From positions 48,721 through 112,720 of the forward strand of contig CAZVTA010000003.1 of NCBI GenBank assembly GCA_964629815.1: a stretch of DNA of 64,000 nucleotides, read 5' to 3'. The translations under genes and the position numbers were made by a program. Below are positions 1 through 64,000 of this stretch, piece after piece. Under the pieces are notes generated by a model. The model had not been told where the DNA came from and ran no database searches. It saw nothing but the letters and a program-made list of their open reading frames with translations. The stretch comes from an uncultured Candidatus Saccharibacteria bacterium (GTDB taxonomy: Bacteria; Patescibacteriota; Saccharimonadia; Saccharimonadales; AWTP1-31). The stretch's first letter is position 1; each line of letters begins with the position of its first letter.

Positions 1-52
1 TTCGCTGCCATACGCTAATGTTACGAGAAAACAGAAGAATAGACAATTGTTT

Positions 53-754
53 TTACGCGGCTATACGATCGACGTTGTTGTCAATTTTGAATGAAACCAT
101 TCTGCCTCTGTTTGGAACTTCTCCAAAAGCAGGGTCTGCAATGTCTAGTTCTTTCCCAAAATCTCTTTGCGCTGCAGATACGATTCTTGGGTTAATTGTT
201 CTGAATAGTACTTCCGTTGGACGTGATCCACGAGTCAAGGAGCGGCACATATCTCCAAAATTGGCTAAGTTGCCTTTTGGGCGGATAGTTGTATCTGCGA
301 ATATATCGCTTATCCATGTGATTCTTGTTGTTTCTTCTGGGTATTTTTCACTAATCCATTGTTGCATTTCAGGATCATCACCATATACTTCGCGAGCGAG
401 TGCTTCTGCGGTTGTTACTCGTGCAAGTGTCGCAAGAGCTATTGTGCCGCTAGGATCTTTTTCGAGATACCATAGTGAGTGCGTGTCTTTGCTTTCGAAA
501 GTGAATTTAGCTTTGAGTTCCTCTGTAGGGAAGGCAGGTTCCGTGGGGCAGAGCTGGCATACTTCGCAGATCGAACCAACCGCAACCCTACTTAGTCCGT
601 CGGGGCAATTCGCCTGTTCTGTTTCTGAAGGACACTTACTAACTTCTTGCCACGGGCGAGCGGCAAACGCACCCTGGTACATTTCTACAAGTCGATCGAG
701 CTGATTCGATACTGCACTCGGTGCGTATACACCCCCATAATAAACTTCTGCCAT
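53..754 (-). CDS. GNAT-like acetyltransferase with Cys-rich insert (hypothetical)
   Basis: The ORF opens at 778 (TTG), but the ATG at 754 has AAGGAGG 6 nt upstream. The N-terminal YQGAFAARPWQE motif resembles the GNAT domain of ORF 2857..4218. An insert carries C-x8-C and CxxCxxC. Confidence 0.45.
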   Translation of the reverse strand: MAEVYYGGVYAPSAVSNQLDRLVEMYQGAFAARPWQEVSKCPSETEQANCPDGLSRVAVGSICEVCQLCPTEPAFPTEELKAKFTFESKDTHSLWYLEKDPSGTIALATLARVTTAEALAREVYGDDPEMQQWISEKYPEETTRITWISDIFADTTIRPKGNLANFGDMCRSLTRGSRPTEVLFRTINPRIVSAAQRDFGKELDIADPAFGEVPNRGRMVSFKIDNNVDRIAA

Positions 755-878
755 TTCTACCTCCTTCTTACCTCTCAAGGGTACATATTATTTAATAATT
801 ATGCAACAAAACTAAAGATATATTATAGTAGTATGGTAAAGATTGTTGTTGGCTGACAATACGTTAAAGGAGGAGTAT

Positions 879-2183
879 ATGGCGCGAGAACAAGGACCAA
901 TGTCGGGATTTAGGGATTTGCTTGCAGACCAGATGATTCCGCGTGAAGCTGTTTTGACTACTATTAAAGGTGTGTACGAAAGTTACGGTTTTGTTCCATT
1001 AAAAACCCCTGCACTTGAACGCTATGAAACACTGACGGGTAAATACGGCGAAGAGGGCGAGGGACTTATCTATCACTTTACTGATCATGGTGATAGACAT
1101 GTGGCGCTTCGGTACGACCAGACAGTGCCGTTAGCACGGGTTGTTGCGCAGCATGGCAATGAACTACCAAATCCGTATAAACGATATGCAGTCGGTGATG
1201 TGTGGCGAGGAGAAAGCCCGCAGGCAGGCAGGTATCGAGAGTTTATGCAGTTCGACGCTGATATTGTTGGTTCAGATAGTCCGTTGGCAGATGCTGAGAT
1301 TGTTGCGATGATGAGTGATGCGATGAGTCGTTTGGGTGTGAGTGCAACCATTCGCGTTAATGATCGGCGTCTTCTTGATGGGTTGGCACAGGCTTGTGGA
1401 GTTGATAGCCGCGAAGGTTTTATTCAGTTAACAACCATTATAGATAAGGTTGAAAAAGTTGGTCGTGCGGCAGTGCTCAAAGAGGTTGAAACGCTGTTCG
1501 ATGATCAGGCGAGCGGTATTGTTGATGAATATTTGTCGGTTGAAGCCGAAAGTGCAGATAAAAAACTCGATAAAATGAGTGAGCTTTTGGCAAATGATGT
1601 AGCAAGACTTGGAATTGATAGTTTGCGTAAAATCTTTGGGGTGCTGCGCTCGGCTGGTTATGACGAAGATGCAATTGTGTTCGATCAGTCAATTGCACGG
1701 GGTCTGAGCTACTATACGGGCACAATTTATGAAACCATGCTCGATGACCTACCAGAGATAGGTTCGGTTTGCAGTGGCGGTAGGTTCGATAATCTTATAG
1801 AACAGCTTGGTGGGCCAGATATGCCTGCGGTAGGTACTTCAATTGGTGTAGATAGGCTAATGACGGGTATGCGACAACTGGGTATCATGGAAGATGTGAA
1901 GACCAATACCCAGGTCTACATTACGAACGTTGATCCTGCGGTAGATAGTGCGCGCTTTGAACTTGCAAAGAAATTGCGCGATGCAGGTGTTGCGGCAGAA
2001 ATTTGGTACGGTACAGATAGGCTCGGCAAACAATTTAAAGCAATCGAGCGCCTTGGCGTGCAGAACGTAGTAATTCTTGGAGGCGAAGAAGCTGCCGCGG
2101 GTAATGTGACGGTTAAGAATCTTGCAACCGGTGAACAGCATACAATGAGTGTCGCCGATCTGGTTAAGCAGTATAGTGCCTAG
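879..2183 (+). CDS. hisS: histidyl-tRNA synthetase
   Basis: ATG 879 is preceded by AAGGAGG (the ORF opens at 843). Class II aaRS motifs are present: GFRDLL, RYDQTVPLARV, YREFMQFDADIVG. The length is typical. Confidence 0.9.
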   Translation: MAREQGPMSGFRDLLADQMIPREAVLTTIKGVYESYGFVPLKTPALERYETLTGKYGEEGEGLIYHFTDHGDRHVALRYDQTVPLARVVAQHGNELPNPYKRYAVGDVWRGESPQAGRYREFMQFDADIVGSDSPLADAEIVAMMSDAMSRLGVSATIRVNDRRLLDGLAQACGVDSREGFIQLTTIIDKVEKVGRAAVLKEVETLFDDQASGIVDEYLSVEAESADKKLDKMSELLANDVARLGIDSLRKIFGVLRSAGYDEDAIVFDQSIARGLSYYTGTIYETMLDDLPEIGSVCSGGRFDNLIEQLGGPDMPAVGTSIGVDRLMTGMRQLGIMEDVKTNTQVYITNVDPAVDSARFELAKKLRDAGVAAEIWYGTDRLGKQFKAIERLGVQNVVILGGEEAAAGNVTVKNLATGEQHTMSVADLVKQYSA

Positions 2184-2860
2184 ACCTCGGTAGTTAAATT
2201 GAGCTGGTCATAGATGGCATAGGGTTTTTTGTAATATTTAGCCCACTCTTTGTCGCCATAGCTAAAATGCCACCATTCGCCGTCGTAAGGTGCAAAACCT
2301 GCTTGTTTCATGACATCACGCAAAAGTCGTCTGTTGTCCCATGCTTGCTTGCTTATGAACGGCGAAAAAGTATATGAGTCTGGCACAAATTCCCATATGT
2401 GGGTTCCCATATTAATTGGTTTGCCTTCTTTAAGAATTCGTATATCGACTGCAGCACCAGTTGGGTGTCCTGCAACATCTGGTACGGCAATATTCCTATG
2501 CACGGCCTCGAGTAGCTCGACGCCGCTATATTTCTTTGCAAATTGTCGTTTGTATTTTTCGAAGAGCTCTTGTTGAATGTGTAAAGAACGGTGGCCGTAT
2601 ACGACTTCTAACGATAGCTTCTTCGAGACTTTCGCGAGTTCCTCGCTGGCAAGGGTAAGTCGTTCAGCGACCGATTCGCGTACAAGAACGGGTTGTTCAT
2701 ATAGCTCAAGTGTTTCGGAGTCGATTTGCTTTGCGCTCAGATTTGCTGTGGATTTTATTGGTACTAGCTTCTCTTTGTTGTCTTTGAAGGGTATCTTGAT
2801 GAGGTCGGTATAGTGAACCATCCTATCGGCTAGCTGTTGGTAGATGTCTTTTTTGTTCAT
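2180..2860 (-). CDS. D-alanyl-D-alanine dipeptidase, peptidase M15 (VanX/DdpX-like)
   Basis: Signatures are HPTGAAVD (H-x-x-G-x-A-x-D) and GEWWHFSYGD. The ATG overlaps the stop of the upstream gene (ATGA at 2857-2860). Confidence 0.8.
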   Translation of the reverse strand: MNKKDIYQQLADRMVHYTDLIKIPFKDNKEKLVPIKSTANLSAKQIDSETLELYEQPVLVRESVAERLTLASEELAKVSKKLSLEVVYGHRSLHIQQELFEKYKRQFAKKYSGVELLEAVHRNIAVPDVAGHPTGAAVDIRILKEGKPINMGTHIWEFVPDSYTFSPFISKQAWDNRRLLRDVMKQAGFAPYDGEWWHFSYGDKEWAKYYKKPYAIYDQLNLTTEV

Positions 2861-4218
2861 ACAAGAGTTAGACGGCCGTCGTACAGGATATCTACGGTGC
2901 CAGAGATGGTCGATGAAACGACTTTACCTTTTTTGGCATCGTAGTGTGCAGCGGTATTAATGGTCTCTCCTGAAGGCTGCAATACAGATACTGTAGTGCT
3001 TTTTTGCTGTTCTTGGGCAAGCGCAATGCCGATAGATGAAGTGCCGCTACCGCAGGCAGTTTCATCAAAAATGGTATCGACTTCTTTGACCCAGACGGCA
3101 AAGTCTGCCACTTCAGTTTGTTCGTTGTAGTAGGTAACGCCAACAGCTGGCTGTTCGGCAAGTCCGTAAGTGTTGCTTGCCAACAAGCTCTGTAATCGCT
3201 CCTTCGGGCTAGCGGCTTTACGTAGGACATCATCTGTAACGACCACATGAGCTATCCCATCGAGCGACACGAGCACGCCTTCGTCAACTACTTTTGCGAG
3301 CTCGCTAGCGGGTTCTTGGGGTAGTGGCATTTCTACGGTAATATTGCCGTCCTTAGACTCAAATGCAAGAGGTCTGTCGACGCCGGAAACTTCTATTTTA
3401 CCGGCATAGTCTTTACCTTCGGTTATGAGTCGGATTACGCTTCTTGTTGCGTTGCCGCAAAATTCACCACCGAACATCTCAACTCGGGCAACTGCTTCAG
3501 GGCTTTTTGGTGCGGTAACAAAACAGCACTGTTCTATTTCTGGCTGATCCGCAAATTGTTCTTGCCATGTTCTCATGATCCGGTCGTTTAGGCTTTGTCT
3601 ATCTTCGTCAAGCATTTGATCAGTAACGATAGCGGTTGTATTGCCCGATGGATATGCTATAACGGCGCGTTTTAGGTTTGTGGGTTTTTCCATGGTCTTT
3701 TCTCCATCAATGGTTCTTTCCAAATATACACGGTAATCGATCAGTAGTGATCCGTCGACACGAAAATGAGGACCAGCTTTTAGTATAGGCTGTTTTACGA
3801 AACCTTCAGATTCGTACAGCCCAATTGCGCGTACATTTTCTGCACTGGTACATATTTCGAGTTCGTCGGTGCCTTGTTCGAGCGCACGGTCAATGAGTGC
3901 ACGAAGTGTTTTTCGGCCCAAACCGTTTCCTTGGAGCTCTGGGTCGACGGCTAGTTCTTCAATGAAGTACTCTCTTGGAGCAGTGAAGTATCCGCCCGCC
4001 AATGAGACAACTTTGCCATCGGCGGCTCCTATAATAAGGTCTCCATTTTTGTCCAGAATATATTGCAAAGCACCTTGTGCCTCTTCTGGTGTGAAAGCCT
4101 CATTGTAAGGCGGGTCGGCAAATGCACGTTGATATATCGATACCGCTTCTTGGAGCCCCCAGTCCTCTAGATGATCAAGATTACTTACTCGCTCAAAACC
4201 AATGTCGTTGTTACCCAT
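2857..4218 (-). CDS. fusion protein: N-terminal GNAT acetyltransferase plus C-terminal DapF-fold (two-cysteine) epimerase/racemase-like domain
   Basis: A single 453-aa frame. GNAT motif A is ELAVDPELQGNGLGRK. The C-terminal half carries PSGNTTAIV, GGEFCGNATRS and DETACGSGTSS, spaced like the paired catalytic-Cys motifs of diaminopimelate-epimerase-fold enzymes. GGGAGA lies 6 nt before the ATG. Confidence 0.6.
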   Translation of the reverse strand: MGNNDIGFERVSNLDHLEDWGLQEAVSIYQRAFADPPYNEAFTPEEAQGALQYILDKNGDLIIGAADGKVVSLAGGYFTAPREYFIEELAVDPELQGNGLGRKTLRALIDRALEQGTDELEICTSAENVRAIGLYESEGFVKQPILKAGPHFRVDGSLLIDYRVYLERTIDGEKTMEKPTNLKRAVIAYPSGNTTAIVTDQMLDEDRQSLNDRIMRTWQEQFADQPEIEQCCFVTAPKSPEAVARVEMFGGEFCGNATRSVIRLITEGKDYAGKIEVSGVDRPLAFESKDGNITVEMPLPQEPASELAKVVDEGVLVSLDGIAHVVVTDDVLRKAASPKERLQSLLASNTYGLAEQPAVGVTYYNEQTEVADFAVWVKEVDTIFDETACGSGTSSIGIALAQEQQKSTTVSVLQPSGETINTAAHYDAKKGKVVSSTISGTVDILYDGRLTLV

Positions 4219-4256
4219 TGTATATCTCCCATATATTTGTATTTAAGAGTGTATCT

Positions 4257-4289
4257 AAAAAAGCCGGCAATGCCTAGCATATACCGGCT
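4257..4289 (-). terminator. intrinsic terminator-like hairpin plus U6, about 38 nt upstream of ATG 4218
   Basis: On the minus strand the sequence reads AGCCGG-tat-ATGC-tag-GCAT-tg-CCGGCT followed by TTTTTT. The plus-strand version has no T-run. Confidence 0.5.
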
Positions 4290-4315
4290 ATATATGGTAT
4301 TCGTTCAAACGAGAA

Positions 4316-4365
4316 GTAAGCCCAGCTTTCTGGGTTTGGCGGATTGACTGCCTGGGTGAGCTTAC
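4316..4365. other. compact three-helix RNA-like element (strand ambiguous)
   Basis: Closing helix GTAAG/CTTAC encloses hairpin CCCAG-cttt-CTGGG and hairpin GGCGG-attga-CTGCC. A second CTGGG copy could pair alternatively with CCCAG. Confidence 0.3.
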
Positions 4366-4381
4366 AATATTCATGCACTTA

Positions 4382-4410
4382 ACCATATCTTTATGTATTA
4401 CTTTTGTCAA
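4382..4410 (-). promoter_or_regulatory. candidate sigma70-type promoter for the 4218 operon leader
   Basis: Minus strand: TTGACA (4410-4405), 17-nt spacer, TATGGT (4387-4382). Confidence 0.35.
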
Positions 4411-4451
4411 CAGTCTTAAGACCGTTATGTGAACCAGATATGTCCTTAAGA

Positions 4452-4480
4452 TTGTCTTGAGGCGCATAAATGCATACTAT
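4452..4480 (+). promoter_or_regulatory. candidate promoter giving a leaderless or near-leaderless mRNA for ORF 4489
   Basis: TTGTCT, 17 nt, TACTAT, then 8 nt to the ATG. No SD is present. An imperfect inverted repeat CCTTAAG-attgt-CTTGAGG overlaps the -35. Confidence 0.4.
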
Positions 4481-4488
4481 TAGAATTA

Positions 4489-5001
4489 ATGGATTCTGCA
4501 GAGAAAGAGCCTCGAGCGGTGCCAGGCTTTGAGAGAATAGAAATCAGGCCTGATCTTACAGATTTTGATTTTACTCACGCCGGTTTGTATAGATGCAAAA
4601 CAGACGGCGAGGGCTTTGACGCGTATCAGCTGGATAGTGACGAGACGTTGGAGCACGGTTGGGGCGTACAAGATATGGTGGCGGGTGACTGGGTGGTATT
4701 GAAGCCCTCGTCAAAAGGGGGGTTCAAAAAAAGCGGTGTGCGAAAGGAGGCTTTTGACTTAACATATGTTCGTCTCGATCCGGGCAAGTATCGCAAGGAG
4801 TCTTATATTCGAGCACAGCAGATAGGTCAGCCGTTTACTTTTTTGGGCGTTGACAGTGACGAGCCAGAAATGGCGCCGGCGTATGCGTATATTGTTCTTA
4901 ATTTAGACAAGAACCAAAACCCGATTGTAATCAATGGAAGACGCGACATTTTTTATTACGATGAAGACGATCTGCATCGAGGGTATGATCTTGTAGCGTA
5001 G
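4489..5001 (+). CDS. hypothetical protein
   Basis: A 170-aa ORF with no recognisable motif. It is convergent with the response regulator gene, 8 nt apart. Confidence 0.5.
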   Translation: MDSAEKEPRAVPGFERIEIRPDLTDFDFTHAGLYRCKTDGEGFDAYQLDSDETLEHGWGVQDMVAGDWVVLKPSSKGGFKKSGVRKEAFDLTYVRLDPGKYRKESYIRAQQIGQPFTFLGVDSDEPEMAPAYAYIVLNLDKNQNPIVINGRRDIFYYDEDDLHRGYDLVA

Positions 5002-5009
5002 CCTACAAT

Positions 5010-5372
5010 CTAATTGAGTGTTTCGTTGATGATGTCGACGACTTGGTGGGGCGTGTAGTGTGCTTTGACGATGTAGCGGTCTACGTTGAGGAGTCGCAGG
5101 CTGGCGGGTGCCTCGTCTTTGCTGATGTTCGTAAGCACAATAACACGGATTTTGGCGCCCCATTCTGTTTGTCGTAGTTTTTCGAGCATCTCTTCGCCGT
5201 TCATAACAGGCATGCGTAGGTCGAGTAACACCAGATCTGGCCTAAACTCGTGAATAAGCTCTAAGCCCTCTTGGCCATCGTGGGCAGTAGCCACTTTGAA
5301 TCCACATGACTCTAATTTAAACTGGTACATTTTCGCTATTGGTATATCATCTTCTATGATCGCAATTTTCAC
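5010..5372 (-). CDS. single-domain response regulator (receiver only, CheY-like)
   Basis: GTG 5372 follows GGAG with a 5-nt spacer (the ORF opens at 5393 with TTG). Receiver motifs are KIAIIEDD, DLVLLDLRMPVMNG and VIVLTN..K. There is no output domain. Confidence 0.8.
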   Translation of the reverse strand: MKIAIIEDDIPIAKMYQFKLESCGFKVATAHDGQEGLELIHEFRPDLVLLDLRMPVMNGEEMLEKLRQTEWGAKIRVIVLTNISKDEAPASLRLLNVDRYIVKAHYTPHQVVDIINETLN

Positions 5373-5391
5373 ATTTTCTCCTAGATAAGAC

Positions 5392-5420
5392 AAAAAAGTA
5401 GCCCCGCTAGAGAGCTACTT
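5392..5420 (-). terminator. intrinsic terminator after ORF 5494..6240
   Basis: Minus strand: AAGTAGC, 11-nt loop, GCTACTT, followed by TTTTTT. It ends 19 nt before the regulator start codon. Confidence 0.5.
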
Positions 5421-5493
5421 AATTAATTTTCAAAGGTTCAAAGTGAGTATATACCCTGCTTATTGTAATAGTCAAACAATAATTTACATTAAT

Positions 5494-6240
5494 TTACATT
5501 TTATCATCGTTTGTGTTGTTGAATTTGCGCTCTCGGTATTTCTTTATACCTTCGAGTATTCCAAACGTCGCAACCGAGATCACTCCACCGGTTGCCAAGG
5601 TTTCAGTCGGATTATCCAAAGCGTACGTCAGAACTGACTGCGTACTGTCACCGAGTTGTCTGAACGGGGGTATAGGCGTGGTCCAGAGTGCAACACAGCC
5701 TGCATAGATAGCTGCGTGAGCTTTGCGTCTATTACGGCTTGATTCTATGCCTAACGAACGATCGACCGTGATAGTTGGTCCAGCGCCTTGCCATACAGCG
5801 CTTGCAAGGGGTGTTATTTCTTTACGGAAAGTAGAAGCCGTACTTGGTGTTGGCGCATCAATCTTGTTTGCCGGTTTATTTCTGGCAAGAAAGTTTGATT
5901 GGGCATAGTCAAATGGACCAATTACTGCACCTACAAGAAGGGCTGCGGCCCATCTATTCACGTGCCCTCCATCAACAAGAGCTTCGCCACCTGCAACCCC
6001 CGCCAACCATTCAAAAGTTGATAACTGACGAGCTACATGAAAACTTAATAATCGTCGCACAGCACTAGTACCGCTACCAGTATTAAGTTCACGAAGTACC
6101 TCTGTGGGTGCTGATTCACTAGGGACTTCACAAGAAGCAGTGTTGTGCTTATCTTCTAGAAACTCAGAGCAAAGATGATTCGCAATCATGTCCATGACGT
6201 ACTCATCATTCGCGATACTAGTAGGAGAGTCTATTTCCAT
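5494..6240 (-). CDS. hypothetical membrane protein
   Basis: A 248-aa ORF with about four hydrophobic segments. No family was recognised. Confidence 0.5.
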   Translation of the reverse strand: MEIDSPTSIANDEYVMDMIANHLCSEFLEDKHNTASCEVPSESAPTEVLRELNTGSGTSAVRRLLSFHVARQLSTFEWLAGVAGGEALVDGGHVNRWAAALLVGAVIGPFDYAQSNFLARNKPANKIDAPTPSTASTFRKEITPLASAVWQGAGPTITVDRSLGIESSRNRRKAHAAIYAGCVALWTTPIPPFRQLGDSTQSVLTYALDNPTETLATGGVISVATFGILEGIKKYRERKFNNTNDDKM

Positions 6241-6317
6241 ACAAAATATAATACTACAAAATTAATGAATTGTCAAATACGCTTACGCTTGCATTGTTTT
6301 TGTCGTGAGTATATGGT

Positions 6318-6719
6318 GTGGATATGTTAACGGTAGAAACTTACATAAAACCAAGTGAAATTGAAGGCACGGGCTTATTTGCTGCGCAACCCATTGCAAA
6401 AGGGGGAAAACTTTGGGTTTTTCAACCGGGTTTTGATATTGTTTACGATGTTAAAGAAGTGCGTGAAATGCCGAAATCAGTACAGGATTACCTAGAGGAG
6501 TATGCCTCATTGATTCCTCAGCTCGGGAAGCTACTTCTATGTGGCGACAATGATAGGTTCACAAATCATAGTTATAGCCCAAATAGACGGTTTGAGTTCG
6601 TATCACCGACCGAAATGTATGAGTTTGCTACTCGAAATATTGCTGTAGGGGAAGAGCTCACCAACAACTACCAAGAGTTTGATGCAGATTTCCTGAGCTA
6701 CGCGAGTAGGCTCAGATAA
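6318..6719 (+). CDS. SET-domain protein (putative protein-lysine methyltransferase)
   Basis: Motifs are IEGTGLFAAQPIAKGGKL, the NHSYSPN signature (NHSxxPN) and GEELTNNY. Minimal size of about 131-133 aa. The start could be GTG 6318 or ATG 6324. Confidence 0.75.
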   Translation: MDMLTVETYIKPSEIEGTGLFAAQPIAKGGKLWVFQPGFDIVYDVKEVREMPKSVQDYLEEYASLIPQLGKLLLCGDNDRFTNHSYSPNRRFEFVSPTEMYEFATRNIAVGEELTNNYQEFDADFLSYASRLR

Positions 6720-6796
6720 GCGTTGACTTTTTGACTAATGTGTAGTACTATGTCTGCAAGGTCATTTGATCTTGGTCCATTAGAAGATTAATCAAG

Positions 6797-6831
6797 CGAG
6801 CACTAGTTTAACTGATAGTGCTCGTTTTTTT
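6797..6831 (+). terminator. intrinsic terminator
   Basis: A 9-bp stem CGAGCACTA/TAGTGCTCG with a 10-nt loop and a T7 run. It lies 78 nt after the SET stop and ends 16 nt before ATG 6848. Confidence 0.65.
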
Positions 6832-6847
6832 GTATCGGAGACAAAAT

Positions 6848-7705
6848 ATGGCATTAATGGAGAGAATTAGTAGCGAATCGTTCGTAGATGCGAACGTTAA
6901 CCCGTATGGGGTTGAGTTAGATTCGCCATTGATTCTTGCAAGAACTAAGGATTTGGTTACAACAGAGATTCCTTATATTGATGCCACTACTAATCCTGAT
7001 ATTGCCTCAGAGAACGGAGTATATTCAGTTTATGAAGTTGATGCATGTCACCCTGCATCAGATGTAGCGCGTGCAATCGAAGGGCGCGTTAGCGTAGAGG
7101 ATTGGGAGCAGGATTCTGCAATAACTCAGTACGATGCTTCTTTGTATGAGCAGAACTCAAGATTCTTCCTGGTTGTAGATATGAGCGATCCGGATAAACC
7201 AAAGCCAGCAGTATCTCTAAGGGTTGCTGACTGTATGTCTGGTGACTCATCTACAGTGAATTACTTCAAAGAATGTTATGGAGATAGTATTGCGTTGCCT
7301 CCTGAGATGAGCTTTGGTGACCCAGAGAGCAGGGTTTGGGATGTCGTGGGTGTCATGGCTCCTAAGTCTTACAGAAACGGTTTTGCTTCTGCATGGGCTT
7401 ATCATGCGCTCTATAAGCGAAGCATGGAGCTTGGTATTGACTCTTGGATCGCATGCATCGCCGATAAGGAGTACGATAACTTAAAAGCTGTAGGGATAGA
7501 TTTTGTGCCTATACAGGGCTTACCAAAAGTTGAGCTTTCCCTGGAAAGATCGCGCAAAGGTATTGATTTTGGTTTCTATACCGCAAATGTCCCTCTTCAG
7601 GGAATTAATGTAGCCAAAACAATTGAAGGTCTTGACGCAAAGTATGGGCTTAGTGTTTTACTGAGAAAAATTGCAAGTATATGCTTAAAAGGTAGCTTTG
7701 CTTAA
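6848..7705 (+). CDS. hypothetical protein, possibly acyl-CoA N-acyltransferase fold
   Basis: ATG 6848 follows GGAGA. The ORF-track start at 6818 lies inside the terminator stem. Resemblance of the C-terminal half to GNAT-like folds is weak. Confidence 0.45.
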   Translation: MALMERISSESFVDANVNPYGVELDSPLILARTKDLVTTEIPYIDATTNPDIASENGVYSVYEVDACHPASDVARAIEGRVSVEDWEQDSAITQYDASLYEQNSRFFLVVDMSDPDKPKPAVSLRVADCMSGDSSTVNYFKECYGDSIALPPEMSFGDPESRVWDVVGVMAPKSYRNGFASAWAYHALYKRSMELGIDSWIACIADKEYDNLKAVGIDFVPIQGLPKVELSLERSRKGIDFGFYTANVPLQGINVAKTIEGLDAKYGLSVLLRKIASICLKGSFA

Positions 7706-7742
7706 GTAATGTATTTTTGTGCTTTACTCTTTTTGACGTAAA

Positions 7743-9971
7743 ATGAGTTTAAGCATGACTATTATTAGAATAATATCAGTACTACTGAGTGTTATTATAC
7801 TTGCCACTGGAGCACTGGTATTTCTTAGAAACAGAAAGCCCATAACAAACAAGCTTTACTTGGCAATGGCGGTTCTCTCTGGTTTGTGGGGCATGATTTA
7901 TCAAAGTATTGAGTTTTTTGACTCCATCGTTTTGGTAAAACTATTTAATTCGTTAGCATACGCTACAGGTCTTTTGCTTATGAGTAGTGGGGTTGCGTTT
8001 ACATATTACTTTCCCGTAAAACGTAAAGCAAGGTTCCTAAAACCTTTTATTATCCTTGTTCTAGTAACTTTCTTTCTTAGTTTCACACCTCTAGTTTCCG
8101 GCGATGTTATAAAAGTAAGCTCAAGCCCGCTGATATATGAGTACACTACAGGCACGCTCGAGTATTTATATATAGCGACCATGGCATATGGCATATGTCT
8201 TATCGTTCGGAACCTGTTTAGACGAAATACTTCAGCTACAGCCATACAAAAAACTCAGTCGAATTTAGTTGCCAGCGGTTTTGCTCTGAGCTTAGTTACT
8301 GGGGTTTCTCTCTCTGTTGTTTTTCCGATGTTTTCAGATAGTGTATTTCTAGATAATCTTGCCCCGTTTTCGTTGGTATTTGTCAGTGGTTTTACTGCGG
8401 TGGCCATAGTGAAGCATAAACTGTTCGATATTCGTTTGATTGTTGCACGCTCGCTTGGCTATGTACTGACTCTGTTGACCATTGCCGGGGGTTATTCGTT
8501 TTTGGTTTTTGTGGTGTTCGCACAGTTCTTGGGGGCAAAAGACCTTTCCAATTACCAGCAAGCGCTGTATGTGATCTTGGCAATTGTATTTGGCTTTAGT
8601 CTGCCACCGCTGAAGAATTTCTTTGATAGAGTTTCGAATACGCTGTTTTATCGCGATGCGTACGATGCAGCTGCGTTTTTAGATCAGTTTAACCGTGTGC
8701 TGGTTGGCAACATTGACTTACAGCCGCTCTTACGGCAGTCTTCTGAACTGATAGAACAAACGCTCAAGGCCGAATATTGCTTGTTTGGTATTAAAGAAAC
8801 AGACAGCACGCCGCGCCGTATTATCGGTACTAAAACGCTCGATTTTACCGAAGAAGATATTGCGGCCACCATGTCGGATACGCCACATATCCATAAAAAG
8901 CTCATTGTGACCGACGAGCTCGAAGAGGGGCATGCGGAGCTGAAAGCACGGCTTAGCAAGTACAATATTGCGGTTTTGGCACGGCTCATCTCTCGTCCTA
9001 ACCAGAAAGAAGGCCAAGGATATTTAATTTTAGGCCAAAAGAAGAGCGGTAACCCCTATAACAAGCAAGACCTGCAGGTGCTCGAAATTATTGTGAACGA
9101 GCTCGTTATCGCTATTCAGAACTCTATGCGTTTCGAAGAGATTCAGGCCTTTAACGTAACGTTGCAAGAAAAGGTTAACGAGGCAACGCGTAAACTGCGA
9201 CTTACGAATGAAAAATTAAAGGCGCTCGACCAGACTAAAGATGAGTTTATCAGCATGGCATCGCACCAGCTGCGTACGCCTTTAACATCGGCAAAAGGCT
9301 ACCTAAGTATGGTTATTGAAGGGGATGTTGGTAAGCTGAACAAAAAACAACACGACCTGCTTGGACAGGCTTTTGCAAGTAGCCAGCGCATGGTGTATTT
9401 AATCGCGGATCTTCTGAACGTATCGAGGTTACAAACTGGTAAGTTCGTAATCGAAAACAAGCCAACCCAGCTTGCCGATGTCATAGAGACCGAAATCGCT
9501 CAGCTGGAGGAGGCTGCAAGGGCAAAAGAAATGACCCTGACCTATAAAAAACCAAAGAACTTCCCGTTGCTTAATATGGACGAGACCAAGATTCGCCAGG
9601 TCGTGATGAATTATGTCGACAATGCCCTGTATTACACGCCCGCAAAAGGCCATATCAACGTATCGCTTGAAGATAAGGGAAATAGCATCGAGTTTAAGGT
9701 GGTAGATGATGGTCTTGGTGTACCAAAGCACGAACAGCACCACTTGTTTACCAAGTTTTTCCGTGCGGGTAATGCTCGTAAGGCTCGCCCCGATGGCACA
9801 GGGCTAGGGCTATTTATGGCGAAAAAGGTGGTTGTAGCCCAAGGTGGAGCAATTATCTTTGAGAGTGAAGAGGGCAAGGGTAGTACATTTGGCTTTACGT
9901 TCCCTAAAGATAAGCTCAAAGTAACTGCAGAGAGCGCAAAACAGGCACAAGAAGCCGATATTACACTGTAA
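7743..9971 (+). CDS. sensor histidine kinase with polytopic N-terminal membrane domain
   Basis: About seven hydrophobic segments in the first 290 aa. H-box is SMASHQLRTPLTS. ATPase boxes are VDNALYYT, DDGLGV and GTGLGLFMAKK. Confidence 0.85.
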   Translation: MSLSMTIIRIISVLLSVIILATGALVFLRNRKPITNKLYLAMAVLSGLWGMIYQSIEFFDSIVLVKLFNSLAYATGLLLMSSGVAFTYYFPVKRKARFLKPFIILVLVTFFLSFTPLVSGDVIKVSSSPLIYEYTTGTLEYLYIATMAYGICLIVRNLFRRNTSATAIQKTQSNLVASGFALSLVTGVSLSVVFPMFSDSVFLDNLAPFSLVFVSGFTAVAIVKHKLFDIRLIVARSLGYVLTLLTIAGGYSFLVFVVFAQFLGAKDLSNYQQALYVILAIVFGFSLPPLKNFFDRVSNTLFYRDAYDAAAFLDQFNRVLVGNIDLQPLLRQSSELIEQTLKAEYCLFGIKETDSTPRRIIGTKTLDFTEEDIAATMSDTPHIHKKLIVTDELEEGHAELKARLSKYNIAVLARLISRPNQKEGQGYLILGQKKSGNPYNKQDLQVLEIIVNELVIAIQNSMRFEEIQAFNVTLQEKVNEATRKLRLTNEKLKALDQTKDEFISMASHQLRTPLTSAKGYLSMVIEGDVGKLNKKQHDLLGQAFASSQRMVYLIADLLNVSRLQTGKFVIENKPTQLADVIETEIAQLEEAARAKEMTLTYKKPKNFPLLNMDETKIRQVVMNYVDNALYYTPAKGHINVSLEDKGNSIEFKVVDDGLGVPKHEQHHLFTKFFRAGNARKARPDGTGLGLFMAKKVVVAQGGAIIFESEEGKGSTFGFTFPKDKLKVTAESAKQAQEADITL

Positions 9972-10165
9972 GCGACTAGAAACCGTAGTAAGGTAAGAAA
10001 AGTTACTGCAAAAAATATTGCTTGTGCTTACAATGAAAAGGTTATAATATATCTTGACAATAGCTTATGCTTGTGGTAAAGTTAAGCATGTTAATGGTGG
10101 GCTGCCTCTTACGGAGGTGGGAAGGTAAATAATCGGCCAATTTCATTGGCTTAAGGGAGAAATAC

Positions 10166-11167
10166 ATGCCCCAAAATCCAGAAGTAGGATTAGTTCGTCG
10201 AACGCTTGCTGCAGCAGTAGTTATTGGTGTTGGCGGCGCAATGCTCGCAGGTTGTGGCGAAGGTTCAATTCGCGCAATTGGCAATGCAAATACAAATAGC
10301 GATGGTACAGAAGCAACTGCAGGCCAGCCAACCGACGCTTGCCCAGATACATGGGAAATGCCAGGTTTGCCACTCAATGATATGCATCGTGTTGTTGTTG
10401 ACGGTATGCCAGAGCTCGGTAATGCCGCAAATGAAGAACAAGCACGAGCTGCGTTAGCTAAGTGGGTCGACGAAGTTGTTTCAGTAGATGATGATGTTCT
10501 CTTTGCCTATGCAAGGGAAATTACTGGCGAGGAATTTAATCAAGACGCTATGGTTGATTCAGACGGCTGTGCGACTGACGAAGCCGAACGTGCAAGACTT
10601 GCCATAGAAACTACAATTGGTTTATCAGACGTATCTGATGGTTCAGTAGATTTGCCCGCGGATCTTACAAATACGGGTGTAGAAGATGATGGAAGGGTTG
10701 TCATTGCTGCTCAACCTGGGATTAGTGGCGATCGTAGTGGAGTTCTCATTGTTACCCCAGACGGTAAAATAGTGGGCTTTCTTGATCGATGTAGCAATTT
10801 AGCAGTACTAAAACCACATTCAAATAGCCCGACGGGTCGAACAGACGAACCAGGCGTCACTCCAAAGTACGACGATGGACGTTTGCCAGGCGATCCAAAT
10901 GTGCCTGCAGACCAAGACAAGGGTACACCCGACAAGCCAGGTAGGGGCCCAGCTGGGCAAAAGCCTGATGCTGAGGGCTATATCCCTTCAGAAACTCGTC
11001 CCGAAGCACCTTCGACTACAGAAACGCAGTCATCCCCAGGTACACCTGAAGATCGTGGTCCAGCAACAACCAACCCACGTCCGAGCGGTCCAGCAACAAC
11101 GGTCGTTGCAACAACGGTCGTTGCTACTTCAACCCCTAATACGGCACCATTGCCAACGGCTCCATAA
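10166..11167 (+). CDS. putative lipoprotein with Pro/Thr-rich C-terminus
   Basis: SD AAGGGAG. An RR-containing n-region is followed by a hydrophobic core ending in the LAGC lipobox. A short tandem DNA duplication (caacaacggtcgttg x2) lies near the 3' end. Confidence 0.6.
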   Translation: MPQNPEVGLVRRTLAAAVVIGVGGAMLAGCGEGSIRAIGNANTNSDGTEATAGQPTDACPDTWEMPGLPLNDMHRVVVDGMPELGNAANEEQARAALAKWVDEVVSVDDDVLFAYAREITGEEFNQDAMVDSDGCATDEAERARLAIETTIGLSDVSDGSVDLPADLTNTGVEDDGRVVIAAQPGISGDRSGVLIVTPDGKIVGFLDRCSNLAVLKPHSNSPTGRTDEPGVTPKYDDGRLPGDPNVPADQDKGTPDKPGRGPAGQKPDAEGYIPSETRPEAPSTTETQSSPGTPEDRGPATTNPRPSGPATTVVATTVVATSTPNTAPLPTAP

Positions 11168-11193
11168 GTAGAAGAAATAAGAGGAAATAGTAT

Positions 11194-12789
11194 ATGAAAT
11201 TTACAAACCCAATCAAAAAGTTCTTCAGTAAGATCCCTAAGAAGCTTCTACTGGTAATCGTAAGTGTATTCTTGGCCGTAGGTGTAGCAGGTTTGGTTCG
11301 TGCAGAGTTTTACCCTGATCGACCAACCTACGACTACAACAAGCCATGTAACCCAAACGACGCAGACAAGTATGACCGCTGTGGCTCGCTTGAAGGCCCA
11401 GTGTTTAACAGCTTCATCAACACGCCAAGCTATGGCGACGAACGAGCTTTTGCAGATGCTCGAAAGAGTGAAAACACTGCAAGCGGTAGCTACAAGAATG
11501 TTCTTGAAGATGTAACCACTGGTAGTCGCGAAGTTGTTGTACGTATGTACGTACACAACAATGCAAACAGCGATACTAATGCATCTGGCAAGGGTATTGC
11601 ACGCGACACAAAAGTACGTGTTGCACTGCCAACCGCCGAATCGCAAACACTTCGAACTCGAAGCTATGTTTCTGCAAGCAATGCCGCAATGGTAGAAGAT
11701 ACCGTTGATCTTGTTGGCGCACAGGCATTCAAAGTCGAATACGTTCCTGGCTCTGCAATCATCTATAGCAATGGTCCAGTAAATGGTCAGAAGCTTTCAG
11801 ATAATATTGTTACAACCGGTGCTCCTATCGGCTATAACGCACTAGACGGCAATTTGCCCGGCTGTTTCGATTACGAAGCTGTTGTACAGATCCGTGTACG
11901 GGTTATTGTAAAAGAAGTTCCAACCCTTAAATTTACGAAGCAAGTACGTATGGCTGGTACAAAAGAGTGGAAAAAAGAAGTTACTGCTAAACCTGGTGAC
12001 AAAGTAGAATGGTTGCTTACAACACAGACTGCTGGTACCGGCGTAAACAATAACATTACTGTTCTTGACGTGCCTGCTCCAAATACCTCACTTGTTCCTG
12101 GTAGCGTAAAGTGGATCGACGGTGCGCAAGGCACAGTCCCACAAGGCGACACTGGTCTATTTAACGGCGGTGGAATCAACTTTGGTAACTATGGTCCAAA
12201 CAGCGGCTTCTATGTGACCTACGGCAGTACGCTTGGTGGTGATTTTAAAGAGTGTGAAGTACGCGTGCGTAACCTTGCATATGTAAAATCAACTCAAGTT
12301 AAAGAGATTGGCGACGATGCAGATGTTGTTATCAAGAAAGACAATTGTCAGCCAGAGAAACCAAAGCCTGTGTATAGCTGTGATCTTATGACTGCAGAAA
12401 AAGTTGGCGACAAGAAGTATAAGTTTGTCGTAAACTACACTGCTAAAGATGGCGCAAGCCTCAAGATCGCAACATTCGACTTTGGCGACGGTAGCGAGAA
12501 GTTTGTAACCGACAAGACTACGACAGAACACACCTATACTAAAGATGGTTCGTTTGTAGCACGGGTTGCACTTACCTTCCGTGTAGATGGCCAAGATAAA
12601 GTTGTAGAAGGTGATAAGTGTGCAACACCTATCAGCATTACGACTCCTACAACCCCAGATAAGCCAGTTACTCCAGCAAAAGAGTTGCCAAACACTGGTG
12701 CGGGTAACCTCTTAGGTATATTTGTGGGCGTAAGCACAATGGGTGCTGCACTGTATCAAGCAGTTGCTCGCCGGCGCCTAATACGATAA
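11194..12789 (+). CDS. LPXTG-anchored surface protein with PKD-like domain
   Basis: N-terminal signal anchor. PKD-like FDFGDGS...HTYTKDGSF. C-terminal LPNTG plus a hydrophobic segment plus the RRRLIR sorting signal. Confidence 0.75.
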   Translation: MKFTNPIKKFFSKIPKKLLLVIVSVFLAVGVAGLVRAEFYPDRPTYDYNKPCNPNDADKYDRCGSLEGPVFNSFINTPSYGDERAFADARKSENTASGSYKNVLEDVTTGSREVVVRMYVHNNANSDTNASGKGIARDTKVRVALPTAESQTLRTRSYVSASNAAMVEDTVDLVGAQAFKVEYVPGSAIIYSNGPVNGQKLSDNIVTTGAPIGYNALDGNLPGCFDYEAVVQIRVRVIVKEVPTLKFTKQVRMAGTKEWKKEVTAKPGDKVEWLLTTQTAGTGVNNNITVLDVPAPNTSLVPGSVKWIDGAQGTVPQGDTGLFNGGGINFGNYGPNSGFYVTYGSTLGGDFKECEVRVRNLAYVKSTQVKEIGDDADVVIKKDNCQPEKPKPVYSCDLMTAEKVGDKKYKFVVNYTAKDGASLKIATFDFGDGSEKFVTDKTTTEHTYTKDGSFVARVALTFRVDGQDKVVEGDKCATPISITTPTTPDKPVTPAKELPNTGAGNLLGIFVGVSTMGAALYQAVARRRLIR

Positions 12790-12810
12790 CAAAAACCTAG
12801 TTGTGACAAA

Positions 12811-12838
12811 AAAGACCTCTCGCAGCGAGAGGTCTTTT
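12811..12838. terminator. bidirectional intrinsic terminator between convergent genes
   Basis: AAAGACCTCTCG-cag-CGAGAGGTCTTTT, with an A-run upstream and a T-run downstream. Confidence 0.7.
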
Positions 12839-12855
12839 GCTTGTATGGCGTCTGC

Positions 12856-13125
12856 CTAGTCTACCTTTATGCCAGACTTTGAGGCATTTTCTTTGACTTG
12901 CTGTTCGAAGTCGTCTGCCTGATTGCTAAGCTTGTCCAGATCTTTTGGAGAGCGTACTTCTTCGACGATAGTGCTCTTGTCTTTCTGGATGTAGCGGTAC
13001 GTACCTATTCCACATATCACAAGCAATATGGCCAATGCAATCAGTATATTACGTTTCTTGTGGGTTACTCCGTCCTGGCTAGTTGAGTTCTTCCAGTCGA
13101 TGAATGTCTGTTTGTTGAGTGGCAT
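12856..13125 (-). CDS. small single-pass membrane protein (hypothetical)
   Basis: An 89-aa ORF with one hydrophobic segment (ILIALAILLVICGIG). It lies 35 nt downstream of ORF 13161..14759 on the same strand. Confidence 0.4.
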   Translation of the reverse strand: MPLNKQTFIDWKNSTSQDGVTHKKRNILIALAILLVICGIGTYRYIQKDKSTIVEEVRSPKDLDKLSNQADDFEQQVKENASKSGIKVD

Positions 13126-13160
13126 TGAATCTCCTTATGGTTCTTGTTTATGGGGCTGTG

Positions 13161-14759
13161 TTATGGGCAGAAGATTCCGCCTGTGCCAATACAGATGGTT
13201 GCTCTTCCTGCATTGATGGTGTTCTGTACAATTCTTCTTCCGGTAGAGACTGCTTGTACTCCACTGGTAATGATTGCAATCTCTCCTTTAGCAACGAGCG
13301 ACTTAGCCGTGCTAATTGCCGTAGACAGAAGCGAGGCCGCACGTACCACGGTTGTGTAATATCCTCTTGATAGACTTTCTGCTAAAGAGCAGCTTCCTTT
13401 AGACAGTGCGCTTGTTATGCCTGATTTGATTGCGTTCATACTCGATAGTGTTGGCGCGACGTTGCTGAGTCCCTCTACGTTCGGTATTGTTTTTAGTGCA
13501 GCGCCAAGGGAGATAGCACGATTTATATCAGACAATATATTTGAAACTACTACGTTACACACTGCTGCACTAACAGGCTTGCCAGATGTAGATCCTCTAT
13601 TGCTGGCAATTGCTGCAGCAGCTGCAGCGTCAGCGATTGCTTTTGCTGCATCAAATGCTGCTTTTGCGCTTTTTGCTAGATTGGCTTCATATGTTGTCCA
13701 GAATTTCTGACAGTCATCACTTGTAAGACCTTGTTTAACCCAGCCTAGAGCCTTCCATTTGGAATATCCTTCGGAGGTGGTAGCTCCAGTAGGGCAGGGT
13801 ACTGTTGTGAGTGTGCTTCCGACTGTTGCGACAAGATTTCTTTCGTAGGTGTTCCACCATTTGTTGCAATCTGATCCTGATGCTGATTTCTGAGCAGTAC
13901 TGAGTTTCGACCATCCTGCGAACGTCTGAGGACACGTTACAACTGTTGTGGTTCCTGTGCCCGTAGCTGCATTCTGAGTAGTTCCCGATGTGGTGCCGCC
14001 TGAGCCATTGCTTCCAGAGGAAGATGTGCTAGCATTTGTTCTGTCAACGAGTTCTTTATTGATTCCATCCCAAATATTTTTTGTAACTGTTCCATTGTAT
14101 GCATCAATCGATCTGCCCCCATTGCGCATTGCAGTAACAGTGAATGACAGGACATTGTTAAGAGTTATATCAAAGTTGTTAGTATTTACGTCTAGTTGGT
14201 TGGCGCCCAATTTATAGAGTACACCTTTGAGCCATTTTACGCAGTTACCGGTGTCTCCCTGTTTAAGGTTTTGGTTTTCGCAGTTCGTATCTTTTGTAGC
14301 TGCTGGCGTCGGTGTAGGCGTCGGTGTAGGCGTCGGTGTAGGCGTCGGAGTCGGCGTAGGCGCTGGTGGGTTTACTTTTGCATTCCAATAGCCCCAGATC
14401 TTTTCGTAATGGCATCCGGTTACACCAGAGGCTGCGGCGTAGTTACCGCAGGTACCCCAGAAGCCGGGTATACCGTTGAACTGAAGTAGTCTTTCATTGA
14501 GTGTCCCTTCAAAACCAGGGTCTGAAGTGTTAAGGCTAGAGCCGCTAATGGTATTGACCATACCTTTGATCCAGGCAATACAGCTATCTGACTGAAATAC
14601 TGTGTAGGTTCGGTTACTGCAGGCATCGGCCTTAGCGAAAAATAGTAAGTAGGCGCCGATTATAGAAATAATAAATACCAATAAAACGCCAATAATCTTA
14701 TTGCGCTTAGCAAAGCTACTTCTGTCGATCAATTTTTTCGTTTTCTTTTTTGTTGGCAT
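13161..14759 (-). CDS. exported repeat protein with (Thr-Pro)n linker (hypothetical)
   Basis: The N-terminus is K-rich and followed by a TM anchor. Two Cys-containing modules (C..C..W[IL]KG) flank a (TP)10 linker. Two C..W...C.K[FW]W.TYE.NL modules follow, and the C-terminus is Ala/Ser-rich. Confidence 0.6.
   Translation of the reverse strand: MPTKKKTKKLIDRSSFAKRNKIIGVLLVFIISIIGAYLLFFAKADACSNRTYTVFQSDSCIAWIKGMVNTISGSSLNTSDPGFEGTLNERLLQFNGIPGFWGTCGNYAAASGVTGCHYEKIWGYWNAKVNPPAPTPTPTPTPTPTPTPTPTPAATKDTNCENQNLKQGDTGNCVKWLKGVLYKLGANQLDVNTNNFDITLNNVLSFTVTAMRNGGRSIDAYNGTVTKNIWDGINKELVDRTNASTSSSGSNGSGGTTSGTTQNAATGTGTTTVVTCPQTFAGWSKLSTAQKSASGSDCNKWWNTYERNLVATVGSTLTTVPCPTGATTSEGYSKWKALGWVKQGLTSDDCQKFWTTYEANLAKSAKAAFDAAKAIADAAAAAAIASNRGSTSGKPVSAAVCNVVVSNILSDINRAISLGAALKTIPNVEGLSNVAPTLSSMNAIKSGITSALSKGSCSLAESLSRGYYTTVVRAASLLSTAISTAKSLVAKGEIAIITSGVQAVSTGRRIVQNTINAGRATICIGTGGIFCP
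14305..14364. repeat. 12-nt periodic tandem repeat encoding (Thr-Pro)n
   Basis: ggcgtcggtgta is repeated 3 or more times with degenerate flanks, inside CDS 13161..14759. Confidence 0.7.
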
Positions 14760-14930
14760 AGAGTGTCCTTTTTAATGCTTGAGCTTAATTTTGGCTGAAG
14801 AACTGGGTGATGTCAACTGTTCGCCTAGGAGCCTGTGGATAAGTGGGTAGCTTTTATAAAATAATTATGCTAATATAGAAGTATATTGTTTTATAGACTA
14901 GAGTAATCGTGACTGACCGCTCCGTCTCTT

Positions 14931-14957
14931 AATCCTCCGTTTGCCGGAGGATTTTTT
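14931..14957 (+). terminator. orphan plus-strand intrinsic terminator
   Basis: AATCCTCCG-tttgc-CGGAGGATT followed by TTTT(T)G. No plus-strand CDS lies upstream. The minus-strand version lacks a U-run. Confidence 0.55.
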
Positions 14958-15012
14958 GTGCCCTGTTCATGTCTGTTGAGTACGGGTACAATGAATATGT
15001 AAAGGGGGGTTT

Positions 15013-15330
15013 ATGGAGCGCGAACCAATAGTCTATAGAATGGATAACGGAAAAACGCCTTGGGATATGCCATATGAAATATTTTGGGATATTCGACCTC
15101 TCGCTAGTGTGCGACGTGCATTGTGGGCGTTACAGAATGTTCCCGATCTGGAGCGAACAGATGTTATTCGTATTCTTGCACTGCATCGCGCTGAATATCC
15201 AGGATGGATCCCCGAAATCGAACTATTAGAAATTGTTCTCGATGGAGCGCCCGTGAGTCCTGATGTAGAGCCGTACTATGAAAAACTTTTCCCTGACCCA
15301 TGGCCACCAACTGAATCGAAAGACAAATAA
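15013..15330 (+). CDS. hypothetical protein
   Basis: A 105-aa ORF with SD AAAGGGGGG 4 nt upstream of the ATG. Confidence 0.5.
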   Translation: MEREPIVYRMDNGKTPWDMPYEIFWDIRPLASVRRALWALQNVPDLERTDVIRILALHRAEYPGWIPEIELLEIVLDGAPVSPDVEPYYEKLFPDPWPPTESKDK

Positions 15331-15352
15331 AAAAGCCCACCTACAGGTGAGC
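15329..15352 (-). terminator. intrinsic terminator downstream of tRNA-Glu
   Basis: Minus strand: GCTCACC-tgta-GGTGGGC plus TTTTTT. One G-U pair becomes a C-A mismatch on the plus strand, which favours the minus orientation. Confidence 0.5.
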
Positions 15353-15361
15353 ATTTCAGAT

Positions 15362-15436
15362 TGGTGACCTCAAGGGGAATCGAACCCCTATTGCCGGGAT
15401 GAAAACCCGGTGTCCTAACCGTTAGACGATGAGGCC
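15362..15436 (-). tRNA. tRNA-Glu (anticodon UUC), CCA encoded
   Basis: The reverse complement folds as a cloverleaf. Acceptor is GGCCTCA/TGAGGTC, the anticodon stem CCGGG/CCCGG carries loop TTTTCAT, the T-arm is AGGGG-TTCGATT-CCCCT, and the 3' end is ACCA. Confidence 0.93.
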
Positions 15437-15450
15437 GTATACTTGTGCTT

Positions 15451-15479
15451 ATTCTACCATAACGTCCCAGAATCGTAAA
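15451..15479 (-). promoter_or_regulatory. candidate promoter for tRNA-Glu
   Basis: Minus strand: TTTACG, 17 nt, TAGAAT, ending 14 nt upstream of the mature 5' end. Confidence 0.4.
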
Positions 15480-15540
15480 GGGTAGGTTGCGTATAGAATA
15501 CTGGAAAAGTTTAGCATAACCGCGTACAATATATGCAAGT

Positions 15541-16980
15541 ATGGACATAACAGACAGGGCACCAAATGTGCCAATTTCTCAGTTTAAACGGACTAAAATA
15601 ATAGCCACGGTGGGCCCAGCTACGAATAGCTATAAAGCAATAATTACGCTCATGAAGAATGGCGTAAATGGGTTTAGGCTGAACTTTAGCCATGGTGATT
15701 ATGAAGAACGTGAACAGCAGATTGCTTGGATTCGTAAGGCTAGCAAAGAATATGGAAAGCCGGTAGCTATTATCCAAGATTTGTGTGGGCCAAAGATTCG
15801 ACTGGGTGACTTCGACGGATTTATTAATGTGCAAACGGGGCAAAGTTTAAGTTTTGGGTACGAGTCGAACTATGCAGATTCTGGACTGATTCCTGTTCAG
15901 TATGATCTATCGAAGCGTGTAAAGCGCGGCGAACGACTATACTTATTTGATGGCAGAATACGCACAATAGTAACCAGCGTGCGCGATGGCGTGGTGCATG
16001 TGCGGGCAGAAAATGACGGCGTACTCGTAAAACGAAAAGGCATTAATCTGCCCGATACAGACTTAGGCGGCGACATATTGACTGCAAAAGATCGTAAAGA
16101 TATGGCTTTTGGCGCAGAACACGACATTGACTTTGTGGCAATAAGTTTTGTGCAGCGCGCCCAAGATGTGATCAAAGCGCGAACAGCGCTAAAGAATTTG
16201 GGCAGTAAGGCAAAGATTATCTCAAAACTTGAAACCAATGCGGCAACCGAAAATCTGGAAGAAATTATTCAGGCTTCTGATATGGTTATGGTTGCTCGTG
16301 GCGACCTTGCAGTTGAAACTCGACCAGAGAGTGTGCCTATTCTGCAGCGGCAAATCATTGGCCTAGGTATGAAGTATGCAACGCCAACTATCGTAGCAAC
16401 GCAGATGCTCGCCAGCATGACAGAAGTGCCCGAGCCAACACGCGCAGAAGTATCAGATATTGCCACTGCAGTTATACTAGGGGCCGACTGCGTAATGCTC
16501 AGCGATGAAACGGCCGCAGGACGGTATCCGATTGAGGCAGTAGAAATTATGAAGCGAGTCATTCTATATACCCAAACACATAACCCTCTACATGTTACTT
16601 ATGGCATAGAGGAATTGAATGTCGGGACGGGCCGACAGCAGGCGATCAGTAATGCGGTAATTGGACTGGCTGATTCTATAAAAGCGAGTGCAATTGTTGC
16701 AGAAACCAAAACCGGAGCGACTGCGCTACACATTACGAGTCGCCGACCGAGCATACCCGTAATTGCCGTAGCAAGCGACGAGCGCACTGCTCAGCAGCTT
16801 GCATTAGCGTACGGGGTAAAGAGCTACAACCGACCGGTAGATAAATTTGCTTCAACAAAATTGACGAACTGGCTGCATCAAAATAAGGTGCTTAAAAAGG
16901 GTGATATTGTAGTAACGGTTTCTGGTCAGTATCCTGGCGTGGTGGGTACGACAGATACTATAAAAGTTCGAGTGCTATAA
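15541..16980 (+). CDS. pyk: pyruvate kinase
   Basis: Motifs are TKIIATVGPAT, LNFSHGD, MVARGDLAVE and the C-terminal domain. TACAAT lies 10 nt upstream of the ATG and there is no SD. Confidence 0.92.
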   Translation: MDITDRAPNVPISQFKRTKIIATVGPATNSYKAIITLMKNGVNGFRLNFSHGDYEEREQQIAWIRKASKEYGKPVAIIQDLCGPKIRLGDFDGFINVQTGQSLSFGYESNYADSGLIPVQYDLSKRVKRGERLYLFDGRIRTIVTSVRDGVVHVRAENDGVLVKRKGINLPDTDLGGDILTAKDRKDMAFGAEHDIDFVAISFVQRAQDVIKARTALKNLGSKAKIISKLETNAATENLEEIIQASDMVMVARGDLAVETRPESVPILQRQIIGLGMKYATPTIVATQMLASMTEVPEPTRAEVSDIATAVILGADCVMLSDETAAGRYPIEAVEIMKRVILYTQTHNPLHVTYGIEELNVGTGRQQAISNAVIGLADSIKASAIVAETKTGATALHITSRRPSIPVIAVASDERTAQQLALAYGVKSYNRPVDKFASTKLTNWLHQNKVLKKGDIVVTVSGQYPGVVGTTDTIKVRVL

Positions 16981-17003
16981 TAGGCAAAAAGAAGCGGTGG
17001 GAC

Positions 17004-18290
17004 ATGCATAAACGAACAATAAAGGACATAAATCTGAGGGGCAAAACAGTACTGCTTCGTGCTGACTATAATGTGCCTGTTCGGTCTGACGGCATGATCA
17101 CCGACGATTATCGTATCAAGCAATCTGTGCCAACAATTCAGTACTTACTCGAGCACGATGCGGCGATTATTATTTGCTCTCATTTAGGTCGCCCAAAAGG
17201 ACCAAAGGATACTGCGGCAAGTCTTTGGCCTGTTGCAAAGCGGCTGCACTCTATGTTTAATCGAAAAATCGAATTCGTTACCGACTGTGTTGGACCACAG
17301 GCTACGGCGGCGGCTAAGGCAGTCAAGCCAGGGCAAATTGTGTTGCTCGAAAATTTGCGCTATCACCCAGAAGAAGAGCAAGATGATGACGCTTTTGCAA
17401 AAACACTCGCGGGTTATGCCGATATATTTGTGCAAGACGGTTTTGGCGTGGTGCATCGTGCGCATGCATCTACCCATGCAATTACCAAGCATATTCCGAG
17501 TGTAACTGGTCTGCTGCTCGAAAAAGAGTACGATGCAATTACGGCAGTCGTGAACAACCCTAAGCGTCCGTTGATGGCGGTGATAGGTGGAGCAAAAATT
17601 GCCGACAAAATAGAAGTGCTCGAGCGCTTTATTCAGATTGCCGATGTATTGGTTGTTGGTGGGGCTATGGCAAACACGTTTTTGCGTGCCGAGGGTATTC
17701 GTACAGGTAAAAGCCTGACCGACGAAGATGACATTCCGCTTGCAAAGCGCATTTTAGCGAGCGCACGCGCAGAAGCCAAAAAACGAAAATTTGTTTTTTA
17801 TCTGCCACAAGACGGGGTTGTTGCGACAAGCCTTGAGTCAACGGCAAAAACGCGGATTGTAGATTGGGACGCCCATGTGATTGCGAGTGTAGAGAGTTAC
17901 CCCAAAATCCCTGCCCGCAGTGCTAGCACAGTTGGTGCAGATGAACTTATTCTCGATGCAGGACCGTTCTCGGGGGCGTTTATTGCGGGCAGCATGCAGC
18001 TTGCAAATACAGTTGTATGGAATGGAGCCCTGGGTGTAACCGAAACAAAAGCTCTGCATGGCCCGGTTGGCCCGTTTGCGCACGGCACAGAGCTGTTGGT
18101 GGAGTCTATGCTGGGGGCATATGGCAACCGGCCGTTTACCCTAGTTGGCGGCGGTGATACGGTTGGTTACATTGAATCACGTAAGCTCACCGACCATTTT
18201 AATCATGTTTCGACCGGTGGCGGCGCAAGCCTTGAGCTGATGAGCGGAAAAAAACTGCCTGGTATTGAGGCGCTACAAAATAAGATATGA
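17004..18290 (+). CDS. pgk: phosphoglycerate kinase
   Basis: Motifs are LRADYNVP, SHLGRPKG and GGGDT. Length 428 aa. Confidence 0.93.
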   Translation: MHKRTIKDINLRGKTVLLRADYNVPVRSDGMITDDYRIKQSVPTIQYLLEHDAAIIICSHLGRPKGPKDTAASLWPVAKRLHSMFNRKIEFVTDCVGPQATAAAKAVKPGQIVLLENLRYHPEEEQDDDAFAKTLAGYADIFVQDGFGVVHRAHASTHAITKHIPSVTGLLLEKEYDAITAVVNNPKRPLMAVIGGAKIADKIEVLERFIQIADVLVVGGAMANTFLRAEGIRTGKSLTDEDDIPLAKRILASARAEAKKRKFVFYLPQDGVVATSLESTAKTRIVDWDAHVIASVESYPKIPARSASTVGADELILDAGPFSGAFIAGSMQLANTVVWNGALGVTETKALHGPVGPFAHGTELLVESMLGAYGNRPFTLVGGGDTVGYIESRKLTDHFNHVSTGGGASLELMSGKKLPGIEALQNKI

Positions 18291-18316
18291 AGTAAGGTAC
18301 AATAAGCATAATTACT

Positions 18317-19120
18317 ATGAGAGATAAAAAAACACTCATCGTCGGTAACTGGAAGATGAACCTGAATGTATCGCAGGCGAGTCTGCTTGCACATCGTTTA
18401 CACGAGAGAATACGCATACATCAGGACATAGAAGTTGTGCTGGCGCCAACTATGCTGGCACTGCAACCGCTAAGCCTACAGATCGATCGACGGAAGTTTC
18501 GTCTTGCAGCTCAGAATGCATATCATCAAGACGGTGGTGCATTCACCGGCGAAGTTTCGTTTAGTATGCTACAAGATTTGGTTCATTATGCCATTATTGG
18601 GCATTCAGAACGGCGCTATAAGTTTGGTGAGAGCCTTGAAATGGTTCGAGATAAAGTTGCTGCAGCGGTTCGTAACGATATAATGCCGATATTGTGTGTG
18701 GGCGAAACGCAACACGAAAAAGCACAGCATCAGACCAACCAAGTACTACACGACCAAGTTGTTTCTGGTTTGAGTAATGTTGTATCTCGAGACATTCATG
18801 ACATGGTAATCGCCTACGAACCGGTTTGGGCGCTTAGCTCGGGTAGTGACTATTTGCACCACGAGACACCTACTCCTGATTATATTGCCCGTGCAATTCA
18901 GGTTATACGACACAATGTATATGAACTTTATGGTAAGCATGCTGCCGATAATGTACGTGTGTTATATGGTGGCAGTGTTAACGCTGGCAGTGCACGTGGG
19001 ATTCTTGAAACAGAAGGTGTTGATGGGTTATTGGTTGGTGGCGCAAGCTTGAATTACGAAGAGTTTGCGGGTATTGTCGATGCGGCGTATCGTCTGCATC
19101 GTTCTGGAGGTGCACGTTAA
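18317..19120 (+). CDS. tpiA: triosephosphate isomerase
   Basis: Motifs are GNWKMN, IGHSERR, AYEPVWA and YGGSV. Confidence 0.92.
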   Translation: MRDKKTLIVGNWKMNLNVSQASLLAHRLHERIRIHQDIEVVLAPTMLALQPLSLQIDRRKFRLAAQNAYHQDGGAFTGEVSFSMLQDLVHYAIIGHSERRYKFGESLEMVRDKVAAAVRNDIMPILCVGETQHEKAQHQTNQVLHDQVVSGLSNVVSRDIHDMVIAYEPVWALSSGSDYLHHETPTPDYIARAIQVIRHNVYELYGKHAADNVRVLYGGSVNAGSARGILETEGVDGLLVGGASLNYEEFAGIVDAAYRLHRSGGAR

Positions 19121-19121
19121 A

Positions 19122-19457
19122 ATGGACGATCAGCAACGAACGATGGTTGATATTGCGCCACCGGATCGCGTGGCAGCAAGCCCGTACTCGAGACCCATTG
19201 TTACCGCTAACAGAAGTGCGACAGTTGACCCAATGGTTAACCCAATTTTGTCTATAAACCAGCAACAAAGTCGGGCAAAGGTTCTATCTGACTTGCCGAA
19301 TGCAGAGCACATTCATGCCATTCAGCACGATTCGCCCACAATTTCGCATGTACAAGATAGGCCTAAAGGCGTAACCTTTGTCCGCGTACTGATGACGCTC
19401 GTAGGAATGGCGGTGTTTGCTGCTGCAGGTTATTTTGTAACAAAGCGTTTTCTATAG
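19122..19457 (+). CDS. hypothetical protein with C-terminal transmembrane segment
   Basis: ATG 19122 lies 1 nt after the tpiA stop (the ORF opens at 19065 inside tpiA). There is a single C-terminal hydrophobic helix. Confidence 0.45.
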   Translation: MDDQQRTMVDIAPPDRVAASPYSRPIVTANRSATVDPMVNPILSINQQQSRAKVLSDLPNAEHIHAIQHDSPTISHVQDRPKGVTFVRVLMTLVGMAVFAAAGYFVTKRFL

Positions 19458-19480
19458 ATTTCTCTGTTAAAATATAACGA

Positions 19481-21661
19481 ATGCAACAAGACTTATTTGA
19501 GGGGCTTAATCCCGAGCAACGCCGTGCTGTAGAGACAACGGAAGGACCGTTGCTTATACAGGCAGGTGCCGGGAGTGGCAAGACTAAAACGCTAACGCAC
19601 CGGATTGCTTATATTATTCGTTCACACAAGGCCACGCCTAATAACATTTTGGCGGTTACGTTTACTAACAAGGCTGCAAAAGAGATGCGCGAGCGAGTTG
19701 CGAAACTGCTGGGTGTTTCGGCGGAAGATCGAACATTCATGGCATTTATGGGTACTTTCCATGCTATTTGCGTGCGACTTCTGCGGCAAGATGGCGATAG
19801 TGCGGGTATTAACAAAAATTTTGTAATCTTTGATGAATCAGATAGGCTTACTGCGGTTAAGCAGGCATGCAAGCAGCTGATGATAGACGAAAAGACGTTT
19901 GCTCCGCGTACTATTGCAAGCATGATAAGTAGTGCAAAAAACGAGATGATTAGCCCAAGCGACTATGCGGCGACCGTTAATTCACCGCTGGGTGAAGTTG
20001 TTTCAAAGGTGTACCCGCTGTACGAAAAAGCTTTACATGAGGCCGCAGCGCTTGATTTTGACGATCTTATTGCCAAGACCGTGCGGTTACTCAAGACGAA
20101 TAAAGAGGCCAGGGCGCGATGGCGACAGCGATTTAAATATGTCATGATCGATGAGTATCAGGATACCAATGCTGCCCAATATGCGCTCGTTAAATTACTC
20201 ACGGACACGCATAACAATATTGCCGTAGTAGGAGATGATTGGCAGAGTATTTATAGCTGGCGCGGTGCAGACTTCCGCAATATCTTACGCTTCGAAAAAG
20301 ATTATCCCAATACCACGGTCATAAAACTCGAGCAGAATTATCGTAGTACAAAACCTATCCTTGATGCAGCTCACGCAATCATTAGTAAAAATACCAAACG
20401 ATCCGACAAGCAATTATGGACAAATGTAAGTGGCGGCCAGCCGGTACATATTTTGCAAGTTAATGGCGAGCGGGCAGAAGGTGAAGCGATTGTTCGAAGA
20501 GTGCGAAACGGAGTTGATACAGGAATTCGCAACTATAGTGATTTTGCGGTGTTGTATCGGACGAATGCACAGAGTCGTTCAATAGAAGAAGCCTGCATAC
20601 ATTACGGTATTCCGTATCGCATAGTGGGTGGTCAGCGATTTTATGATCGCAAAGAAATTAAAGACATTTTGGCGTATTTACGTCTTATTTTTCAGCCCGA
20701 TGACCGAGTGAGTTTTGAGCGGATTGCCAATGTACCTACACGTGGGCTTGGCACAACATCAATTCAAAAATTTATCAGCTGGCAAACAACGGCTGGATAT
20801 CGTTTCGGGGAGGCTTTGGCGCGGTGTGGCGAATGTTCGGATATTACGCCTCGGGCGCGCAAACAACTGCTAGAACTTGCCGATATTATTCAATCCCTCA
20901 GAGAGCTCATGAACGAAACTACTACCGCAGGCCTGATTGATTCGCTGCTCAGGCGTATTGACTACTTGGCATTCTTGGACGACGGTACTGCACAAGGTGA
21001 ATCGCGCAAAGAAAACGTGCAAGAATTAATCAGCGTGGCTCAAGAATATCAAGACCAAGGCCTCGACGGTTTCTTAGAAGAGGTTGCGTTAGTGAGTGAT
21101 CTCGATACGGCAGAATTTGGTAATCAAGCCATTACGCTTATGACATTGCACGCCGCAAAAGGGCTCGAGTTCCCCGTGGTATTCATGGTAGGTATGGAAG
21201 AGTCGATATTTCCTCATTCTCGTGCGCTTTATGATCAGTCAGAAATGGAAGAGGAACGTCGGTTGTGTTACGTTGGCATGACGCGGGCACGAGAAGAACT
21301 TTACTTGCTCTATGCTTCGAGTCGTGTTCTTTACGGTGGCGTTCAGCATAATGCACCGAGTCGTTTTTTGTCCGAAATTGATGGCGAATTCGAAATGAAA
21401 CCAGATTCGACGTATGCATTTAACCAAGACTATGCGCCAAGTAACACTTGGCAGCATACTACCAACACACAACAGTCGAGTGGTTTTGACGATGAGGTAA
21501 CCTATGTGCCTGACCTGAGTGAGGGCGACGGTGTCCGCCATAAGGTGTTTGGCGAAGGTACGGTCATGGAGCTCGATGGTGACAATGCGGTGATATATTT
21601 TAAAGGCAAAGGCGCTAAAAAGCTCAATATATCGTTTGCGCCACTAGAGAAACTTTCGTGA
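19481..21661 (+). CDS. pcrA: ATP-dependent DNA helicase, UvrD/PcrA family
   Basis: Motifs are LNPEQRRAV, AGAGSGKTKTLTHR, DEYQDTN and the YRS..I motifs. Length 726 aa. Confidence 0.9.
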   Translation: MQQDLFEGLNPEQRRAVETTEGPLLIQAGAGSGKTKTLTHRIAYIIRSHKATPNNILAVTFTNKAAKEMRERVAKLLGVSAEDRTFMAFMGTFHAICVRLLRQDGDSAGINKNFVIFDESDRLTAVKQACKQLMIDEKTFAPRTIASMISSAKNEMISPSDYAATVNSPLGEVVSKVYPLYEKALHEAAALDFDDLIAKTVRLLKTNKEARARWRQRFKYVMIDEYQDTNAAQYALVKLLTDTHNNIAVVGDDWQSIYSWRGADFRNILRFEKDYPNTTVIKLEQNYRSTKPILDAAHAIISKNTKRSDKQLWTNVSGGQPVHILQVNGERAEGEAIVRRVRNGVDTGIRNYSDFAVLYRTNAQSRSIEEACIHYGIPYRIVGGQRFYDRKEIKDILAYLRLIFQPDDRVSFERIANVPTRGLGTTSIQKFISWQTTAGYRFGEALARCGECSDITPRARKQLLELADIIQSLRELMNETTTAGLIDSLLRRIDYLAFLDDGTAQGESRKENVQELISVAQEYQDQGLDGFLEEVALVSDLDTAEFGNQAITLMTLHAAKGLEFPVVFMVGMEESIFPHSRALYDQSEMEEERRLCYVGMTRAREELYLLYASSRVLYGGVQHNAPSRFLSEIDGEFEMKPDSTYAFNQDYAPSNTWQHTTNTQQSSGFDDEVTYVPDLSEGDGVRHKVFGEGTVMELDGDNAVIYFKGKGAKKLNISFAPLEKLS

Positions 21662-22140
21662 AACATCTAAGACTCATTATAGGCAGGGCGGCGCTAATAT
21701 TTGGATGGCCTGTCCTTTGGGTATATTTTCGTGTTCAACCGTCTCGAACGCGGGTCGTGGTGGTGTACGACACAAAAATACTCATGGTGCGGTCATGGGT
21801 AGGTTCGGGTAAGTTTGGTTTGCCGGGCGGAGGTCTACACAGAGGAGAAGACGAAAGGGTCGGTGCGGTACGTGAGTTACAAGAAGAAACCGGTATTCGC
21901 GTTCAGCCGAGTCAACTCATCAAGTTTATGGATCTTTCACAAGGAGATCACGGCTTTACGTATACCCAGCATTGCTATTATGTTTTTCTACAGAACAACC
22001 CGGCAATTACATTGCAGAAAAATGAAATTATTGATTATGTGTGGCTTGATTTCACCCATGCACTTGAAAAAGCAGGCAATACAACCGCCGCAGCGATACT
22101 TGGCGAGTTCTCGAATAGTGCAAATTTTGATACACTGTAA
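21658..22140 (+). CDS. NUDIX hydrolase
   Basis: Nudix box GGGLHRGEDERVGAVRELQEETGI. The GTG start overlaps the pcrA stop (GTGA). Confidence 0.8.
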   Translation: MKHLRLIIGRAALIFGWPVLWVYFRVQPSRTRVVVVYDTKILMVRSWVGSGKFGLPGGGLHRGEDERVGAVRELQEETGIRVQPSQLIKFMDLSQGDHGFTYTQHCYYVFLQNNPAITLQKNEIIDYVWLDFTHALEKAGNTTAAAILGEFSNSANFDTL

Positions 22141-22189
22141 GGTGATAACTTGGTCTCAGAGTAGGGTATCGGAGTAGTACTTGGGGGTT

Positions 22190-23476
22190 ATGCGTAGAAG
22201 TAAAAAAAATGCTAGACGGTATGTTCTGCGCCACTATAAGCGGCGTGTCAGAGATGTTGGTCGACTAAAAAACCACCCATTTGCTATTCCTGTAACAACA
22301 TTCTTGATTTTGTTTGTACTTACGATAATCGGGTATGTTGCGGGCGGCAGTACAGTTATTGGTGCAAGTGACTCTCGTGTAGTTCAGCTCTCTATAGATG
22401 GCCAGGTCCAAACACTGCCCACGCGTGCGCCAACAGTTGCAGATTTATTTAAGCGTCTGAACATAACTGTTCAACCGGAAGATCTGGTAGAGCCTTCGCT
22501 TGATTCGCAAATACTAGAAGACAACACCAAAGTGAGCTTGCACCGTGCTCGGCCTATCACTATTGTCGATGGTGCGAGCAAGGTCGTAGTCCTGTCTGCT
22601 TACCAGCAACCACGAACTGCGGTACAAAAGGCTGGCTACAGTGTTTCAAGTGAAGATGCTGTTGAACAGAAAAACGTTATGACTGACAATAAACTTATTC
22701 TTGGAGAGCAGCTTGTGATCGATCGGGCGGTATCAGTTACGTTGAATCTGTACGGTAACCCCGTGCAAGTTAATACGCGTGCAGATACGGTTAGAGACCT
22801 ATTGAATGAAAAACAAATAAGCATGACCATAGACGGCCAGGTATTCCCTTCGCCAACAACACGACTCGAATCTGGCCAGACAATAATCGTCGCTCAGCAG
22901 GGGAAAAAGGTTATTGTATCTGAAGAAGACATTCCATTTACTAAAGAAACCAAGGAAGATCCAGCGGTACCGGTTGGCGAGAACAAGATTGTGCAGACAG
23001 GCCAGAACGGTAAAAAAGTTGTTGCTTACGAAGTAGCGGCAGACGGCACCAAGCGTATTTTGCAACAGTTCGAAGCCAAGAAGCCTATTAAGGAGATAAC
23101 GTCTAAGGGTGCAAAAGTATTAGTGCTGGGAACGAAGGCAGAATGGCTGGTAGCAGCGGGCGTGCGGCCGGCTGATTATGCTGCCGCAGACTATATTATT
23201 AGCGCCGAGTCGGGTTGGTGTCCGACTAAGTGGCAGGGTGAGTATGGGCGATGTCCTGCCTACCATGGGGCACCTACCTCGCCTCGCGTTGGGTACGGGC
23301 TGTGCCAAGCTACACCGGCAAGTAAAATGTCTACCGCAGGCGCAGACTGGGCAAGTAACCCGGTTACGCAACTCAAGTGGTGTACGAATTATGCGGTTAC
23401 TAGATACGGTGGTTGGCAGCAGGCAGCAAACGCGTGGCGATCACGAATCGTTACTACTGGTCATGGCTGGTGGTAG
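22190..23476 (+). CDS. cell-wall protein with DUF348-like repeats, G5 domain and C-terminal lysozyme/Rpf-like domain
   Basis: N-terminal TM anchor, then three repeats of VxLxxDG...T.A.TV.DLL type. The G5-like stretch is IPFTKETKEDPAVPVGENKIVQTGQNGKK. The C-terminal domain is Cys/Trp-rich. I chose ATG 22190 over TTG 22181. Confidence 0.65.
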   Translation: MRRSKKNARRYVLRHYKRRVRDVGRLKNHPFAIPVTTFLILFVLTIIGYVAGGSTVIGASDSRVVQLSIDGQVQTLPTRAPTVADLFKRLNITVQPEDLVEPSLDSQILEDNTKVSLHRARPITIVDGASKVVVLSAYQQPRTAVQKAGYSVSSEDAVEQKNVMTDNKLILGEQLVIDRAVSVTLNLYGNPVQVNTRADTVRDLLNEKQISMTIDGQVFPSPTTRLESGQTIIVAQQGKKVIVSEEDIPFTKETKEDPAVPVGENKIVQTGQNGKKVVAYEVAADGTKRILQQFEAKKPIKEITSKGAKVLVLGTKAEWLVAAGVRPADYAAADYIISAESGWCPTKWQGEYGRCPAYHGAPTSPRVGYGLCQATPASKMSTAGADWASNPVTQLKWCTNYAVTRYGGWQQAANAWRSRIVTTGHGWW

Positions 23477-23503
23477 TCGCTGAATCCTGTACAATATTAT
23501 CCA

Positions 23504-24289
23504 ATGGAACCTATACCTAAAAAGTCGCTTGGCCAACATTGGTTAGCGGACGAGCAAGCCTTGTTTGCAATGTGCGATGCGGTGAATGTTGGTCCGACGG
23601 ATACGGTTCTAGAGATAGGTCCGGGCCTGGGCACCTTAACGCAGTTACTCGTACAACGTGCAAAAAAAGTTATTGCAGTTGAGTTTGATAGTACGCTCGC
23701 GCACCAACTGTCATCGCGCGTGCCAGCGAACAATCTCGAGGTTATCGAAGCAGACATACTACGGTTCGATGTTACAAAACTGCCACCACACTACAAGGTT
23801 GTTGCCAATATTCCGTATTATCTTACGAGCAATCTTTTGCGTGTTTTGTGCGAATCGGCAAATCCGCCGCAAAGCATGGCGCTCTTAATGCAGAAAGAAG
23901 TTGCCGAACGAGCGGTTGCGCTTCCTGGTGATATGTCTATGTTGAGTATTAGTGTGCAGTTCTATTGCGAAGCAAGTCTCGGCATGGTTGTTCCAGCAGT
24001 ATTATTTACGCCACCCCCCAAAGTCGACTCACAAATTCTTATTCTGCAGTATCGTAACAAGCCTTTGTTTGACGGCGTTGATTCAAAAATATTATTCCGA
24101 ATTATCAAGGCGGGTTTTTCCCAAAAAAGGAAAAAATTGCGCAGCAGCTTGTCCGCTGGTTTACGGCTTTCAAAGCAGCAGATAGAAGATTTACTTCAAC
24201 AGAGTGGCGTTGACCCGTCGGCACGCCCACAAGAGTTATCGCTAAAGGAGTGGTTTAGTGTCTATGAAGCGTACGAAGCGGCCAATTAG
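23504..24289 (+). CDS. rsmA: 16S rRNA (adenine1518/1519-N6)-dimethyltransferase
   Basis: Motifs are LGQHWL, VLEIGPGLGTLT and NIPYYLTS. Confidence 0.9.
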   Translation: MEPIPKKSLGQHWLADEQALFAMCDAVNVGPTDTVLEIGPGLGTLTQLLVQRAKKVIAVEFDSTLAHQLSSRVPANNLEVIEADILRFDVTKLPPHYKVVANIPYYLTSNLLRVLCESANPPQSMALLMQKEVAERAVALPGDMSMLSISVQFYCEASLGMVVPAVLFTPPPKVDSQILILQYRNKPLFDGVDSKILFRIIKAGFSQKRKKLRSSLSAGLRLSKQQIEDLLQQSGVDPSARPQELSLKEWFSVYEAYEAAN

Positions 24290-25130
24290 GCCATTTAGAA
24301 ATTTTTGGCGAAAAGAGCAGCGCTTTGTTCGTAGACACAAGAGTATACATATTGGCTGGGTTATTTTATCGAGTGCGGTGTTGTGTCTTTTGATTGTGGG
24401 CTCGGTGTTTGCGCTTATTAATCCTGGCGAGCCATTACCACTGCAACCAATTGTTCGCACTGTGCAACAAGGTGCATCTTCCGAAGAGCAAAAGTCCGTT
24501 TCAGCTGAACAATCTAAGCCAACTAAACCAAATACGACAGCCAAAACGAACCCTACGCCAAAAGCACAGCCTTGCGTAAAAGCCTCGTATAGTACTGCGC
24601 AGCCCTTGGCGATATCAACTGCCAATGCTGGGCTCAAGACAAATGTTAAAACCACCACCTACGATGTGTTCGGCAATACGGTCAACGAAGTGCGAAACCA
24701 GCTTTCGGCTTGCACACCCTTCAGTCCATACGACGCCTATACAAGTTGGTATATAAACTGGCAGTACGGGTTTTTATATACTGAAGAAGACGGCTGTAAG
24801 CTAACCGATGCAACGGTGGGCGTGCAGGTTCAACATATGTATCCCAAATGGCAATCGTCTGCCGGAGCAGAAAATGGCCTTGCGACGAAATGGCAAAATT
24901 ACATATCCAAACTAACGCTTCACGAAGAGGGTCACCGCTCACGTTATATCCAGTATGGTCAAAAAATCCTATCTGGTTTGCAGACTATGCCAACTCAAAA
25001 TGACTGTTCTGTACTGGAGCAACAGGCAAATAGCAAGGCGGGTGCCTTCGTAGAAGAGCTGAAGCAGATAGACGCAGCGTACGATGACGAAACCGGCCAT
25101 GGTGCAACCCAGGGTGCCGTGTTTCCTTGA
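24258..25130 (+). CDS. exported zinc-metallopeptidase-like protein (HExxH; DUF922-like)
   Basis: GTG 24258 lies 7 nt after AAGGAG and overlaps the end of rsmA. It has an N-terminal TM anchor and an LHEEGH motif near the C-terminus. Confidence 0.55.
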   Translation: MSMKRTKRPIRPFRNFWRKEQRFVRRHKSIHIGWVILSSAVLCLLIVGSVFALINPGEPLPLQPIVRTVQQGASSEEQKSVSAEQSKPTKPNTTAKTNPTPKAQPCVKASYSTAQPLAISTANAGLKTNVKTTTYDVFGNTVNEVRNQLSACTPFSPYDAYTSWYINWQYGFLYTEEDGCKLTDATVGVQVQHMYPKWQSSAGAENGLATKWQNYISKLTLHEEGHRSRYIQYGQKILSGLQTMPTQNDCSVLEQQANSKAGAFVEELKQIDAAYDDETGHGATQGAVFP

Positions 25131-25171
25131 CACGTTAAGGATAAAGAGCATACCATAGAATCGGTACTGTT

Positions 25172-25615
25172 ATGCCAGTAGATAATATAGGCTACTTGCT
25201 CAACCATGTAGCATTCATCATGGGTCGCCACTCTGACCAAGTTTTGCTTGAACGACTTGGCCTCGGCTTTAGTCAGTTCAAAATCATGATGGTACTCAGG
25301 CTCAACCCGCACATTCGGCAAAAAGCTATCGCTGAAAAGCTTGGGCAAACCGAAGCGAGTATTAGTAGGCAAATAAAGCTACTGCACGAGCAAAATATGC
25401 TGCAATCTGTCCCCCGACCAGATAATAGGCGCGAGCACATAACAACATTAACAACAAAGGGCGAGCGGCTTATAGACGAGGCATTCGATATACTTAATAC
25501 GTATCATGCGCCTGTCTTTGATGCACTCAACCCAAAGCAACAAAAAGTGTTTATAGAATGTTTACACATCATGCACCAGCAGACATGTGGCGGGCAAATC
25601 GATAACTGCTTATAA
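25172..25615 (+). CDS. MarR-family transcriptional regulator
   Basis: A 147-aa protein with the winged-HTH pattern (IAEKLGQTEASISRQIKLL ... DNRREHITTLTTKG). Confidence 0.8.
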   Translation: MPVDNIGYLLNHVAFIMGRHSDQVLLERLGLGFSQFKIMMVLRLNPHIRQKAIAEKLGQTEASISRQIKLLHEQNMLQSVPRPDNRREHITTLTTKGERLIDEAFDILNTYHAPVFDALNPKQQKVFIECLHIMHQQTCGGQIDNCL

Positions 25616-25628
25616 CGAAAGGAAACGT

Positions 25629-26903
25629 GTGTCAAAAAGTTCATCAAAGCTTGAAGGTAGGGCATTGCCCGTAGTTCTGTTTACGGTATTTCTGGATGTC
25701 TTGGGTGTCGGTATATTAATACCTGTTTTACCCCAGTTAATATTTCATATGTTTATCCCCGCTGGATTCACGCGCAACGAGTCGCTGATCTTGTTGGGTT
25801 GGTTGACTGCAATTTTTCCGCTTATGCAGTTTTTTGCAACACCAATTCTTGGCCAGTTGTCCGATCGTTTTGGTCGTAAAAAAGTGCTCGGTTTTAGCTT
25901 GGCTGGAACGGGTATTGGGTATGCGTTATTTGCCATCGCCATCATTACGAAGAACATTCCATTGCTATTTGCAGCACGAGCTCTCGACGGTATCACCGGA
26001 GGTAATATTAGCGTCGCGCGAGCGGTTGTGGCAGACGTTACACCTGAAGAACACCGCACGCGCAACTTTGGTTTAATTGGTGCCTGTTTTGGTCTTGGTT
26101 TTGTGCTTGGTCCGTATATCGGCGCACGGCTTGCCAGCCCTAACATTGACTTCTTCGGGCTATTTAGTACGCCTCATTGGTTTAGCGCTTCGACCCCATT
26201 TTGGTTTACCGCCATCTTAAGCGCACTTAATGTGTTGCTCGTACTGTTTATTTTGCCAGAGACACACAAGCACATAAATAACAAAGTAAAGCTTGTATGG
26301 AACAAGTCATTGCAGAACATTAAACAAGCAGCTACAAGCCCTGGTCTAAGAGTTGTTTTTAGTGCAAACTTCTTTTATTGGGGCGGTTTTACGTTCTTTA
26401 CGACGTTCTTCCAAATTCTACTGATTGAAAAACTTGGCTTTAAGCAGAATAATGTTGGCGACTTTTTTGCGTATATAGGTATTTGGATCGCCGTTTCCCA
26501 GGCGACACTAACACCACTCTTGACTCGTTTTCGTAACGATACAATCTTGCGCTTTAGTCTTGCCGGAACAGGCATAGCATTGCTCTTGCAGCTGTTGCCA
26601 AACAATACCACACAACTGTTAATGGTTGCACCGTTCATTGCTATCTTTAACGGTCTGACACTTGCAAACGCAACAGCGCTGGTTAGTCGATCGGTTGGGC
26701 CAGAGATCCAGGGCGAAGTGCTTGGTATCGACTCAAGTGTACAGGCCCTAGCACAGGCAATACCGGCAGTCATTAGTGGTTATGTTGCAACCCTTGGTAT
26801 TAGTGTTCCGGTTATTGTAGGTGCGAGTACAATTCTGACCGGTTCATTGCTATTCAATGTCTTTTATCGACGACCTAAAAAAGTTCTCCATCAGGTGGTG
26901 TAG
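25629..26903 (+). CDS. MFS transporter
   Basis: About 12 hydrophobic segments and the MFS loop motif GQLSDRFGRKK. I preferred GTG 25629 after AGGAAA. An alternative GTG at 25587 would overlap marR. Confidence 0.85.
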   Translation: MSKSSSKLEGRALPVVLFTVFLDVLGVGILIPVLPQLIFHMFIPAGFTRNESLILLGWLTAIFPLMQFFATPILGQLSDRFGRKKVLGFSLAGTGIGYALFAIAIITKNIPLLFAARALDGITGGNISVARAVVADVTPEEHRTRNFGLIGACFGLGFVLGPYIGARLASPNIDFFGLFSTPHWFSASTPFWFTAILSALNVLLVLFILPETHKHINNKVKLVWNKSLQNIKQAATSPGLRVVFSANFFYWGGFTFFTTFFQILLIEKLGFKQNNVGDFFAYIGIWIAVSQATLTPLLTRFRNDTILRFSLAGTGIALLLQLLPNNTTQLLMVAPFIAIFNGLTLANATALVSRSVGPEIQGEVLGIDSSVQALAQAIPAVISGYVATLGISVPVIVGASTILTGSLLFNVFYRRPKKVLHQVV

Positions 26904-26934
26904 AGCCTTCGGGTTCTGCACGTAGTTTTATGTT

Positions 26935-27210
26935 TTAAGATGCGTGTTCGGAGTGCCGGATGCCAAAGTTAAAAGCTTGAATCCCAACAGCTACTATTCC
27001 ATAAGCTCTAACCCACGAGTTATCTGTGATGCCGCTTTCAGGGATATGCCCGGAAATTGCCACATACACATTGCCGGCAATAAGAGTAAGTCGTCCCATG
27101 CATTCTGCAGCATAACGAGCCGATAATTGGGATTTACGCGTTTCCAGCTGATCAAGAGTATGCTGCTCAGGAGCAATTGTTGCTTCATTCATGCTAAAAC
27201 TATACCACAT
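26935..27210 (-). CDS. hypothetical small protein
   Basis: A 91-aa ORF with no SD and no family recognised. The start could be ATG 27192. Confidence 0.3.
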   Translation of the reverse strand: MWYSFSMNEATIAPEQHTLDQLETRKSQLSARYAAECMGRLTLIAGNVYVAISGHIPESGITDNSWVRAYGIVAVGIQAFNFGIRHSEHAS

Positions 27211-27254
27211 GATGAGAACGCCAAGTTTAATAGGCTCTGGTATATAATGAAGTT

Positions 27255-28070
27255 ATGGAAGGGAATTTGATTGCCGAGGGCAAAACAAAAATAATTCGTG
27301 AAATTACCGGGACAGGCGAGGTTATCATTGAAAATAAGGACACCATTACCGCAGGCGATGGGTCGCGAAGAGATATCATCCCAGGCAAGGGTACATGGTC
27401 TACGCAAATAACAAGTAACTGCTTTTCGTTGTTAGAAAAATCAGGCATAGAAACTCATTTTGTTGAACGAGTTGCCGACAAAGTTTTTCATGCCAAAAAA
27501 GCCGAGATGATACCTATAGAGATTGTTTTGCGACGGTATGCATATCAGGGCTCGTCGTATATTAAACGGCATCCTGCGGTGGCGGCACATACTCGGTTTC
27601 GCGATTTAACTTTTGAAATGTTTGCGAAAGACGACGCCAATCACGATCCGATACTGGACTATGATTTTCATAGCAATGGTGGCAGCGTGAACCGTTATCT
27701 TCCAAATACCCCAATGAGAAGCGATACGCTGATAGATTGCACTCCGCTTGCAGTTTCGCGTTTTGCCATAAGTCCCGATATATTTTGGGATTTGGAGAGG
27801 ATTGGCAGAAAGACATTTGATGTACTCGAGGCTGCGTGGGCAGAACAAGGGGTTGTACTGGCAGATATGAAAACTGAATTTGGTTTTGTTGCAGGAAAGC
27901 TTGTTGTTGCAGATGTCATTGATGCTGATTCGATGCGGCTTTGGCCAGAAGGTGATCCGGCACGTATGGTTGATAAACAATTATATCGCGAGGGTCGGTC
28001 GCTTGATGAAGTGGCTGCAGGCTACGAATGGGTTGCGAACGCCACGACTTTATTTAGTAAGACTAATTGA
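27255..28070 (+). CDS. purC: phosphoribosylaminoimidazole-succinocarboxamide (SAICAR) synthase
   Basis: Motifs are EGKTKII, GDG...IPGKG and LADMKTEFG. TATAAT lies 6 nt upstream of the ATG. Confidence 0.8.
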   Translation: MEGNLIAEGKTKIIREITGTGEVIIENKDTITAGDGSRRDIIPGKGTWSTQITSNCFSLLEKSGIETHFVERVADKVFHAKKAEMIPIEIVLRRYAYQGSSYIKRHPAVAAHTRFRDLTFEMFAKDDANHDPILDYDFHSNGGSVNRYLPNTPMRSDTLIDCTPLAVSRFAISPDIFWDLERIGRKTFDVLEAAWAEQGVVLADMKTEFGFVAGKLVVADVIDADSMRLWPEGDPARMVDKQLYREGRSLDEVAAGYEWVANATTLFSKTN

Positions 28071-28093
28071 GCCTTGATGCTGTTGTGATCGCT

Positions 28094-28123
28094 AAAAAAA
28101 AGCACCAGATATAGTTCTGATGC
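28094..28123 (-). terminator. intrinsic terminator of tmRNA
   Basis: Minus strand: GCATCAG, loop, CTGGTGC, followed by T8. It starts 5 nt after the CCA end. Confidence 0.5.
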
Positions 28124-28128
28124 GTTTA

Positions 28129-28519
28129 TGGTGGAGCTGGCGGGTACTGCCCCCGCGTCCGCTGGTTTATCTTGATTAGTCTTCTACAGGTATAGGTCGT
28201 TTAGGGTTTTCTCGATCACTCGGCCGGTAAACGACCAAAAAGTCGAATAATCCAGTCCAAAGTCTTGGCGTCTAGTATGGACGGTACTAAACGAGCATCC
28301 AGATGATATGGCGTGCACTTACGCTATCTGAAGTCACATAAGGCACGGCTACCAATAAATTAGGCAGCAAATGCAAAGGCATTTTGACGTGCGTTAAGCA
28401 CGTTGTCTACCATTGCAGTAAGTGAATTTTTTGCATCTGTTCAGATGTACCTATAACGCTGATAAGCGACCTGCTGATCTAACCGATAAAGTCCGACGTC
28501 GAGCTTAAAATTCAGCCCC
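28129..28519 (-). ncRNA. ssrA: tmRNA (transfer-messenger RNA)
   Basis: The minus-strand 5' end is GGGGCTGAATTTTAAGCTCGACG and the 3' end is GGACGCGGGGGCAGTACCCGCCAGCTCCACCA. The acceptor stem has a G3-U pair. An internal tag frame ends ...NAFAFAA-TAA. Confidence 0.9.
28360..28416 (-). other. tmRNA tag-peptide reading frame
   Basis: GCA ATG GTA GAC AAC GTG CTT AAC GCA CGT CAA AAT GCC TTT GCA TTT GCT GCC TAA. The resume codon could be the first GCA (after the A6 run) or the internal GCA (giving ARQNAFAFAA). Confidence 0.6.
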
Positions 28520-28528
28520 GTAAAGACT

Positions 28529-28556
28529 ATTGTATCATAATTACAAGCATAAGCAA
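28529..28556 (-). promoter_or_regulatory. candidate promoter for tmRNA
   Basis: Minus strand: TTGCTT, 16 nt, TACAAT, ending 9 nt upstream of the GGGG 5' end. Confidence 0.4.
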
Positions 28557-28594
28557 ATACCTACGATATAGTAGTTCGTAATTATGGTTAAGGA

Positions 28595-30529
28595 TTAGTT
28601 AAGCCCGCAAATAGCAGTCCAAAGGAATGGTGTACACCCAATTGACTTGTTGAGGGCTGCTGATCCGCTGGATCGGTTGCCGGCTTTGTCTACTGAATAT
28701 ACTTTGTACGAATATGATCCGCCCGTGGTGACGTTAGTATGATCGAATGATGTTCCGGTTACGGGAGAACTATTGAGTTTTTGTGTGCCGTTGTAGATAT
28801 CGTAATGACTAACTCCCGAGCCTCCAGTGTTGTCGGTTGCTGCAGGCCAACTTAGTGTTATCTTGCACGATGTCGCTGGGCTGCAGGCTCCTGACCAGCC
28901 ATTGTAGCTGAGATCTGCTCCGGTTATGCTACTTGGCCCTGTAGGTGCGGTTGTATCGGTAGTCGAGGTTGAGACTGCTGTTCCGTATACGCCCATTTCC
29001 CACACGGAATATCCGTATACCGTGGTACGGCTTAGGCCAGTGAGCTTTACAAATCGACCGCTACCAGATGTAATGTCGAATATTTTTGTCCCGGCGCTGC
29101 CACCGGATACTTGAGCAATCACTTTAAAGCTACCGTTTGAGCTATCGGATACTTCTATTTTGTAACTATTTGCCGCAGCTGTTTCCCAGTTAATCGAGAT
29201 GCATTTTATTGCATATGATGCTCCCAGATCTACCATAAGGTACTGCGGATCAACTCCGTGAATAGACGACCATCGCGAATCATCGGCGGCCGTACTGCCC
29301 TTGGCACTAGAGCCGTCAAATGCACGGTCTGCGGTAAATGTTCCGTCAACACTAGAGGCAGTTGCAGTTTTCTTAAGTGCAATGTTCGTGCCGCTACATG
29401 TAGCTACAGGTGGCGTGACAGGAGTAGGGGCAACCGTAATACTCAGTGCTTTGGCGGCGCTAGTCAGTCCAGCGGTGTCCGTAGCTTTTGCACTGAGTGT
29501 GTAGGTACCTGCTGCAAGATTGCTGAGCGTCCAGTTGTGTGGCGAACTGGTGTCTTCGCCAAGTTTGGTGGTGCCGTTATAAAATTCAACTTTTGCAAGG
29601 TTATTGTCGGGGTCGCTTGCGTTGGCGGTAAGAGTAATGTTTGCGGGTGCAACAGGATTGGTAATTGACGAATATAACTGGGATACCGTTGGAGCAGAGT
29701 TGGTTACGGCTGGTGCGTTTATAGTGACGCTAACGTTCGATGAGATGGTTGTTGATGGTGTGGCTGTATCTTTGTCGGTAGCCGAAGCGCTAAAGGTGTA
29801 TACTCCAGCAGACAAGCTGTTGGCAGCGTATTCGTAGGTCGTACCAGAAGTAGGTGTTGTAACTGAACCAAGTAGTACCCCGTTTCTGTAGAAATCCACA
29901 GACTTAATCCCGTCATTGTCGGGATCGCTTACATTTGCCGAAAGCTTAACATTGGTTGGGGCTGTTCCAGATGTTGGTGTTGCTGTAAAGCTGTTGAAAA
30001 CGGGGGGTGTATTGCTTGGTGGGGCTATAACATCTGTAGGACAATCGCCAGTTTCGTTAACAGGCACACAGTTACTATTTATGAGCATCGTTCGCTTTAC
30101 AAAAATGCCAGCGGAGTTGCCAATTATGCGTACGCTTCTCGTGCCGCCTTGGAGATCTCGATCTCGGCTACCCGCTACCCAGCGGTAGCTACCCGCGGGT
30201 ATGGATAATGATTCGCATACATCGCCATCGATATCGACGCTTACTGTACCTGCTGCATCGGCGCGAGCGTAGATCCATACACGGTAGTTGTTGTAGTTTG
30301 TGGCATCAACATTTGCAGGGTATGACGGGGGGTCTACCGTAATGGAGGCTGTGGCTATGCCGGTGTTATTTGTTGTAACACAGGGCGTTGCAGCCTGGGC
30401 ACTTTGCAATCCAGGGAAGATTAACGCAAAAAATAGCACTAACAAGTAGAGCATGATCCCACGGCTATCTACTAGATTGCTCAGATTTCTATTTAGTGCA
30501 CGTTGCCGAGAGATACTGTTGAGGCTCAT
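28595..30529 (-). CDS. exported multidomain protein: two Ig-like repeats, F5/8 type C (discoidin/CBM32-like) domain, FN3-like domain
   Basis: Signal peptide ...FPGLQSAQA/ATP. Tandem repeats of about 95 aa span aa 176-272 and 279-368. The discoidin-like stretch is NIALKKTATASS...RW..IHG.DPQYLMVDLG...I.I.WE. The FN3-like C-terminus reads ITLSWPAATDN..GSGVSHYDIY. Confidence 0.7.
   Translation of the reverse strand: MSLNSISRQRALNRNLSNLVDSRGIMLYLLVLFFALIFPGLQSAQAATPCVTTNNTGIATASITVDPPSYPANVDATNYNNYRVWIYARADAAGTVSVDIDGDVCESLSIPAGSYRWVAGSRDRDLQGGTRSVRIIGNSAGIFVKRTMLINSNCVPVNETGDCPTDVIAPPSNTPPVFNSFTATPTSGTAPTNVKLSANVSDPDNDGIKSVDFYRNGVLLGSVTTPTSGTTYEYAANSLSAGVYTFSASATDKDTATPSTTISSNVSVTINAPAVTNSAPTVSQLYSSITNPVAPANITLTANASDPDNNLAKVEFYNGTTKLGEDTSSPHNWTLSNLAAGTYTLSAKATDTAGLTSAAKALSITVAPTPVTPPVATCSGTNIALKKTATASSVDGTFTADRAFDGSSAKGSTAADDSRWSSIHGVDPQYLMVDLGASYAIKCISINWETAAANSYKIEVSDSSNGSFKVIAQVSGGSAGTKIFDITSGSGRFVKLTGLSRTTVYGYSVWEMGVYGTAVSTSTTDTTAPTGPSSITGADLSYNGWSGACSPATSCKITLSWPAATDNTGGSGVSHYDIYNGTQKLNSSPVTGTSFDHTNVTTGGSYSYKVYSVDKAGNRSSGSAALNKSIGCTPFLWTAICGLN
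29426..30004 (-). repeat. tandem duplication encoding two Ig-like domains
   Basis: The repeat units share the pattern PTNV/ITL.AN.SDPDN...V.FY.G...LG......Y......L.AG.YT.SA.ATD. Confidence 0.5.
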
Positions 30530-30680
30530 TGACGACCTTTCTTAAAGCTATAGCATTATATAGGCATCATTTTATAGTTATACCAACACAAACACAAGCT
30601 GCGTTAGGCCTAATAATTAGACGGACAATAGCAAATTAGCTATTATAGTAATGCTTGATGAATAGCCTCCTATAGCAATC

Positions 30681-33263
30681 ATGAAACGACGTCTTATATC
30701 AAAACGACCAGCATTTGTTGTCACAAAAGATCTAAAGTCTAAGCTTGTTAATATTCTGCAAAAACTTCGAACTGAAAAGCTGGCGGTTGTTGCCCTGGTT
30801 TTGCTCGTTGGTATTACAACCCTGCTTTTGGTGCGAGCCGCACCGTTTACTGCAAGTATCGAACCCGAGTCGGCTGCATGTGCGCCAATGGTGCAATCAA
30901 ATGCTCAGGCGTCTGGTTTGTCATATGTACGGTTTGCAGCCGGTGCTTGCACTACTAGTTGTGCGGGGCAAACGATAAATAGCTATTGTTGGAAGCCCAT
31001 TCGGCTTGGAGCAGGAGGCTTCGCAACGGGCATAGATACTGCGAGTGATGGTACACGTGTCGTGCGCACCGATTCGGCCGGTGCATATATTTGGGATGAT
31101 AATTTAAACGGAGGTGAGTGGCGACCTTTTATAACCAAGAGTGCACTTGCTGGTACGGGGCTTGATACGCCCAAAAGCGGTGGTGGGGTAATGGACGTGG
31201 CAATAGCCCAATCTAACCCCAATGTCATATATATGGCATGGAAAGGCACAATTTTAAAGTCCACTAACAAAGGTCTCAGCTGGACTAAGCTCAATATCGA
31301 GGGCAATGAAATGGAGCCAAATTATAATTGTCGAGCCTGGGGAGATCGGCTAGCGGTCGATCCAATAAACGAGAATGTTGTCTATTGGGGCTCTATTACA
31401 AGAGGGTTGTATTACACGAGTGATGGTAATAACTTTACTAAGGTCGCGAGTGTGCCCGTTGCTCAAGAGGAGTGGAGAGATGCGTCTTGGGGAAGAAATT
31501 ATCTTTGCGGTGGAGAAAACTATGTTGGGACACCAGGTATTACGGCGGTAGCTTTTGACAAATCGTCTGGTTCAACCAACGGGAGAACTAACACAATTTA
31601 CGTATCCAGTCATAAAAACGGAATTTACCGAAGCACTAATGCAAGTAATAGTTTCTCGCAACTGGCTGGCGGCCCAACTTCCGCAGTTCATGGAAAAGCA
31701 ATTGGCGGTAAGTACTATGTTGTGGCTTGGTTGGGTTGGAACGCTGGAACTAATTCATACCCGACAAGTGTAATGCGTTACGATGGTAGCTCTTGGGCAA
31801 CAATTTCCCCGAGTGGTTGGGATGGCGTTGTTTCGGGTACTGAGGTACCTTCGTTAACGGTTGACTATAATAACCCCACAAATTTGGCAGTAGTTAACCA
31901 TGGGGGAGATTTATGGGTAAGCACCAATAGTGGTTCCAATTGGGCAAGTGAAACCAGTCATAGAATGTTGTCACCAGACATACCTTGGATTGCTTCAGAA
32001 CAGTACCTAGTTGTATCGGAAATCGCTTTCGATAAGCAGGTTGCCAATAGGTTGTGGTTGTCAATGGGTTCGGGTGTTACATACGCCGACCTAAACATGA
32101 CTAACCTGGGGCAAGTGACATGGACGCACAAATCAAAAGGTATGGAGCAACTGGTGCAAAATGACATTATTTCGCCGCCATATACAGCCCAAGGACAATC
32201 TCATCTCAACTTAGCTGTTTCGGATTTTGGAAACTTCCGTATTCTTGACCCAGACCAATATAATGCTGTGCGCTGGCCAGTACAGCGCTTTACTGGGTCT
32301 TGGTCACTAGATTGGGCTAGTCAGGCGCCAAATGTCGTGGTACACAATACAACTGATTTTCTACAGTCAGATAGAGAGGCTGGTTATTCGACAGATGGCG
32401 GCGTTACGTTTTCTCGTTTTGCATCGATGCCCCAGCCAAAACCAGGAGGATTTGGAACAATCGCAGCAGGCGATGCCACCCATTTTCTTTGGGAGACGAC
32501 ACAGTTCGAACAACCATCCCGAGTCTTCTATACAGATAATGCTGGCAACTCTTGGAGTGATGTGACACCAAGTGATATAACCGACAACGAAGGATTGCAC
32601 AGATCATACTTCGCCAAAAAGAAGAATGTTGCTTTTGATCGTGTCACTCCTGGGGTAGCATATCTTTACTATAATAATCAGTACATTGAACGTGTGTATA
32701 GGTCTACGAATTATGGCAAAAATTGGACAAAAGTCTTTGAAGCAACCTCTCCAGGTGGACTAAACGATTGGGCACTCCGCGATACCACCCTGACTGGTAC
32801 AGTTGGCTTTTTTGGCATGACTATGAAACCTGTCATAGGAAAGGCCAATCATATCTTCTTGACCGGTGGACCACAAGGTGGAGATGTCCTTATTGGTAAT
32901 AAGGATACTTCGGGGTCTAAATTAAAGTTTTCGAAGGATGGTGGCACAACCTGGGTGAACGTAAATGGAACTACTGGAACCGGCATTTATGGTTTTGGCT
33001 TAGGTAAGGAAAAGCCCGGCACAAATTACCCAGCAATATACGTTAGTGGTTACGTACAACCCAGTGGTGGGTCGGAAGAATTTGGCCTGTGGCGAGGTGA
33101 TTCGTTTGACCCAAATACAGGCAATGTCACCTGGGTAAAAATCGGTGATTATCCTATGGGCAACTTATCTCAGGTATTTTCTATTGACGGCGACAAGCAG
33201 GTATATGGAAAGGTGTATCTGAGTACGGGTAGTGACGGCGCGTTCTACGGTACCCCACTCTAG
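30681..33263 (+). CDS. exported BNR/Asp-box beta-propeller protein (GH74/sortilin-like)
   Basis: N-terminal signal anchor. At least six Asp-box-like motifs: STNKGLSWTKL, VSTNSGSNWAS, YSTDGGVTFSR, TDNAGNSWSDV, STNYGKNWTKV, SKDGGTTWVNV. Confidence 0.7.
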   Translation: MKRRLISKRPAFVVTKDLKSKLVNILQKLRTEKLAVVALVLLVGITTLLLVRAAPFTASIEPESAACAPMVQSNAQASGLSYVRFAAGACTTSCAGQTINSYCWKPIRLGAGGFATGIDTASDGTRVVRTDSAGAYIWDDNLNGGEWRPFITKSALAGTGLDTPKSGGGVMDVAIAQSNPNVIYMAWKGTILKSTNKGLSWTKLNIEGNEMEPNYNCRAWGDRLAVDPINENVVYWGSITRGLYYTSDGNNFTKVASVPVAQEEWRDASWGRNYLCGGENYVGTPGITAVAFDKSSGSTNGRTNTIYVSSHKNGIYRSTNASNSFSQLAGGPTSAVHGKAIGGKYYVVAWLGWNAGTNSYPTSVMRYDGSSWATISPSGWDGVVSGTEVPSLTVDYNNPTNLAVVNHGGDLWVSTNSGSNWASETSHRMLSPDIPWIASEQYLVVSEIAFDKQVANRLWLSMGSGVTYADLNMTNLGQVTWTHKSKGMEQLVQNDIISPPYTAQGQSHLNLAVSDFGNFRILDPDQYNAVRWPVQRFTGSWSLDWASQAPNVVVHNTTDFLQSDREAGYSTDGGVTFSRFASMPQPKPGGFGTIAAGDATHFLWETTQFEQPSRVFYTDNAGNSWSDVTPSDITDNEGLHRSYFAKKKNVAFDRVTPGVAYLYYNNQYIERVYRSTNYGKNWTKVFEATSPGGLNDWALRDTTLTGTVGFFGMTMKPVIGKANHIFLTGGPQGGDVLIGNKDTSGSKLKFSKDGGTTWVNVNGTTGTGIYGFGLGKEKPGTNYPAIYVSGYVQPSGGSEEFGLWRGDSFDPNTGNVTWVKIGDYPMGNLSQVFSIDGDKQVYGKVYLSTGSDGAFYGTPL

Positions 33264-33349
33264 TTAAACCGGCATGCAAAAATTAGAACAATGCTGTAAA
33301 ATCGTTAGCATAAGTGAAATAAAGCAAACAGAGCCAAAGGAGCGGACGC

Positions 33350-34642
33350 GTGAAGTTTAAGATTCTAACAAGGCCAAAAAACGATGCAGCCGTCGTAAGC
33401 ACGGACGAGCATCTGAAGCTCGATAGACACTTGAAGCGTCCGCTTGTTGTGGTGATGCTTGTTGCGGTACTGGGTGTGGCGGCCCTTCTCGTTAGTTACG
33501 CTGCAACTGATGTGCCAACAAAGAGTACAAGCGGATCATTGTGTTCCAATGTATTGGCGCCTGCGGTTTGCGCAAATGGTGAAGTTGCGTTTAAGGCTGG
33601 TGCAGTAACGCCTCCTGCAGCGACATTTAATGCTAGCGACTGGATGACTAGCTCAACCATACCTGGATTGAATCCGGCGGAAGGTAGCTGGCCTGTAGGT
33701 TCGCTCGGTAACTTTCGTTTCTTGTGTTGGGCATCTCACCTGAACTATGATGATCCGATAGTGTATCCTGGCGAAAAAGCCAAAGCGCACTTGCATATGT
33801 TTTTTGGTAATCGTAATTTAAGTTACCAGACGACCGCAGAAAATATTACAAAAAGTGGTTCTGGTTCGTGCTATGGTGGTCCATTGAATCGAACAGGTTA
33901 TTGGATTCCGGCGTTGCTTGATAGTAATAACAAGGCGCGAATTCCTAACTGGGTTGTATTCTATTACAAGTCTCAAGGCTTGGCGGTAAATTCAATTCAG
34001 CCATATCCAACTGGCTTGCGAATGATTCAGGGGAATATGAATGCAACTTCTAGTCAAAACGACTGGAGAATTCAATGGCAGTGCCTGAACAGTGCTGAGT
34101 CAAACATATATCCAGGACAGGAATTTTCGGTAATACCTAACTGTCCTGCGGGTAATAAGCTTAAACTCCAGTTTTTGTTCCCTCAGTGTGGCGCACGAAA
34201 TGCTGATGGAACTCCAAAACTTGACTCACCAGATCATAAAAGTCATATGATTGTCCAGACTGATAGTCATGTATGTCCTTCATCTCATCCTATTCCGTAC
34301 CCAGAAGTTTCGTTAAATATGATATGGAATGTAACAGGATCAAATGCTAATACATGGTATCTGTCATCCGATCGAATGGGTGGCGTCAATAAACCTGGTG
34401 GAACAACGACTCATGCAGACTGGTTTATGGGCTGGGATGAGAATACTATGAACACGTTTGTGAATCGCTGTATTCGTGAAGGGCGAAACAGTAACAACGG
34501 TAATCTCTGTAATGGCACGAGCTTGAAAGCAGTCGCTGGACCTGAAGGTGGACGGTTTACGGGTGCAGAGGTTGTTGATCCGCCTGCTGTAGGCTCACAA
34601 TACAATGTCGAATCCGCATTCCCAGGAACGGCATTTCCATAG
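33350..34642 (+). CDS. exported DUF1996-like protein
   Basis: GTG start after AAAGGAG. It has a signal anchor, and the DDPIVYPGEKAKAHLHMFFGN motif is typical of DUF1996. Confidence 0.6.
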   Translation: MKFKILTRPKNDAAVVSTDEHLKLDRHLKRPLVVVMLVAVLGVAALLVSYAATDVPTKSTSGSLCSNVLAPAVCANGEVAFKAGAVTPPAATFNASDWMTSSTIPGLNPAEGSWPVGSLGNFRFLCWASHLNYDDPIVYPGEKAKAHLHMFFGNRNLSYQTTAENITKSGSGSCYGGPLNRTGYWIPALLDSNNKARIPNWVVFYYKSQGLAVNSIQPYPTGLRMIQGNMNATSSQNDWRIQWQCLNSAESNIYPGQEFSVIPNCPAGNKLKLQFLFPQCGARNADGTPKLDSPDHKSHMIVQTDSHVCPSSHPIPYPEVSLNMIWNVTGSNANTWYLSSDRMGGVNKPGGTTTHADWFMGWDENTMNTFVNRCIREGRNSNNGNLCNGTSLKAVAGPEGGRFTGAEVVDPPAVGSQYNVESAFPGTAFP

Positions 34643-34671
34643 ACGGGCTTTGCTTGGTGTTGTATAAGAAT

Positions 34672-35511
34672 TTAGTGATGCAAGAACAGTAGCTTATAGG
34701 CTTCTATAAGTCCCCAAATACCAAGCACAACAAAAGCCACGCTACCAAAGAGTGAAATAATGGGGTTCTTGACCGCTTGTATTGTCCGCTTGGGCGACAA
34801 ATACAGGAATATGTTTAATACCATATGCCCGACGAACACTCCAATGGCGAAACCGTAGACGTTAACAATGTTAAACAGTGGCACATAGCCAGCGAAGTCA
34901 TCGAGGCCGAGAATAAATGGTACGCTAAATGATATACTGAGCAGCCCTGCAAAACTGGCCGCAGTTGAAGCTTTGAGCGAATGCGATGGTACTATGCGAG
35001 ATAGTACGGGTTCGGTTATGCGGTTGATGCTGGTGATAGCCTTTTCAAACGTTCGTACGAACGCACGAAACCAAGTTGGGTATTTAGTATCTTCGTGATC
35101 AACGTGTTCGAGTCCATCTTCGGCGAGGCGAAACAATACGAATCCGGCGATTATAACCATAATAGCTAGTAGCCAATTAACTTCTTTAAAGAATGCCCAG
35201 AGCGCAAGAATTGCAAAGGTACCGAGTCCGTTTCCTAGGGCAGTACCGATCTCTATACCAATACGGCCCTTAAGGCCACGATTTGCATCCATGAGTCTGC
35301 CGATAAATATTGCAAAGTCGATAGCTGTTTTTAGGTAAATCGTAAGCCCAACAATAACGTCTTGTAATCGTAGACTATACGAGATTTTTTCATCGGTGAA
35401 ACGGTTAAGCAGGTGTACTTCTATCCAAAGAAGACCGATAAGCCCAAGACAGGTCAGCCCGGTTAATGTTAATGCAATAGATTGGTCACGTAGCGTGTGT
35501 TTTTTTGTCAT
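34672..35511 (-). CDS. polytopic membrane protein (unassigned family)
   Basis: About eight hydrophobic segments. I preferred ATG 35511 (MTKKH...) because TACAAT lies 10 nt upstream and falls inside the longer TTG-initiated ORF (35553). Confidence 0.55.
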   Translation of the reverse strand: MTKKHTLRDQSIALTLTGLTCLGLIGLLWIEVHLLNRFTDEKISYSLRLQDVIVGLTIYLKTAIDFAIFIGRLMDANRGLKGRIGIEIGTALGNGLGTFAILALWAFFKEVNWLLAIMVIIAGFVLFRLAEDGLEHVDHEDTKYPTWFRAFVRTFEKAITSINRITEPVLSRIVPSHSLKASTAASFAGLLSISFSVPFILGLDDFAGYVPLFNIVNVYGFAIGVFVGHMVLNIFLYLSPKRTIQAVKNPIISLFGSVAFVVLGIWGLIEAYKLLFLHH

Positions 35512-35705
35512 AATGATTAGGATTGTAGCATACTGGTAGTAGTGGAAAGACAAGAATTGCCCTGTGCAGATAAGCTCGCCTTTGACTCGATAAAGTTAGC
35601 CAAAGCTGCGGCTGTCGTTGCAGATCTGCAGCACGGAACCAAGCTGCGTGTGTATCGGTGTCGGCATTGTAGTCTGTGGCATCTTGCATCTGACGGGGGT
35701 AGTAA

Positions 35706-36341
35706 ATGACAACACTGCAAGAGCGGATAGATGCATTTGAGGTTCATCTAGAGCAGGGTGGCATTATTGGCGATGAGTCTCAGCGAATCCACCAAGAATT
35801 TAAAAAGGGACAGCACGGCATAAAGGTGGACTTTGGGCATGCAGCAATCGCAGAGGGTACCGCACTTTTTTCGGAATGGGTCGACGTTACCCACGACTAC
35901 ATAGAGGGAGAATATCGCCAACTGCCCGACGGCCTTGTTCGGGTAGATAGCGGTACGAATGCACTGGTGGGGGCTGTTATTAAAAAGTTCGGTACGCACG
36001 TGCTCGATATAGCTACCGAGAAAAAACCTGATATTGGTTTAACTCACGCCGCACGAAAGATAATTACTCACGAGCGACCAAATTTCTTATTAGTGCTTGA
36101 TGATGTTGGCACCACCGGCAGCACGACCCGTAGCGTTGTTGATCAAATTGAGCGGCTAGGGGTGCCGCGTGTCGAGGTGCTATATGCCCTGCAACGCACA
36201 GTCTCGTTACCCTATCTTGCAAGAGTTGCAGTACAGTCAATGATTCGTCGTCCCATGCCTACGTATGAACCCGAGCAATGTCGCTACTGCCACGAAGGCT
36301 ATGAGCTTATCGAATACAAATGGCCTCGACAAACAGCGTAA
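35706..36341 (+). CDS. phosphoribosyltransferase-family protein
   Basis: PRPP-binding motif FLLVLDDVGTTGSTTRS. Length 211 aa. Confidence 0.65.
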   Translation: MTTLQERIDAFEVHLEQGGIIGDESQRIHQEFKKGQHGIKVDFGHAAIAEGTALFSEWVDVTHDYIEGEYRQLPDGLVRVDSGTNALVGAVIKKFGTHVLDIATEKKPDIGLTHAARKIITHERPNFLLVLDDVGTTGSTTRSVVDQIERLGVPRVEVLYALQRTVSLPYLARVAVQSMIRRPMPTYEPEQCRYCHEGYELIEYKWPRQTA

Positions 36342-36477
36342 AATATTGACCAGAGTGCTATACTGTAACAGATGAGACGATACTGCATAGTTATGGCAAT
36401 ACAGACAATGCCCTTGGGGGCTTTTATCTAATTTCTTGTTTGACCATAAAAACTAATAAAGCAGGTACAATATACTT

Positions 36478-37926
36478 ATGAACTATTATGTAACAACATC
36501 GATTCCGTATGTGAATGGCGAGCCGCACTTAGGACATACGCTAGAATTTGTTATGACCGATGTTTTGGCGCGAGCCGCACGAAAAAAGGGCAAGCCAGTT
36601 ATCTTTAGTACTGGTACCGACGAGCATGGTGGTAAAATTGCCGATAAGGCCAAAGAACTTGGTCTTGAACCAAAAGTCTACACTGACAAAATGGTGGCCA
36701 CATTCGTAGATCTACAAAAAAAACTAAACATATCTAATGACCGATTTATCCGTACCACAGACGAAGCACACGAACAGCGTGCACAAATTATTTGGCAAAA
36801 ACTGAGCAAGTATATTTACAAGGGCAAGTACGAAGGGCTCTACTGTACGGGTTGCGAAGCGTTCTATACGGAAGCGGTTGCACGCGAGAATGGCGGCGTA
36901 TGTCCAGATCATAAAAAGCCGTACGATAAGATATCTGAAGAAAACTATTTCTTTAAGCTGAGTGCTTTTTCTGATCAGATTCGCCGCGAGATAGAGTCCG
37001 ACGAGTTACTTATTTTGCCAGAATCTCGCAAGAACGAGATATTGTCAGTACTGCGCGAAGGCTTGCAAGATATCAGTATTAGCCGTCCCAAGCAAAACAT
37101 TAGTTGGGGTATACCAGTGCCCGGTGATGATGCTCAGGTAATGTATGTCTGGTTTGATGCGTTGTTGAATTATATTACCGTCTTAGGCTATCCAGAGCAT
37201 GAAGATTTTGCTAAATTCTGGCCTGCCAATGTACAGGTAATCGGCAAAGATATTTTGCGGTTCCATGCTGCTATTTGGCCAGCTATACTGCTTGGGCTCG
37301 AATTAAAGTTGCCACGTTGTTTGTATGTGCATGGTTTTATTAATGTAAATGGCGCCAAGATGAGTAAGTCTACGGGTAATTTTATTGCCCCCGGAGAAAT
37401 CTTGAGCAAATACAGCGCCGATGTTGTGCGCTATTATTTGTTGCGACATGTGCCAAGCTACGACGATGGAGATTTTAGCTGGGAGATGATCGACAAAGCG
37501 TACAATAACGAGCTGGCAAATGAGCTCGGTAATGCCGTTCAGCGAACCGGCGCTATGATTAAGAAATACCAAGAGGGCATTATTGGTACTATTCCTCCGT
37601 CGAATCATGACAATGCACAGTACTGGTCGTATCTTAACTTTTGCCGATTCGATCGAGCGCTCGATGAGGTTTGGGACCAGGTGCGTGGGCTTAATCAATA
37701 TATCGAAGAACAAAAACCATGGGCTATAGCCAAGACTGCCGACAAAGAACATTTGCGGGAAGTGCTCGCATATCAGGCGAGTTGTTTGCTGGAAATCGCA
37801 GAACTGCTCGAGCCATTCATGCCAGATACTGCTCGTAAAATTCGCCACGTATTTGAAGAGGGTGTCGTGCGTGAAATAGAAGGGACGCTATTCCCACGGA
37901 TCGAACCAAAACCAGAAACGGCGTAA
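36478..37926 (+). CDS. metG: methionyl-tRNA synthetase
   Basis: Motifs are YVNGEPHLGH (HIGH), the zinc knuckle CTGCEAF...CPDH, and KMSKS. Confidence 0.92.
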   Translation: MNYYVTTSIPYVNGEPHLGHTLEFVMTDVLARAARKKGKPVIFSTGTDEHGGKIADKAKELGLEPKVYTDKMVATFVDLQKKLNISNDRFIRTTDEAHEQRAQIIWQKLSKYIYKGKYEGLYCTGCEAFYTEAVARENGGVCPDHKKPYDKISEENYFFKLSAFSDQIRREIESDELLILPESRKNEILSVLREGLQDISISRPKQNISWGIPVPGDDAQVMYVWFDALLNYITVLGYPEHEDFAKFWPANVQVIGKDILRFHAAIWPAILLGLELKLPRCLYVHGFINVNGAKMSKSTGNFIAPGEILSKYSADVVRYYLLRHVPSYDDGDFSWEMIDKAYNNELANELGNAVQRTGAMIKKYQEGIIGTIPPSNHDNAQYWSYLNFCRFDRALDEVWDQVRGLNQYIEEQKPWAIAKTADKEHLREVLAYQASCLLEIAELLEPFMPDTARKIRHVFEEGVVREIEGTLFPRIEPKPETA

Positions 37927-37934
37927 TGCAGTAG

Positions 37935-38705
37935 ATGAACAAATACATAGACACGCATTGCCATATCCATTTTGCCGATTATGAACTCGACCCAGACCAA
38001 GTGCTCCGAGATGCAGTAAATAGCGGCGTTACTAAAATGATTTGTGTTGGTTGTACGCTAGAAGATAGTCGTGCTGGGATCGAATTTGCGCAGTCACATG
38101 ATGGCGTATGGGCATCGATTGGTATTCATCCTCACGAAGCGAAAGATTATGTAGGTAACAGCACTGCCTTGCAGTCATTTCGTTCGTTAGCAGCTAAGCC
38201 AAAAGTTGTAGCAGTGGGCGAGATTGGGCTCGATTACTACTATAATCACTCCGATAAAGTTGCACAGGCAAAGCTGCTTCGGTTTCAGCTCGATGTGGCG
38301 GTTGAACATGCATTACCCATTATTTTTCATGTACGCGATGCGTTTGAAGACTTTTGGAAAATATTTGATGAATACCAAGGAATTAGGGGTGTTGTACATA
38401 GTTTTACTGCTACTACTACAGAACTTGAACAGATTTTAGAGCGAGGTTTATTAGTGGGGCTTAATGGTATTATGACGTTTACAAAAGATAGTGCTCAACT
38501 CGCAGCCGCCAAAGCAGCACCACTCGAGAAAATAGTCGTTGAAACAGATGCGCCGTTCTTGACTCCGAAGCCATATCGTGGTACAATCTGTCAGCCTAAG
38601 CATGTAGTGCAAACGGCGGAGTTTTTGAGTGATTTACGTGGTGAATCGCCAGAGCATTTCGCTCGACAAACTACACTCAATGCCGAGGCACTATTCTCAA
38701 TATAA
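37935..38705 (+). CDS. tatD: TatD-family metal-dependent hydrolase/DNase
   Basis: Motifs are IDTHCHI, GEIGLDYY and VVETDAPFLTP. Confidence 0.88.
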   Translation: MNKYIDTHCHIHFADYELDPDQVLRDAVNSGVTKMICVGCTLEDSRAGIEFAQSHDGVWASIGIHPHEAKDYVGNSTALQSFRSLAAKPKVVAVGEIGLDYYYNHSDKVAQAKLLRFQLDVAVEHALPIIFHVRDAFEDFWKIFDEYQGIRGVVHSFTATTTELEQILERGLLVGLNGIMTFTKDSAQLAAAKAAPLEKIVVETDAPFLTPKPYRGTICQPKHVVQTAEFLSDLRGESPEHFARQTTLNAEALFSI

Positions 38706-38710
38706 ACAAT

Positions 38711-39052
38711 ATGTATAACGATCCAATTAACCCAGAACGATTAGCCGTGCCCGAACAGCTCCCGCGACGATGGGGGACGGTGCTTGCTGCTTTGCAGCGA
38801 GTTGCTTCGAGTGCGTCTGTTCAGGCTGCTCTAAGCGCACAAAACGCTCAACAACAGCGTAACGCACAAGCTGCGGAAACGGTAAGTCGGCAAGAGCTAG
38901 ATTTTGCTAACCCGGGCGGTTTGCAGGCGGCAGGCGAAACAAGCCAAAAAGATATCAGCGCAAAGACTCCGGCTGCTTTTACTGAAAACGAAAGTTTACT
39001 GGCTGACGCCTACGCAAAGCTCAATGCGATTAACGGGGTGAATAATGATTAA
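38711..39052 (+). CDS. hypothetical protein (Ala/Gln-rich)
   Basis: A 113-aa ORF whose stop overlaps the next start. Composition is low-complexity. Confidence 0.4.
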   Translation: MYNDPINPERLAVPEQLPRRWGTVLAALQRVASSASVQAALSAQNAQQQRNAQAAETVSRQELDFANPGGLQAAGETSQKDISAKTPAAFTENESLLADAYAKLNAINGVNND

Positions 39053-39413
39053 GAAACTACTCAAGGTGTTGACTGGTACATCTGCCGCAGACCGCGAAGC
39101 AGAACTATACCGTAACCTGATTCGCCACGAAGCAAAAATCGGTGGTACTTTGTTTGGTGACGTTCCCGCTGGTGGAAGGCGAGAATTCTTTTGCCTCGAC
39201 GAGCACACTTGGGTTTGGCACGAGGAATGGGTAGACCAATATGGCAATCGACAAACCAAGACGACTCGATACGATGTTCGTCCTGACGGTATACTCAAGG
39301 CCCAAGATGGCCAGCTCTACCAACGAATTAGTGACGACGAAGCGCTTAACTTTTATCAAGCAACGCAACTCTATGGTCAACGTGTACATGCCGAAATGTA
39401 CAACATGCTTTAG
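39045..39413 (+). CDS. hypothetical protein
   Basis: A 122-aa ORF overlapping the upstream ORF by 8 nt. No motif was recognised. Confidence 0.45.
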   Translation: MIKKLLKVLTGTSAADREAELYRNLIRHEAKIGGTLFGDVPAGGRREFFCLDEHTWVWHEEWVDQYGNRQTKTTRYDVRPDGILKAQDGQLYQRISDDEALNFYQATQLYGQRVHAEMYNML

Positions 39414-39438
39414 ATAGGTGCATACTAAACGTATAGTT

Positions 39439-40584
39439 ATGAAGCACATTTACCTCGATTATGCTGCTGCAACGCCCGTTTCCGACGAGGTGCTTGCTGC
39501 TATGCAACCATATTTTCAGAAGGCTTTTTTTAATCCAAGCGCATTGTATCTTGCGAGCAAAGCAGTCCATGCAGATGTAGAGCAGGCACGGTCGCGTGTG
39601 GCAAGCGCAATTGGCTGCCGCCCAAGCGAAATAATCTTTACTGCTGGTGGTACCGAAGCAAATAATCTGGCAATTCGCGGTGTAATGGATCGTTTTCCAG
39701 ACAAAACAGCGCTTGTGTGTGCGATAGACCATAAGTCCGTTCTAGAACCTACCAAAGGCTATTCTCATAAACTAGTTCCGGTTTTATCAAATGGGCAGGT
39801 CGATGTAAAAGCTTTAAAAACTATGCTGCAAGACGATGTGGTACTCGTTAGTGTCGGATACGTTAATAATGAAATTGGTACCATTCAAGACATGCACGCT
39901 ATTAGTGCCCTGTTGCAGTCAGTTCGAGCAGACAGGCTTGCACGAGGGATCGATGTGCCGCTACTATTTCATACCGACGCTTGTCAGGCGCCAAATTACG
40001 TACCGGTTCAGCCTGGACGACTTGGCGTCGATTTGATGACAATCAATGGTGGTAAGATTTACGGACCAAAACAAAGCGGCTGTCTATATGTCCGAGCTGG
40101 TGTTGTGCTTTCGCCGCAAATTGTTGGTGGTGGCCAAGAGTTTAGTATGCGTAGCGGAACTGAAAACGTTCCAGCGATTGTTGGTTTTAGTGTTGCACTC
40201 AAAAACGCTGTGCACTCTGCAAAAGAAAACGCCCTAACAGCGCGGCAACTACAGAAATACTTTATGCAAAATATTGCTCGCTTCTTTCCGGACGCTCACA
40301 CACAGGGAGATGCAAAGAAGCGAATTGTCAATAATGTACATGTACTGTTTCCGGGTGTTGATAACGAACGACTTGTTATGGAACTCGACGAACAGGGAAT
40401 ACAGTGTGCAGTTGGTTCGGCTTGCAACGCGAGCAGCGATGAACCATCGCACGTGTTAACGGCTATTGGCCTGAGCGACGAAGAAGCGCGTTCGTGTGTT
40501 CGATTTACACTTGGAAAACATACTACAAAAAAAGATATCGATGCGGTCATGACCGCACTCAAAAAGGCTATCGGCCATGAATAA
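39439..40584 (+). CDS. iscS: cysteine desulfurase (class V aminotransferase, IscS/NifS-like)
   Basis: Motifs are IYLDYAAATP, FTAGGTEANN, HTDACQA and SGTENV. I preferred ATG 39439 over GTG 39418. Confidence 0.85.
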   Translation: MKHIYLDYAAATPVSDEVLAAMQPYFQKAFFNPSALYLASKAVHADVEQARSRVASAIGCRPSEIIFTAGGTEANNLAIRGVMDRFPDKTALVCAIDHKSVLEPTKGYSHKLVPVLSNGQVDVKALKTMLQDDVVLVSVGYVNNEIGTIQDMHAISALLQSVRADRLARGIDVPLLFHTDACQAPNYVPVQPGRLGVDLMTINGGKIYGPKQSGCLYVRAGVVLSPQIVGGGQEFSMRSGTENVPAIVGFSVALKNAVHSAKENALTARQLQKYFMQNIARFFPDAHTQGDAKKRIVNNVHVLFPGVDNERLVMELDEQGIQCAVGSACNASSDEPSHVLTAIGLSDEEARSCVRFTLGKHTTKKDIDAVMTALKKAIGHE

Positions 40585-41623
40585 ACAGACAGTTTTTGTT
40601 GGGCTGAGTGGGGGCGTGGATAGTTCAGTTACGGCTGCTCTGCTGAAAGAGCAGGGCTACAATGTTGTGGGGGTTTTCATGAAAAACTGGAGCAAAGATT
40701 TGCCCGGTTTTCCTTGTCCATGGAAAGAGGATTACCAAGACGCAAAACGTGTTGCTGTGCAGTTAGGGATACCGTTTAAAATGTTCGATTTTGAAAAGCA
40801 ATACCGAAGTAAAGTCGTAGACTATATGCTTGCAGAATATAAAGCGGGTCGAACTCCAAACCCAGACATTATGTGCAATCAAGAGATTAAGTTTAAGCTT
40901 TTCTTTGAAACTGCTATGAGCGAAGGCGCTGATTTGATTGCCACAGGGCATTACGCACGAACCAAAGACGGTAAGCTTAAGTCCGCGAAGGATACCAATA
41001 AAGACCAGACGTATTTTTTGTATCGTGTGAGTGAAGCTGCGCTTTGCAAAACACTATTTCCGCTCGGAGATTACACAAAGCCCGAAGTTCGAGAACTTGC
41101 CAAAAAGTTTGGCTTAGTTACCGCAACAAAAAAAGAAAGCATGGGCATATGCTTTGTCGGTAAGGTTGGTATAAAAGACTTTTTATTGCACGAACTTGGT
41201 CCTCAAAAACCGGGCAACATCGTGGACAATACGGGCAAGGTCATCGGCGTGCACGATGGAGCAATCTTTTATACCATTGGTCAACGTCAGGGACTAAATG
41301 TTGGGGGTGGCCGGCCACTGTATGTTACGCATAAGGATATGCAGCAGAATATCGTCTACGTAACACCTGTTTTAGATGACGTGCGACTGTGGACTAAAGA
41401 GCTCGTACTGCGGGATGTGCACTGGATCAATGGCGTACCGGCCAAAGGTAGCGCATGTCTTGTTCGGACGAGACACCGAGCGCCACTTGTAGGGGGTACG
41501 ATTCGTATGCAAAGATCACACGTCACGGTCGAACTGGATGACGAGATCCGCGCTATAACACCTGGCCAGTCTGCCGTACTGTATACCGAACAGCTAGTGT
41601 TGGGTGGCGGTATCATCTCCTAG
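40577..41623 (+). CDS. mnmA: tRNA-specific 2-thiouridylase
   Basis: PP-loop VGLSGGVDSSV plus NPDIMCN and the C-terminal barrel. It overlaps the desulfurase gene by 8 nt. Confidence 0.9.
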   Translation: MNKQTVFVGLSGGVDSSVTAALLKEQGYNVVGVFMKNWSKDLPGFPCPWKEDYQDAKRVAVQLGIPFKMFDFEKQYRSKVVDYMLAEYKAGRTPNPDIMCNQEIKFKLFFETAMSEGADLIATGHYARTKDGKLKSAKDTNKDQTYFLYRVSEAALCKTLFPLGDYTKPEVRELAKKFGLVTATKKESMGICFVGKVGIKDFLLHELGPQKPGNIVDNTGKVIGVHDGAIFYTIGQRQGLNVGGGRPLYVTHKDMQQNIVYVTPVLDDVRLWTKELVLRDVHWINGVPAKGSACLVRTRHRAPLVGGTIRMQRSHVTVELDDEIRAITPGQSAVLYTEQLVLGGGIIS

Positions 41624-41632
41624 TAATGCTTG

Positions 41633-42124
41633 TCAGGTGATGATTTTTTCGGGTTTAACAGTTGTGTCAATAGGGAGCGTGTGATCGTAGCCTATCTCTA
41701 CACTTCTGCCTATGATGCAGTTGCTGCCAATCTCACTACCCGTTAGGAGCGTGGCGCCCGTTTCGATTTCACATAAGTCCCCAACTTTTACACCGTGCTC
41801 GATACGTACCGCATCGCCAAGTTCGCAGCCTTCTCCAAGGACTACTCGTGATCCAATCAGGGAGTGCCTGCCAATTATGCAACCTGCTGCGATGGAGGTG
41901 TGCGGTCCGATGCGTTCGATATTATCAATATAGGTTTGTCGGGTCAGATCATTAACGGTTACGCTCCCAAGGGTTAGGAATACATTTGGCTGCACAGGTA
42001 CTGCCTCTGGTTGATATGCAGCAAGTAGCTCCTGTCTGTAACGTAGCTCTGGGCTAATGCAGCGTTCGACGATGTCTGTAATTGCGAATGTAAGGGCGTG
42101 TGGTGAGATGAAAAAATTTGACAT
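41633..42124 (-). CDS. hexapeptide-repeat (left-handed beta-helix) transferase-like protein
   Basis: Imperfect [LIV]-G-x4 hexads recur through the C-terminal 100 aa (IGRHSLIGSRVVLGEGCELGDAVRIEHGVKVGDLCEIETGATLLTGSEIGSNCIIG). Confidence 0.65.
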   Translation of the reverse strand: MSNFFISPHALTFAITDIVERCISPELRYRQELLAAYQPEAVPVQPNVFLTLGSVTVNDLTRQTYIDNIERIGPHTSIAAGCIIGRHSLIGSRVVLGEGCELGDAVRIEHGVKVGDLCEIETGATLLTGSEIGSNCIIGRSVEIGYDHTLPIDTTVKPEKIIT

Positions 42125-42153
42125 AAAAAAACCTCTCTTGTTACCAAGAAAGG
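42125..42153 (-). terminator. terminator/SD-sequestering hairpin abutting ATG 42124
   Basis: Minus strand: CCTTTCTTG-GTAA-CAAGAGAGG, then T7, then the ATG immediately. The only SD-like sequence (AGAGAGG) is the 3' arm. The G-U pair favours the minus strand. Confidence 0.6.
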
Positions 42154-42290
42154 ATAGCGAATAATCAATATCTTTCCCTGGCGGGCTAGATGGAGCACCA
42201 CATTACGGTGTAATAGGTTGCTGGCAGGTCGACGAGCTAGGACTCTCGCTGCACTCTGTATATTTTCAAATTGTTAATTGTTTCATCATA
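42154..42290 (-). promoter_or_regulatory. GC-rich structured leader or small RNA upstream of the transferase gene
   Basis: Three predicted minus-strand hairpins: GCAG-CGAG-aguccuag-CUCG-..-CUGC; AGCAACC-u-AUUAC-acc-GUAAU-gu-GGUGCU; AUCU-ag-CCC-gcca-GGG-aa-AGAU. No known class was recognised. Confidence 0.35.
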
Positions 42291-42316
42291 GCAAAAAAGA
42301 AGGGGTAAGTAAACAA

Positions 42317-42345
42317 TTGACACAAATTAAACATTATACTATAAT
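42317..42345 (+). promoter_or_regulatory. consensus sigma70-type promoter (leaderless mRNA)
   Basis: TTGACA (42317-42322), 17 nt, TATAAT (42340-42345), then 7 nt to ATG 42353. Confidence 0.6.
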
Positions 42346-42352
42346 AGTATTT

Positions 42353-42646
42353 ATGAATAATACAGAACATGGCAAAATTGATCATCGAGAAATAGATAGT
42401 TCTTTAGACGCGCAGAGTGGAATGACTACGAATCCAGAGATGAGGACTGCTATGAGTCCTGCGGCAGCAAATTTTTTAGGTTCTGTTGCTTTGAATGTAG
42501 TCGCGAGCGGTGTTGCATTATTTGAACGGATGTATGACGGTGTCTATTCGGCGAGTACTCCTCTTGCAATTGGATCTGGCTTACTTGGTCTTCGCGGTGC
42601 ATTTCTGCATTATAAAGATGTAGTAGCTAGTCGCTCGATACGTTAA
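42353..42646 (+). CDS. small hypothetical membrane protein
   Basis: I chose ATG 42353 because the consensus promoter lies inside the longer ORF (42278). It has two hydrophobic segments. Confidence 0.45.
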   Translation: MNNTEHGKIDHREIDSSLDAQSGMTTNPEMRTAMSPAAANFLGSVALNVVASGVALFERMYDGVYSASTPLAIGSGLLGLRGAFLHYKDVVASRSIR

Positions 42647-42689
42647 GCAAGTAGTTTATTTTTAGTACTACCTCTGTTAGAATGTGGCT

Positions 42690-44582
42690 ATGACTGCACA
42701 ACAAATCCGCAAAGCATACCTAGATTTCTTTAAAGATAAAGGCCACGTTATAGTTCCACGTGCATTATTGGTGCCATACAACGATCCGACCACCTTATTT
42801 ACGGGTAGCGGCATGCAACCACTTATACCGTACCTGCTAGGTGAGCCACACACAGATGGTACACGGCTGGTAGATAGCCAGACGTGTTTACGTGCACAAG
42901 ATATCGACGATATTGGCGATAATCGACACACTACTTTTTTTGAAATGTTAGGCAACTGGAGTCTGGGAGACTATTTTAAAAAAGACCAGCTTCCTTGGTT
43001 TTTTGGTTTTTTAATTGATACAGTTGGTTTAGATCCAAGTCGGATTTATGCAACTTGTTGCAGTGGCTTTCCTGAATTTGATGTTCCAAAAGATACGGAG
43101 AGTGCAGAAATATGGAAAGAGCTATTTGAATCAAAAGGCATAGATGCGAAACAAGTAGAGATTGGTTCTGAAGAGAACGGCTATAAAGTGGGCGAGCAAG
43201 ATGGCCGTATTTTCTTTTATGACGAAAAGAACTGGTGGAGTCGAAACGGGGCGCCCAGGGATGTGAAGGTAGGCGAACCATGCGGGCCAGATAGCGAAGT
43301 GTTTTATCTGTTTGATCAAATCGAACACGATACCTCGTATGGCGAAAAATGCCACCCAAACTGTGATTGTGGTCGGTATATGGAAATTGGCAATTCAGTT
43401 TTTATGGAATATATACGGACCGATAAGGGGTTCGAAAAATTGCCAAAGCAAAACGTAGACTTTGGCGGCGGGCTCGAACGTATAGCTGCTGCAGCACTCA
43501 ATAGCCCAGATGTATTCAAAATTAGTATAATGTGGCCCATTATCGAAAAGCTCGAGAAACTGAGTGGTAAAAATTATGATAGTCATACAAACAGCATGCG
43601 CGTTATTGCAGACCATCTCCGTGCGGCGACATTTTTAGCTGTTGATGGTGTAACGCCAAGCAATAAAGAGCAGGGGTATGTGATGCGTCGACTGGTTCGT
43701 CGAGCTATACGCTTTGCATTCGAGCTGGGAATTGAGCAAAACTTTGTGCAAGACGTGGTTCCGGTTATTGCAGATCTGTACCACGAAGACTTTCCAGAAG
43801 TTGCAGATAAACGCCAGGAAGTTATCGATGTACTGGTACGCGAAGAAAAAGCCTTTCGACAAACTATACGCAAAGGCATACACCAATTTAGTAAGTTTGC
43901 AGCCAATGGTTTAACGGGTGAAGAAATCTTTACTCTGTACGACACGTACGGCTTTCCTGTTGAACTGAGCGTGGAAGAGGCGTTCAAACAAGGAATTTCG
44001 GTTTCTGATACGTGGCAAAAAGAATTTGAGTCAAAAATGTCCGAACAACGTGCTCGTAGCCAAACCGCTGCAAAGGGAACGTTCAAGGGCGGTCTAGGTG
44101 GACAGACCTTGCAGCACAAAAAATACCATACCGCGACACACCTTATGTATCAGGCGCTACGAGATGTGCTTGGCGACCATGTAATCCAGCGTGGTAGCAA
44201 TATTACCGAAGAGCGTTTGCGGTTTGACTTTAGTCACCCCGAAAAAGTAACCCGCGAACAGCTCGATGAAGTTGAAGCAATAGTAAACCGCGAAATTGCC
44301 AAGGATTTACAGGTTAGTTGGAAAGAATATCCTACCAAAGAAGCTACTGGCCCATTGGGTGCGCTTGGTCAATTTGGTGATCGTTACGGCGAAACTGTAA
44401 AGGTCTATTCTATGAAAGACCCTCAATCGCCAGAGAAAGAGCGTCCATTTAGCTTCGAGATTTGCGGCGGCCCACATGTTGATCACACCCTGCAGCTTTT
44501 TGAAGACGGTAAGAAATTCAAAATCCTCAAAGAAGAAGCCAGCAGCGCTGGTGTTCGAAGAATTAAAGCGGTACTTGTATAG
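42690..44582 (+). CDS. alaS: alanyl-tRNA synthetase (short form lacking the C-terminal C-Ala domain)
   Basis: IRKAYLDFFKDKGH and catalytic core motifs, plus editing-domain motifs HTATHLM and CGGPHV. About 630 aa. ATG 42690 lies 6 nt after TAGAAT; GTG 42684 abuts it. Confidence 0.9.
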   Translation: MTAQQIRKAYLDFFKDKGHVIVPRALLVPYNDPTTLFTGSGMQPLIPYLLGEPHTDGTRLVDSQTCLRAQDIDDIGDNRHTTFFEMLGNWSLGDYFKKDQLPWFFGFLIDTVGLDPSRIYATCCSGFPEFDVPKDTESAEIWKELFESKGIDAKQVEIGSEENGYKVGEQDGRIFFYDEKNWWSRNGAPRDVKVGEPCGPDSEVFYLFDQIEHDTSYGEKCHPNCDCGRYMEIGNSVFMEYIRTDKGFEKLPKQNVDFGGGLERIAAAALNSPDVFKISIMWPIIEKLEKLSGKNYDSHTNSMRVIADHLRAATFLAVDGVTPSNKEQGYVMRRLVRRAIRFAFELGIEQNFVQDVVPVIADLYHEDFPEVADKRQEVIDVLVREEKAFRQTIRKGIHQFSKFAANGLTGEEIFTLYDTYGFPVELSVEEAFKQGISVSDTWQKEFESKMSEQRARSQTAAKGTFKGGLGGQTLQHKKYHTATHLMYQALRDVLGDHVIQRGSNITEERLRFDFSHPEKVTREQLDEVEAIVNREIAKDLQVSWKEYPTKEATGPLGALGQFGDRYGETVKVYSMKDPQSPEKERPFSFEICGGPHVDHTLQLFEDGKKFKILKEEASSAGVRRIKAVLV

Positions 44583-44589
44583 GAAGTTC

Positions 44590-45270
44590 ATGGCTTTAGG
44601 CGCAGCAGAAGGAGAGGCGATTAAAGCTCGGCTAGACGAGCGTCATTATGCAGTTCTGCGCTCGTATGTTGAACCGGAGCAGCTTGCAGTGCTACAGCGC
44701 AGCGCAGCATGGGTTGGACGATTATCTCTGCAAGCACGAATACCCGAAGGATTGGTAGAGGCGCGGCGCTCAAGTGCGCATGGCGTTCGGCAGCTTCATG
44801 TTTCGCCAGACCGCCTGCTCGCAAGAATGCATCCGCCGATAGCTCAGTACAGGCGTGTATTGTTTACTGATTTGCACGAGGCAGGTGTTGTTCCAACAGA
44901 GTGGGGACGGCACGAGGATATATATGAACATGTTAACTATGTGATGATTGCTCGTCCAGGCACGGAGCGTGGTTTTGAGATGCATCGTGACGATAGACAT
45001 ATGGACCCAGGCGTTGTTGCTATAACTATGGTAGACGGGAGTCGAAGTGTAGGTATTGTTCGTGCAATTGGTGAGTATTACAGCAGGGCGCCAAAAAATG
45101 GCCAGGTAGAATTTCAGGAAGTGCTCGATGAAGGAGATGTTTTGCTGCTTGATTCGCAAAAACGTCCCTGGCATACAACTCACAATGCGCTTCCAGATCG
45201 CCCCAGCACTACGGTTGTGTTCGCGCATCGCTATACCAGGCAATTTGCAGATCAGACGATGACCGTCTAA
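44590..45270 (+). CDS. hypothetical protein, possible 2OG-Fe(II) oxygenase fold
   Basis: ATG 44590 lies after AGGAAG (the ORF opens inside alaS). The candidate facial triad is H-R-D (EMHRDD) ... H (PWHTTH), followed by an RxS-like RPSTTV. Confidence 0.45.
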   Translation: MALGAAEGEAIKARLDERHYAVLRSYVEPEQLAVLQRSAAWVGRLSLQARIPEGLVEARRSSAHGVRQLHVSPDRLLARMHPPIAQYRRVLFTDLHEAGVVPTEWGRHEDIYEHVNYVMIARPGTERGFEMHRDDRHMDPGVVAITMVDGSRSVGIVRAIGEYYSRAPKNGQVEFQEVLDEGDVLLLDSQKRPWHTTHNALPDRPSTTVVFAHRYTRQFADQTMTV

Positions 45271-45312
45271 GGGTTAACGTAGCTTCGCATCCGTAGTATA
45301 CTAATAAGGCTT

Positions 45313-46602
45313 ATGCTTGATAAAATAAAGACCATTCATAAGGCTGTTGCCGCTAAAACAAAAAAGCCGAGCCGAGCCGATTATATCGTAGGTCTTGATA
45401 TTGGCACTGAGTATGTAAAAGCTCTTATTGGGCGAGTTAGTGGCGAGGATGTTGAGATTATTGGTGTTGGTCGCGCGCATCAGGGTTTGGCCGATATGCA
45501 AGCCGGGGCCGTTGCCGATATTGCTGCAGTGGTCCGTAACTGCGACAAGGCATTAAGCATGGCCGAACAACAGGCTGGCGTTAGCGCCAAATCGGTAGTT
45601 ATTGGTATAGCTGGTGAGCTGGTAAAAGGTACAACTATTCGCGTAAAAGTGAGGCGCAAAAACGCCGATAAAGAAATGAATATTGATGAAGTAGAGCGAA
45701 TAATCTCTCTCGTGCAGTCGCGAGCTCACGAACGAGCAAAACATCAGCTTGCCTGGGAACTGGGCGGCAAAGATGTAGAAATTCGGCTTGTTAATAGTGC
45801 CTTGGTTAATATCGAAATTGATGGTTATGCGGTTACAAATCCTGTTGGCTTCAAGGGAAGAGAGGTGGTTGTTCAATTGTATACAGCCTTTGCGCCAATG
45901 ATCCACATTGGTGCGCTCGAGCGAACAGCTCAAGAGCTCGACCTCGAGTTGATTGCTGTTGCGGCCGAGCCGTTTGCGGTATCTCGATCGGTAATTGGGG
46001 ATGACCCGAATGCTTCAATGAGTGCAATTTTAATGGATGTGGGTGGTGGCACAACCGATATTGCTGTGGTTAACGAAGGCGGTGTTCAGGGTACCAAAAT
46101 GTTTGGTATTGGCGGCCGTGCATATACCAAGAGTATTGAGCGCGAATTTGGCGTAACGTTCGATCAGGCCGAACAGCTGAAACTTGGTCTGAGCACAAAC
46201 AAAATTGCTCGTAATAAGGTTGCGCTTGTTGAGGGGGCGTTGAAGAAAACGCTGCAGGTTTGGATATCGGGTGTTGAGCTTGCATTGGCCGAATTCACAC
46301 AGCTCGATCATCTGCCACGTAAAGTTTTGCTTTGTGGGGGTGGTTCAAGTCTGGACCTCTTGATGGATAGTTTAGAGTCGAGCGATTGGTACCGAGACTT
46401 ACCTTTTACGCGCAAACCGGTCGTACAGCATATTCAGCCAGAAGAAGTAGTAGGAATTGTTGACAAAACCGGTAAGGTCACCGATCATACATTCATAACC
46501 GCAATGGGTCTGCTGAGGGTAGGCATGGACACTCGTTTACAAGACGATGGTTCGCAAGCTGGTACAATACGACAAAGGATAGACAGGTTATTAAAGGTAT
46601 AA
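45313..46602 (+). CDS. ftsA: cell division protein FtsA (actin-like ATPase)
   Basis: Motifs are VGLDIGTEYVKALIG and DVGGGTTDIAV. Length 429 aa, with a C-terminal amphipathic tail IRQRIDRLLKV. Confidence 0.8.
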   Translation: MLDKIKTIHKAVAAKTKKPSRADYIVGLDIGTEYVKALIGRVSGEDVEIIGVGRAHQGLADMQAGAVADIAAVVRNCDKALSMAEQQAGVSAKSVVIGIAGELVKGTTIRVKVRRKNADKEMNIDEVERIISLVQSRAHERAKHQLAWELGGKDVEIRLVNSALVNIEIDGYAVTNPVGFKGREVVVQLYTAFAPMIHIGALERTAQELDLELIAVAAEPFAVSRSVIGDDPNASMSAILMDVGGGTTDIAVVNEGGVQGTKMFGIGGRAYTKSIEREFGVTFDQAEQLKLGLSTNKIARNKVALVEGALKKTLQVWISGVELALAEFTQLDHLPRKVLLCGGGSSLDLLMDSLESSDWYRDLPFTRKPVVQHIQPEEVVGIVDKTGKVTDHTFITAMGLLRVGMDTRLQDDGSQAGTIRQRIDRLLKV

Positions 46603-46606
46603 ACAT

Positions 46607-48319
46607 ATGGCAGAAGCTTCAAAAGACACCATATACATAGACATAGACGACGAAATCACCAGCGTGATTGATAAAGTACAATCGAGTAAGCAAAAAATAG
46701 TTGCCTTGGTTTTGCCAAAACGGGCATCGGTATTCCAAAGCATTGTTAATATGAAGCTGCTCAAACGTGCGGCTGCGCAATCGAAGAAGAGTATTGTATT
46801 GATTACAAGCGAGCTTGCGGTCGTTTCGCTTGCAGGTGCAGTAAAGGTTCATGTTGCCAAGACTTTGCACACAAAGCCGGCTATTCCTGCAGCGCCCAAG
46901 ACGGTGCCGAAAGAAGAGCCTGAAGCACCCATGGATCAAGATTCTGATGAAGATGAGCCTGATCTAGACAAAACCGCTAGTGTCGGCGAGCTAAGTGGTG
47001 ACGAGGAAGAGGAGCTGCTCGAAGCCGAAAAGGCTAATCCCGAAGAGACTATCGAGCTTGATAATCAAGAAGAAAACCAGCATGTTCTCGATGAAAAGCC
47101 AGATAAGAAAGCGGCAAAGGCAGAGAAGAAATTAAAGGTCCCTAATTTTAATCAGTTTCGTAAACGAATACTGATTGGTGCTGGCATTTTTGTGCTACTT
47201 ATTATTTTTTGGGTCTATGCCGCGTTTTTTATGCCCAAGGCCACCATTACCATAAAAACCGACAGTGTAAGCGTAAATACCGATATAGCATTTACGGCCA
47301 GTACTTCTGCGAAAAGCTTTGATCAGGCAAAGGCTATTGTGCCAGCAACGTCGGTCGAGACTAAAAAATCTTCCAGCGAGAAAACAGCTGCTACCGGAAA
47401 GAAAAATGTCGGAGAAAAAGCAACCGGTAGTGTTTCGCTAAAAAACTGCACCAAGACTGATGGCTCGGTTACCTTGCCCGCTGGTACGGGTGTAAGTACG
47501 AATGGGCTAAATTTCCTTCTTGCATCGTCTATTACGTTACCGGCAAGTTCATTTACTGGTGGCGGTAGTTGTACTACTGCGGCCAAGTCGGTTGACGTTG
47601 TGGCACAGAATGCCGGCGATCAGTACAACATTAGCGCGGGTCGCACCTTTAGCGTTTCGGGCAATAGCCTTATAAGCGGTGTTGATAGCAGTGCAATGAC
47701 TGGCGGTACAAACAAGGAAGTAACAGTCGTATCTCAGGAAGACATCGATAACAAGAAGAATGCTATTACCGATGCCAACAAAGCTGCCGCAAAAACCGAG
47801 TTGCAAAAGCAATTACAAGACAAAAATTTGTATGCATTACTTGAAACATTCAATGCAGAAGATACCGCTTTCACAAGCAGCCCGAAAGTTGGTGATGAGG
47901 CTTCAGAAGTGTCGATTACCGGTGAAACAAAATTGTCTATGCTGGGTATTGAAGAAGACATGCTGAATACATTGATTGATGCATCGGTTAAGGATAAGAT
48001 CGATACTAGCAAGCAGGCGATTTCTAGCCGTGGTCTTGACCAAGGTGTATTTAGGCTTAGCGACAGGGGTAATGGGAAAGAACAAAAACTTTCACTTCAA
48101 ACAACCGTCAGTACAGGCGTGCAGGTAAAACAGGAAGAGCTTAAGAAAGAAATAGCCGGCAAGAAGAAAGGCGATGTTCAACAAACACTACAGGCACTTC
48201 CAGGCGTAAAGGAAGTTGATGTTCGGTATAATGTCTTCTGGGCAACGAAGACACCAAAGAATATCAATAAAATTACTCTTGTCTTCGAACAAATAAAATC
48301 AGATGACCAAAATCAGTAA
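46607..48319 (+). CDS. bitopic membrane protein: conserved-looking N-domain, acidic linker, TM, large extracytoplasmic domain (hypothetical)
   Basis: A 570-aa ORF starting 4 nt after ftsA. An acidic low-complexity stretch (aa 100-170) is followed by the single TM ILIGAGIFVLLIIFWVYAAFF and then about 355 aa. Confidence 0.55.
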   Translation: MAEASKDTIYIDIDDEITSVIDKVQSSKQKIVALVLPKRASVFQSIVNMKLLKRAAAQSKKSIVLITSELAVVSLAGAVKVHVAKTLHTKPAIPAAPKTVPKEEPEAPMDQDSDEDEPDLDKTASVGELSGDEEEELLEAEKANPEETIELDNQEENQHVLDEKPDKKAAKAEKKLKVPNFNQFRKRILIGAGIFVLLIIFWVYAAFFMPKATITIKTDSVSVNTDIAFTASTSAKSFDQAKAIVPATSVETKKSSSEKTAATGKKNVGEKATGSVSLKNCTKTDGSVTLPAGTGVSTNGLNFLLASSITLPASSFTGGGSCTTAAKSVDVVAQNAGDQYNISAGRTFSVSGNSLISGVDSSAMTGGTNKEVTVVSQEDIDNKKNAITDANKAAAKTELQKQLQDKNLYALLETFNAEDTAFTSSPKVGDEASEVSITGETKLSMLGIEEDMLNTLIDASVKDKIDTSKQAISSRGLDQGVFRLSDRGNGKEQKLSLQTTVSTGVQVKQEELKKEIAGKKKGDVQQTLQALPGVKEVDVRYNVFWATKTPKNINKITLVFEQIKSDDQNQ

Positions 48320-48710
48320 TTATCTTGCACTTGATGTCGGTGATGTTCGCATTGGTGTAGCCAGGGCGAGCGGCATTGCACGAATTGCCGAACCGCTCAT
48401 GACATTGCCTCATGACCAAAGTGTTTGGCAAAAAATACTCGACTTATGCGAGCAGTACGAGGTTGATCACATTGTTGTGGGGTTGCCAAGAAACATGTAT
48501 GGAGCCGAAACAAAACAATCGGAGTCTATAAGAAAGTTTGCTGCAGAACTGAAAAAAACATGCCAAGCTCGCGTGGTGATGCAAGATGAATCATTGACAA
48601 CCGTTGCGGCTTCGGAGCGAACAAAGGAAGTCGAAAAGCATGGAATAGATGCTGTTGCTGCAAGTGAGATTTTAGACAGCTATCTACGGGAGCATCAACA
48701 TGCGCTTTAG
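48303..48710 (+). CDS. ruvX: Holliday-junction resolvase-like nuclease / pre-16S rRNA nuclease YqgF
   Basis: Motifs are LALDVGDVRIGVA and VVGLP. Length 135 aa. Confidence 0.85.
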   Translation: MTKISNYLALDVGDVRIGVARASGIARIAEPLMTLPHDQSVWQKILDLCEQYEVDHIVVGLPRNMYGAETKQSESIRKFAAELKKTCQARVVMQDESLTTVAASERTKEVEKHGIDAVAASEILDSYLREHQHAL

Positions 48711-49770
48711 TAACTTCTCTGTTCGCTCAAATGATAGGGCACTAAAAAAGATGCTTATAATTCTTGGTGCTATTGTTGTAATAAGCGGCATCGGTATTGT
48801 TATTGGCGCAAGACAATATTTTACGACCAACCTGAAGCCGGTCGGCGGGAGTCAACAGAGTAAAAACATTACAATACCAAGCGGGTATTCTCTCAAGCAA
48901 ACTAGTGCGTTGCTCAAAAGCGAGGGCATGATCCGTAACGGGAATGTATTTGAGCAGTATGTACGCAGTGTTGATGCGAGCGATAAGATCAAGGCGGGTA
49001 CTTATGAGTTGAGCCCGCAGTATTCAGTGCAAGAGATCGTGACAATTATTACTGAAGGCAAAGTTAAGACAAACTTTGTTACCATCTTGCCGGGTCAGTC
49101 GCTATCCGGAGTTAAGAAGGCACTAAAAAATGCCGGTTATGACGAAGCAGAAATAGCTCGTGCACTCGATCCTGCGAGCTATCCAGATCATCCCGCACTT
49201 GTGGATAAGCCGAAAAATGCAAGCCTCGAGGGCTATTTGTATCCAGAGACATTCCAAAAGACTACCGAAACTCGGCCCGAAGAAATCGTAAAAAAATCAC
49301 TCGACGAAATGAATAAGCGCTTAACAGCAGATTTACGTCAAAAAATAGCAAATCAAGGGTTAAGTGTGTATCAAGGGGTAATTCTATCATCGATAGTTGA
49401 GCGTGAAGTTTCAAAGCCCGAAGATCGAAAGCAGGTTGCCCAAGTGTTCTTGAAACGGCTTCGTGATGGCATGGCGCTCGAATCTGATGCGACTGCCAGT
49501 TACGGTGCGTTAATGGACGGCAAGCTCGAGGGTCTTGGCTACAGTCAGACATTGCAATACCAGTCTTCGTATAATACGTATCAAAACAAGGGTTTACCGC
49601 CTGGGCCAATTAGCAATGTCAGTGAGACCTCGCTACAGGCTGTTGCCGAGCCCGCAGCTACCGATTGGGTCTATTTTGTTTCGGGCGACGATGGCAGAAC
49701 ATGGTTTTCTAAAACGCTTGCAGAACACCAAAAATATACTAACGAGTACTGCAAAAAACTCTGCCAATAG
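48700..49770 (+). CDS. mltG: endolytic murein transglycosylase (YceG family)
   Basis: N-terminal TM anchor, YceG-like core (LEGYLYPETF, ILSSIVEREV) and a C-terminal YNTY..GLPPGPI motif. Confidence 0.88.
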   Translation: MRFSNFSVRSNDRALKKMLIILGAIVVISGIGIVIGARQYFTTNLKPVGGSQQSKNITIPSGYSLKQTSALLKSEGMIRNGNVFEQYVRSVDASDKIKAGTYELSPQYSVQEIVTIITEGKVKTNFVTILPGQSLSGVKKALKNAGYDEAEIARALDPASYPDHPALVDKPKNASLEGYLYPETFQKTTETRPEEIVKKSLDEMNKRLTADLRQKIANQGLSVYQGVILSSIVEREVSKPEDRKQVAQVFLKRLRDGMALESDATASYGALMDGKLEGLGYSQTLQYQSSYNTYQNKGLPPGPISNVSETSLQAVAEPAATDWVYFVSGDDGRTWFSKTLAEHQKYTNEYCKKLCQ

Positions 49771-49771
49771 C

Positions 49772-49800
49772 TTGGTTTCAGGAGGCTAATGTGGTACAAT
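49772..49800 (+). promoter_or_regulatory. candidate promoter with extended -10
   Basis: TTGGTT, 17 nt, TACAAT with TGg immediately upstream. It lies about 130-330 nt upstream of the LysM/CHAP coding region. Confidence 0.5.
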
Positions 49801-50129
49801 TTTAGGTGCATATTTCGGTTTATAGAGCGTATTTTACTCTTTACGAATCGATGTATGACCCACTAGTCGAAGCAAGTTGAAGATATGTGCAATCGGTCGA
49901 CTTTTGCACAAAAAATAAAATAATACTCGACTATGGTTAGCGTCATAATAAGACGCACGGAGCACATATTCGTACTTCTACAAAAGCAATAGCACAGGTT
50001 CCTTCGAACATCGTTGCTGTTGCTTCAGAAAAACCTGTTAAGTTCTACAAAGGACTGAGCAAAAAAGGTAAGCGAAAGCTTACTCGTTATGGTATTCTCG
50101 GAGCTAATCTGTTAGTTTTAGCAGTTGTT

Positions 50130-51119
50130 TTGGCTGTTGTCTTGAAGAGTCCACAACCAAATGCAACGGCTGTTAATAATTCAATCACTACAGGTGCTGT
50201 AGCACGTAGTGAGTCCGCGTCAACTGCTCTCGACCAGCTGTCTTCGGCCGATATTGCGGTGCAAGTTGCGCGCGTTGCTCAATTGCCACAGATGAGCGCA
50301 GTGCAAAACCGCGCCGATACGGTGAACGCTGCGTTAACGGTTGCTCCTGCTGATGATACGGTTGTTGCAAAACCACAGGTTGTTGCTACGGCGATTAAGA
50401 CCAAAAAAGATATTATTTCTTATACCACGGTTGCCGGCGATACTATTGGTGGCATTGCTGCTAAATTTGGTGTTACCTCAAATAGTGTACGGTGGTCCAA
50501 TGGTTTTACCGGCGAAAATATTGCAGCTGGTAAGCAACTGTACATTTCGCCGATTCAGAACGGAATTGTATACCAAGTGAAGGCTGGCGACACGCCTGAT
50601 ACTCTAGCTGTTAAATTCCGTGCTAACAAAGAGCAGATTATTCTATTTAACGATGCTGAAGTTGGCGGTCTAAAGGTGGGTGAGCGAATTGTTATTCCGG
50701 ATGGAGACGGTTCTCCTGCTCCTGCAGTTCGCGGTAACTTTAGTGCTAATACGACAACGTTCCCTTGGGGAAATGGTGCGGTATGGGGTGGTGGTGGATA
50801 CGACAGAGGTTATTGTACATGGTGGGCTGCCTATAGAAGGATGCAGGTTGGTCACCCGGTGCCAAGTAATCTTGGTAACGCACGTACCTGGAAGTCTTTG
50901 GCCGCTGCTGCTGGTATACCTGTAGGTAATGCACCAAAGCAGTATGCTGTTATCTGGACGCCTCCACGTGATTATTACGGACACGTTGGTTTTGTCGAAA
51001 AAGTTAATGAAGACGGTAGTGTCTATGTTTCAGAAATGAATACTGCCGGCTGGAATAAAGTCAGCTACAAAACCCTTAGTGCTGCAGATGCTGCACGCTA
51101 TTCGTACATCTATTACTAG
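50130..51119 (+). CDS. peptidoglycan hydrolase with two LysM domains and a C-terminal CHAP domain (5' end unresolved)
   Basis: LysM domains are YTTVAGDTIGGIAAKFGV and YQVKAGDTPDTLAVKF. CHAP is GYCTWWAAYRR ... HVGFVEKV. The TTG at 50130 is the first canonical start, but the open frame extends back to 49941. Confidence 0.75.
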   Translation: MAVVLKSPQPNATAVNNSITTGAVARSESASTALDQLSSADIAVQVARVAQLPQMSAVQNRADTVNAALTVAPADDTVVAKPQVVATAIKTKKDIISYTTVAGDTIGGIAAKFGVTSNSVRWSNGFTGENIAAGKQLYISPIQNGIVYQVKAGDTPDTLAVKFRANKEQIILFNDAEVGGLKVGERIVIPDGDGSPAPAVRGNFSANTTTFPWGNGAVWGGGGYDRGYCTWWAAYRRMQVGHPVPSNLGNARTWKSLAAAAGIPVGNAPKQYAVIWTPPRDYYGHVGFVEKVNEDGSVYVSEMNTAGWNKVSYKTLSAADAARYSYIYY

Positions 51120-51173
51120 CTCATGAAGTTGTGCTTGTGCTTAACCTGTAAAATTCTGGTATGCTAAGCATAT

Positions 51174-52445
51174 ATGTTTATTGATACAGCAGTTGTGACA
51201 GTTCGCGCCGGTAAAGGCGGTAATGGTGTTATTAGTTTTCGTCATGAAAAATTTATTGATCGTGGTGGCCCAGATGGGGGCGACGGCGGCAATGGCGGCG
51301 ATGTTATATTTGTGGCAAGTAGAAATCAAAATACTCTTGCAAACTTTCGCTTTCACAAAGAACTTGAAGCGGAATCTGGTAGGCCCGGAGCAAAACAAAA
51401 AAAGCATGGTAAGAGTGGTAAGGATTTGATAGTACAGGTGCCAATCGGAACAGTCGTTATAACAGCGGAAGATAATGTCGTAGCAGATTTAAGCCACGAC
51501 GGGCAGCAGATGGTGATTGCCAAGGGCGGCAAAGGTGGTTTTGGTAATGCGCATTTTATCTCGTCGCGTCGACAGGCGCCGCGTATTGCAGAAAAAGGTG
51601 AACCTGGCGAAGAATTTACGTTTAAGTTAGAGCTCAAGTCGATTGCAGACGTCGGAGTTGTTGGCCTACCGAATGCTGGTAAATCAACTTTGCTTTCGGT
51701 TTTGAGTAATGCCAAGCCAGAAATTGCAAACTATCCGTTTACGACACTTACGCCAAATCTTGGAGTTGTATCGATGAACGATGCATCAAAATTGTTATTT
51801 GCTGATGTGCCTGGCTTAATCGAGGGCGCAAGCAAAGGCAAGGGGCTTGGTATTGAGTTCCTGCGTCATGTAGAAAGAACCAGTGTTCTGCTGCATCTAA
51901 TAGACATTTATAGTGACGACATTGTACGTGATTACCAGACGATCCAAAAAGAACTTCAAGAATATGAGGTAAATCTGGCCGATAAGCCACAGGTCGTTGC
52001 CTTAACCAAAATTGATGGTTACGACGCGAAAGAGGCACGCAACAAACAGAAAAAACTAGAAAAGAGTTTACCGAAGGGAAGTATCGTGTATTTGGTGTCC
52101 TCAATCTCGGGTGAAGGTCTAACAGAATTAATAACTGAACTACAAAAACAAGTAGAGCAACAAAGACAGCTTAATACACAGCAGCAGACCGTAGAAGACG
52201 CATTGCCAGTATTAACAGTTGGCGATACTGAAAACGCATGGAATGTCGTACAGTCAGAAGACGGCTTTGTTGTTACGGGAAGTAAGATTGAGCGTTTCGC
52301 ACAGCGTACTGACTTTTCAAGTGAGCAAGGGGTTGCGCGACTTAAGGATATTATGCGCAAAATGGGCATACTGCACGAACTTGAGCGAAAAGGTATTGAA
52401 GCGGGGCAAACGATTAGTATCGGCAAAAATCGGGTCGTTTATTAA
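51174..52445 (+). CDS. obg: GTPase Obg/CgtA
   Basis: The Gly-rich Obg fold is GKGGNGVISFRHEKF..RGGPDGGDGGNGGDV. G-motifs are GLPNAGKST and DVPGLIEGA. A C-terminal OCT-like domain is present. Confidence 0.92.
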   Translation: MFIDTAVVTVRAGKGGNGVISFRHEKFIDRGGPDGGDGGNGGDVIFVASRNQNTLANFRFHKELEAESGRPGAKQKKHGKSGKDLIVQVPIGTVVITAEDNVVADLSHDGQQMVIAKGGKGGFGNAHFISSRRQAPRIAEKGEPGEEFTFKLELKSIADVGVVGLPNAGKSTLLSVLSNAKPEIANYPFTTLTPNLGVVSMNDASKLLFADVPGLIEGASKGKGLGIEFLRHVERTSVLLHLIDIYSDDIVRDYQTIQKELQEYEVNLADKPQVVALTKIDGYDAKEARNKQKKLEKSLPKGSIVYLVSSISGEGLTELITELQKQVEQQRQLNTQQQTVEDALPVLTVGDTENAWNVVQSEDGFVVTGSKIERFAQRTDFSSEQGVARLKDIMRKMGILHELERKGIEAGQTISIGKNRVVY

Positions 52446-52681
52446 TGACAGAGCGGGAGCAAGACTATTGCCGACAAGAATGCAGATTTAGAGATGCGCA
52501 AACAGCAGAAGAATTGCGTTGTCCTTCTCGAATTCTCGACGAGGGAATATTATCGGAACAACCTCAATTACAACGACTACTAACCGGTAAACTGCGCGTA
52601 CTGCAGGTAGCGTGTATACAAAATGTATCAGAGGGGCGTAGCCCAGTTAATCTGAACGATGCATTTACGACGCATTATTAA
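52445..52681 (+). CDS. questionable small ORF coupled to the obg stop
   Basis: The ATG overlaps the obg TAA (TAATG). It encodes 78 aa with no SD and no motif, and could be a non-coding spacer. Confidence 0.2.
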   Translation: MTEREQDYCRQECRFRDAQTAEELRCPSRILDEGILSEQPQLQRLLTGKLRVLQVACIQNVSEGRSPVNLNDAFTTHY

Positions 52682-52707
52682 GCGTATATTGCTGTTAAAA
52701 TATATGC

Positions 52708-54057
52708 ATGGCAAATAGATCACTGGTCTTGCGTGAGGGAGACGGTAAGGGCGAATCTGTGCTGTATATCATGTCTCGTGATCAGCGTGTTGCAGATAAT
52801 TTTGGCTTATTGCGCGCTCAGCAATATGCGCTGGAGCATAGACTACCTTTAGCGGTAGTATTTTGTCTGCGCGCAGTAACGGGGCGTGCTAAAGAGCACT
52901 ATGAATGGATGTTGACTGGCTTGAAGGGGATCGAGAAAACCCTAAACGCACACAACCTTCCATTTATGCTGCTGGTGGGCAACCCAACAGAAAAATTTGC
53001 TGCACTCGTTCATCATGTGCGGCCTGCTGCGATCTTTTTTGATCAACATCCGTATGCGGGTGTACAGTTACTGAAAAAAAAATTAGCAGCCAACGCGACG
53101 TGTCATGTAGAAGTTGTCGATTCGCACAATATCGTGCCTGTTTGGACTGCGAGCGATAAGCAGGAGTATGCAGCACGAACAATTCGACCAAAAATTAGTA
53201 AACACCTAGTCGACTATTTGATCGAACCAGATACGTTGGTGCGCCATCCTTTCGTGTGGCCAGGCACAGTCCGGCCTATAGCCGCGCTGCAATCGATCGT
53301 TACCAAGTTTCTTGCAACACTGCCGAGTAACGGGCAAACGTATCAGTTTAAGGCCGGAGAAGCTGCGGCTGCGCATGCTTTGAAGTATTTCATTGAAAAA
53401 GGGCTTTCGAAGTATGCAGATGATAGGAATGATCCAAATAAACATGGGCTTTCTGGGTTGAGTCCGTATCTGCATTTTGGGCAGATTAGTTCCCTGCGAG
53501 CAGTGCTTGATGTAGAAGTCTATATCAAGAAGCATCCGGAAGTCAGAAAGCATGCCGATGCTTTTATTGAAGAAATTGTTATTCGTAAGGAACTGAGCGA
53601 CAATTTTTGCTATTACAATCCTTGGTACCGTTCTTTGCGCGGTGCGCCAGAATGGGGTTTAAAAACATTAGACAAACACCGCCACGATACGAGAGAACAT
53701 AGATATACTTTTGAGCAATTTGAGTCAGCTGCAACACACGACAGTGTCTGGAATGCTGCGCAGCGAGAGCTTGTCGACACAGGAAAAATGCATGGCTACA
53801 TGAGGATGTATTGGGCAAAGAAGGTGCTTGAATGGACTGAGACTCCCGAACAAGCGCACGATTTTTTGGTAAGGCTTAATGATTTTTATTCGCTCGATGG
53901 CGGGGACCCAAATGGTTACGTGGGAATTTTGTGGAGCATTGCGGGCTTACATGATCGACCCTGGTTCGAGCGACCAATTTTTGGTACAGTTCGATTCATG
54001 AACGCTGCAGGTTTGGCACGAAAGTTTGACGTCCAAGCATACGAGAGAGTAGCATAG
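52708..54057 (+). CDS. phr: deoxyribodipyrimidine photolyase (class II CPD type)
   Basis: Motifs are LSPYLHFGQIS, the FIEE..IRKELSDNFCYYN pattern and YMRMYWAKK. TAAAAT lies 6 nt upstream of the ATG. Confidence 0.88.
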   Translation: MANRSLVLREGDGKGESVLYIMSRDQRVADNFGLLRAQQYALEHRLPLAVVFCLRAVTGRAKEHYEWMLTGLKGIEKTLNAHNLPFMLLVGNPTEKFAALVHHVRPAAIFFDQHPYAGVQLLKKKLAANATCHVEVVDSHNIVPVWTASDKQEYAARTIRPKISKHLVDYLIEPDTLVRHPFVWPGTVRPIAALQSIVTKFLATLPSNGQTYQFKAGEAAAAHALKYFIEKGLSKYADDRNDPNKHGLSGLSPYLHFGQISSLRAVLDVEVYIKKHPEVRKHADAFIEEIVIRKELSDNFCYYNPWYRSLRGAPEWGLKTLDKHRHDTREHRYTFEQFESAATHDSVWNAAQRELVDTGKMHGYMRMYWAKKVLEWTETPEQAHDFLVRLNDFYSLDGGDPNGYVGILWSIAGLHDRPWFERPIFGTVRFMNAAGLARKFDVQAYERVA

Positions 54058-54064
54058 CTCTACT

Positions 54065-55495
54065 ATGCAATCGTTTTATTTTTACGATTTAGAAACAAGC
54101 GGAGTGAATCCGCGCACAGCACGCCCAATGCAGTTTGCGGGTCAAAGAACTGATCTTGACCTGCGATCCATAGGCGAACCCCACAATATTATGATTAGAC
54201 TGGCAGACGATATCTTGCCCGAACCCGATGCTGTGCTCATAACCGGTATCACCCCACAACAAACACGCGCCGACGGAATGAGTGAGGATGAGTTTATACG
54301 TATTTTTAATGCAGAGATTGCTACGCCGGGAACCATTTTTGTTGGTTATAATACGATCCGTTTCGATGACGAATTTATGCGCTATACGATGTACCGTAAT
54401 TTGTATGAACCGTACGAATGGCAGTGGAAGGACCATAGGTCACGTTGGGATCTGCTCGATGTTGTTCGTATGACACGTGCGCTTCGGCCCGAAGGCATAG
54501 AGTGGCCTTTTGCGCCGGACGGAAAGCCCAGTAATCGTTTGGAGCTACTAACTCATGTTAACGGACTTGATCATCAAAATGCTCACGATGCGCTTAGCGA
54601 TGTTAACGCAACGATTGCAGTCGCAAAGCTTCTCAAAGAAAAACAACCCAAGCTATTTCAATACCTGCTTTCTATGCGAACGAAGCAGAAAGTTCAGGCT
54701 CTTGTCGAAGCAAATGAGCCGTTCGTGTATGCTTCGGGTAAGTACGCAGGTGAGTTTGAAAAAACAACAGTAGCGGTCAAGATTGGCGATCATCCTAAGA
54801 AAACCGGTGCGTTAGTATACGACTTGCGCTTTGATCCCGAGCAGTTCATGAATCTTACCGCAGAACAACTTGCTGAAGCATGGCAATGGAGCCCGGACAA
54901 AGAAAAAGTACGGTTGCCGATTAAGACATTGCAGTACAATCGGTGCCCTGCCGTGGCGCCGCTGGTGGTGCTCGATGAAGATAGTCAACAGCGGCTTCAT
55001 ATTGATATGCACGCAGTGCGTACGAACTTGAAAAAGCTCCGCATGGTTAATGACTGGCCTGGCAAACTATACGCAGCACTTGATATTCTCGACAAAGCTC
55101 AACAGGCACGTTTGTTTGTCGACACCAAAGATGTCGACGCGAAGCTATACGACGGTTTTATCGTAAACAATGATCGAAATGCTATGCAAACCCTCCATAC
55201 GTTAGATCCCGCCAAGATTGATACTTCTCGTCACTATTTTAAAGACGAGCGATTAAATGCGTTGCTACCATTATTCAAGGCGAGAAATTATCCAGAGAGT
55301 CTTACAGACGACGAACGAGCGAGCTGGCACGAACATTGCGTTGATTACCTTATGAGTGGCGGAAAAAATAGCCGACTGGCTAAATATTTTGCGCGTTTGC
55401 AGGAGTTGTCCACAAAAGCGCAGTTGACACAACAGCAGCGCTTCCTGTTAGAAGACTTGCAGTTATACGGCGAGAGCCTGGTCCCTGTAGATTAG
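54065..55495 (+). CDS. sbcB: exodeoxyribonuclease I
   Basis: Motifs are FYFYDLETSGVNP, GYN..RFDDEF and HDALSDV (DEDDh). Length 476 aa. Confidence 0.88.
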   Translation: MQSFYFYDLETSGVNPRTARPMQFAGQRTDLDLRSIGEPHNIMIRLADDILPEPDAVLITGITPQQTRADGMSEDEFIRIFNAEIATPGTIFVGYNTIRFDDEFMRYTMYRNLYEPYEWQWKDHRSRWDLLDVVRMTRALRPEGIEWPFAPDGKPSNRLELLTHVNGLDHQNAHDALSDVNATIAVAKLLKEKQPKLFQYLLSMRTKQKVQALVEANEPFVYASGKYAGEFEKTTVAVKIGDHPKKTGALVYDLRFDPEQFMNLTAEQLAEAWQWSPDKEKVRLPIKTLQYNRCPAVAPLVVLDEDSQQRLHIDMHAVRTNLKKLRMVNDWPGKLYAALDILDKAQQARLFVDTKDVDAKLYDGFIVNNDRNAMQTLHTLDPAKIDTSRHYFKDERLNALLPLFKARNYPESLTDDERASWHEHCVDYLMSGGKNSRLAKYFARLQELSTKAQLTQQQRFLLEDLQLYGESLVPVD

Positions 55496-55665
55496 GCAGT
55501 CTGCTTTTCTTGGGTGGTTGTGTCAGAGAGTTTCTTGATGAGTTTGGGTACTTCTATGTATAGTACGCTACTTGTAACCATGATAAGTAGCGCTGCAATA
55601 ACCCATGCGAAAGTAATCTGGAAGGAAGTGCCAGGAATCTGGCCCAAAACTATGAACTCTAGCAT
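55492..55665 (-). CDS. 57-aa hydrophobic micro-protein (not in ORF track)
   Basis: Minus strand: AAGGAG, 6 nt, ATG. The translation is MLEFIVLGQIPGTSFQITFAWVIAALLIMVTSSVLYIEVPKLIKKLSDTTTQEKQTA. Its stop overlaps the sbcB stop region. Confidence 0.4.
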   Translation of the reverse strand: MLEFIVLGQIPGTSFQITFAWVIAALLIMVTSSVLYIEVPKLIKKLSDTTTQEKQTA

Positions 55666-55832
55666 CGCTACTCCTTGAGGTGTTTAATAGAAATATACTA
55701 CTATTTGCAAACATGTCAACAATATTATAATATGCTTATGTTTGTGCGTATTTCACAACATGAATACGATTGTGTCAGCGGATATGTGGAGATACACTGT
55801 GTGTAGTGGCTGGTAATATATTAGAACCAGAA

Positions 55833-56510
55833 ATGGCGATGTTGGGTGAGTTTGGTTTTGAATGTCAAGAAGAGCCAACATACCCACAAATGCGAATAGA
55901 ACGGCAGGCTTTTTTCGAGGCGAATTATTTAACAGACGAGTGGAATAGATTTCTTAATACGGCAGGTAACATTAATCGTTACACAGGATTTACACTTGCT
56001 CTTGGTTCGTTAGCAATATCTTATATCAATGCCGAAGAGATGAATCGAATGCTTGTAGAGAGATATGCCAAAATAGCCTATAATCGTCACAAGATGAGGA
56101 ACATCATAAACAGACTTCATCGCAGCTATGAACAGTTTGTGCGTGTTGAGGCACACGAAAAAGATGACTGTAGAGATTTTGCATTGATGTATGGAATCCC
56201 GGAGATCGATAGGGCTGATATGGATGAGAGATGCTGGCAAGTGGCTGATATTATGGTGCGCGACCCCCAGCTTGGGGTTGACAGCTCCGCTAAACGAGTA
56301 AGTTTTCGAGTAGAGGATGATCCATTCATGCACGAATTTGATCGAACAAAAGCGTTCTTTGAATCTGAAGGTCTACCTGTGCATATGATAGAGCGTAAAG
56401 TACCTCATATAACGTGGTTTCGCGCAGTGCGACCAATAGGTGACTTTCGTATGCCGGCTGAGTGGCCGGTATCTATGCGCTTTATGCCTCCAAAAGGAGT
56501 TATGTCGTGA
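55833..56510 (+). CDS. hypothetical protein
   Basis: The ORF opens at 55770 (TTG) and the first ATG is 55833, so the start is uncertain. No family was recognised. It contains a lone PHITWF (HxT) motif. Confidence 0.5.
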   Translation: MAMLGEFGFECQEEPTYPQMRIERQAFFEANYLTDEWNRFLNTAGNINRYTGFTLALGSLAISYINAEEMNRMLVERYAKIAYNRHKMRNIINRLHRSYEQFVRVEAHEKDDCRDFALMYGIPEIDRADMDERCWQVADIMVRDPQLGVDSSAKRVSFRVEDDPFMHEFDRTKAFFESEGLPVHMIERKVPHITWFRAVRPIGDFRMPAEWPVSMRFMPPKGVMS

Positions 56511-56545
56511 CTAGTGGTATACTGGCATACACAAGGGTGTAGTAA

Positions 56546-57289
56546 ATGGAACCGTTAAAGACGTTAGAATTATTCCGACCTGTTTCTGGGGCAGAACAAC
56601 TGTCGGCGGTTACGCGACAGGCTGCGATTGATATATTTGGCGAAACAGAGGTTGATGTTTTTCCTCAAGCAACCGATGAAGAGTTCGTTGTCGATGGTAT
56701 GCGTATTCCGTTGGTGCGCCTCGTAACGGCAGGGCATCCACTTGCAACGGTGTTGCGACCCGAAGAGCTAGAATTTAAGCATGTGCAACTATCATCGCCT
56801 CGAGATTTGCACGGATCATTTGGATGGGCTGCACGTCGCTTAATAGCGCGGGCAGAGAGGATTGCATTTCCTGTCAAGCGTGATGGAGCGGAGCATATTA
56901 AATGGCGAACGAGCCCACTGTATAGTTCGTTAGACAGAATCGGAATAGAATACGGGGTGGCGGATCAAAACGAGGTAAAAATTGAATGTACGGCCGTAGA
57001 GACTCCTGTCGACATGGGGGCCGATGGTCATGAGTTGTGGCTCACACTCAATCCGTTCGCAAAAACGACTCAAATGTTAGCTGAGCAATCACGAATGTGC
57101 CTTCGGGGTATGGCTGGGCATTCGAAAAAGCATGTGTATCCAGTGTCTCCGAGCCCGAATGGTATTCATTTTGCAACAATGCCTCGTGTTGTGAGCGAGC
57201 GTCAGGGCAAAGAATTTCAGAAGCGGCTCGCAAAATGTTTTCCTCTTCAATTAGTTTTGGGTGGTGTACAAAGCCGTATCCTAGAATAA
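56546..57289 (+). CDS. hypothetical protein
   Basis: A 247-aa ORF starting 35 nt after the previous gene. No motif was recognised. Confidence 0.5.
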   Translation: MEPLKTLELFRPVSGAEQLSAVTRQAAIDIFGETEVDVFPQATDEEFVVDGMRIPLVRLVTAGHPLATVLRPEELEFKHVQLSSPRDLHGSFGWAARRLIARAERIAFPVKRDGAEHIKWRTSPLYSSLDRIGIEYGVADQNEVKIECTAVETPVDMGADGHELWLTLNPFAKTTQMLAEQSRMCLRGMAGHSKKHVYPVSPSPNGIHFATMPRVVSERQGKEFQKRLAKCFPLQLVLGGVQSRILE

Positions 57290-57321
57290 TTTTTCATTTT
57301 CGCGTATAATAGACAGACTTT

Positions 57322-60132
57322 ATGAGTGATTATATAGAGGTTAAAGGTGCCCGAGAGCACAATCTAAAAGACGTGAATGTCCGTATTCCGCGCGGCAAAC
57401 TAGTTGTTATTACTGGATTGAGCGGATCGGGTAAATCGAGCCTGGCGTTTGATACTATTTATGCAGAAGGCCAACGACGCTACGTTGAGTCGCTCAGCTC
57501 GTATGCTCGCCAATTTTTGGGCCTTATGGAGAAGCCAGACGTAGACCAGATCGATGGTCTGAGTCCGGCAATTTCAATTGACCAAAAATCGACCAGCCGT
57601 AACCCACGCAGTACGGTTGCGACCGTAACTGAAATTTATGATTATCTGCGCTTGCTGTACGCGCGCATAGGTGTGCCGCATTGTTCGGTGTGTGGAAAAG
57701 AGGTTTCGAGACAGACTACACAAGCAATTGTCGATCAGGTGCGCAAAGACTCTGCAGAGAGTCGATTGCTGGTTTTGGCTCCAGTGATTATTGACAAAAA
57801 AGGTGCGTTCGAACATATCCCCGAGCAGTATCAACGTGCAGGGTTTGCTCGTGCGAGGGTTGATGGTGTAGTGTATGCGCTCGATGAATTTCCAGCACTC
57901 GATAAAAACTACAAACACACCATAGAGATTGTGGTCGACCGAATTGTTAATAACGAAGAAAGCTTCGGCAGGCTGACACAATCTATCGAACAGGCTCTCG
58001 ATATCGCTGATGGTCGCTTGCGTATTAACGATGCAGATAACAATAAAGAGTTTAACTATAGTCTGCAATATGCATGCGTTGACCACCCAGAAATACAGAT
58101 TCCAGAATTAGAGCCACGTACGTTTAGTTTCAACAGTCCACATGGTGCGTGCCCAGTTTGTACCGGACTTGGCTCGCGACTCGAGGTTGATCCAGAGCTT
58201 GTCATACCCAATGGCCGCCTTACTATTGCAGAGGGCGCTATTCGTCCATTTAACCGCATTAGTACCGACGCATGGTATACAAAAAAACTGCAAGCAGTTG
58301 CAGATGCGCATGGCTTTAGTTTGCATGTACCAACGAGTGAATTATCCGAAAAGCAAATGCAGTTACTTATGTATGGTACGGGTAGTCAGAAGTATCGCAT
58401 TAGCCTTGGTGGTGGTAGATCGTACGATACGACCTATGAGGGGGTGGTTAATAATCTAGAGCGGCGTCACAAAGAAACCGAGAGCGATTTTATTCGTCGA
58501 GACATCGAAAGATTCATGCAAGAAAAACCATGTCATGCATGTGGCGGAAAGCGGCTCAAGCCCGAAGTGTTGGCTGTTACGATTGATGATCATTCGATTA
58601 TGGATATCTGTGAATTGTCTATCGATGATGCGGTTGAGTTCTTTTCAAAACTTAAGCTCGACGAAAAACAACAGCATATTGCCTTGCAGATATTTAAAGA
58701 AATAAAAGCTCGGCTTTCATTTTTGCAAGATGTTGGATTAAACTATCTTAATTTATTGCGAAGTGCAGCAACGCTATCTGGCGGCGAGGCGCAGCGTATT
58801 CGGTTAGCCACACAAATAGGCTCCGGGCTGCAGGGTGTGCTATACGTGCTCGATGAGCCGTCAATTGGTTTGCACCAGCGAGACAACGAAAGACTTATCG
58901 CGACGCTAAAGCACCTTAGAGATTTAGGAAATACCGTTATTGTTGTAGAGCACGACGAAGATACTATCCGTACGGCAGACTATTTGCTCGATATTGGTCC
59001 TGGCGCTGGCGTACATGGCGGGCACATTGTTGCAGAAGGTACGCCTGCTGAAGTTGTTCAGAATAAGCAAAGCATCACGGGGCAGTATCTGAGCGGCGTT
59101 AAAACAATTGCCGTACCCAAGAAACGACGAACCGGAAATGGTAAATCTTTAATGATTAAAAATGCCCGCGAAAATAATCTGCGCGGTATTGATGTTGAGA
59201 TTCCGCTTGGACAGTTGGTGGTAGTGAGTGGTGTCTCTGGCAGTGGAAAATCGAGCCTTATTAATGACATTCTGGCCAAAGAGCTTTCCGCGCGATTAAT
59301 GCGTAGTAGTGCAGTGCCAGGCAGGCACGACGAAATAGAAGGTATAAAGCATCTCGACAAAGCAATTATTATAGACCAGTCGCCAATTGGTCGCACGCCA
59401 CGCAGTAACCCAGCCACGTATACCGGATTATTCACGCCGATCCGTGAGTTATTTGCGGGAGTGCCCGAAGCCAAATTACGTGGTTATAGTGCAGGACGAT
59501 TTAGCTTTAATGTTCGTGGTGGAAGATGCGAAAACTGTTCGGGCGATGGCATTATTAAAATTGAAATGCACTTTTTGCCCGATGTGTATGTTCCATGCGA
59601 AGTATGTAAGGGTAAACGATACAACCGTGAAGCACTTGAAATTCATTATAAAGGCAAGACAATCAGCGACGTGCTCGAGATGACATGTGAGCAAGCGCTT
59701 GAATTCTTCGGTAATATTCCGTCAATCGCGCGTAAGCTCCAAACGTTGGTTGATGTGGGCTTAGGTTATATAGGTCTTGGCCAGCCTGCAACGACGTTGT
59801 CGGGTGGAGAAGCACAGCGGATTAAACTTGCAAGTGAGTTAAGTCGTCGGCCAACAGGTAGAACGCTCTATATTCTCGACGAGCCAACAACAGGACTCCA
59901 TATGGCCGATGTAGACAAGTTATTACATGTACTGCATGCGTTAGTTGATGCCGGAAACAGCATGGTTGTCATCGAACACAACTTGGATGTTATTAAGTCA
60001 GCTGATCATATCATTGATATGGGTCCGGATGGAGGCGTTGGGGGAGGTATTGTTGTCGCACACGGAACTCCTGAACAGGTGGCAAAAAATCAACAATCGT
60101 ACACCGGAAAATTTTTAAAGGCCTATCTATAA
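57322..60132 (+). CDS. uvrA: excinuclease ABC subunit A
   Basis: Two ABC modules ([12 protein letters not shown] and [12 protein letters not shown], each with LSGGE signatures) and zinc-finger Cys clusters. Length 936 aa. Confidence 0.95.
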
Positions 60133-60133
60133 T

Positions 60134-60628
60134 ATGCTCAGCCTCGAAACGCTCACGGCTCATGATTCCTGGAATGTACAGCAGCTGGGTTTGGTCGCTC
60201 GTTTTTTTCATGTAGTCCGAAACCCTGCCGATGCGGTGCTTAGTATTGCGATCAGACCAGACGAGGAATTGCATCGCTATTTTGGCGAACCAGTTGGTAC
60301 TTACAAAACGAGAGAAGCGGAATTGATTGACCCACATGTACCAACCGTAGATAAGGCAGAAATGATTGCGCAACATTTTCGTCCAGCCGCGCAATCTATA
60401 ATATTATTGTCGCGCTGTAGTAGCCCGGTGTATGAATACATTGACCTAACGGATCAGTATATTGCAAAAGGTTTGCGTCCAGAGCTGAACGCTGCAAGTG
60501 TAGTGTTGCCTGATGATGAAATCTTATTCGATATGTTTGATACACTTGCCGCAGAGCGGCAAAAACGATGTCGCCAGCTTGAAGGCTGGCTGGCGAGCGT
60601 GTTAATCGATTCGCTTGTTGAGAGATAA
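60134..60628 (+). CDS. hypothetical protein coupled to uvrA
   Basis: The ATG lies 1 nt after the uvrA TAA. It encodes 164 aa with no motif, and its 3' end overlaps convergent dedA by 27 nt. Confidence 0.5.
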   Translation: MLSLETLTAHDSWNVQQLGLVARFFHVVRNPADAVLSIAIRPDEELHRYFGEPVGTYKTREAELIDPHVPTVDKAEMIAQHFRPAAQSIILLSRCSSPVYEYIDLTDQYIAKGLRPELNAASVVLPDDEILFDMFDTLAAERQKRCRQLEGWLASVLIDSLVER

Positions 60629-61255
60629 TTTCTGTAGAATTGACTTGAACCATTGAAGCAGCATGCCTCGAGTTCTTTTGTCTTTCAAGAGGTGTCCAAA
60701 TGCTAAAGCCAGGCTTAGTACCATAACGCCAATAATAACGATCTCGATGTATTTATCGAGATGAGGGATGCGTGCGCCTATCTCATAGCCGAGCAGAGGC
60801 ATGCCTGCTCCCCATAAAATGCCACCAATAATGTTGTATGTCATAAATTTCTGTCGAGACATTTTACCTGCGCCAGCAACGACCGGGGCAAACGTTCTGA
60901 CAATTGGCGTAAAGCGGGCGAGTATAATGGTTTTGCCGCCATGCTCTTCATAAAATTTTTCAGCTTTTTGTAGGTATTCTTGTCGGAACAAGATTCCGTC
61001 TTCTTTTTTGAAGATGCGTGGACCGGCTCGCCGTCCAATACTGTAACCGATGTTGTCACCAAGAATGGCTGCCAAAACCACACAAACGATAAGCCACCAC
61101 AGCGAAAAGCTGCCTTGTGAGGCAGCAAGTCCAGCACCAAAGAGTAAAGAGTCGCCGGGTAGAAAGAATCCTACTAATAAACCTGATTCTGCAAAAACGA
61201 TTGCGCTGACGAGCGCGATACCACCAGCGGATACAATATGTTCAATATCAAACAT
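60602..61255 (-). CDS. dedA: DedA-family membrane protein
   Basis: Motifs are GLLVGFFLPGDSLLF and ARFTPIVRTFAPVVAG. Confidence 0.85.
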   Translation of the reverse strand: MFDIEHIVSAGGIALVSAIVFAESGLLVGFFLPGDSLLFGAGLAASQGSFSLWWLIVCVVLAAILGDNIGYSIGRRAGPRIFKKEDGILFRQEYLQKAEKFYEEHGGKTIILARFTPIVRTFAPVVAGAGKMSRQKFMTYNIIGGILWGAGMPLLGYEIGARIPHLDKYIEIVIIGVMVLSLALAFGHLLKDKRTRGMLLQWFKSILQKLSLNKRID

Positions 61256-61379
61256 CCATACTAGCGTACCGTTTTTTCGCCTACGAGTCCAGGCAAATGC
61301 TGTTAAAGTAACAAAGACCGGCGCAATAATAACTGCTATACTAAAGCATACATATTGTGGAAACTAACAGGAGGGTCTG

Positions 61380-62039
61380 GTGAGTAGTAATGAATTTGCG
61401 TTAGTCGTACAAGAACGAAACGTTATAGGCAAAGGGTTGAACCGGCTGCGCCGTGAAGGTAGTGTCCCGGCGGTTATACATGACCACGGTAAGCAATCAC
61501 AACATGTCATGGTTGCCTACAACGAACTACAAAAGATATTTAATGCAGCAGGCAAACATCATCCTGTGACGCTTAACCTCGGTTCAAAAAAATACATGGC
61601 ATTGATTAAGGATGTAGATTTTGAGCCACGAAAACACATGCTGCGACACGTTGTATTTAATGCGATTAAAGCAAACGAAAAGCAACAAACAGAAGTCCCA
61701 GTCCATCTTACGGGAGAGATTCCAGCCGAAAAAGCAGGGTATTTGGTTATTCGGACTTTAGATGCCGTTTCTATTGAAGCGCTACCAAAGGATCTTGTAG
61801 ATGCGTTAGAAATTGATGCTAGTAAACTTGCCGAAATTGGCGACAAGCTTACCGTCGCCGATATTGTTGCTCCTGCCGGCGTGACTATCATAACTGAAGC
61901 TGAGCACGGCATTGCAGTTGTTGAAGAAACCAAGGCGCAAATGAGCGAAGAGTCAGAACAGGAGGCGGAGGGTGCCGAGCCAGCTGGTTCTGCTGAAAAC
62001 ACAGAAGAGACCACAACAGATCAGTCAGCCAGCGAATAG
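61380..62039 (+). CDS. rplY: 50S ribosomal protein L25 (Ctc form) with acidic C-terminal tail
   Basis: GTG start after AGGAGG. The motif is GKGLNRLRREGSVPAVIHDHG. Length 219 aa. Confidence 0.85.
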   Translation: MSSNEFALVVQERNVIGKGLNRLRREGSVPAVIHDHGKQSQHVMVAYNELQKIFNAAGKHHPVTLNLGSKKYMALIKDVDFEPRKHMLRHVVFNAIKANEKQQTEVPVHLTGEIPAEKAGYLVIRTLDAVSIEALPKDLVDALEIDASKLAEIGDKLTVADIVAPAGVTIITEAEHGIAVVEETKAQMSEESEQEAEGAEPAGSAENTEETTTDQSASE

Positions 62040-62060
62040 CGGGATTGGTTACCTCAAAAA

Positions 62061-62540
62061 TTATTGTTTTGTAAGCGGTATATTGACCGTTACTTCTGTC
62101 TGGTCAATAGTGGTGACAAGCCGAATGTTCTGTGCTTGATCTTTGGGTATATTAAAACTGATTTGCCCTTCTGTGCTGGTGCTGTTTTGTAAATACCCAC
62201 TGCCGAGCGGCGAATCGAGCGTTGCAGGCCACAGGTGCTCTTCTTTGCCGTTACTTGTAACTACTTTAAATTGTGTTACCGGCGAGATGTATACGCTGCG
62301 CCCAAGTTTATTGTTGAGTCGTATTTTTGCAATAGCAAAACCGCGACCGTTTCCTGGTTTGAAGGGGCCTGGGTCTGTTGTTCGAAAAGAACTATCGAGT
62401 ACTTCGACCGTTAATTTTCTCTGTGGCAATGCTTGCAGGGATAGGTATCCTGTTAATCCTGCGACGCTTACAATAAGTAAGATGTACGGAGCGATTCGTT
62501 TGATAACTGGGCGAGTCTGTTTTTGCTTAGCGTGTTTCAT
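62061..62540 (-). CDS. exported Ig-like/DUF4352-like protein (hypothetical)
   Basis: N-terminal K/R-rich TM anchor followed by a beta-rich domain of about 115 aa. Its ATG overlaps the upstream stop (ATGA). Confidence 0.5.
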   Translation of the reverse strand: MKHAKQKQTRPVIKRIAPYILLIVSVAGLTGYLSLQALPQRKLTVEVLDSSFRTTDPGPFKPGNGRGFAIAKIRLNNKLGRSVYISPVTQFKVVTSNGKEEHLWPATLDSPLGSGYLQNSTSTEGQISFNIPKDQAQNIRLVTTIDQTEVTVNIPLTKQ

Positions 62541-63178
62541 TTGAGGGGTCCTATTTTGTAACTAGCGAGTTTTGTGTACGCGGATTGCTTGTGGTTATGG
62601 CTTTGACCAGCGACACGGGCACCAGCGAGGTATGGGCCAATATCATGTCCACAGGTAGTGCTGTTAAATACGCTACTGCCACCTGGATGAGGGTTGACAT
62701 ACGAGGTTACATCGTAGTAGGAGCCGTTATAGGTAACCCAGCAGTTTGATTGACTGTTATGGGTAGCGACTTCTGCAGAGGTACAAGCTCCGCCTGCAGA
62801 TCCACATGCAGGTGCAGCGGGGGTTGTGCTGCCGCCACTGCCTCCAGAGCTGCTCGATGATCCTGAGCTCGTGCCGCTGCTAGTTGTCGTGCTGGTGGTT
62901 GTTTTTGTGCTAGAGCTGGTTGTGCTGCTTTTTGATGTCGTTGTTTTTGTTGTTGGCTGGCTTGTGGTGGTGGGAGTTGGTGGCGCAGGCGCAGTGGTTT
63001 TAGAAGCGTCTTCTGCTGGCTTATTGTTTGTTTCGGGCATGGTCTTTGTTGCTGTCTGCTGATCGGTTTTAACTGTTAATACCGGTTTGTCCGGCGAAAC
63101 TACCTTGCCAATAAATATAATCGTTAATGCAACAGTGAAGTAGATAATAAGACTTAGGTGGACGGCTTTTTTAATCAT
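62537..63178 (-). CDS. membrane-anchored protein with Ser/Thr/Pro-rich linker and C-terminal cytochrome b5-like heme-binding domain
   Basis: N-terminal TM after KK, then a linker of about 100 aa rich in T/S/P. The C-terminal domain reads EVATHNSQSNCWVTYNGSYYDVTSYVNPHPGG...CGHD...SHNH. Confidence 0.7.
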   Translation of the reverse strand: MIKKAVHLSLIIYFTVALTIIFIGKVVSPDKPVLTVKTDQQTATKTMPETNNKPAEDASKTTAPAPPTPTTTSQPTTKTTTSKSSTTSSSTKTTTSTTTSSGTSSGSSSSSGGSGGSTTPAAPACGSAGGACTSAEVATHNSQSNCWVTYNGSYYDVTSYVNPHPGGSSVFNSTTCGHDIGPYLAGARVAGQSHNHKQSAYTKLASYKIGPLK

Positions 63179-64000
63179 GACATTGCAAATTCTTCTGTAT
63201 AAATGTTAGCATTTTTTGCACCCAGCTCAACGCAGTGTTTTCGGAGCGCTTTCATCATTGGTGGTGGTCCGCAAATCAAAATAGCTGCATGGGTGAGATC
63301 GCCCGATATATCGTGAATAGTTTTTCCGTTAAGGATGCCGTTTTTTTCTGCGTCGATAGGTATAAAACGAAAACCCCGGCTTTTCGCAAGTTCGACTATA
63401 TTGCTGTAGTCAATAAATTCAGCATGATTTTTCACGGAATAGTATAGATCTATCTGGTAGTCGCCACTTTTAAAATTGTGGATCATGGACAGAAACGGAG
63501 TTATGCCAATCCCGCCACCGATCCAAATTTGTCGTTTTTGAGGAATGAGTTGGTATTGAAATTTGCCGTAGGCGCCTTCTATTCTGACTGGTATATTTTT
63601 TGCGCTGGGTAGGCTCGACACAAGGCTGTGTGTGTAGTTGCCAAGATCTTTTATGGTGATTGTGATATTGCCAGAACTATCAATACTTGAAATAGAAAAT
63701 GGATGAAATTCACCCGAAAAACCATCTTGATTAAGTGCAATAAATACAAATTGTCCAGGTTTGAAGTTGGCATTCTTTGTAGTTTTTGGCGAAAGATGCA
63801 TGCGTAGAATATCCTTTTTAAGGAGTTCGCTGTGCGTGAGAATATAGTCGTAGCGGCGGACAAAGATTCGAGGCAAGAGCGTTCGATACACGAACGATGC
63901 GATACCCAAAACACATACACCAATCATCCAGTAGTGCAAGAAGGCGTCGTTTGTTACGTCGCTAGGTATGAAGAGGATATGGAGCGCGACAAACGCAAAC
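63175..64000 (-). CDS. ferric-reductase-like oxidoreductase, FAD/NAD(P)-binding part (5' end beyond window)
   Basis: Motifs are HPFSISS (FAD), GGGIGITPFLS (NAD) and CGPPPMM. The frame stays open upstream of M at 63939 to the window edge (...FAFVALHILFIPSDV...), consistent with a preceding heme-binding TM domain. Confidence 0.7.
   Translation of the reverse strand, partial: FAFVALHILFIPSDVTNDAFLHYWMIGVCVLGIASFVYRTLLPRIFVRRYDYILTHSELLKKDILRMHLSPKTTKNANFKPGQFVFIALNQDGFSGEFHPFSISSIDSSGNITITIKDLGNYTHSLVSSLPSAKNIPVRIEGAYGKFQYQLIPQKRQIWIGGGIGITPFLSMIHNFKSGDYQIDLYYSVKNHAEFIDYSNIVELAKSRGFRFIPIDAEKNGILNGKTIHDISGDLTHAAILICGPPPMMKALRKHCVELGAKNANIYTEEFAMS

Follow-up and report, generated by a model that had tools for sequence, protein, structure and literature searches.

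Related systems

The closest described relatives of the racemase domain reported here are two known histidine racemases, CntK of Staphylococcus aureus (PDB 6JIS, 6JIW and 6L4L) and HisR of Fusobacterium nucleatum (9CR1 and 9CR6). Both have in common with it a DapF-like two-domain fold, a catalytic cysteine pair (EFCGN and CGSG motifs) and three putative imidazole-binding glutamates. CntK makes D-histidine for biosynthesis. The residues proposed to bind histidine are E46 and E208 in CntK and N18, E65, C67, G68, N69, E206, C209 and S211 in the HisR racemase, which does not tolerate a backbone-modified substrate (PMC11602996). The SSN of that study was confined to proteins of 250-308 residues, and fusions of 453 residues therefore could not enter it. 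Fusion to a GNAT domain sets the present protein apart from both racemases. The racemase described here is accompanied by genes for an M15 dipeptidase, for HisRS (hisS) and for a repressor of the HisR type, and so differs from CntK, with its cntL and cntM genes of staphylopine synthesis, and from the Fusobacterium hisR racemase gene, which has pab-type genes as neighbours.

VanX and DdpX enzymes are found with vanH/vanA or with a ddp transporter, whereas the M15 gene described here is coupled to a racemase. Amino-acid stereo-inversion in Geobacillus employs a GNAT succinyltransferase, an N-succinylamino-acid racemase and an M20 desuccinylase (bioRxiv 10.1101/2022.03.03.481873). Likewise, the operon described here brings a metallo-amidohydrolase together with a GNAT and a racemase. 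However, the Geobacillus racemase belongs to the enolase superfamily and that of the fusion is DapF-like, the hydrolases are an L-specific M20 and a predicted D-specific M15 enzyme, respectively, and the Geobacillus route uses N-succinyl intermediates and requires all three enzymes, while several lineages with the present operon do without the GNAT. The repressor HisR (YerC), known from Firmicutes and other phyla, has the consensus operator cacTTTAnnnnnnTAAAgtg and histidine as its co-repressor in vitro, and its published regulon comprises his biosynthesis genes and histidine transporters; neither the racemase-M15(-hisS) operon nor Saccharibacteria are mentioned there (PMC9413887).

Gene organization

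The window analysed was a stretch of 64,000 nucleotides, in which a 453-residue GNAT::racemase fusion is encoded directly upstream of a VanX-type M15 protein (Table 1). All motifs quoted in the sequence-only reading were located in the two ORFs, at the residues listed in Table 1. The 453-residue protein is a genuine two-domain fusion. It has 546 homologues (out of 8000 candidates scored); 63 homologues from independent assemblies were aligned and at least 56 of them have both halves, and an identical protein is encoded on an independent Logan contig (3 samples). The AlphaFold2 full-chain model has a pLDDT of 94.7 and a pTM of 0.92. The single-frame joining of a GNAT domain to a PLP-independent two-cysteine racemase, as first read from the sequence, was thus borne out by profiles, homologues and model, and homologues are not always split. 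Its authors' failure to recognise a characterised fusion of this layout was matched by a literature search, which found no paper on a GNAT::racemase fusion or a racemase-M15 operon. The protein is predicted to be a bifunctional enzyme.

The racemase and M15 genes are tightly kept together across 42 related loci. The M15 gene was directly downstream of the racemase in 23 of the 34 evaluable loci (16/19 with fused and 7/15 with stand-alone racemases), fractions that are approximate because the loci were gathered through racemase similarity and ORF calling was crude. The proposed overlap of the fusion stop codon with the M15 start codon was confirmed as a shared ATGA that couples the two genes translationally, and a 4-nt ATGA or GTGA overlap recurs in 21 of 25 related racemase/M15 pairs from several phyla, whether the GNAT is present or absent. 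The closest syntenic loci belong to Saccharibacteria MAGs. An assembly or frameshift artefact, or chance adjacency of the genes, was given next to no weight and rejected: the fused homologues, the independent contig, the model pTM and the conserved overlap all argue against it, and nothing was found in its support.

Table 1. Features of the fusion operon and its surroundings (window coordinates unless residues, aa, are given)
Feature	Position	Strand	Remarks
hisS (histidine--tRNA ligase)	843..2183	plus	convergent with M15 gene, stop codons overlapping at 2180..2183
VanX-type M15 zinc dipeptidase gene (predicted)	2180..2860	minus	226 aa, ATG start, stop codon included
HPTGAAVD	aa 132 of 226-aa M15 protein	minus	
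EWWH	aa 195 of 226-aa M15 protein	minus	
ATGA stop/start overlap, fusion gene to M15 gene	2857..2860	minus	junction ...CTT GTA TGA / ATG AAC AAA
GNAT::CntK/HisR-type racemase fusion gene	2857..4218	minus	453 aa, ATG start, stop codon included
Cofactor-independent two-Cys racemase domain, CntK_N (PF26317) family	2860..3672 (aa 183-453)	minus	profile, sequence and fold matches
PSGNTTAIV	aa 190 of 453-aa fusion	minus	
GGEFCGNATRS	aa 250 of 453-aa fusion	minus	
DETACGSGTSS	aa 385 of 453-aa fusion	minus	
Catalytic Cys389, ETACGSGT motif	3052..3054	minus	conserved 63/63
E386, equivalent of HisR racemase Glu206 / CntK Glu208	3061..3063	minus	conserved 62/63
Catalytic Cys254, EFCGN motif	3457..3459	minus	conserved 60/63
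E252, equivalent of HisR racemase Glu65	3463..3465	minus	conserved 63/63
E229, equivalent of CntK Glu46 (CntK alignment)	3532..3534	minus	conserved 63/63
Low-confidence linker between GNAT and racemase	3673..3708 (aa ~171-182)	minus	pLDDT down to 65, block 171-180
GNAT N-acyltransferase domain	3709..4218 (aa 1-170)	minus	PF00583 62.1 bits vs cut-off 20.7, aa 37-140
Catalytic-type Tyr135 of GNAT	3814..3816	minus	conserved 56/56
Acetyl-CoA pyrophosphate-binding motif Q96-G-N-G99-L-G101	3916..3933	minus	conserved in fusion homologues
GNAT motif ELAVDPELQGNGLGRK	aa 88 of 453-aa fusion	minus	
Intergenic region 5' of fusion gene	4219..4488	.	one promoter-like site, no HisR operator
Promoter-like TTGACA-17-TATGGT	4410..4382	minus	10/12 match; count of such sites not above shuffles

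Racemase domain

Among NCBIfam profiles the best match to the racemase half was CntK (NF033599, E 3.7e-22), followed by the Fusobacterium HisR racemase (NF052224, E 1.7e-12), and PF26317 (CntK_N) is the precomputed annotation of the fusion protein. CntK (6jis, 6l4l) and HisR (9cr6, 9cr1) were also its PDB sequence matches and together filled the top eight Foldseek positions (E 7e-19 to 8e-15, TMt 0.74-0.78), ahead of YddE/PhzF. The earlier assignment of a DapF-like fold was upheld by the AF2 model, and the domain has the general fold and the two-cysteine mechanism in common with DapF. As a family label it did not stand: the DapF profile TIGR00652 reached 23.5 bits (E 3.2e-5) against a cut-off of 114.65, PF01678 gave no match at E<=0.1, and no DapF structure was among the 50 best Foldseek matches.

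Both cysteines to which the two motifs had been ascribed are conserved (Table 1), as are G255 (62/63), N256 (62/63) and N193 (63/63). Each of the equivalents of the proposed histidine-binding residues (N193, E229, E252, C254, G255, N256, E386, C389 and S391) is kept in 60-63 of 63 homologues, including all three glutamates proposed to bind the imidazole. The domain is therefore predicted, from these profile, residue and fold matches, to be specifically of the CntK/HisR histidine-racemase type, and its substrate would most likely be free histidine (D-His <-> L-His). Its scores lie far under the equivalog cut-offs (79 vs 300 for CntK, 47.6 vs 400 for the HisR racemase) and structural alignments give no more than some 20-22% identity to the two enzymes; it thus represents a third clade, which might act on something else, such as another basic amino acid.

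M15 dipeptidase

The M15 protein scored 68.2 bits with Peptidase_M15 (PF01427; cut-off 27), and no N-terminal signal-like segment was found in it. Its homologues (n=1105) are uniform in length and form a separate clade of about 226 residues. Residues R91, H132, D139, E195 and H198, invariant in 36-39 orthologues, align with R71, H116, D123, E181 and H184 of VanX, so that the zinc ligands (H132, D139, H198), the catalytic glutamate (E195) and R91 are common to the M15 protein and VanX/DdpX. The position of VanX D142, which we take to bind the N-terminal ammonium of the substrate, is occupied by the acidic Glu157. An AF2 model of medium confidence (pLDDT 74.7) had VanX 1r44 as its top fold match (E 2.7e-7). 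Identity to VanX/DdpX is 29% and concerns the C-terminal ~100 residues only, and the equivalog cut-offs were missed, by a wide margin for VanX (45.5 vs 320) and DdpX (54 vs 176), and also for VanXY. The VanX type first read from the sequence agrees with the complete zinc and catalytic residue set and with the fold match, and the protein is predicted to be a zinc dipeptidase of the VanX type that resides in the cytoplasm and cuts its substrate just before a D-residue; the predicted substrate is a D-His-containing dipeptide.

GNAT domain

The best structural matches of the GNAT domain were of the RimI and phosphinothricin/methionine-sulfoximine acetyltransferase types (RimI 5isv and 4j3g, phosphinothricin acetyltransferase 5dwn, and 2j8m; TMt 0.71-0.78 for the first three). 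The fold, the Q-x-x-G-x-G CoA motif and the RimI-type catalytic tyrosine are common to these enzymes and the present domain, which differs from them in being joined to a racemase; the rimI equivalog was missed (51.4 vs 86.4). Besides Tyr135, the residues Q96 (55/56), G99 (54/56), G101 (56/56) and N128 (54/56) are conserved in 56 fusion homologues. The domain is thus apparently an active RimI/PAT-like enzyme acylating an alpha-amino group from acetyl-CoA or another acyl-CoA.

In one relative (P0093) the C-terminus of a PKS has the order KR-ACP-GNAT-racemase (KR-PP-binding-GNAT-CntK_N) and is followed, at the usual position of the M15 gene, by an amidohydrolase-family gene. This architecture suggests that the GNAT acylates the amino acid handled by the racemase. 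The GNAT domain is optional in relatives, seven M15-linked loci having a stand-alone racemase; to take the three activities of the sequence-only reading as obligatory would thus be too strong.

Histidine genes and regulation

The gene converging on the dipeptidase, the identity of which had been overlooked, is hisS (TIGR00442 397.7 bits, cut-off 286.75; Pfam tRNA-synt_His and HGTP_anticodon). A hisS or hisS-like gene adjoins the pair in 11 of 38 tabulated loci, plus L040-L042; hisS is a neighbour in L006, L007, L010, L011, L016, L017, L025, L040 and L041, as it is in the window. The genes overlap in two HisR-Rac-M15-HisS operons (L037, L038). In two actinobacterial loci hisG adjoins the pair (131 bits vs 75.75), and a Nocardia cassette hisS / fusion / M15 / hisG lies beside genes for a glycosyltransferase, a carbamoyltransferase and a second GNAT. 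Three loci (L036, L041, L042) have an SSF symporter gene immediately 5' of the fusion, urocanase (hutU) and imidazolonepropionase-type (hutI) genes, and nearby a HisRS-like::aromatic-lyase fusion with a HutH-like domain. No cntL- or cntM-type genes were found among the annotated neighbours, including the Pfam gene tables. A MurD-like ligase and MurL epimerase gene pair is located about 3 kb outside the window edge.

A YerC/YecD TrpR-like gene is directly 5' of the racemase operon in 15 loci (TIGR02531 50.7-77.4 bits, cut-off 42.2; top PDB match 3G1C, HisR of E. eligens, E 4e-11). At the regulator start in 11 of them, and nowhere else in those flanks, there is a 20-bp palindrome, (C/T)ACTTTACTTnnnTAAA(G/C)T(A/G), which fits the published HisR (YerC) consensus. 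A gene of the known regulator's family, with a box matching the published consensus, heads the operon of these relatives. The window, unlike members of that regulon, has neither a HisR-like repressor gene nor a HisR box, and histidine-responsive control is therefore indicated for relatives only. The region 5' of the fusion gene (4219..4488) held no TTTAn6TAAA box and no Rfam element, and the Saccharibacteria-type box had no match in the whole window with up to three mismatches.

Proposed function

The position of the racemase-M15 pair among histidine genes points to an uncharacterised D-histidine route, not to cell-wall D-amino acids. The fusion and the M15 protein probably form a conserved histidine-supply module, a reading which we put at roughly 55%. 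The dipeptidase would release D-His from a D-His-containing D,D-dipeptide, either imported or mis-made by a D-Ala-D-X ligase. The racemase would turn this D-His into L-His, to be consumed by the adjacent HisRS and, in other lineages, by Hut enzymes also. In many relatives the HisR (YerC) repressor would turn the module on under histidine limitation. The analysis establishes the domain identities, the fold, the conserved catalytic residues, the coupling of the genes and the surrounding histidine genes; that histidine is the substrate, that it is inverted from D to L and which dipeptide is cleaved are what we infer. More speculatively, the GNAT would be an optional add-on, most plausibly a safety valve that limits the toxicity of D-amino acids by N-acetylating surplus D-His or a co-released D-amino acid. 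Among the points against histidine supply, D-His dipeptides have no plentiful natural source that we know of, and a salvage role leaves the fusion of a His-consuming acetyltransferase to the racemase unexplained.

It is possible, but rather unlikely, that the module is biosynthetic, with L-His passing through D-His to an N-acyl-D-His that serves as a small metabolite, signal or building block, the hisS and hisG copies providing precursor supply or self-resistance and the hydrolase maturation or immunity. Domain fusions usually unite enzymes that act one after the other, and acylation of the alpha-amine would follow naturally upon racemisation of a free amino acid; the best-studied relative, CntK, also serves biosynthesis. 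The PKS-linked variant and the extra hisS/hisG copies in Nocardia suit such a pathway equally well, and the amidohydrolase-family gene of the former and the surroundings of the Nocardia cassette also speak for it. However, a His-consuming pathway is ill-suited to a repressor that lets go at low histidine, linkage to the symporter and hut catabolic genes argues for uptake and consumption, the neighbours include no cntL- or cntM-type genes, and seven M15-linked loci dispense with the GNAT wholly. The module is moreover common in Saccharibacteria, whose genomes are small and whose secondary metabolism is sparse.

The first proposal for this DNA, that peptidoglycan-derived D-amino acids are salvaged or detoxified by D-Ala-D-Ala hydrolysis, inversion of D-Ala, D-Glu or DAP and N-acetylation, now appears improbable. 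The complete catalytic set of the VanX-like protein would suit it, as would the MurD-like/MurL pair and the nearest syntenic loci, in Saccharibacteria, a lineage known as epibionts. Against it are the DapF score under its cut-off, the lack of a PF01678 match, the invariant histidine-type glutamate triad, conserved neighbours of the his and hut rather than the mur, ddl or dap type, and the low VanX and DdpX scores of the M15 protein; alanine and glutamate racemases, in addition, have other folds. Highly improbable is a Geobacillus-like irreversible inversion, in which the GNAT would acylate histidine, the racemase invert the N-acyl form and the M15 enzyme deacylate the D-form. The three kinds of enzyme do share one operon, and a D,D-dipeptide shows in its C-terminal half the geometry acyl-NH-CH(R)-COO- of an N-acyl-D-amino acid. 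But the residues with which the HisR racemase, an enzyme intolerant of backbone modification, binds the free alpha-ammonium and the alpha-carboxylate are conserved, operons of racemase and M15 genes exist without a GNAT, and Glu157 would favour a dipeptide over an N-acetyl amino acid. Since M15 enzymes free a D-residue, the net direction of such a route would be L to D, at odds with the histidine-supply context.

Gene organisation

Based on ORF calling, two genes were identified on the minus strand near the start of the window, encoding proteins of 453 and 226 amino acids (see table). The larger joins an N-terminal GNAT domain to a C-terminal racemase domain, and the smaller is a VanX-type zinc dipeptidase of family M15. 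All of the motifs which a sequence-only reading had quoted for these genes were found where expected, and the coupled arrangement which it had described was confirmed: at the junction (...CTT GTA TGA / ATG AAC AAA) the four bases ATGA are common to the stop codon of the fusion and the start codon of the dipeptidase. A database search gave 546 homologues among 8000 scored candidates, mostly of 440-500 aa with both domains. Fusions are present in Saccharibacteria, Dojkabacteria, Nitriliruptoraceae and Nocardia, and the clade of the fused domain also includes racemases of approximately 275 aa that stand alone.

An origin of the fusion in faulty assembly can be dismissed, since both halves are present in 56 of 63 aligned homologues, an identical protein (observed in three samples) is encoded on an independently assembled contig, and the AlphaFold2 model of the entire chain has a pTM of 0.92. 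The mean pLDDT of this model was 94.7, the sole dip being the linker at residues 171-180. The literature searches yielded no account of this fusion or its operon, in line with the sequence-only reading, which had recognised no characterised fusion of this layout; searches on PF26317, N-acetyl-D-histidine and D-histidine in Saccharibacteria returned nothing relevant.

Domain assignment

Separate profile searches matched the GNAT, racemase-type and M15 modules individually. The C-terminal domain of approximately 270 aa had been described as having a DapF fold. This is right as to fold, the modelled C-terminal half being DapF-like, but it is too general, since profiles and structures of the histidine racemases CntK and HisR (the Fusobacterium enzyme) are closer. 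The best curated match was CntK (NF033599, E 3.7e-22), and the HisR racemase profile (NF052224) matched at E 1.7e-12 as against 3.2e-5 for DapF, whose equivalog TIGR00652 was missed with 23.5 bits (cut-off 114.65). PF01678 had no match in the fusion at E<=0.1. Pfam CntK_N (PF26317) is assigned to the identical protein in precomputed annotation, and the local Pfam copy gave no CntK_N match, so that the assignment depends on that annotation. Matches in the PDB by sequence were to CntK (6jis, 6l4l, 6jiw) and the HisR racemase (9cr1, 9cr6); the three CntK structures carry the deposition name "diaminopimelate epimerase". By Foldseek, ranks 1-8 were CntK or HisR (E 7e-19 to 8e-15, TMt 0.74-0.78), followed by YddE and PhzF, with no DapF structure in the best 50 matches.

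Both catalytic cysteines are conserved, C254 in 60 and C389 in all of the 63 aligned sequences, and align to C72/C211 of CntK and C67/C209 of HisR. Three acidic residues are kept as well: E229 (63/63), E252 (63/63) and E386 (62/63). Contacts with the imidazole ring have been proposed, as proposals only, for Glu65 and Glu206 in HisR and for Glu46 and Glu208 in CntK; Asn18 and Glu206 were proposed to contact the alpha-amino group in HisR, and Gly68, Asn69, Ala210 and Ser211 the carboxylate (PMC11602996). The equivalents in the fusion are N193, G255/N256, G390/S391, E252, E386 and E229, which together with C254 and C389 are kept in 60-63 of the 63 sequences. While the DapF-like fold, the two catalytic cysteines and the imidazole-type glutamates are shared with CntK and HisR, identity to either is approximately 21-22% and the equivalog scores are far below the cut-offs (NF033599, 79.1 against 300; NF052224, 47.6 against 400). 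Because of these low scores and this low identity, the domain is placed in a third clade, large and deeply divergent, and is no orthologue of either enzyme. It probably acts on free histidine. A zincophore (cnt-type) context was considered and rejected, as no cntL- or cntM-type genes were present among the annotated neighbours.

The GNAT domain (aa 37-140) scored 62.1 bits with PF00583 (gathering threshold 20.7). Its acetyl-CoA motif Q/R-x-x-G-x-G/A is kept among the fusion homologues (Q96, 55/56; G99, 54/56; G101, 56/56), as is Y135, which aligns with the catalytic tyrosine of RimI (56/56). The domain looks catalytically competent. Its closest structures were RimI and the phosphinothricin/methionine-sulfoximine-type amino-acid alpha-amine acetyltransferases (PAT), with TMt of 0.71-0.81. 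The fusion shares with RimI the GNAT fold, the CoA motif and the catalytic-type tyrosine, but misses the rimI equivalog TIGR01575 (51.4 bits against 86.4). The sequence-only reading had taken dipeptide hydrolysis, stereo-inversion and N-acetylation as one module; as an obligatory set of three this is too strong, the GNAT being an accessory, because it is missing from seven M15-linked operons. A role as a Fem-type tRNA-dependent transferase with His-tRNA as donor was rejected, the classical CoA-binding motif being conserved. A MccE/RimL-like role, in which an aminoacyl-adenylate mimic targeting HisRS is detoxified, was also set aside, as it would leave the intact racemase active site unexplained.

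Two variant arrangements were observed. On locus L035, protein P0093 is the contig-truncated C-terminus of a PKS with the order KR, PP-binding (carrier), GNAT and CntK_N racemase, and an amidohydrolase-family gene follows in the usual M15 position. This protein suggests that another lineage off-loads an N-acyl-(D-)histidine, and hints that its GNAT puts an acyl group on the amino acid on which the racemase domain acts. In an Actinomycetota MAG (L028) a stand-alone racemase of the clade is followed by an unrelated 270-aa GNAT (PF00583/PF13480 type) with no M15 gene, which is an independent pairing of racemase and acyltransferase.

The M15 protein scored 68.2 bits with PF01427 (gathering threshold 27) and belongs to a uniform clade of approximately 226 aa with 1105 members. 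Residues R91, H132, D139, E195 and H198 are invariant across 36-39 orthologues. The last four align to H116, D123, E181 and H184 of VanX (the His/Asp/His zinc ligands and catalytic Glu), and R91 is presumably the transition-state arginine, VanX R71, matched by motif only (YGHRS, DGYRP). The best fold match was VanX 1r44 (E 2.7e-7) for a model of medium confidence (pLDDT 74.7). Metal and catalytic residues and fold are thus shared with VanX, whereas the equivalog cut-offs of VanX (NF033115, 45.5 against 320) and DdpX (PRK10178, 54 against 176) were missed. Neither the fusion nor the M15 protein has a signal peptide; both are cytoplasmic-looking and co-translated. The GNAT product is not sensibly the substrate of M15, because acylation and deacylation would then form a futile cycle, and a function of M15 as a deacylase undoing the GNAT was rejected on this ground and on the existence of the GNAT-less operons.

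Genomic context

Relatives were gathered by racemase similarity as 33 genome loci and nine further contigs (L001-L042), with taxon names as in the deposited records. M15 is directly downstream of the racemase in 23 of the 34 loci that extend far enough on that side (38 tabulated), namely in 16 of 19 GNAT-fused and 7 of 15 stand-alone loci, these co-occurrence fractions being approximate owing to simple ORF calling and similarity-based collection. The identical four-base overlap occurs in 21 of 25 racemase/M15 pairs, a count which takes in three later-added loci. The linkage and overlap noted by the sequence-only reading are kept in these relatives. The pair is present in Saccharibacteria, Dojkabacteria, Actinobacteria and one Chlamydiae MAG. 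The most syntenic loci are in the Saccharibacteria MAGs L007 and L011 (HisRS 64-65% and M15 65-66% identical, with a flanking ORF in common). A decayed-looking archaeal pair was observed in a Methanobrevibacter sp. MAG (L029), where the racemase match is spread over two frames and the M15 frame has an in-frame stop.

Genes of histidine metabolism surround the pair. In L037 and L038 the HisR repressor gene, racemase, M15 and hisS form a single operon with overlapping reading frames; hisS lies directly after M15 in L006, L010, L016, L017 and L040, and is convergent on it in L007, L011, L041 and the window. In two actinobacterial lineages hisG joins the cassette (131 and 129 bits, cut-off 75.75), giving a four-gene block which in Nocardia adjoins a glycosyltransferase, a carbamoyltransferase and another GNAT. 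The actinobacterial and Saccharibacteria proteins are approximately 50% identical, which suggests transfer between phyla. In L036, L041 and L042 the gene directly before the fusion encodes an SSF symporter, and the neighbours in this lineage include urocanase, an imidazolonepropionase-type amidohydrolase, a HisRS-like::aromatic-lyase fusion, divergent HisRS paralogues and a peptide-type ABC transporter. The paralogues near the cassette (L040, L041 and L042) scored 217-252 bits on the hisS model (cut-off 286.75) and lack a clear anticodon-binding domain; one, of 871 aa, carries a fused aromatic-amino-acid-lyase (HutH-like) domain.

At least one of a HisR-like repressor gene, hisS or hisG is beside 20 of the 23 M15-linked loci tabulated. 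This genomic context is the decisive evidence for a link with histidine and, through the HisR-type repressor, hisS, hisG and hut genes, indirect support for histidine as the predicted substrate. The racemase of this locus represents a third clade of the CntK/HisR type; it carries a fused GNAT and is tightly tied to a VanX-like dipeptidase amid histidine genes.

Regulator and putative operator

Clustering of neighbouring ORFs revealed a gene of approximately 105 aa directly upstream in 15 loci. Its product is YerC/YecD TrpR-like (50.7-77.4 bits on TIGR02531, whose cut-off is 42.2), and its best solved relative was 3G1C (E 4e-11), the Eubacterium eligens HisR used for structural analysis of this repressor (PMC9413887). 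HisR of this type uses histidine as co-repressor and has the operator consensus cacTTTAnnnnnnTAAAgtg (PMC9413887). A putative operator, (C/T)ACTTTACTTnnnTAAA(G/C)T(A/G), was identified at the start of the regulator in eleven loci; CACTTTACTTTGATAAAGTA is a candidate target for a HisR-like protein such as that of L001 or L037. No other sites at 0-1 mismatch were present within these eleven loci, and the sole further match at this level in approximately 397 kb of flanks was an AT-rich site in the Methanobrevibacter locus.

These relatives thus resemble members of a HisR (YerC) regulon, but the window has neither regulator nor box. A HisR-like gene was not found in it (best tblastn E 0.035), no TTTAn6TAAA box is present upstream of the fusion, and the Saccharibacteria-type box is absent at up to 3 mismatches. 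An Rfam scan of the whole window gave no T-box or other leader, only one tRNA and one tmRNA, and a promoter/terminator scan gave nothing exceeding shuffled expectation. The case for control by histidine is thus made from relatives and cannot be extended to this genome.

Proposed function

We tentatively propose, with a probability of about 0.35, that the racemase/M15 pair, with or without the GNAT, is an unrecognised and widespread pathway of D-histidine utilisation in the histidine-limitation response, HisR-controlled and hisS-linked. The module would supply L-His, and in its HisR-linked forms would be de-repressed when histidine is low; it is predicted to share a transcript with the gene of an L-His-consuming enzyme, or lies directly against that gene, and in other lineages it is found with an importer and Hut degradation genes. 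M15 would free D-His from a D,D-dipeptide, because a racemase is useful for supply only with D-configured input, which fits the D-specificity of the VanX family. The dipeptide could be imported, or could be D-Ala-D-His mis-made by a D-Ala-D-X ligase given D-His, in which case M15 would be a safeguard. The most economical, though speculative, idea for the GNAT is that it N-acetylates surplus D-His or a co-released D-amino acid; yeast Hpa3 detoxifies D-amino acids by N-acetylation.

The opposite direction, L-His to D-His to N-acyl-D-His, would make the module biosynthetic. The order of domains in the fusion, the PKS variant P0093 and the Nocardia context with its possibly extra hisS and hisG copies would agree with such a route, which conflicts, however, with HisR-type regulation, the GNAT-less operons, and the hut and symporter contexts. 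Residues and neighbours that are histidine-specific, and the failure to reach the DapF cut-off, contradict the model of the sequence-only reading, in which D-Ala, D-Glu or DAP from peptidoglycan is processed; the fold, fusion and coupling which that reading described stand, and its likely substrate does not.

An NSAR-like route through N-acyl intermediates, parallel to the GNAT, racemase and M20 pathway of Geobacillus, is an attractive formal analogy in that the three-part logic is alike. That pathway uses an enolase-superfamily N-succinylamino-acid racemase with an M20 desuccinylase and a GNAT, in contrast to the DapF-like racemase and M15 found here. We disfavour it, as the contacts for a free alpha-amine and alpha-carboxylate are conserved, the HisR racemase tolerates no backbone changes, and the GNAT is dispensable.

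Characterised histidine racemases of the cofactor-independent kind number only two, one leading to staphylopine and the other, Fusobacterium HisR, with its role still open (PMC11602996). If D-histidine utilisation is correct, such racemases would gain a physiological role beyond metallophore synthesis, and the HisR regulon a new member class. With M15, annotated here as "D-Ala-D-Ala dipeptidase", the VanX family would have its first enzyme dedicated to dipeptides containing D-His, a new substrate class for peptidases that are commonly interpreted in terms of vancomycin resistance or the cell wall. The GNAT would serve as an integral safety valve, N-acetylating D-amino acids. The label "diaminopimelate epimerase / RimI" on hundreds of metagenomic proteins would be corrected. 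Amino-acid-auxotrophic Saccharibacteria would use D-amino acids from their surroundings, which bears on the amino-acid needs of ultra-small epibiotic bacteria. The context offers a testable idea: that D-His, or dipeptides with D-His, are turned into L-His under histidine scarcity.

Other features

The 241-aa ORF next to hisS has homologues beside the same cassette in L007 and L011 (42-49% identity). At its N-terminus the stretch LVEMYQGAFAARPWQE is similar to the beginning of the fused GNAT, AVSIYQRAFADPPYNE, in a local match of 30 residues only (E 0.012). On the window's own contig (L034), approximately 3 kb from the cassette and just past window position 1, a MurD-like Mur ligase gene is followed by a MurL-type epimerase gene (PF26299/PF26298), the pair adjoining a response regulator. 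In the alternative MurL route, L-Glu is added to the peptidoglycan precursor and epimerised afterwards.

Features of the window and of related loci (positions are those of the sequence named)
Sequence	Feature	Position	Strand	Remarks
Window	241-aa ORF	53..778	-	divergent from hisS; no Pfam, NCBIfam or PDB match
Window	hisS			converges on M15; stop codons overlap at 2180..2183; 397.7 bits, equivalog cut-off 286.75
Window	M15 dipeptidase	2180..2860	-	
Window	GNAT-racemase fusion	2857..4218	-	overlap with M15 at 2857..2860
Window	stand-alone response-regulator receiver	5010..5393	-	
Window	SET-domain protein	6318..6719	+	
Window	membrane histidine kinase, 742 aa	7743..9971	+	
Window	tRNA gene	15365..15436	-	
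Window	pyruvate kinase / phosphoglycerate kinase / triose-phosphate isomerase gene row	15541..19120	+	
Window	tmRNA gene	28129..28519	-	60.5 bits
L007	homologue of 241-aa ORF	6280..7029	-	
L011	homologue of 241-aa ORF	3634..4323	+	
L017 (Nitriliruptoraceae)	hisS, fusion, M15, hisG block	8001..12589		hisS and hisG full-length
L025 (Nocardia sp.)	hisS, fusion, M15, hisG block	6010..11101		hisS and hisG full-length
L028	stand-alone racemase, then GNAT	8001..9699		
L029	decayed-looking racemase/M15 pair	4640..6086		racemase match 4640..5215 and 5214..5423
L034	MurD-like ligase, then MurL-type epimerase	14615..17220		
L035	P0093	1..2169		
L035	amidohydrolase-family gene	2350..3831		
L040	HisRS paralogue	8210..9667		
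L041	HisRS paralogue	587..3202	-	
L042	HisRS paralogues	2345..3703, 10697..12055		

The tRNA, tmRNA and glycolytic gene row are ordinary housekeeping content. Between 5010 and 9971 the window also has two ORFs that matched no family. Bacteria with small genomes do not usually encode a SET-domain methyltransferase.

Follow-up and report, generated by a model that had tools for sequence, protein, structure and literature searches.

A predicted SAM-I riboswitch ahead of a rare left-handed beta-helix gene in Candidatus Saccharibacteria

Judged by its sequence, the minus-strand leader of a small left-handed beta-helix (LbH) gene in an uncultured Candidatus Saccharibacteria bacterium is a slightly divergent SAM-I (S-box) riboswitch. 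The RNA class is a known one, and the new element is the apparent addition of an LbH gene of a rare family to the SAM regulon. We infer SAM binding and the direction of control, and consider it very probable that the riboswitch turns the gene off when S-adenosylmethionine (SAM) is plentiful. The leader lies in a stretch of 64,000 nucleotides, here called the window. The first-pass annotation of this DNA had proposed a cis-regulatory RNA of an unrecognised class on the minus strand, ahead of a hexapeptide transferase gene; a riboswitch on this strand and in this position is supported, but the class is SAM-I. A literature search outside subscription journals returned no report of a SAM-regulated LbH gene and none of natural SAM riboswitches in this lineage.

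Read 5' to 3' on the minus strand, the leader ends with CCUUUCUUG (42153–42145), a GUAA loop (42144–42141), CAAGAGAGG (42140–42132) and U7 (42131–42125), followed by the AUG (42124–42122) of the downstream gene (41633–42124, minus strand), which encodes 163 amino acids and matches Pfam Hexapep with an E-value of 1e-14. The string of stem-loop, U-run and start codon is exactly as first annotated; its hairpin (42125–42153 including the U-run) has nine pairs, among them a single U-G wobble at 42150/42135, which is the G-U pair noted earlier. The sequence AGAGAGG (42132–42138), confirmed as the sole Shine-Dalgarno (SD)-like string, lies wholly within the 3' arm, 7 nt 5' of the AUG, and in relatives the equivalent SD-bearing arm reads GAAAGGA(U). 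The suggestion that the last hairpin is both terminator-like and SD-sequestering is borne out. The three hairpins described upstream are likewise real and correspond to P2, P3 and P4 of the SAM-I aptamer, although their upper bound at 42290 had been placed too far upstream. The impression of a GC-rich region holds for the aptamer (50% GC versus 23% for the remaining spacer, 42267–42352) but not for the flagged interval as a whole, whose 40.6% lies below the window mean of 45.8%.

Neither folding energy nor the hairpin on its own distinguishes the leader from chance. The free-energy z-score of a 206-nt stretch is −1.90, with 5 of 200 shuffles folding equally well, and the terminator scan that detects the hairpin finds one such site in 1.3 kb. 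Because shuffles yield a similar number of sites (1.1 ± 1.1), the hairpin alone is not beyond chance. The case for more than chance is made by covariance-model matches and by comparison with relatives.

The aptamer (42165–42266, minus strand) was matched by the Rfam model RF00162 and by a lineage model. RF00162 aligned over model positions 1–108 at 41.0 bits (E 8.7e-8 in an 801-nt scan; E 2.1e-8 in a genome-wide scan). As this score is 3.4 bits under the curated gathering score of 44.4, the default gathering scan of the window missed the leader and returned tRNA and tmRNA only; the leader surfaced with an E-value threshold. The other sub-threshold rows (snoRNAs, MicA, L10 leader, CRISPR-DR57) had E-values of 0.05–9 and were treated as chance. 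The lineage model R1, built on the above-threshold SAM-I elements of 21 relatives with the window copy left out, scored this copy at 91.2 bits (E 3.4e-25), its sole match in the window. The score is mid-range among the 28 full-length lineage rows (66–104 bits), and the two remaining rows are accounted for by a decayed copy (L017:219-302) that lacks P3 and reaches 36.3 bits. The Rfam scan proposed in the first-pass annotation as a way to refute a new class has in effect done so, SAM-I explaining the structure.

All helices of the four-way junction were formed in the covariance-model alignments. On the minus strand these are P1 (42264–42260 with 42171–42167, five A-U pairs), P2 (a hairpin spanning 42254–42223, in which 42254 and 42252–42249 pair with 42227–42223), P2b (42245–42243 with 42236–42234), P3 (42222–42194) and P4 (42190–42173). 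A pseudoknot of four Watson-Crick pairs connects CUAG in the P2 loop (42240–42237) with CUAG in J3/4 (42189–42186). At the sequence level, the P2 internal loop is of the K-turn type, with CGA (5') and GUCGAC (3') in place of the consensus gGA and uaUGAA, and the GUCGAC strand is also found in relatives. The conserved core is present at the upper-case positions of the model, namely AGAG in J1/2, GCAACC and GGUGC in P3, and AGAUA in P1. From the crystal-structure literature we take the J1/2 and P3 motifs, together with the junction-side U-A pairs of P1, to be the SAM-contacting positions. The outer three P1 pairs of the model, as well as pair 8, fail to form in this copy and in most relatives; with P1 consisting of five A-U pairs only, ligand-dependent stabilisation of this helix has to be assumed.

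Conservation of the structure was assessed in relatives. For the 21 relatives, MAFFT followed by RNAalifold gave P2 and P3 without P1, P4 or the pseudoknot, and the SAM-I pairing was therefore imposed by hand on well-aligned columns. For 28 distinct lineage sequences, 88.7% of cells were paired compared with 36–38% when partners were slid, and 20 of 32 pairs had changed on both sides; these counts come from model-fitted alignments, and fitting favours the structure. Pairing reached 99–100% in P2, P2b and P3a and 94.5% in P4, and P1 kept just its 4–5 inner pairs. The pseudoknot was 99.1% paired, with three of its four pairs changed on both sides. The covariation in relatives for which the first-pass annotation had called is thus seen in helices and pseudoknot alike. 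When only the six LbH-linked leaders from genomes were counted, pairing extended to 88.0% of cells (31–38% slid), and six pairs showed double-sided changes.

With the classical S-box leaders (RF00162, clan CL00012; Bacillus/Clostridia metK, metE and yitJ) the window copy shares the four-way junction P1–P4, the K-turn-type P2 loop, the pseudoknot between P2 loop and J3/4, the AGAG/GCAACC/GGUGC core and, by prediction, an OFF logic in which the P1 3' strand is also part of the anti-terminator. It differs from them in its P1 of five A-U pairs, its P4, in which three G-C pairs are joined by a single outer pair, the internal loop GUCGAC instead of the RF00162 consensus UAUGAA, a hairpin in the double role of terminator and SD sequestor whose U-run directly adjoins the AUG, the lineage-specific TTAACAA 5' of P1, and a target that is an LbH protein and no recognised Met/Cys/SAM gene.

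The first-pass annotation could not find a convincing minus-strand promoter. A promoter-like site is nevertheless present at 42285–42313 (minus strand), where TTTACT-17-TATGAT, with TG before TATGAT, gives 9 of 12 consensus matches and a −10-like hexamer at 42290–42285. In five of six LbH-linked leaders, −10-like hexamers end 18–23 nt before aptamer position 1. Transcription is predicted to start near 42278, within the unpaired stretch (42284–42267) that separates the hexamer from the aptamer, and the conserved string ATTAACAATTTG (42267–42278) would then probably constitute the first bases of the transcript. It contains TTAACAA (42277–42271) just 5' of P1. Of 34 SAM-I leaders in the lineage, 28 have the exact TTAACAA up to 26 nt 5' of P1, irrespective of the gene that follows; the string lies outside the RF00162 model.

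The putative anti-terminator/anti-sequestor (42145–42180, minus strand) pairs the 3' strands of P4, J4/1 and P1 (42180–42165) with 42160–42145 and in this way takes in the 5' arm of the terminator. Computed energies were −12.3 kcal/mol for the terminator hairpin and −10.9 kcal/mol for the competing helix, into which the nascent RNA folds when extended to the terminator loop; for the whole conformers they were −27.2 kcal/mol (aptamer plus terminator) versus −25.5 kcal/mol (anti-terminator). In this model terminator and anti-terminator are computed to be mutually exclusive, and the anti-terminator makes use of the P1 3' strand, as in S-box OFF logic. The full-length minimum free energy fold retained the terminator in every case, so that the ON state would depend on co-transcriptional kinetics. 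The arrangement recurs in the lineage: in 30 of 34 leaders a hairpin carries the SD on its 3' side and runs into a U-tract, with a start codon at most 6 nt away.

According to the proposed mechanism, the first ≈110 nt of a transcript starting near 42278 would fold into the SAM-I aptamer with its four-way junction. Binding of SAM would lock P1 and P4 and leave CCUUUCUUG free to pair with CAAGAGAGG, and the resulting hairpin with U7 would end transcription just 5' of the AUG; in RNA escaping termination, the same hairpin would bury the ribosome-binding site. When SAM is absent, the 3' strands of P4 and P1 would take CCUUUCUUG, no terminator would form, the SD would be free and the LbH protein would be made. 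Control may accordingly be shared in some balance between termination and translation.

The LbH family to which the downstream protein belongs is rare. A word-indexed protein search gave 196 candidates, of which four, the protein itself and three weak matches, were at E ≤ 0.001; a search at 1e-10 of 25 other genomes of the taxonomic family returned no family member, nor was another full-length one present in a 400-genome sample of the phylum. A pattern scan of genome contigs matched 401 stretches and confirmed three of them, each a distant LbH protein. Only exhaustive HMMER searching and a dense sample of the order (400 genomes) brought the family into view; a two-sequence LbH alignment served as a further query for related loci. 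A SAM-I element was found directly upstream and on the same strand in all five other full-length LbH loci of these genomes and in both metagenome loci. With the window included, this amounts to eight out of eight family loci with upstream DNA, from at least four taxonomic families; loci with LbH-repeat matches only had none (0/7). Five of the seven other LbH-linked leaders reach at least 44.4 bits with RF00162 (L067, 56.5; L071, 49.6; L070, 44.5; L082, 55.9; L083, 46.6), L068 is below the gathering score at 42.8 bits, and L069, which carries a 99-nt insertion, is absent from the RF00162 match list.

The family loci have the alaS/mnmA neighbourhood in common. In the window, the LbH gene is arranged tail-to-tail with mnmA at a gap of 9 nt; the corresponding junctions in G636, G494 and G493 range from an 11-nt overlap to a 4-nt gap, and in G443 and G500 another gene is situated between the two. 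Around the other 25 mnmA loci in the window's taxonomic family, no SAM-I remnant was seen. Substitution of the LbH gene for metK at a metK locus was considered and rejected, alaS/mnmA occurring at none of the relatives' SAM-I loci. The case for a recent insertion of the cassette into the mnmA-alaS spacer is weakened by the recurrence of this arrangement in two metagenome contigs and in G636, G494 and G500; more likely, the cassette has been retained in some lines and lost repeatedly in others.

A second SAM-I element of the same genome (G000) precedes metK (contig 1, L001:1501-1601, minus strand; 50.7 bits with RF00162). Class and platform are the same, the latter again comprising a hairpin with the SD, U7 and AUG. 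Over aligned columns the two leaders are 69.3% identical; P2 shows compensatory changes between them, and the pseudoknot is CUGA/UCAG in the metK leader versus CUAG/CUAG in the window copy. The LbH-linked leader of G493 is closer to the window copy (84.8% identity) than is this metK leader, from which it follows that the window copy is no recent copy of the metK leader. Across the lineage, SAM-I elements precede metK in 17 of 30 loci according to BLASTP, and also in L074 and L076. Other targets are HTS/MetA (L028, L023) and a ThiS-family protein (L022). A 331-aa ORF of L016 that looked 'MetE-like' by eye had no Pfam match and was dropped.

The LbH protein consists of two N-terminal helices and a left-handed beta-helix. 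Its AlphaFold model has a pLDDT of 95.5 and shows regular strands of two residues each between about residues 54 and 163. The family members, about 165–200 aa long, gave a full-length alignment of 23 sequences at 27–40% identity, in which C22, L27, R30, L52, N68, I72, I78, G85 and D147 are near-invariant. The residue in the 'EHG' turn, counted by eye, is His in 15 members, N in five, A in two and F in one. No NCBIfam model exceeded its cut-off with the protein. The best structural superpositions were with PerB, PglD and PglB (Z 20–21; RMSD 0.9–1.3 Å over 110–111 residues), and repeat profiles of LpxD and LpxA matched at up to E 2e-20. The likeness to PglD/PerB/PglB (NeuD), LpxA, LpxD and GlmU is that of the left-handed beta-helix body, and matches to the PglD group and other LbH acyltransferases are restricted to the repeats. 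The Rossmann-like N-domain of the PglD/PerB/PglB group is lacking in the window protein, where a pair of short helices bearing a conserved Cys and a conserved Arg stands in its place. Non-catalytic proteins (eIF2B epsilon, the C-terminal domain of GMPPA/B, dynactin p27) lie within 2–3 Z units of the best hit, and neither Foldseek nor VIA-align singled out an LbH subfamily. Neighbours in the ESM Atlas were generic standalone LbH clusters with at most 136 of 256 features in common, and we regard them as a lead only. Our best guess is an acyl-CoA-dependent transferase needed under scarcity of SAM or methionine. Classical S-box genes belong to sulfur, methionine or SAM metabolism, to which no connection of the LbH gene is known.

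The genomes carrying the cassette are small (about 0.8–1.1 Mb). Searches of G000, G443, G493, G636 and G494 gave no match for HTS or Meth_synt_2 and only two weak partial matches for PF01053 (31.9 bits in G493, 23.1 bits in G000). None of the five shows a recognisable route of methionine biosynthesis, and SAM sensing in these bacteria probably reflects supply by the host. In G493 and G494, moreover, no SAM synthetase was matched (PF02773, PF02772, PF01941), and both keep the SAM-I element ahead of the LbH gene. The G494 genome has no further RF00162 match, and no second element was seen within the G493 DNA searched.

The presence of the element in two genomes without a detectable SAM synthetase, and before a gene that is no classical S-box gene, would fit a SAM-I fold with an altered ligand, for example SAH or another SAM-derived or methionine-related compound. 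We consider this very unlikely, as the Rfam-conserved AGAG, GCAACC, GGUGC and AGAUA are all in place and the LbH-linked aptamers do not form a group of their own: identities to the window copy are 57–85%, and metK-linked copies fall in this range as well. Organisms without SAM synthetase, among them some obligate symbionts, can moreover import and sense SAM.

No more credible is a decaying SAM-I relic that no longer binds SAM and whose hairpin would be a constitutive attenuator or irrelevant. The sub-threshold Rfam score, the short, all-A-U P1 and the existence of decayed lineage copies such as L017:219-302 could be read in this way. However, helices, K-turn loop and pseudoknot of the window copy are all intact, its lineage-model score is not that of an outlier, and a short P1 is found lineage-wide, metK leaders included. 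Retention before the LbH family at every locus with upstream DNA also argues against decay, as do strain variants from two other studies, in which the only aptamer or terminator differences listed are at 42143 and 42208, both hairpin-loop positions; the change at 42143 converts the GUAA loop to GCAA and keeps it a GNRA loop.

That the main output is RNA, either a ≈150-nt leader acting in trans or a SAM-controlled antisense RNA running into the convergent mnmA, has precedents in Firmicutes (S-box-controlled antisense RNA and trans-acting SAM riboswitch fragments) and would suit the conserved tail-to-tail arrangement, but is highly improbable given that conservation of the ORF is at the protein level, with full-length alignment, near-invariant residues and a confident fold, that an SD built into the switch makes sense only if translation matters, and that LbH and mnmA are separated by another gene in G443 and G500. 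The independent sRNA of about 150 nt envisaged in the first-pass annotation would be just the terminated leader, and nothing speaks for a function in trans.

We therefore favour a SAM-responsive switch controlling the LbH protein. The sub-threshold score of this leader is a reminder that, where genomes are divergent, AT-rich and reduced, riboswitches are under-called by curated cut-offs. The natural switch might also find use as a native regulatory part in the group, for which inducible expression tools are described as lacking and riboswitches have been proposed as tools (PMC11665869).

A ligand-specific sensor in front of one protein family represents a strong and testable functional clue, given the linkage in eight out of eight loci, the several taxonomic families and the fixed position between alaS and mnmA. 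Knowing what the LbH protein does could bring to light one step of cofactor economy in these episymbionts. Tentatively, the family of ≈170 aa may be an unrecognised player in the SAM/methionine management of ultra-small host-dependent bacteria, by acquiring, sparing or recycling these compounds. If so, LbH would be the one gene besides metK kept under SAM-I control, and its product would provide a new acyl-transfer step for host-derived SAM or methionine, rather than a part of classical methionine biosynthesis.

The minus-strand sequence of the leader (42125–42316) confirms the order of elements read from it in the first-pass annotation. A terminator/SD hairpin, CCUUUCUUG-GUAA-CAAGAGAGG (42153–42132), with a stem of nine pairs including a single U-G wobble (42150/42135), is followed by a U7 tract (42131–42125) and, directly after it, by the AUG at 42124. 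The sole Shine-Dalgarno (SD)-like string does lie in the 3' arm of this stem, and the downstream gene (41633–42124, minus strand, 163 aa) does belong to the left-handed beta-helix (LbH) or hexapeptide family (Pfam Hexapep, E 1e-14). The interval had also been described as GC-richer than its neighbouring spacers; this holds for the aptamer core (50% vs 23% in the rest of the spacer), but the whole interval, at 40.6%, lies below the window mean of 45.8%. In a consensus terminator scan of 41500–42800, no terminator-like site other than this hairpin was found; shuffled sequence yields 1.1 ± 1.1 such sites, and the 206-nt stretch folded only 1.9 sd better than shuffles. Structure alone is therefore insufficient for the case.

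A default Rfam scan of the window listed only a tRNA (15365–15436, minus strand; 63.9 bits) and a tmRNA (28129–28519, minus strand; 60.5 bits), both above their gathering scores, and no SAM-I element. In a sensitive scan of 41900–42700 the SAM-I model RF00162 matched 42266–42165 (minus strand) over model positions 1–108 with 41.0 bits (E 8.7e-8), the gathering score being 44.4 bits; the earlier suggestion of an unrecognised RNA class is thus not borne out. The score falls below threshold because P1 is short and P4 has 3 bp. In the RF00162 alignment P1 comprises five A-U pairs (42264–42260 with 42171–42167, minus strand), and the outer pairs of the model do not form either in this copy or in most relatives. 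A second covariance model, R1, was built from 21 aligned above-threshold SAM-I elements of relatives, with the window copy left out and the canonical SAM-I pairing written onto well-aligned columns. The window copy scored 91.2 bits (E 3.4e-25) as the sole R1 match within the 64 kb, the 28 full-length rows of the lineage scoring 66–104 bits. The P2 internal loop keeps G-A on both strands (CGA/GUCGAC), and the pseudoknot reads CUAG/CUAG vs CUGA/UCAG in the metK leader of the same genome. Judged by its sequence, the leader is a SAM-I riboswitch that shows every testable feature of the class while scoring just under the operational cut-off of Rfam.

Among the 28 distinct sequences of the structural alignment, 88.7% of cells were paired, vs 36–38% with the 3' partners slid by 1–3 columns, and double-sided changes occurred in 20 of the 32 pairs. 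The pseudoknot between the P2 loop and J3-4 was 99.1% paired, with three of its four pairs covarying. Coming from a model-fitted alignment, the pair counts are biased towards the structure, yet both the slid controls and the pairs changed on both sides argue that the signal is real. The six genome-derived LbH-linked leaders alone gave 88.0% vs 31–38%, with six pairs changed on both sides. Strain variants of the window leader were found on contigs from two other studies. Inside aptamer and terminator the listed differences fall only at 42143 and 42208, both in loops; the former turns GUAA into GCAA, retaining the GNRA, and the latter lies in the P3 loop. Depths of these variants were below 5, yet the same two changes appeared in both runs.

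The window's genome (814 kb, 3 contigs, 99.7% complete) contains exactly two RF00162 matches. The second (50.7 bits) is directly upstream of a 326-aa metK, and its leader ends alike, in an SD-bearing hairpin, U7 and AUG. With 84.8% identity the window aptamer is closest to the LbH-linked leader of the related genome G493, as against 69.3% to its own metK leader, and is therefore no recent copy of the latter. RF00162 matched at E ≤ 1 in 25 of 41 related genomes and above the cut-off in 20. A MetK homologue lies downstream at 17 of the 30 SAM-I loci examined, other downstream genes being HTS/MetA (2), a ThiS-family protein (1) and proteins without a Pfam match. The metK of the window's genome (G000; contig 1, L001:466–1446, minus strand) is a short form, sharing 73–78% identity with its counterparts in G015, G032 and G005 but only ~40% with the 370-aa form that most relatives have. 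The CUGA/UCAG pseudoknot recurs in the metK leaders of G000, G015 and G032, G005 having the common CUAG/CUAG. The remaining two R1 rows represent one decayed copy without P3 (L017:219–302 in G019; the same DNA as L030:1501–1584), which scores 36.3 bits with R1 and 22.9 bits with Rfam and is located ~1.2 kb upstream of the intact metK leader of the same genome.

A 400-genome sample of the order yielded five more full-length members of the LbH family (G443, G493, G500, G636 and G494), and an R1 match (70.8–95.0 bits) stood directly upstream on the same strand in 5/5 of these loci, compared to 0/7 loci with only LbH-repeat matches. With RF00162, three of the five exceeded the gathering score and one reached 42.8 bits. 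The fifth (L069:1264–1462 in G500; R1 70.8 bits), whose P3 loop is enlarged by an insertion of 99 nt, is absent from the Rfam listing at E ≤ 0.01. Two further family loci on metagenome contigs carry the element (R1 84.7 and 86.6 bits; Rfam 55.9 and 46.6), so that 8/8 loci in total have a SAM-I element upstream of the LbH family gene. The pairing is no accident. The order mnmA, convergent LbH gene with SAM-I leader, divergent alaS is found in G000, G636, G494, G500 and the loci L082 and L083; in G493 and G443 mnmA adjoins the cassette, and the loci stop short of the expected alaS position. Elsewhere in the window's own family neither the cassette nor a SAM-I remnant in the mnmA–alaS gap was found, this gap ranging from 33–44 nt (G005, G006, G007) to ~1300 nt. 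We infer an old cassette, kept by few lineages and lost in most. The spacer is a variable spot in relatives' loci L033–L057 (117 nt in G011, 370–1300 nt in others). Divergent from the riboswitch promoter, the window holds a perfect TTGACA-17-TATAAT (12/12; 42317–42345, plus strand) followed by a 97-aa ORF (42353–42646, plus strand), whose ATG, 7 nt after that −10, suggests a leaderless mRNA. This ORF had no NCBIfam match and no tblastn match in relatives' loci, and the longer 122-aa frame (42278–42646) had no Pfam match.

When the nascent RNA is folded only as far as the terminator loop, 42180–42165, comprising the 3' strands of P4, J4/1 and P1, pairs with 42160–42145 at a computed −10.9 kcal/mol. 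The partner strand takes in the 5' arm of the terminator, whose own hairpin was computed at −12.3 kcal/mol. The full conformers, with no ligand or tertiary term included, amount to −27.2 kcal/mol for aptamer plus terminator vs −25.5 kcal/mol for the anti-terminator. This arrangement is that of a classical S-box. Bound SAM would lock P1 and P4, whereupon the terminator would form and transcription stop in the U-run that abuts the AUG; in any read-through RNA the SD would be hidden in the same stem. At low SAM the alternative helix would form and free the SD. That SAM binds, where transcription starts and how control divides between termination and translation are inferences. A hairpin with the SD in its 3' arm, then a U-run and a start codon ≤6 nt away, is found in 30 of 34 leaders of the lineage (exceptions L004, L013, L017 and L070) and is thus a lineage habit. 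The terminator 5' arm is AUCCUUUC almost everywhere, complementary to both the aptamer 3' end GGAAAGAU and the SD arm GAAAGGAU. L070 (G636) has an in-frame AUU just after the U-run, the position of the AUG elsewhere. MTSFLV.PKGFF, the translation of the terminator hairpin, opens the database proteins P0027 and P0037, whose N-termini are therefore probably over-extended gene calls.

Where the first-pass annotation had seen no convincing minus-strand promoter, a consensus scan found a promoter-like site at 42313–42285 (minus strand), TTTACT-17-TATGAT, whose TATGAT is preceded by TG. Comparable −10 hexamers end 18–23 nt before the aptamer in 5/6 LbH-linked leaders. The string TTAACAA (usually GTTAACAAYTTAA; 42267–42278, minus strand, in the window) lies at a constant position immediately 5' of P1 in 28/34 SAM-I leaders, irrespective of the downstream gene and outside RF00162; it is probably located at the transcript 5' end.

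A word-indexed protein search gave E ≤ 0.001 for four of 196 candidates, the LbH protein itself and three others (E 7e-5 to 9e-4). The protein had no match in the 25 other genomes of the window's family, and a 400-genome phylum sample gave repeat-level matches only and no full-length members, so that at this stage it seemed an orphan. Exhaustive HMMER searches returned full-length relatives of 165–200 aa with 30–41% identity, one of them named 'hypothetical protein [Candidatus Saccharibacteria bacterium]' at NCBI. In the aligned family C22, L27 and R30 are near-invariant within the two shared N-terminal helices; the LbH body (with N68 and G85) follows, and a shared YD (D147) is located C-terminally. 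The 'EHG' turn His is present in 15/23 members, as counted by eye. A confident AlphaFold model from the 23-row alignment (pLDDT 95.5) places helices at residues 10–22 and 25–37, then a beta-helix to the C-terminus. Foldseek returned generic LbH matches only (E ≥ 6e-5). VIA-align ranked the N-acetyltransferases PerB, PglD and PglB on top (Z 20–21, rmsd ~1 Å, 110–111 residues); next, within 2–3 Z units, came LpxA, LpxD, GlmU, DapH and gamma-carbonic anhydrases, as well as LbH domains that are non-catalytic. Against the PDB the family profile matched LpxD and LpxA, and these in their repeats only; no NCBIfam model reached its cut-off.

Five genomes carrying the cassette (G000, G443, G493, G636 and G494) were searched for methionine and SAM genes. 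HTS and Meth_synt_2 had no match in any of them, and PF01053 had only two weak partial ones (31.9 bits in G493, 23.1 bits in G000). Neither the bacterial SAM synthetase domains PF02773 and PF02772 nor the archaeal PF01941 matched in G493, a draft of 97% completeness, so that absence is not proof, or in G494, a single contig of 98% completeness. In both, the LbH gene is still preceded by the SAM-I riboswitch, which in G494 is the sole RF00162 match genome-wide. No report of a SAM-regulated LbH gene in such genomes was found in the openly accessible literature searched, which included PMC11665869. Going by its riboswitch, the LbH protein would be wanted when SAM is low; our best guess, offered with low confidence, is a transferase that helps to acquire or spare SAM or methionine. 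The novelty lies in the regulon member and in its setting, namely very small genomes, some of them without a detectable SAM synthetase.
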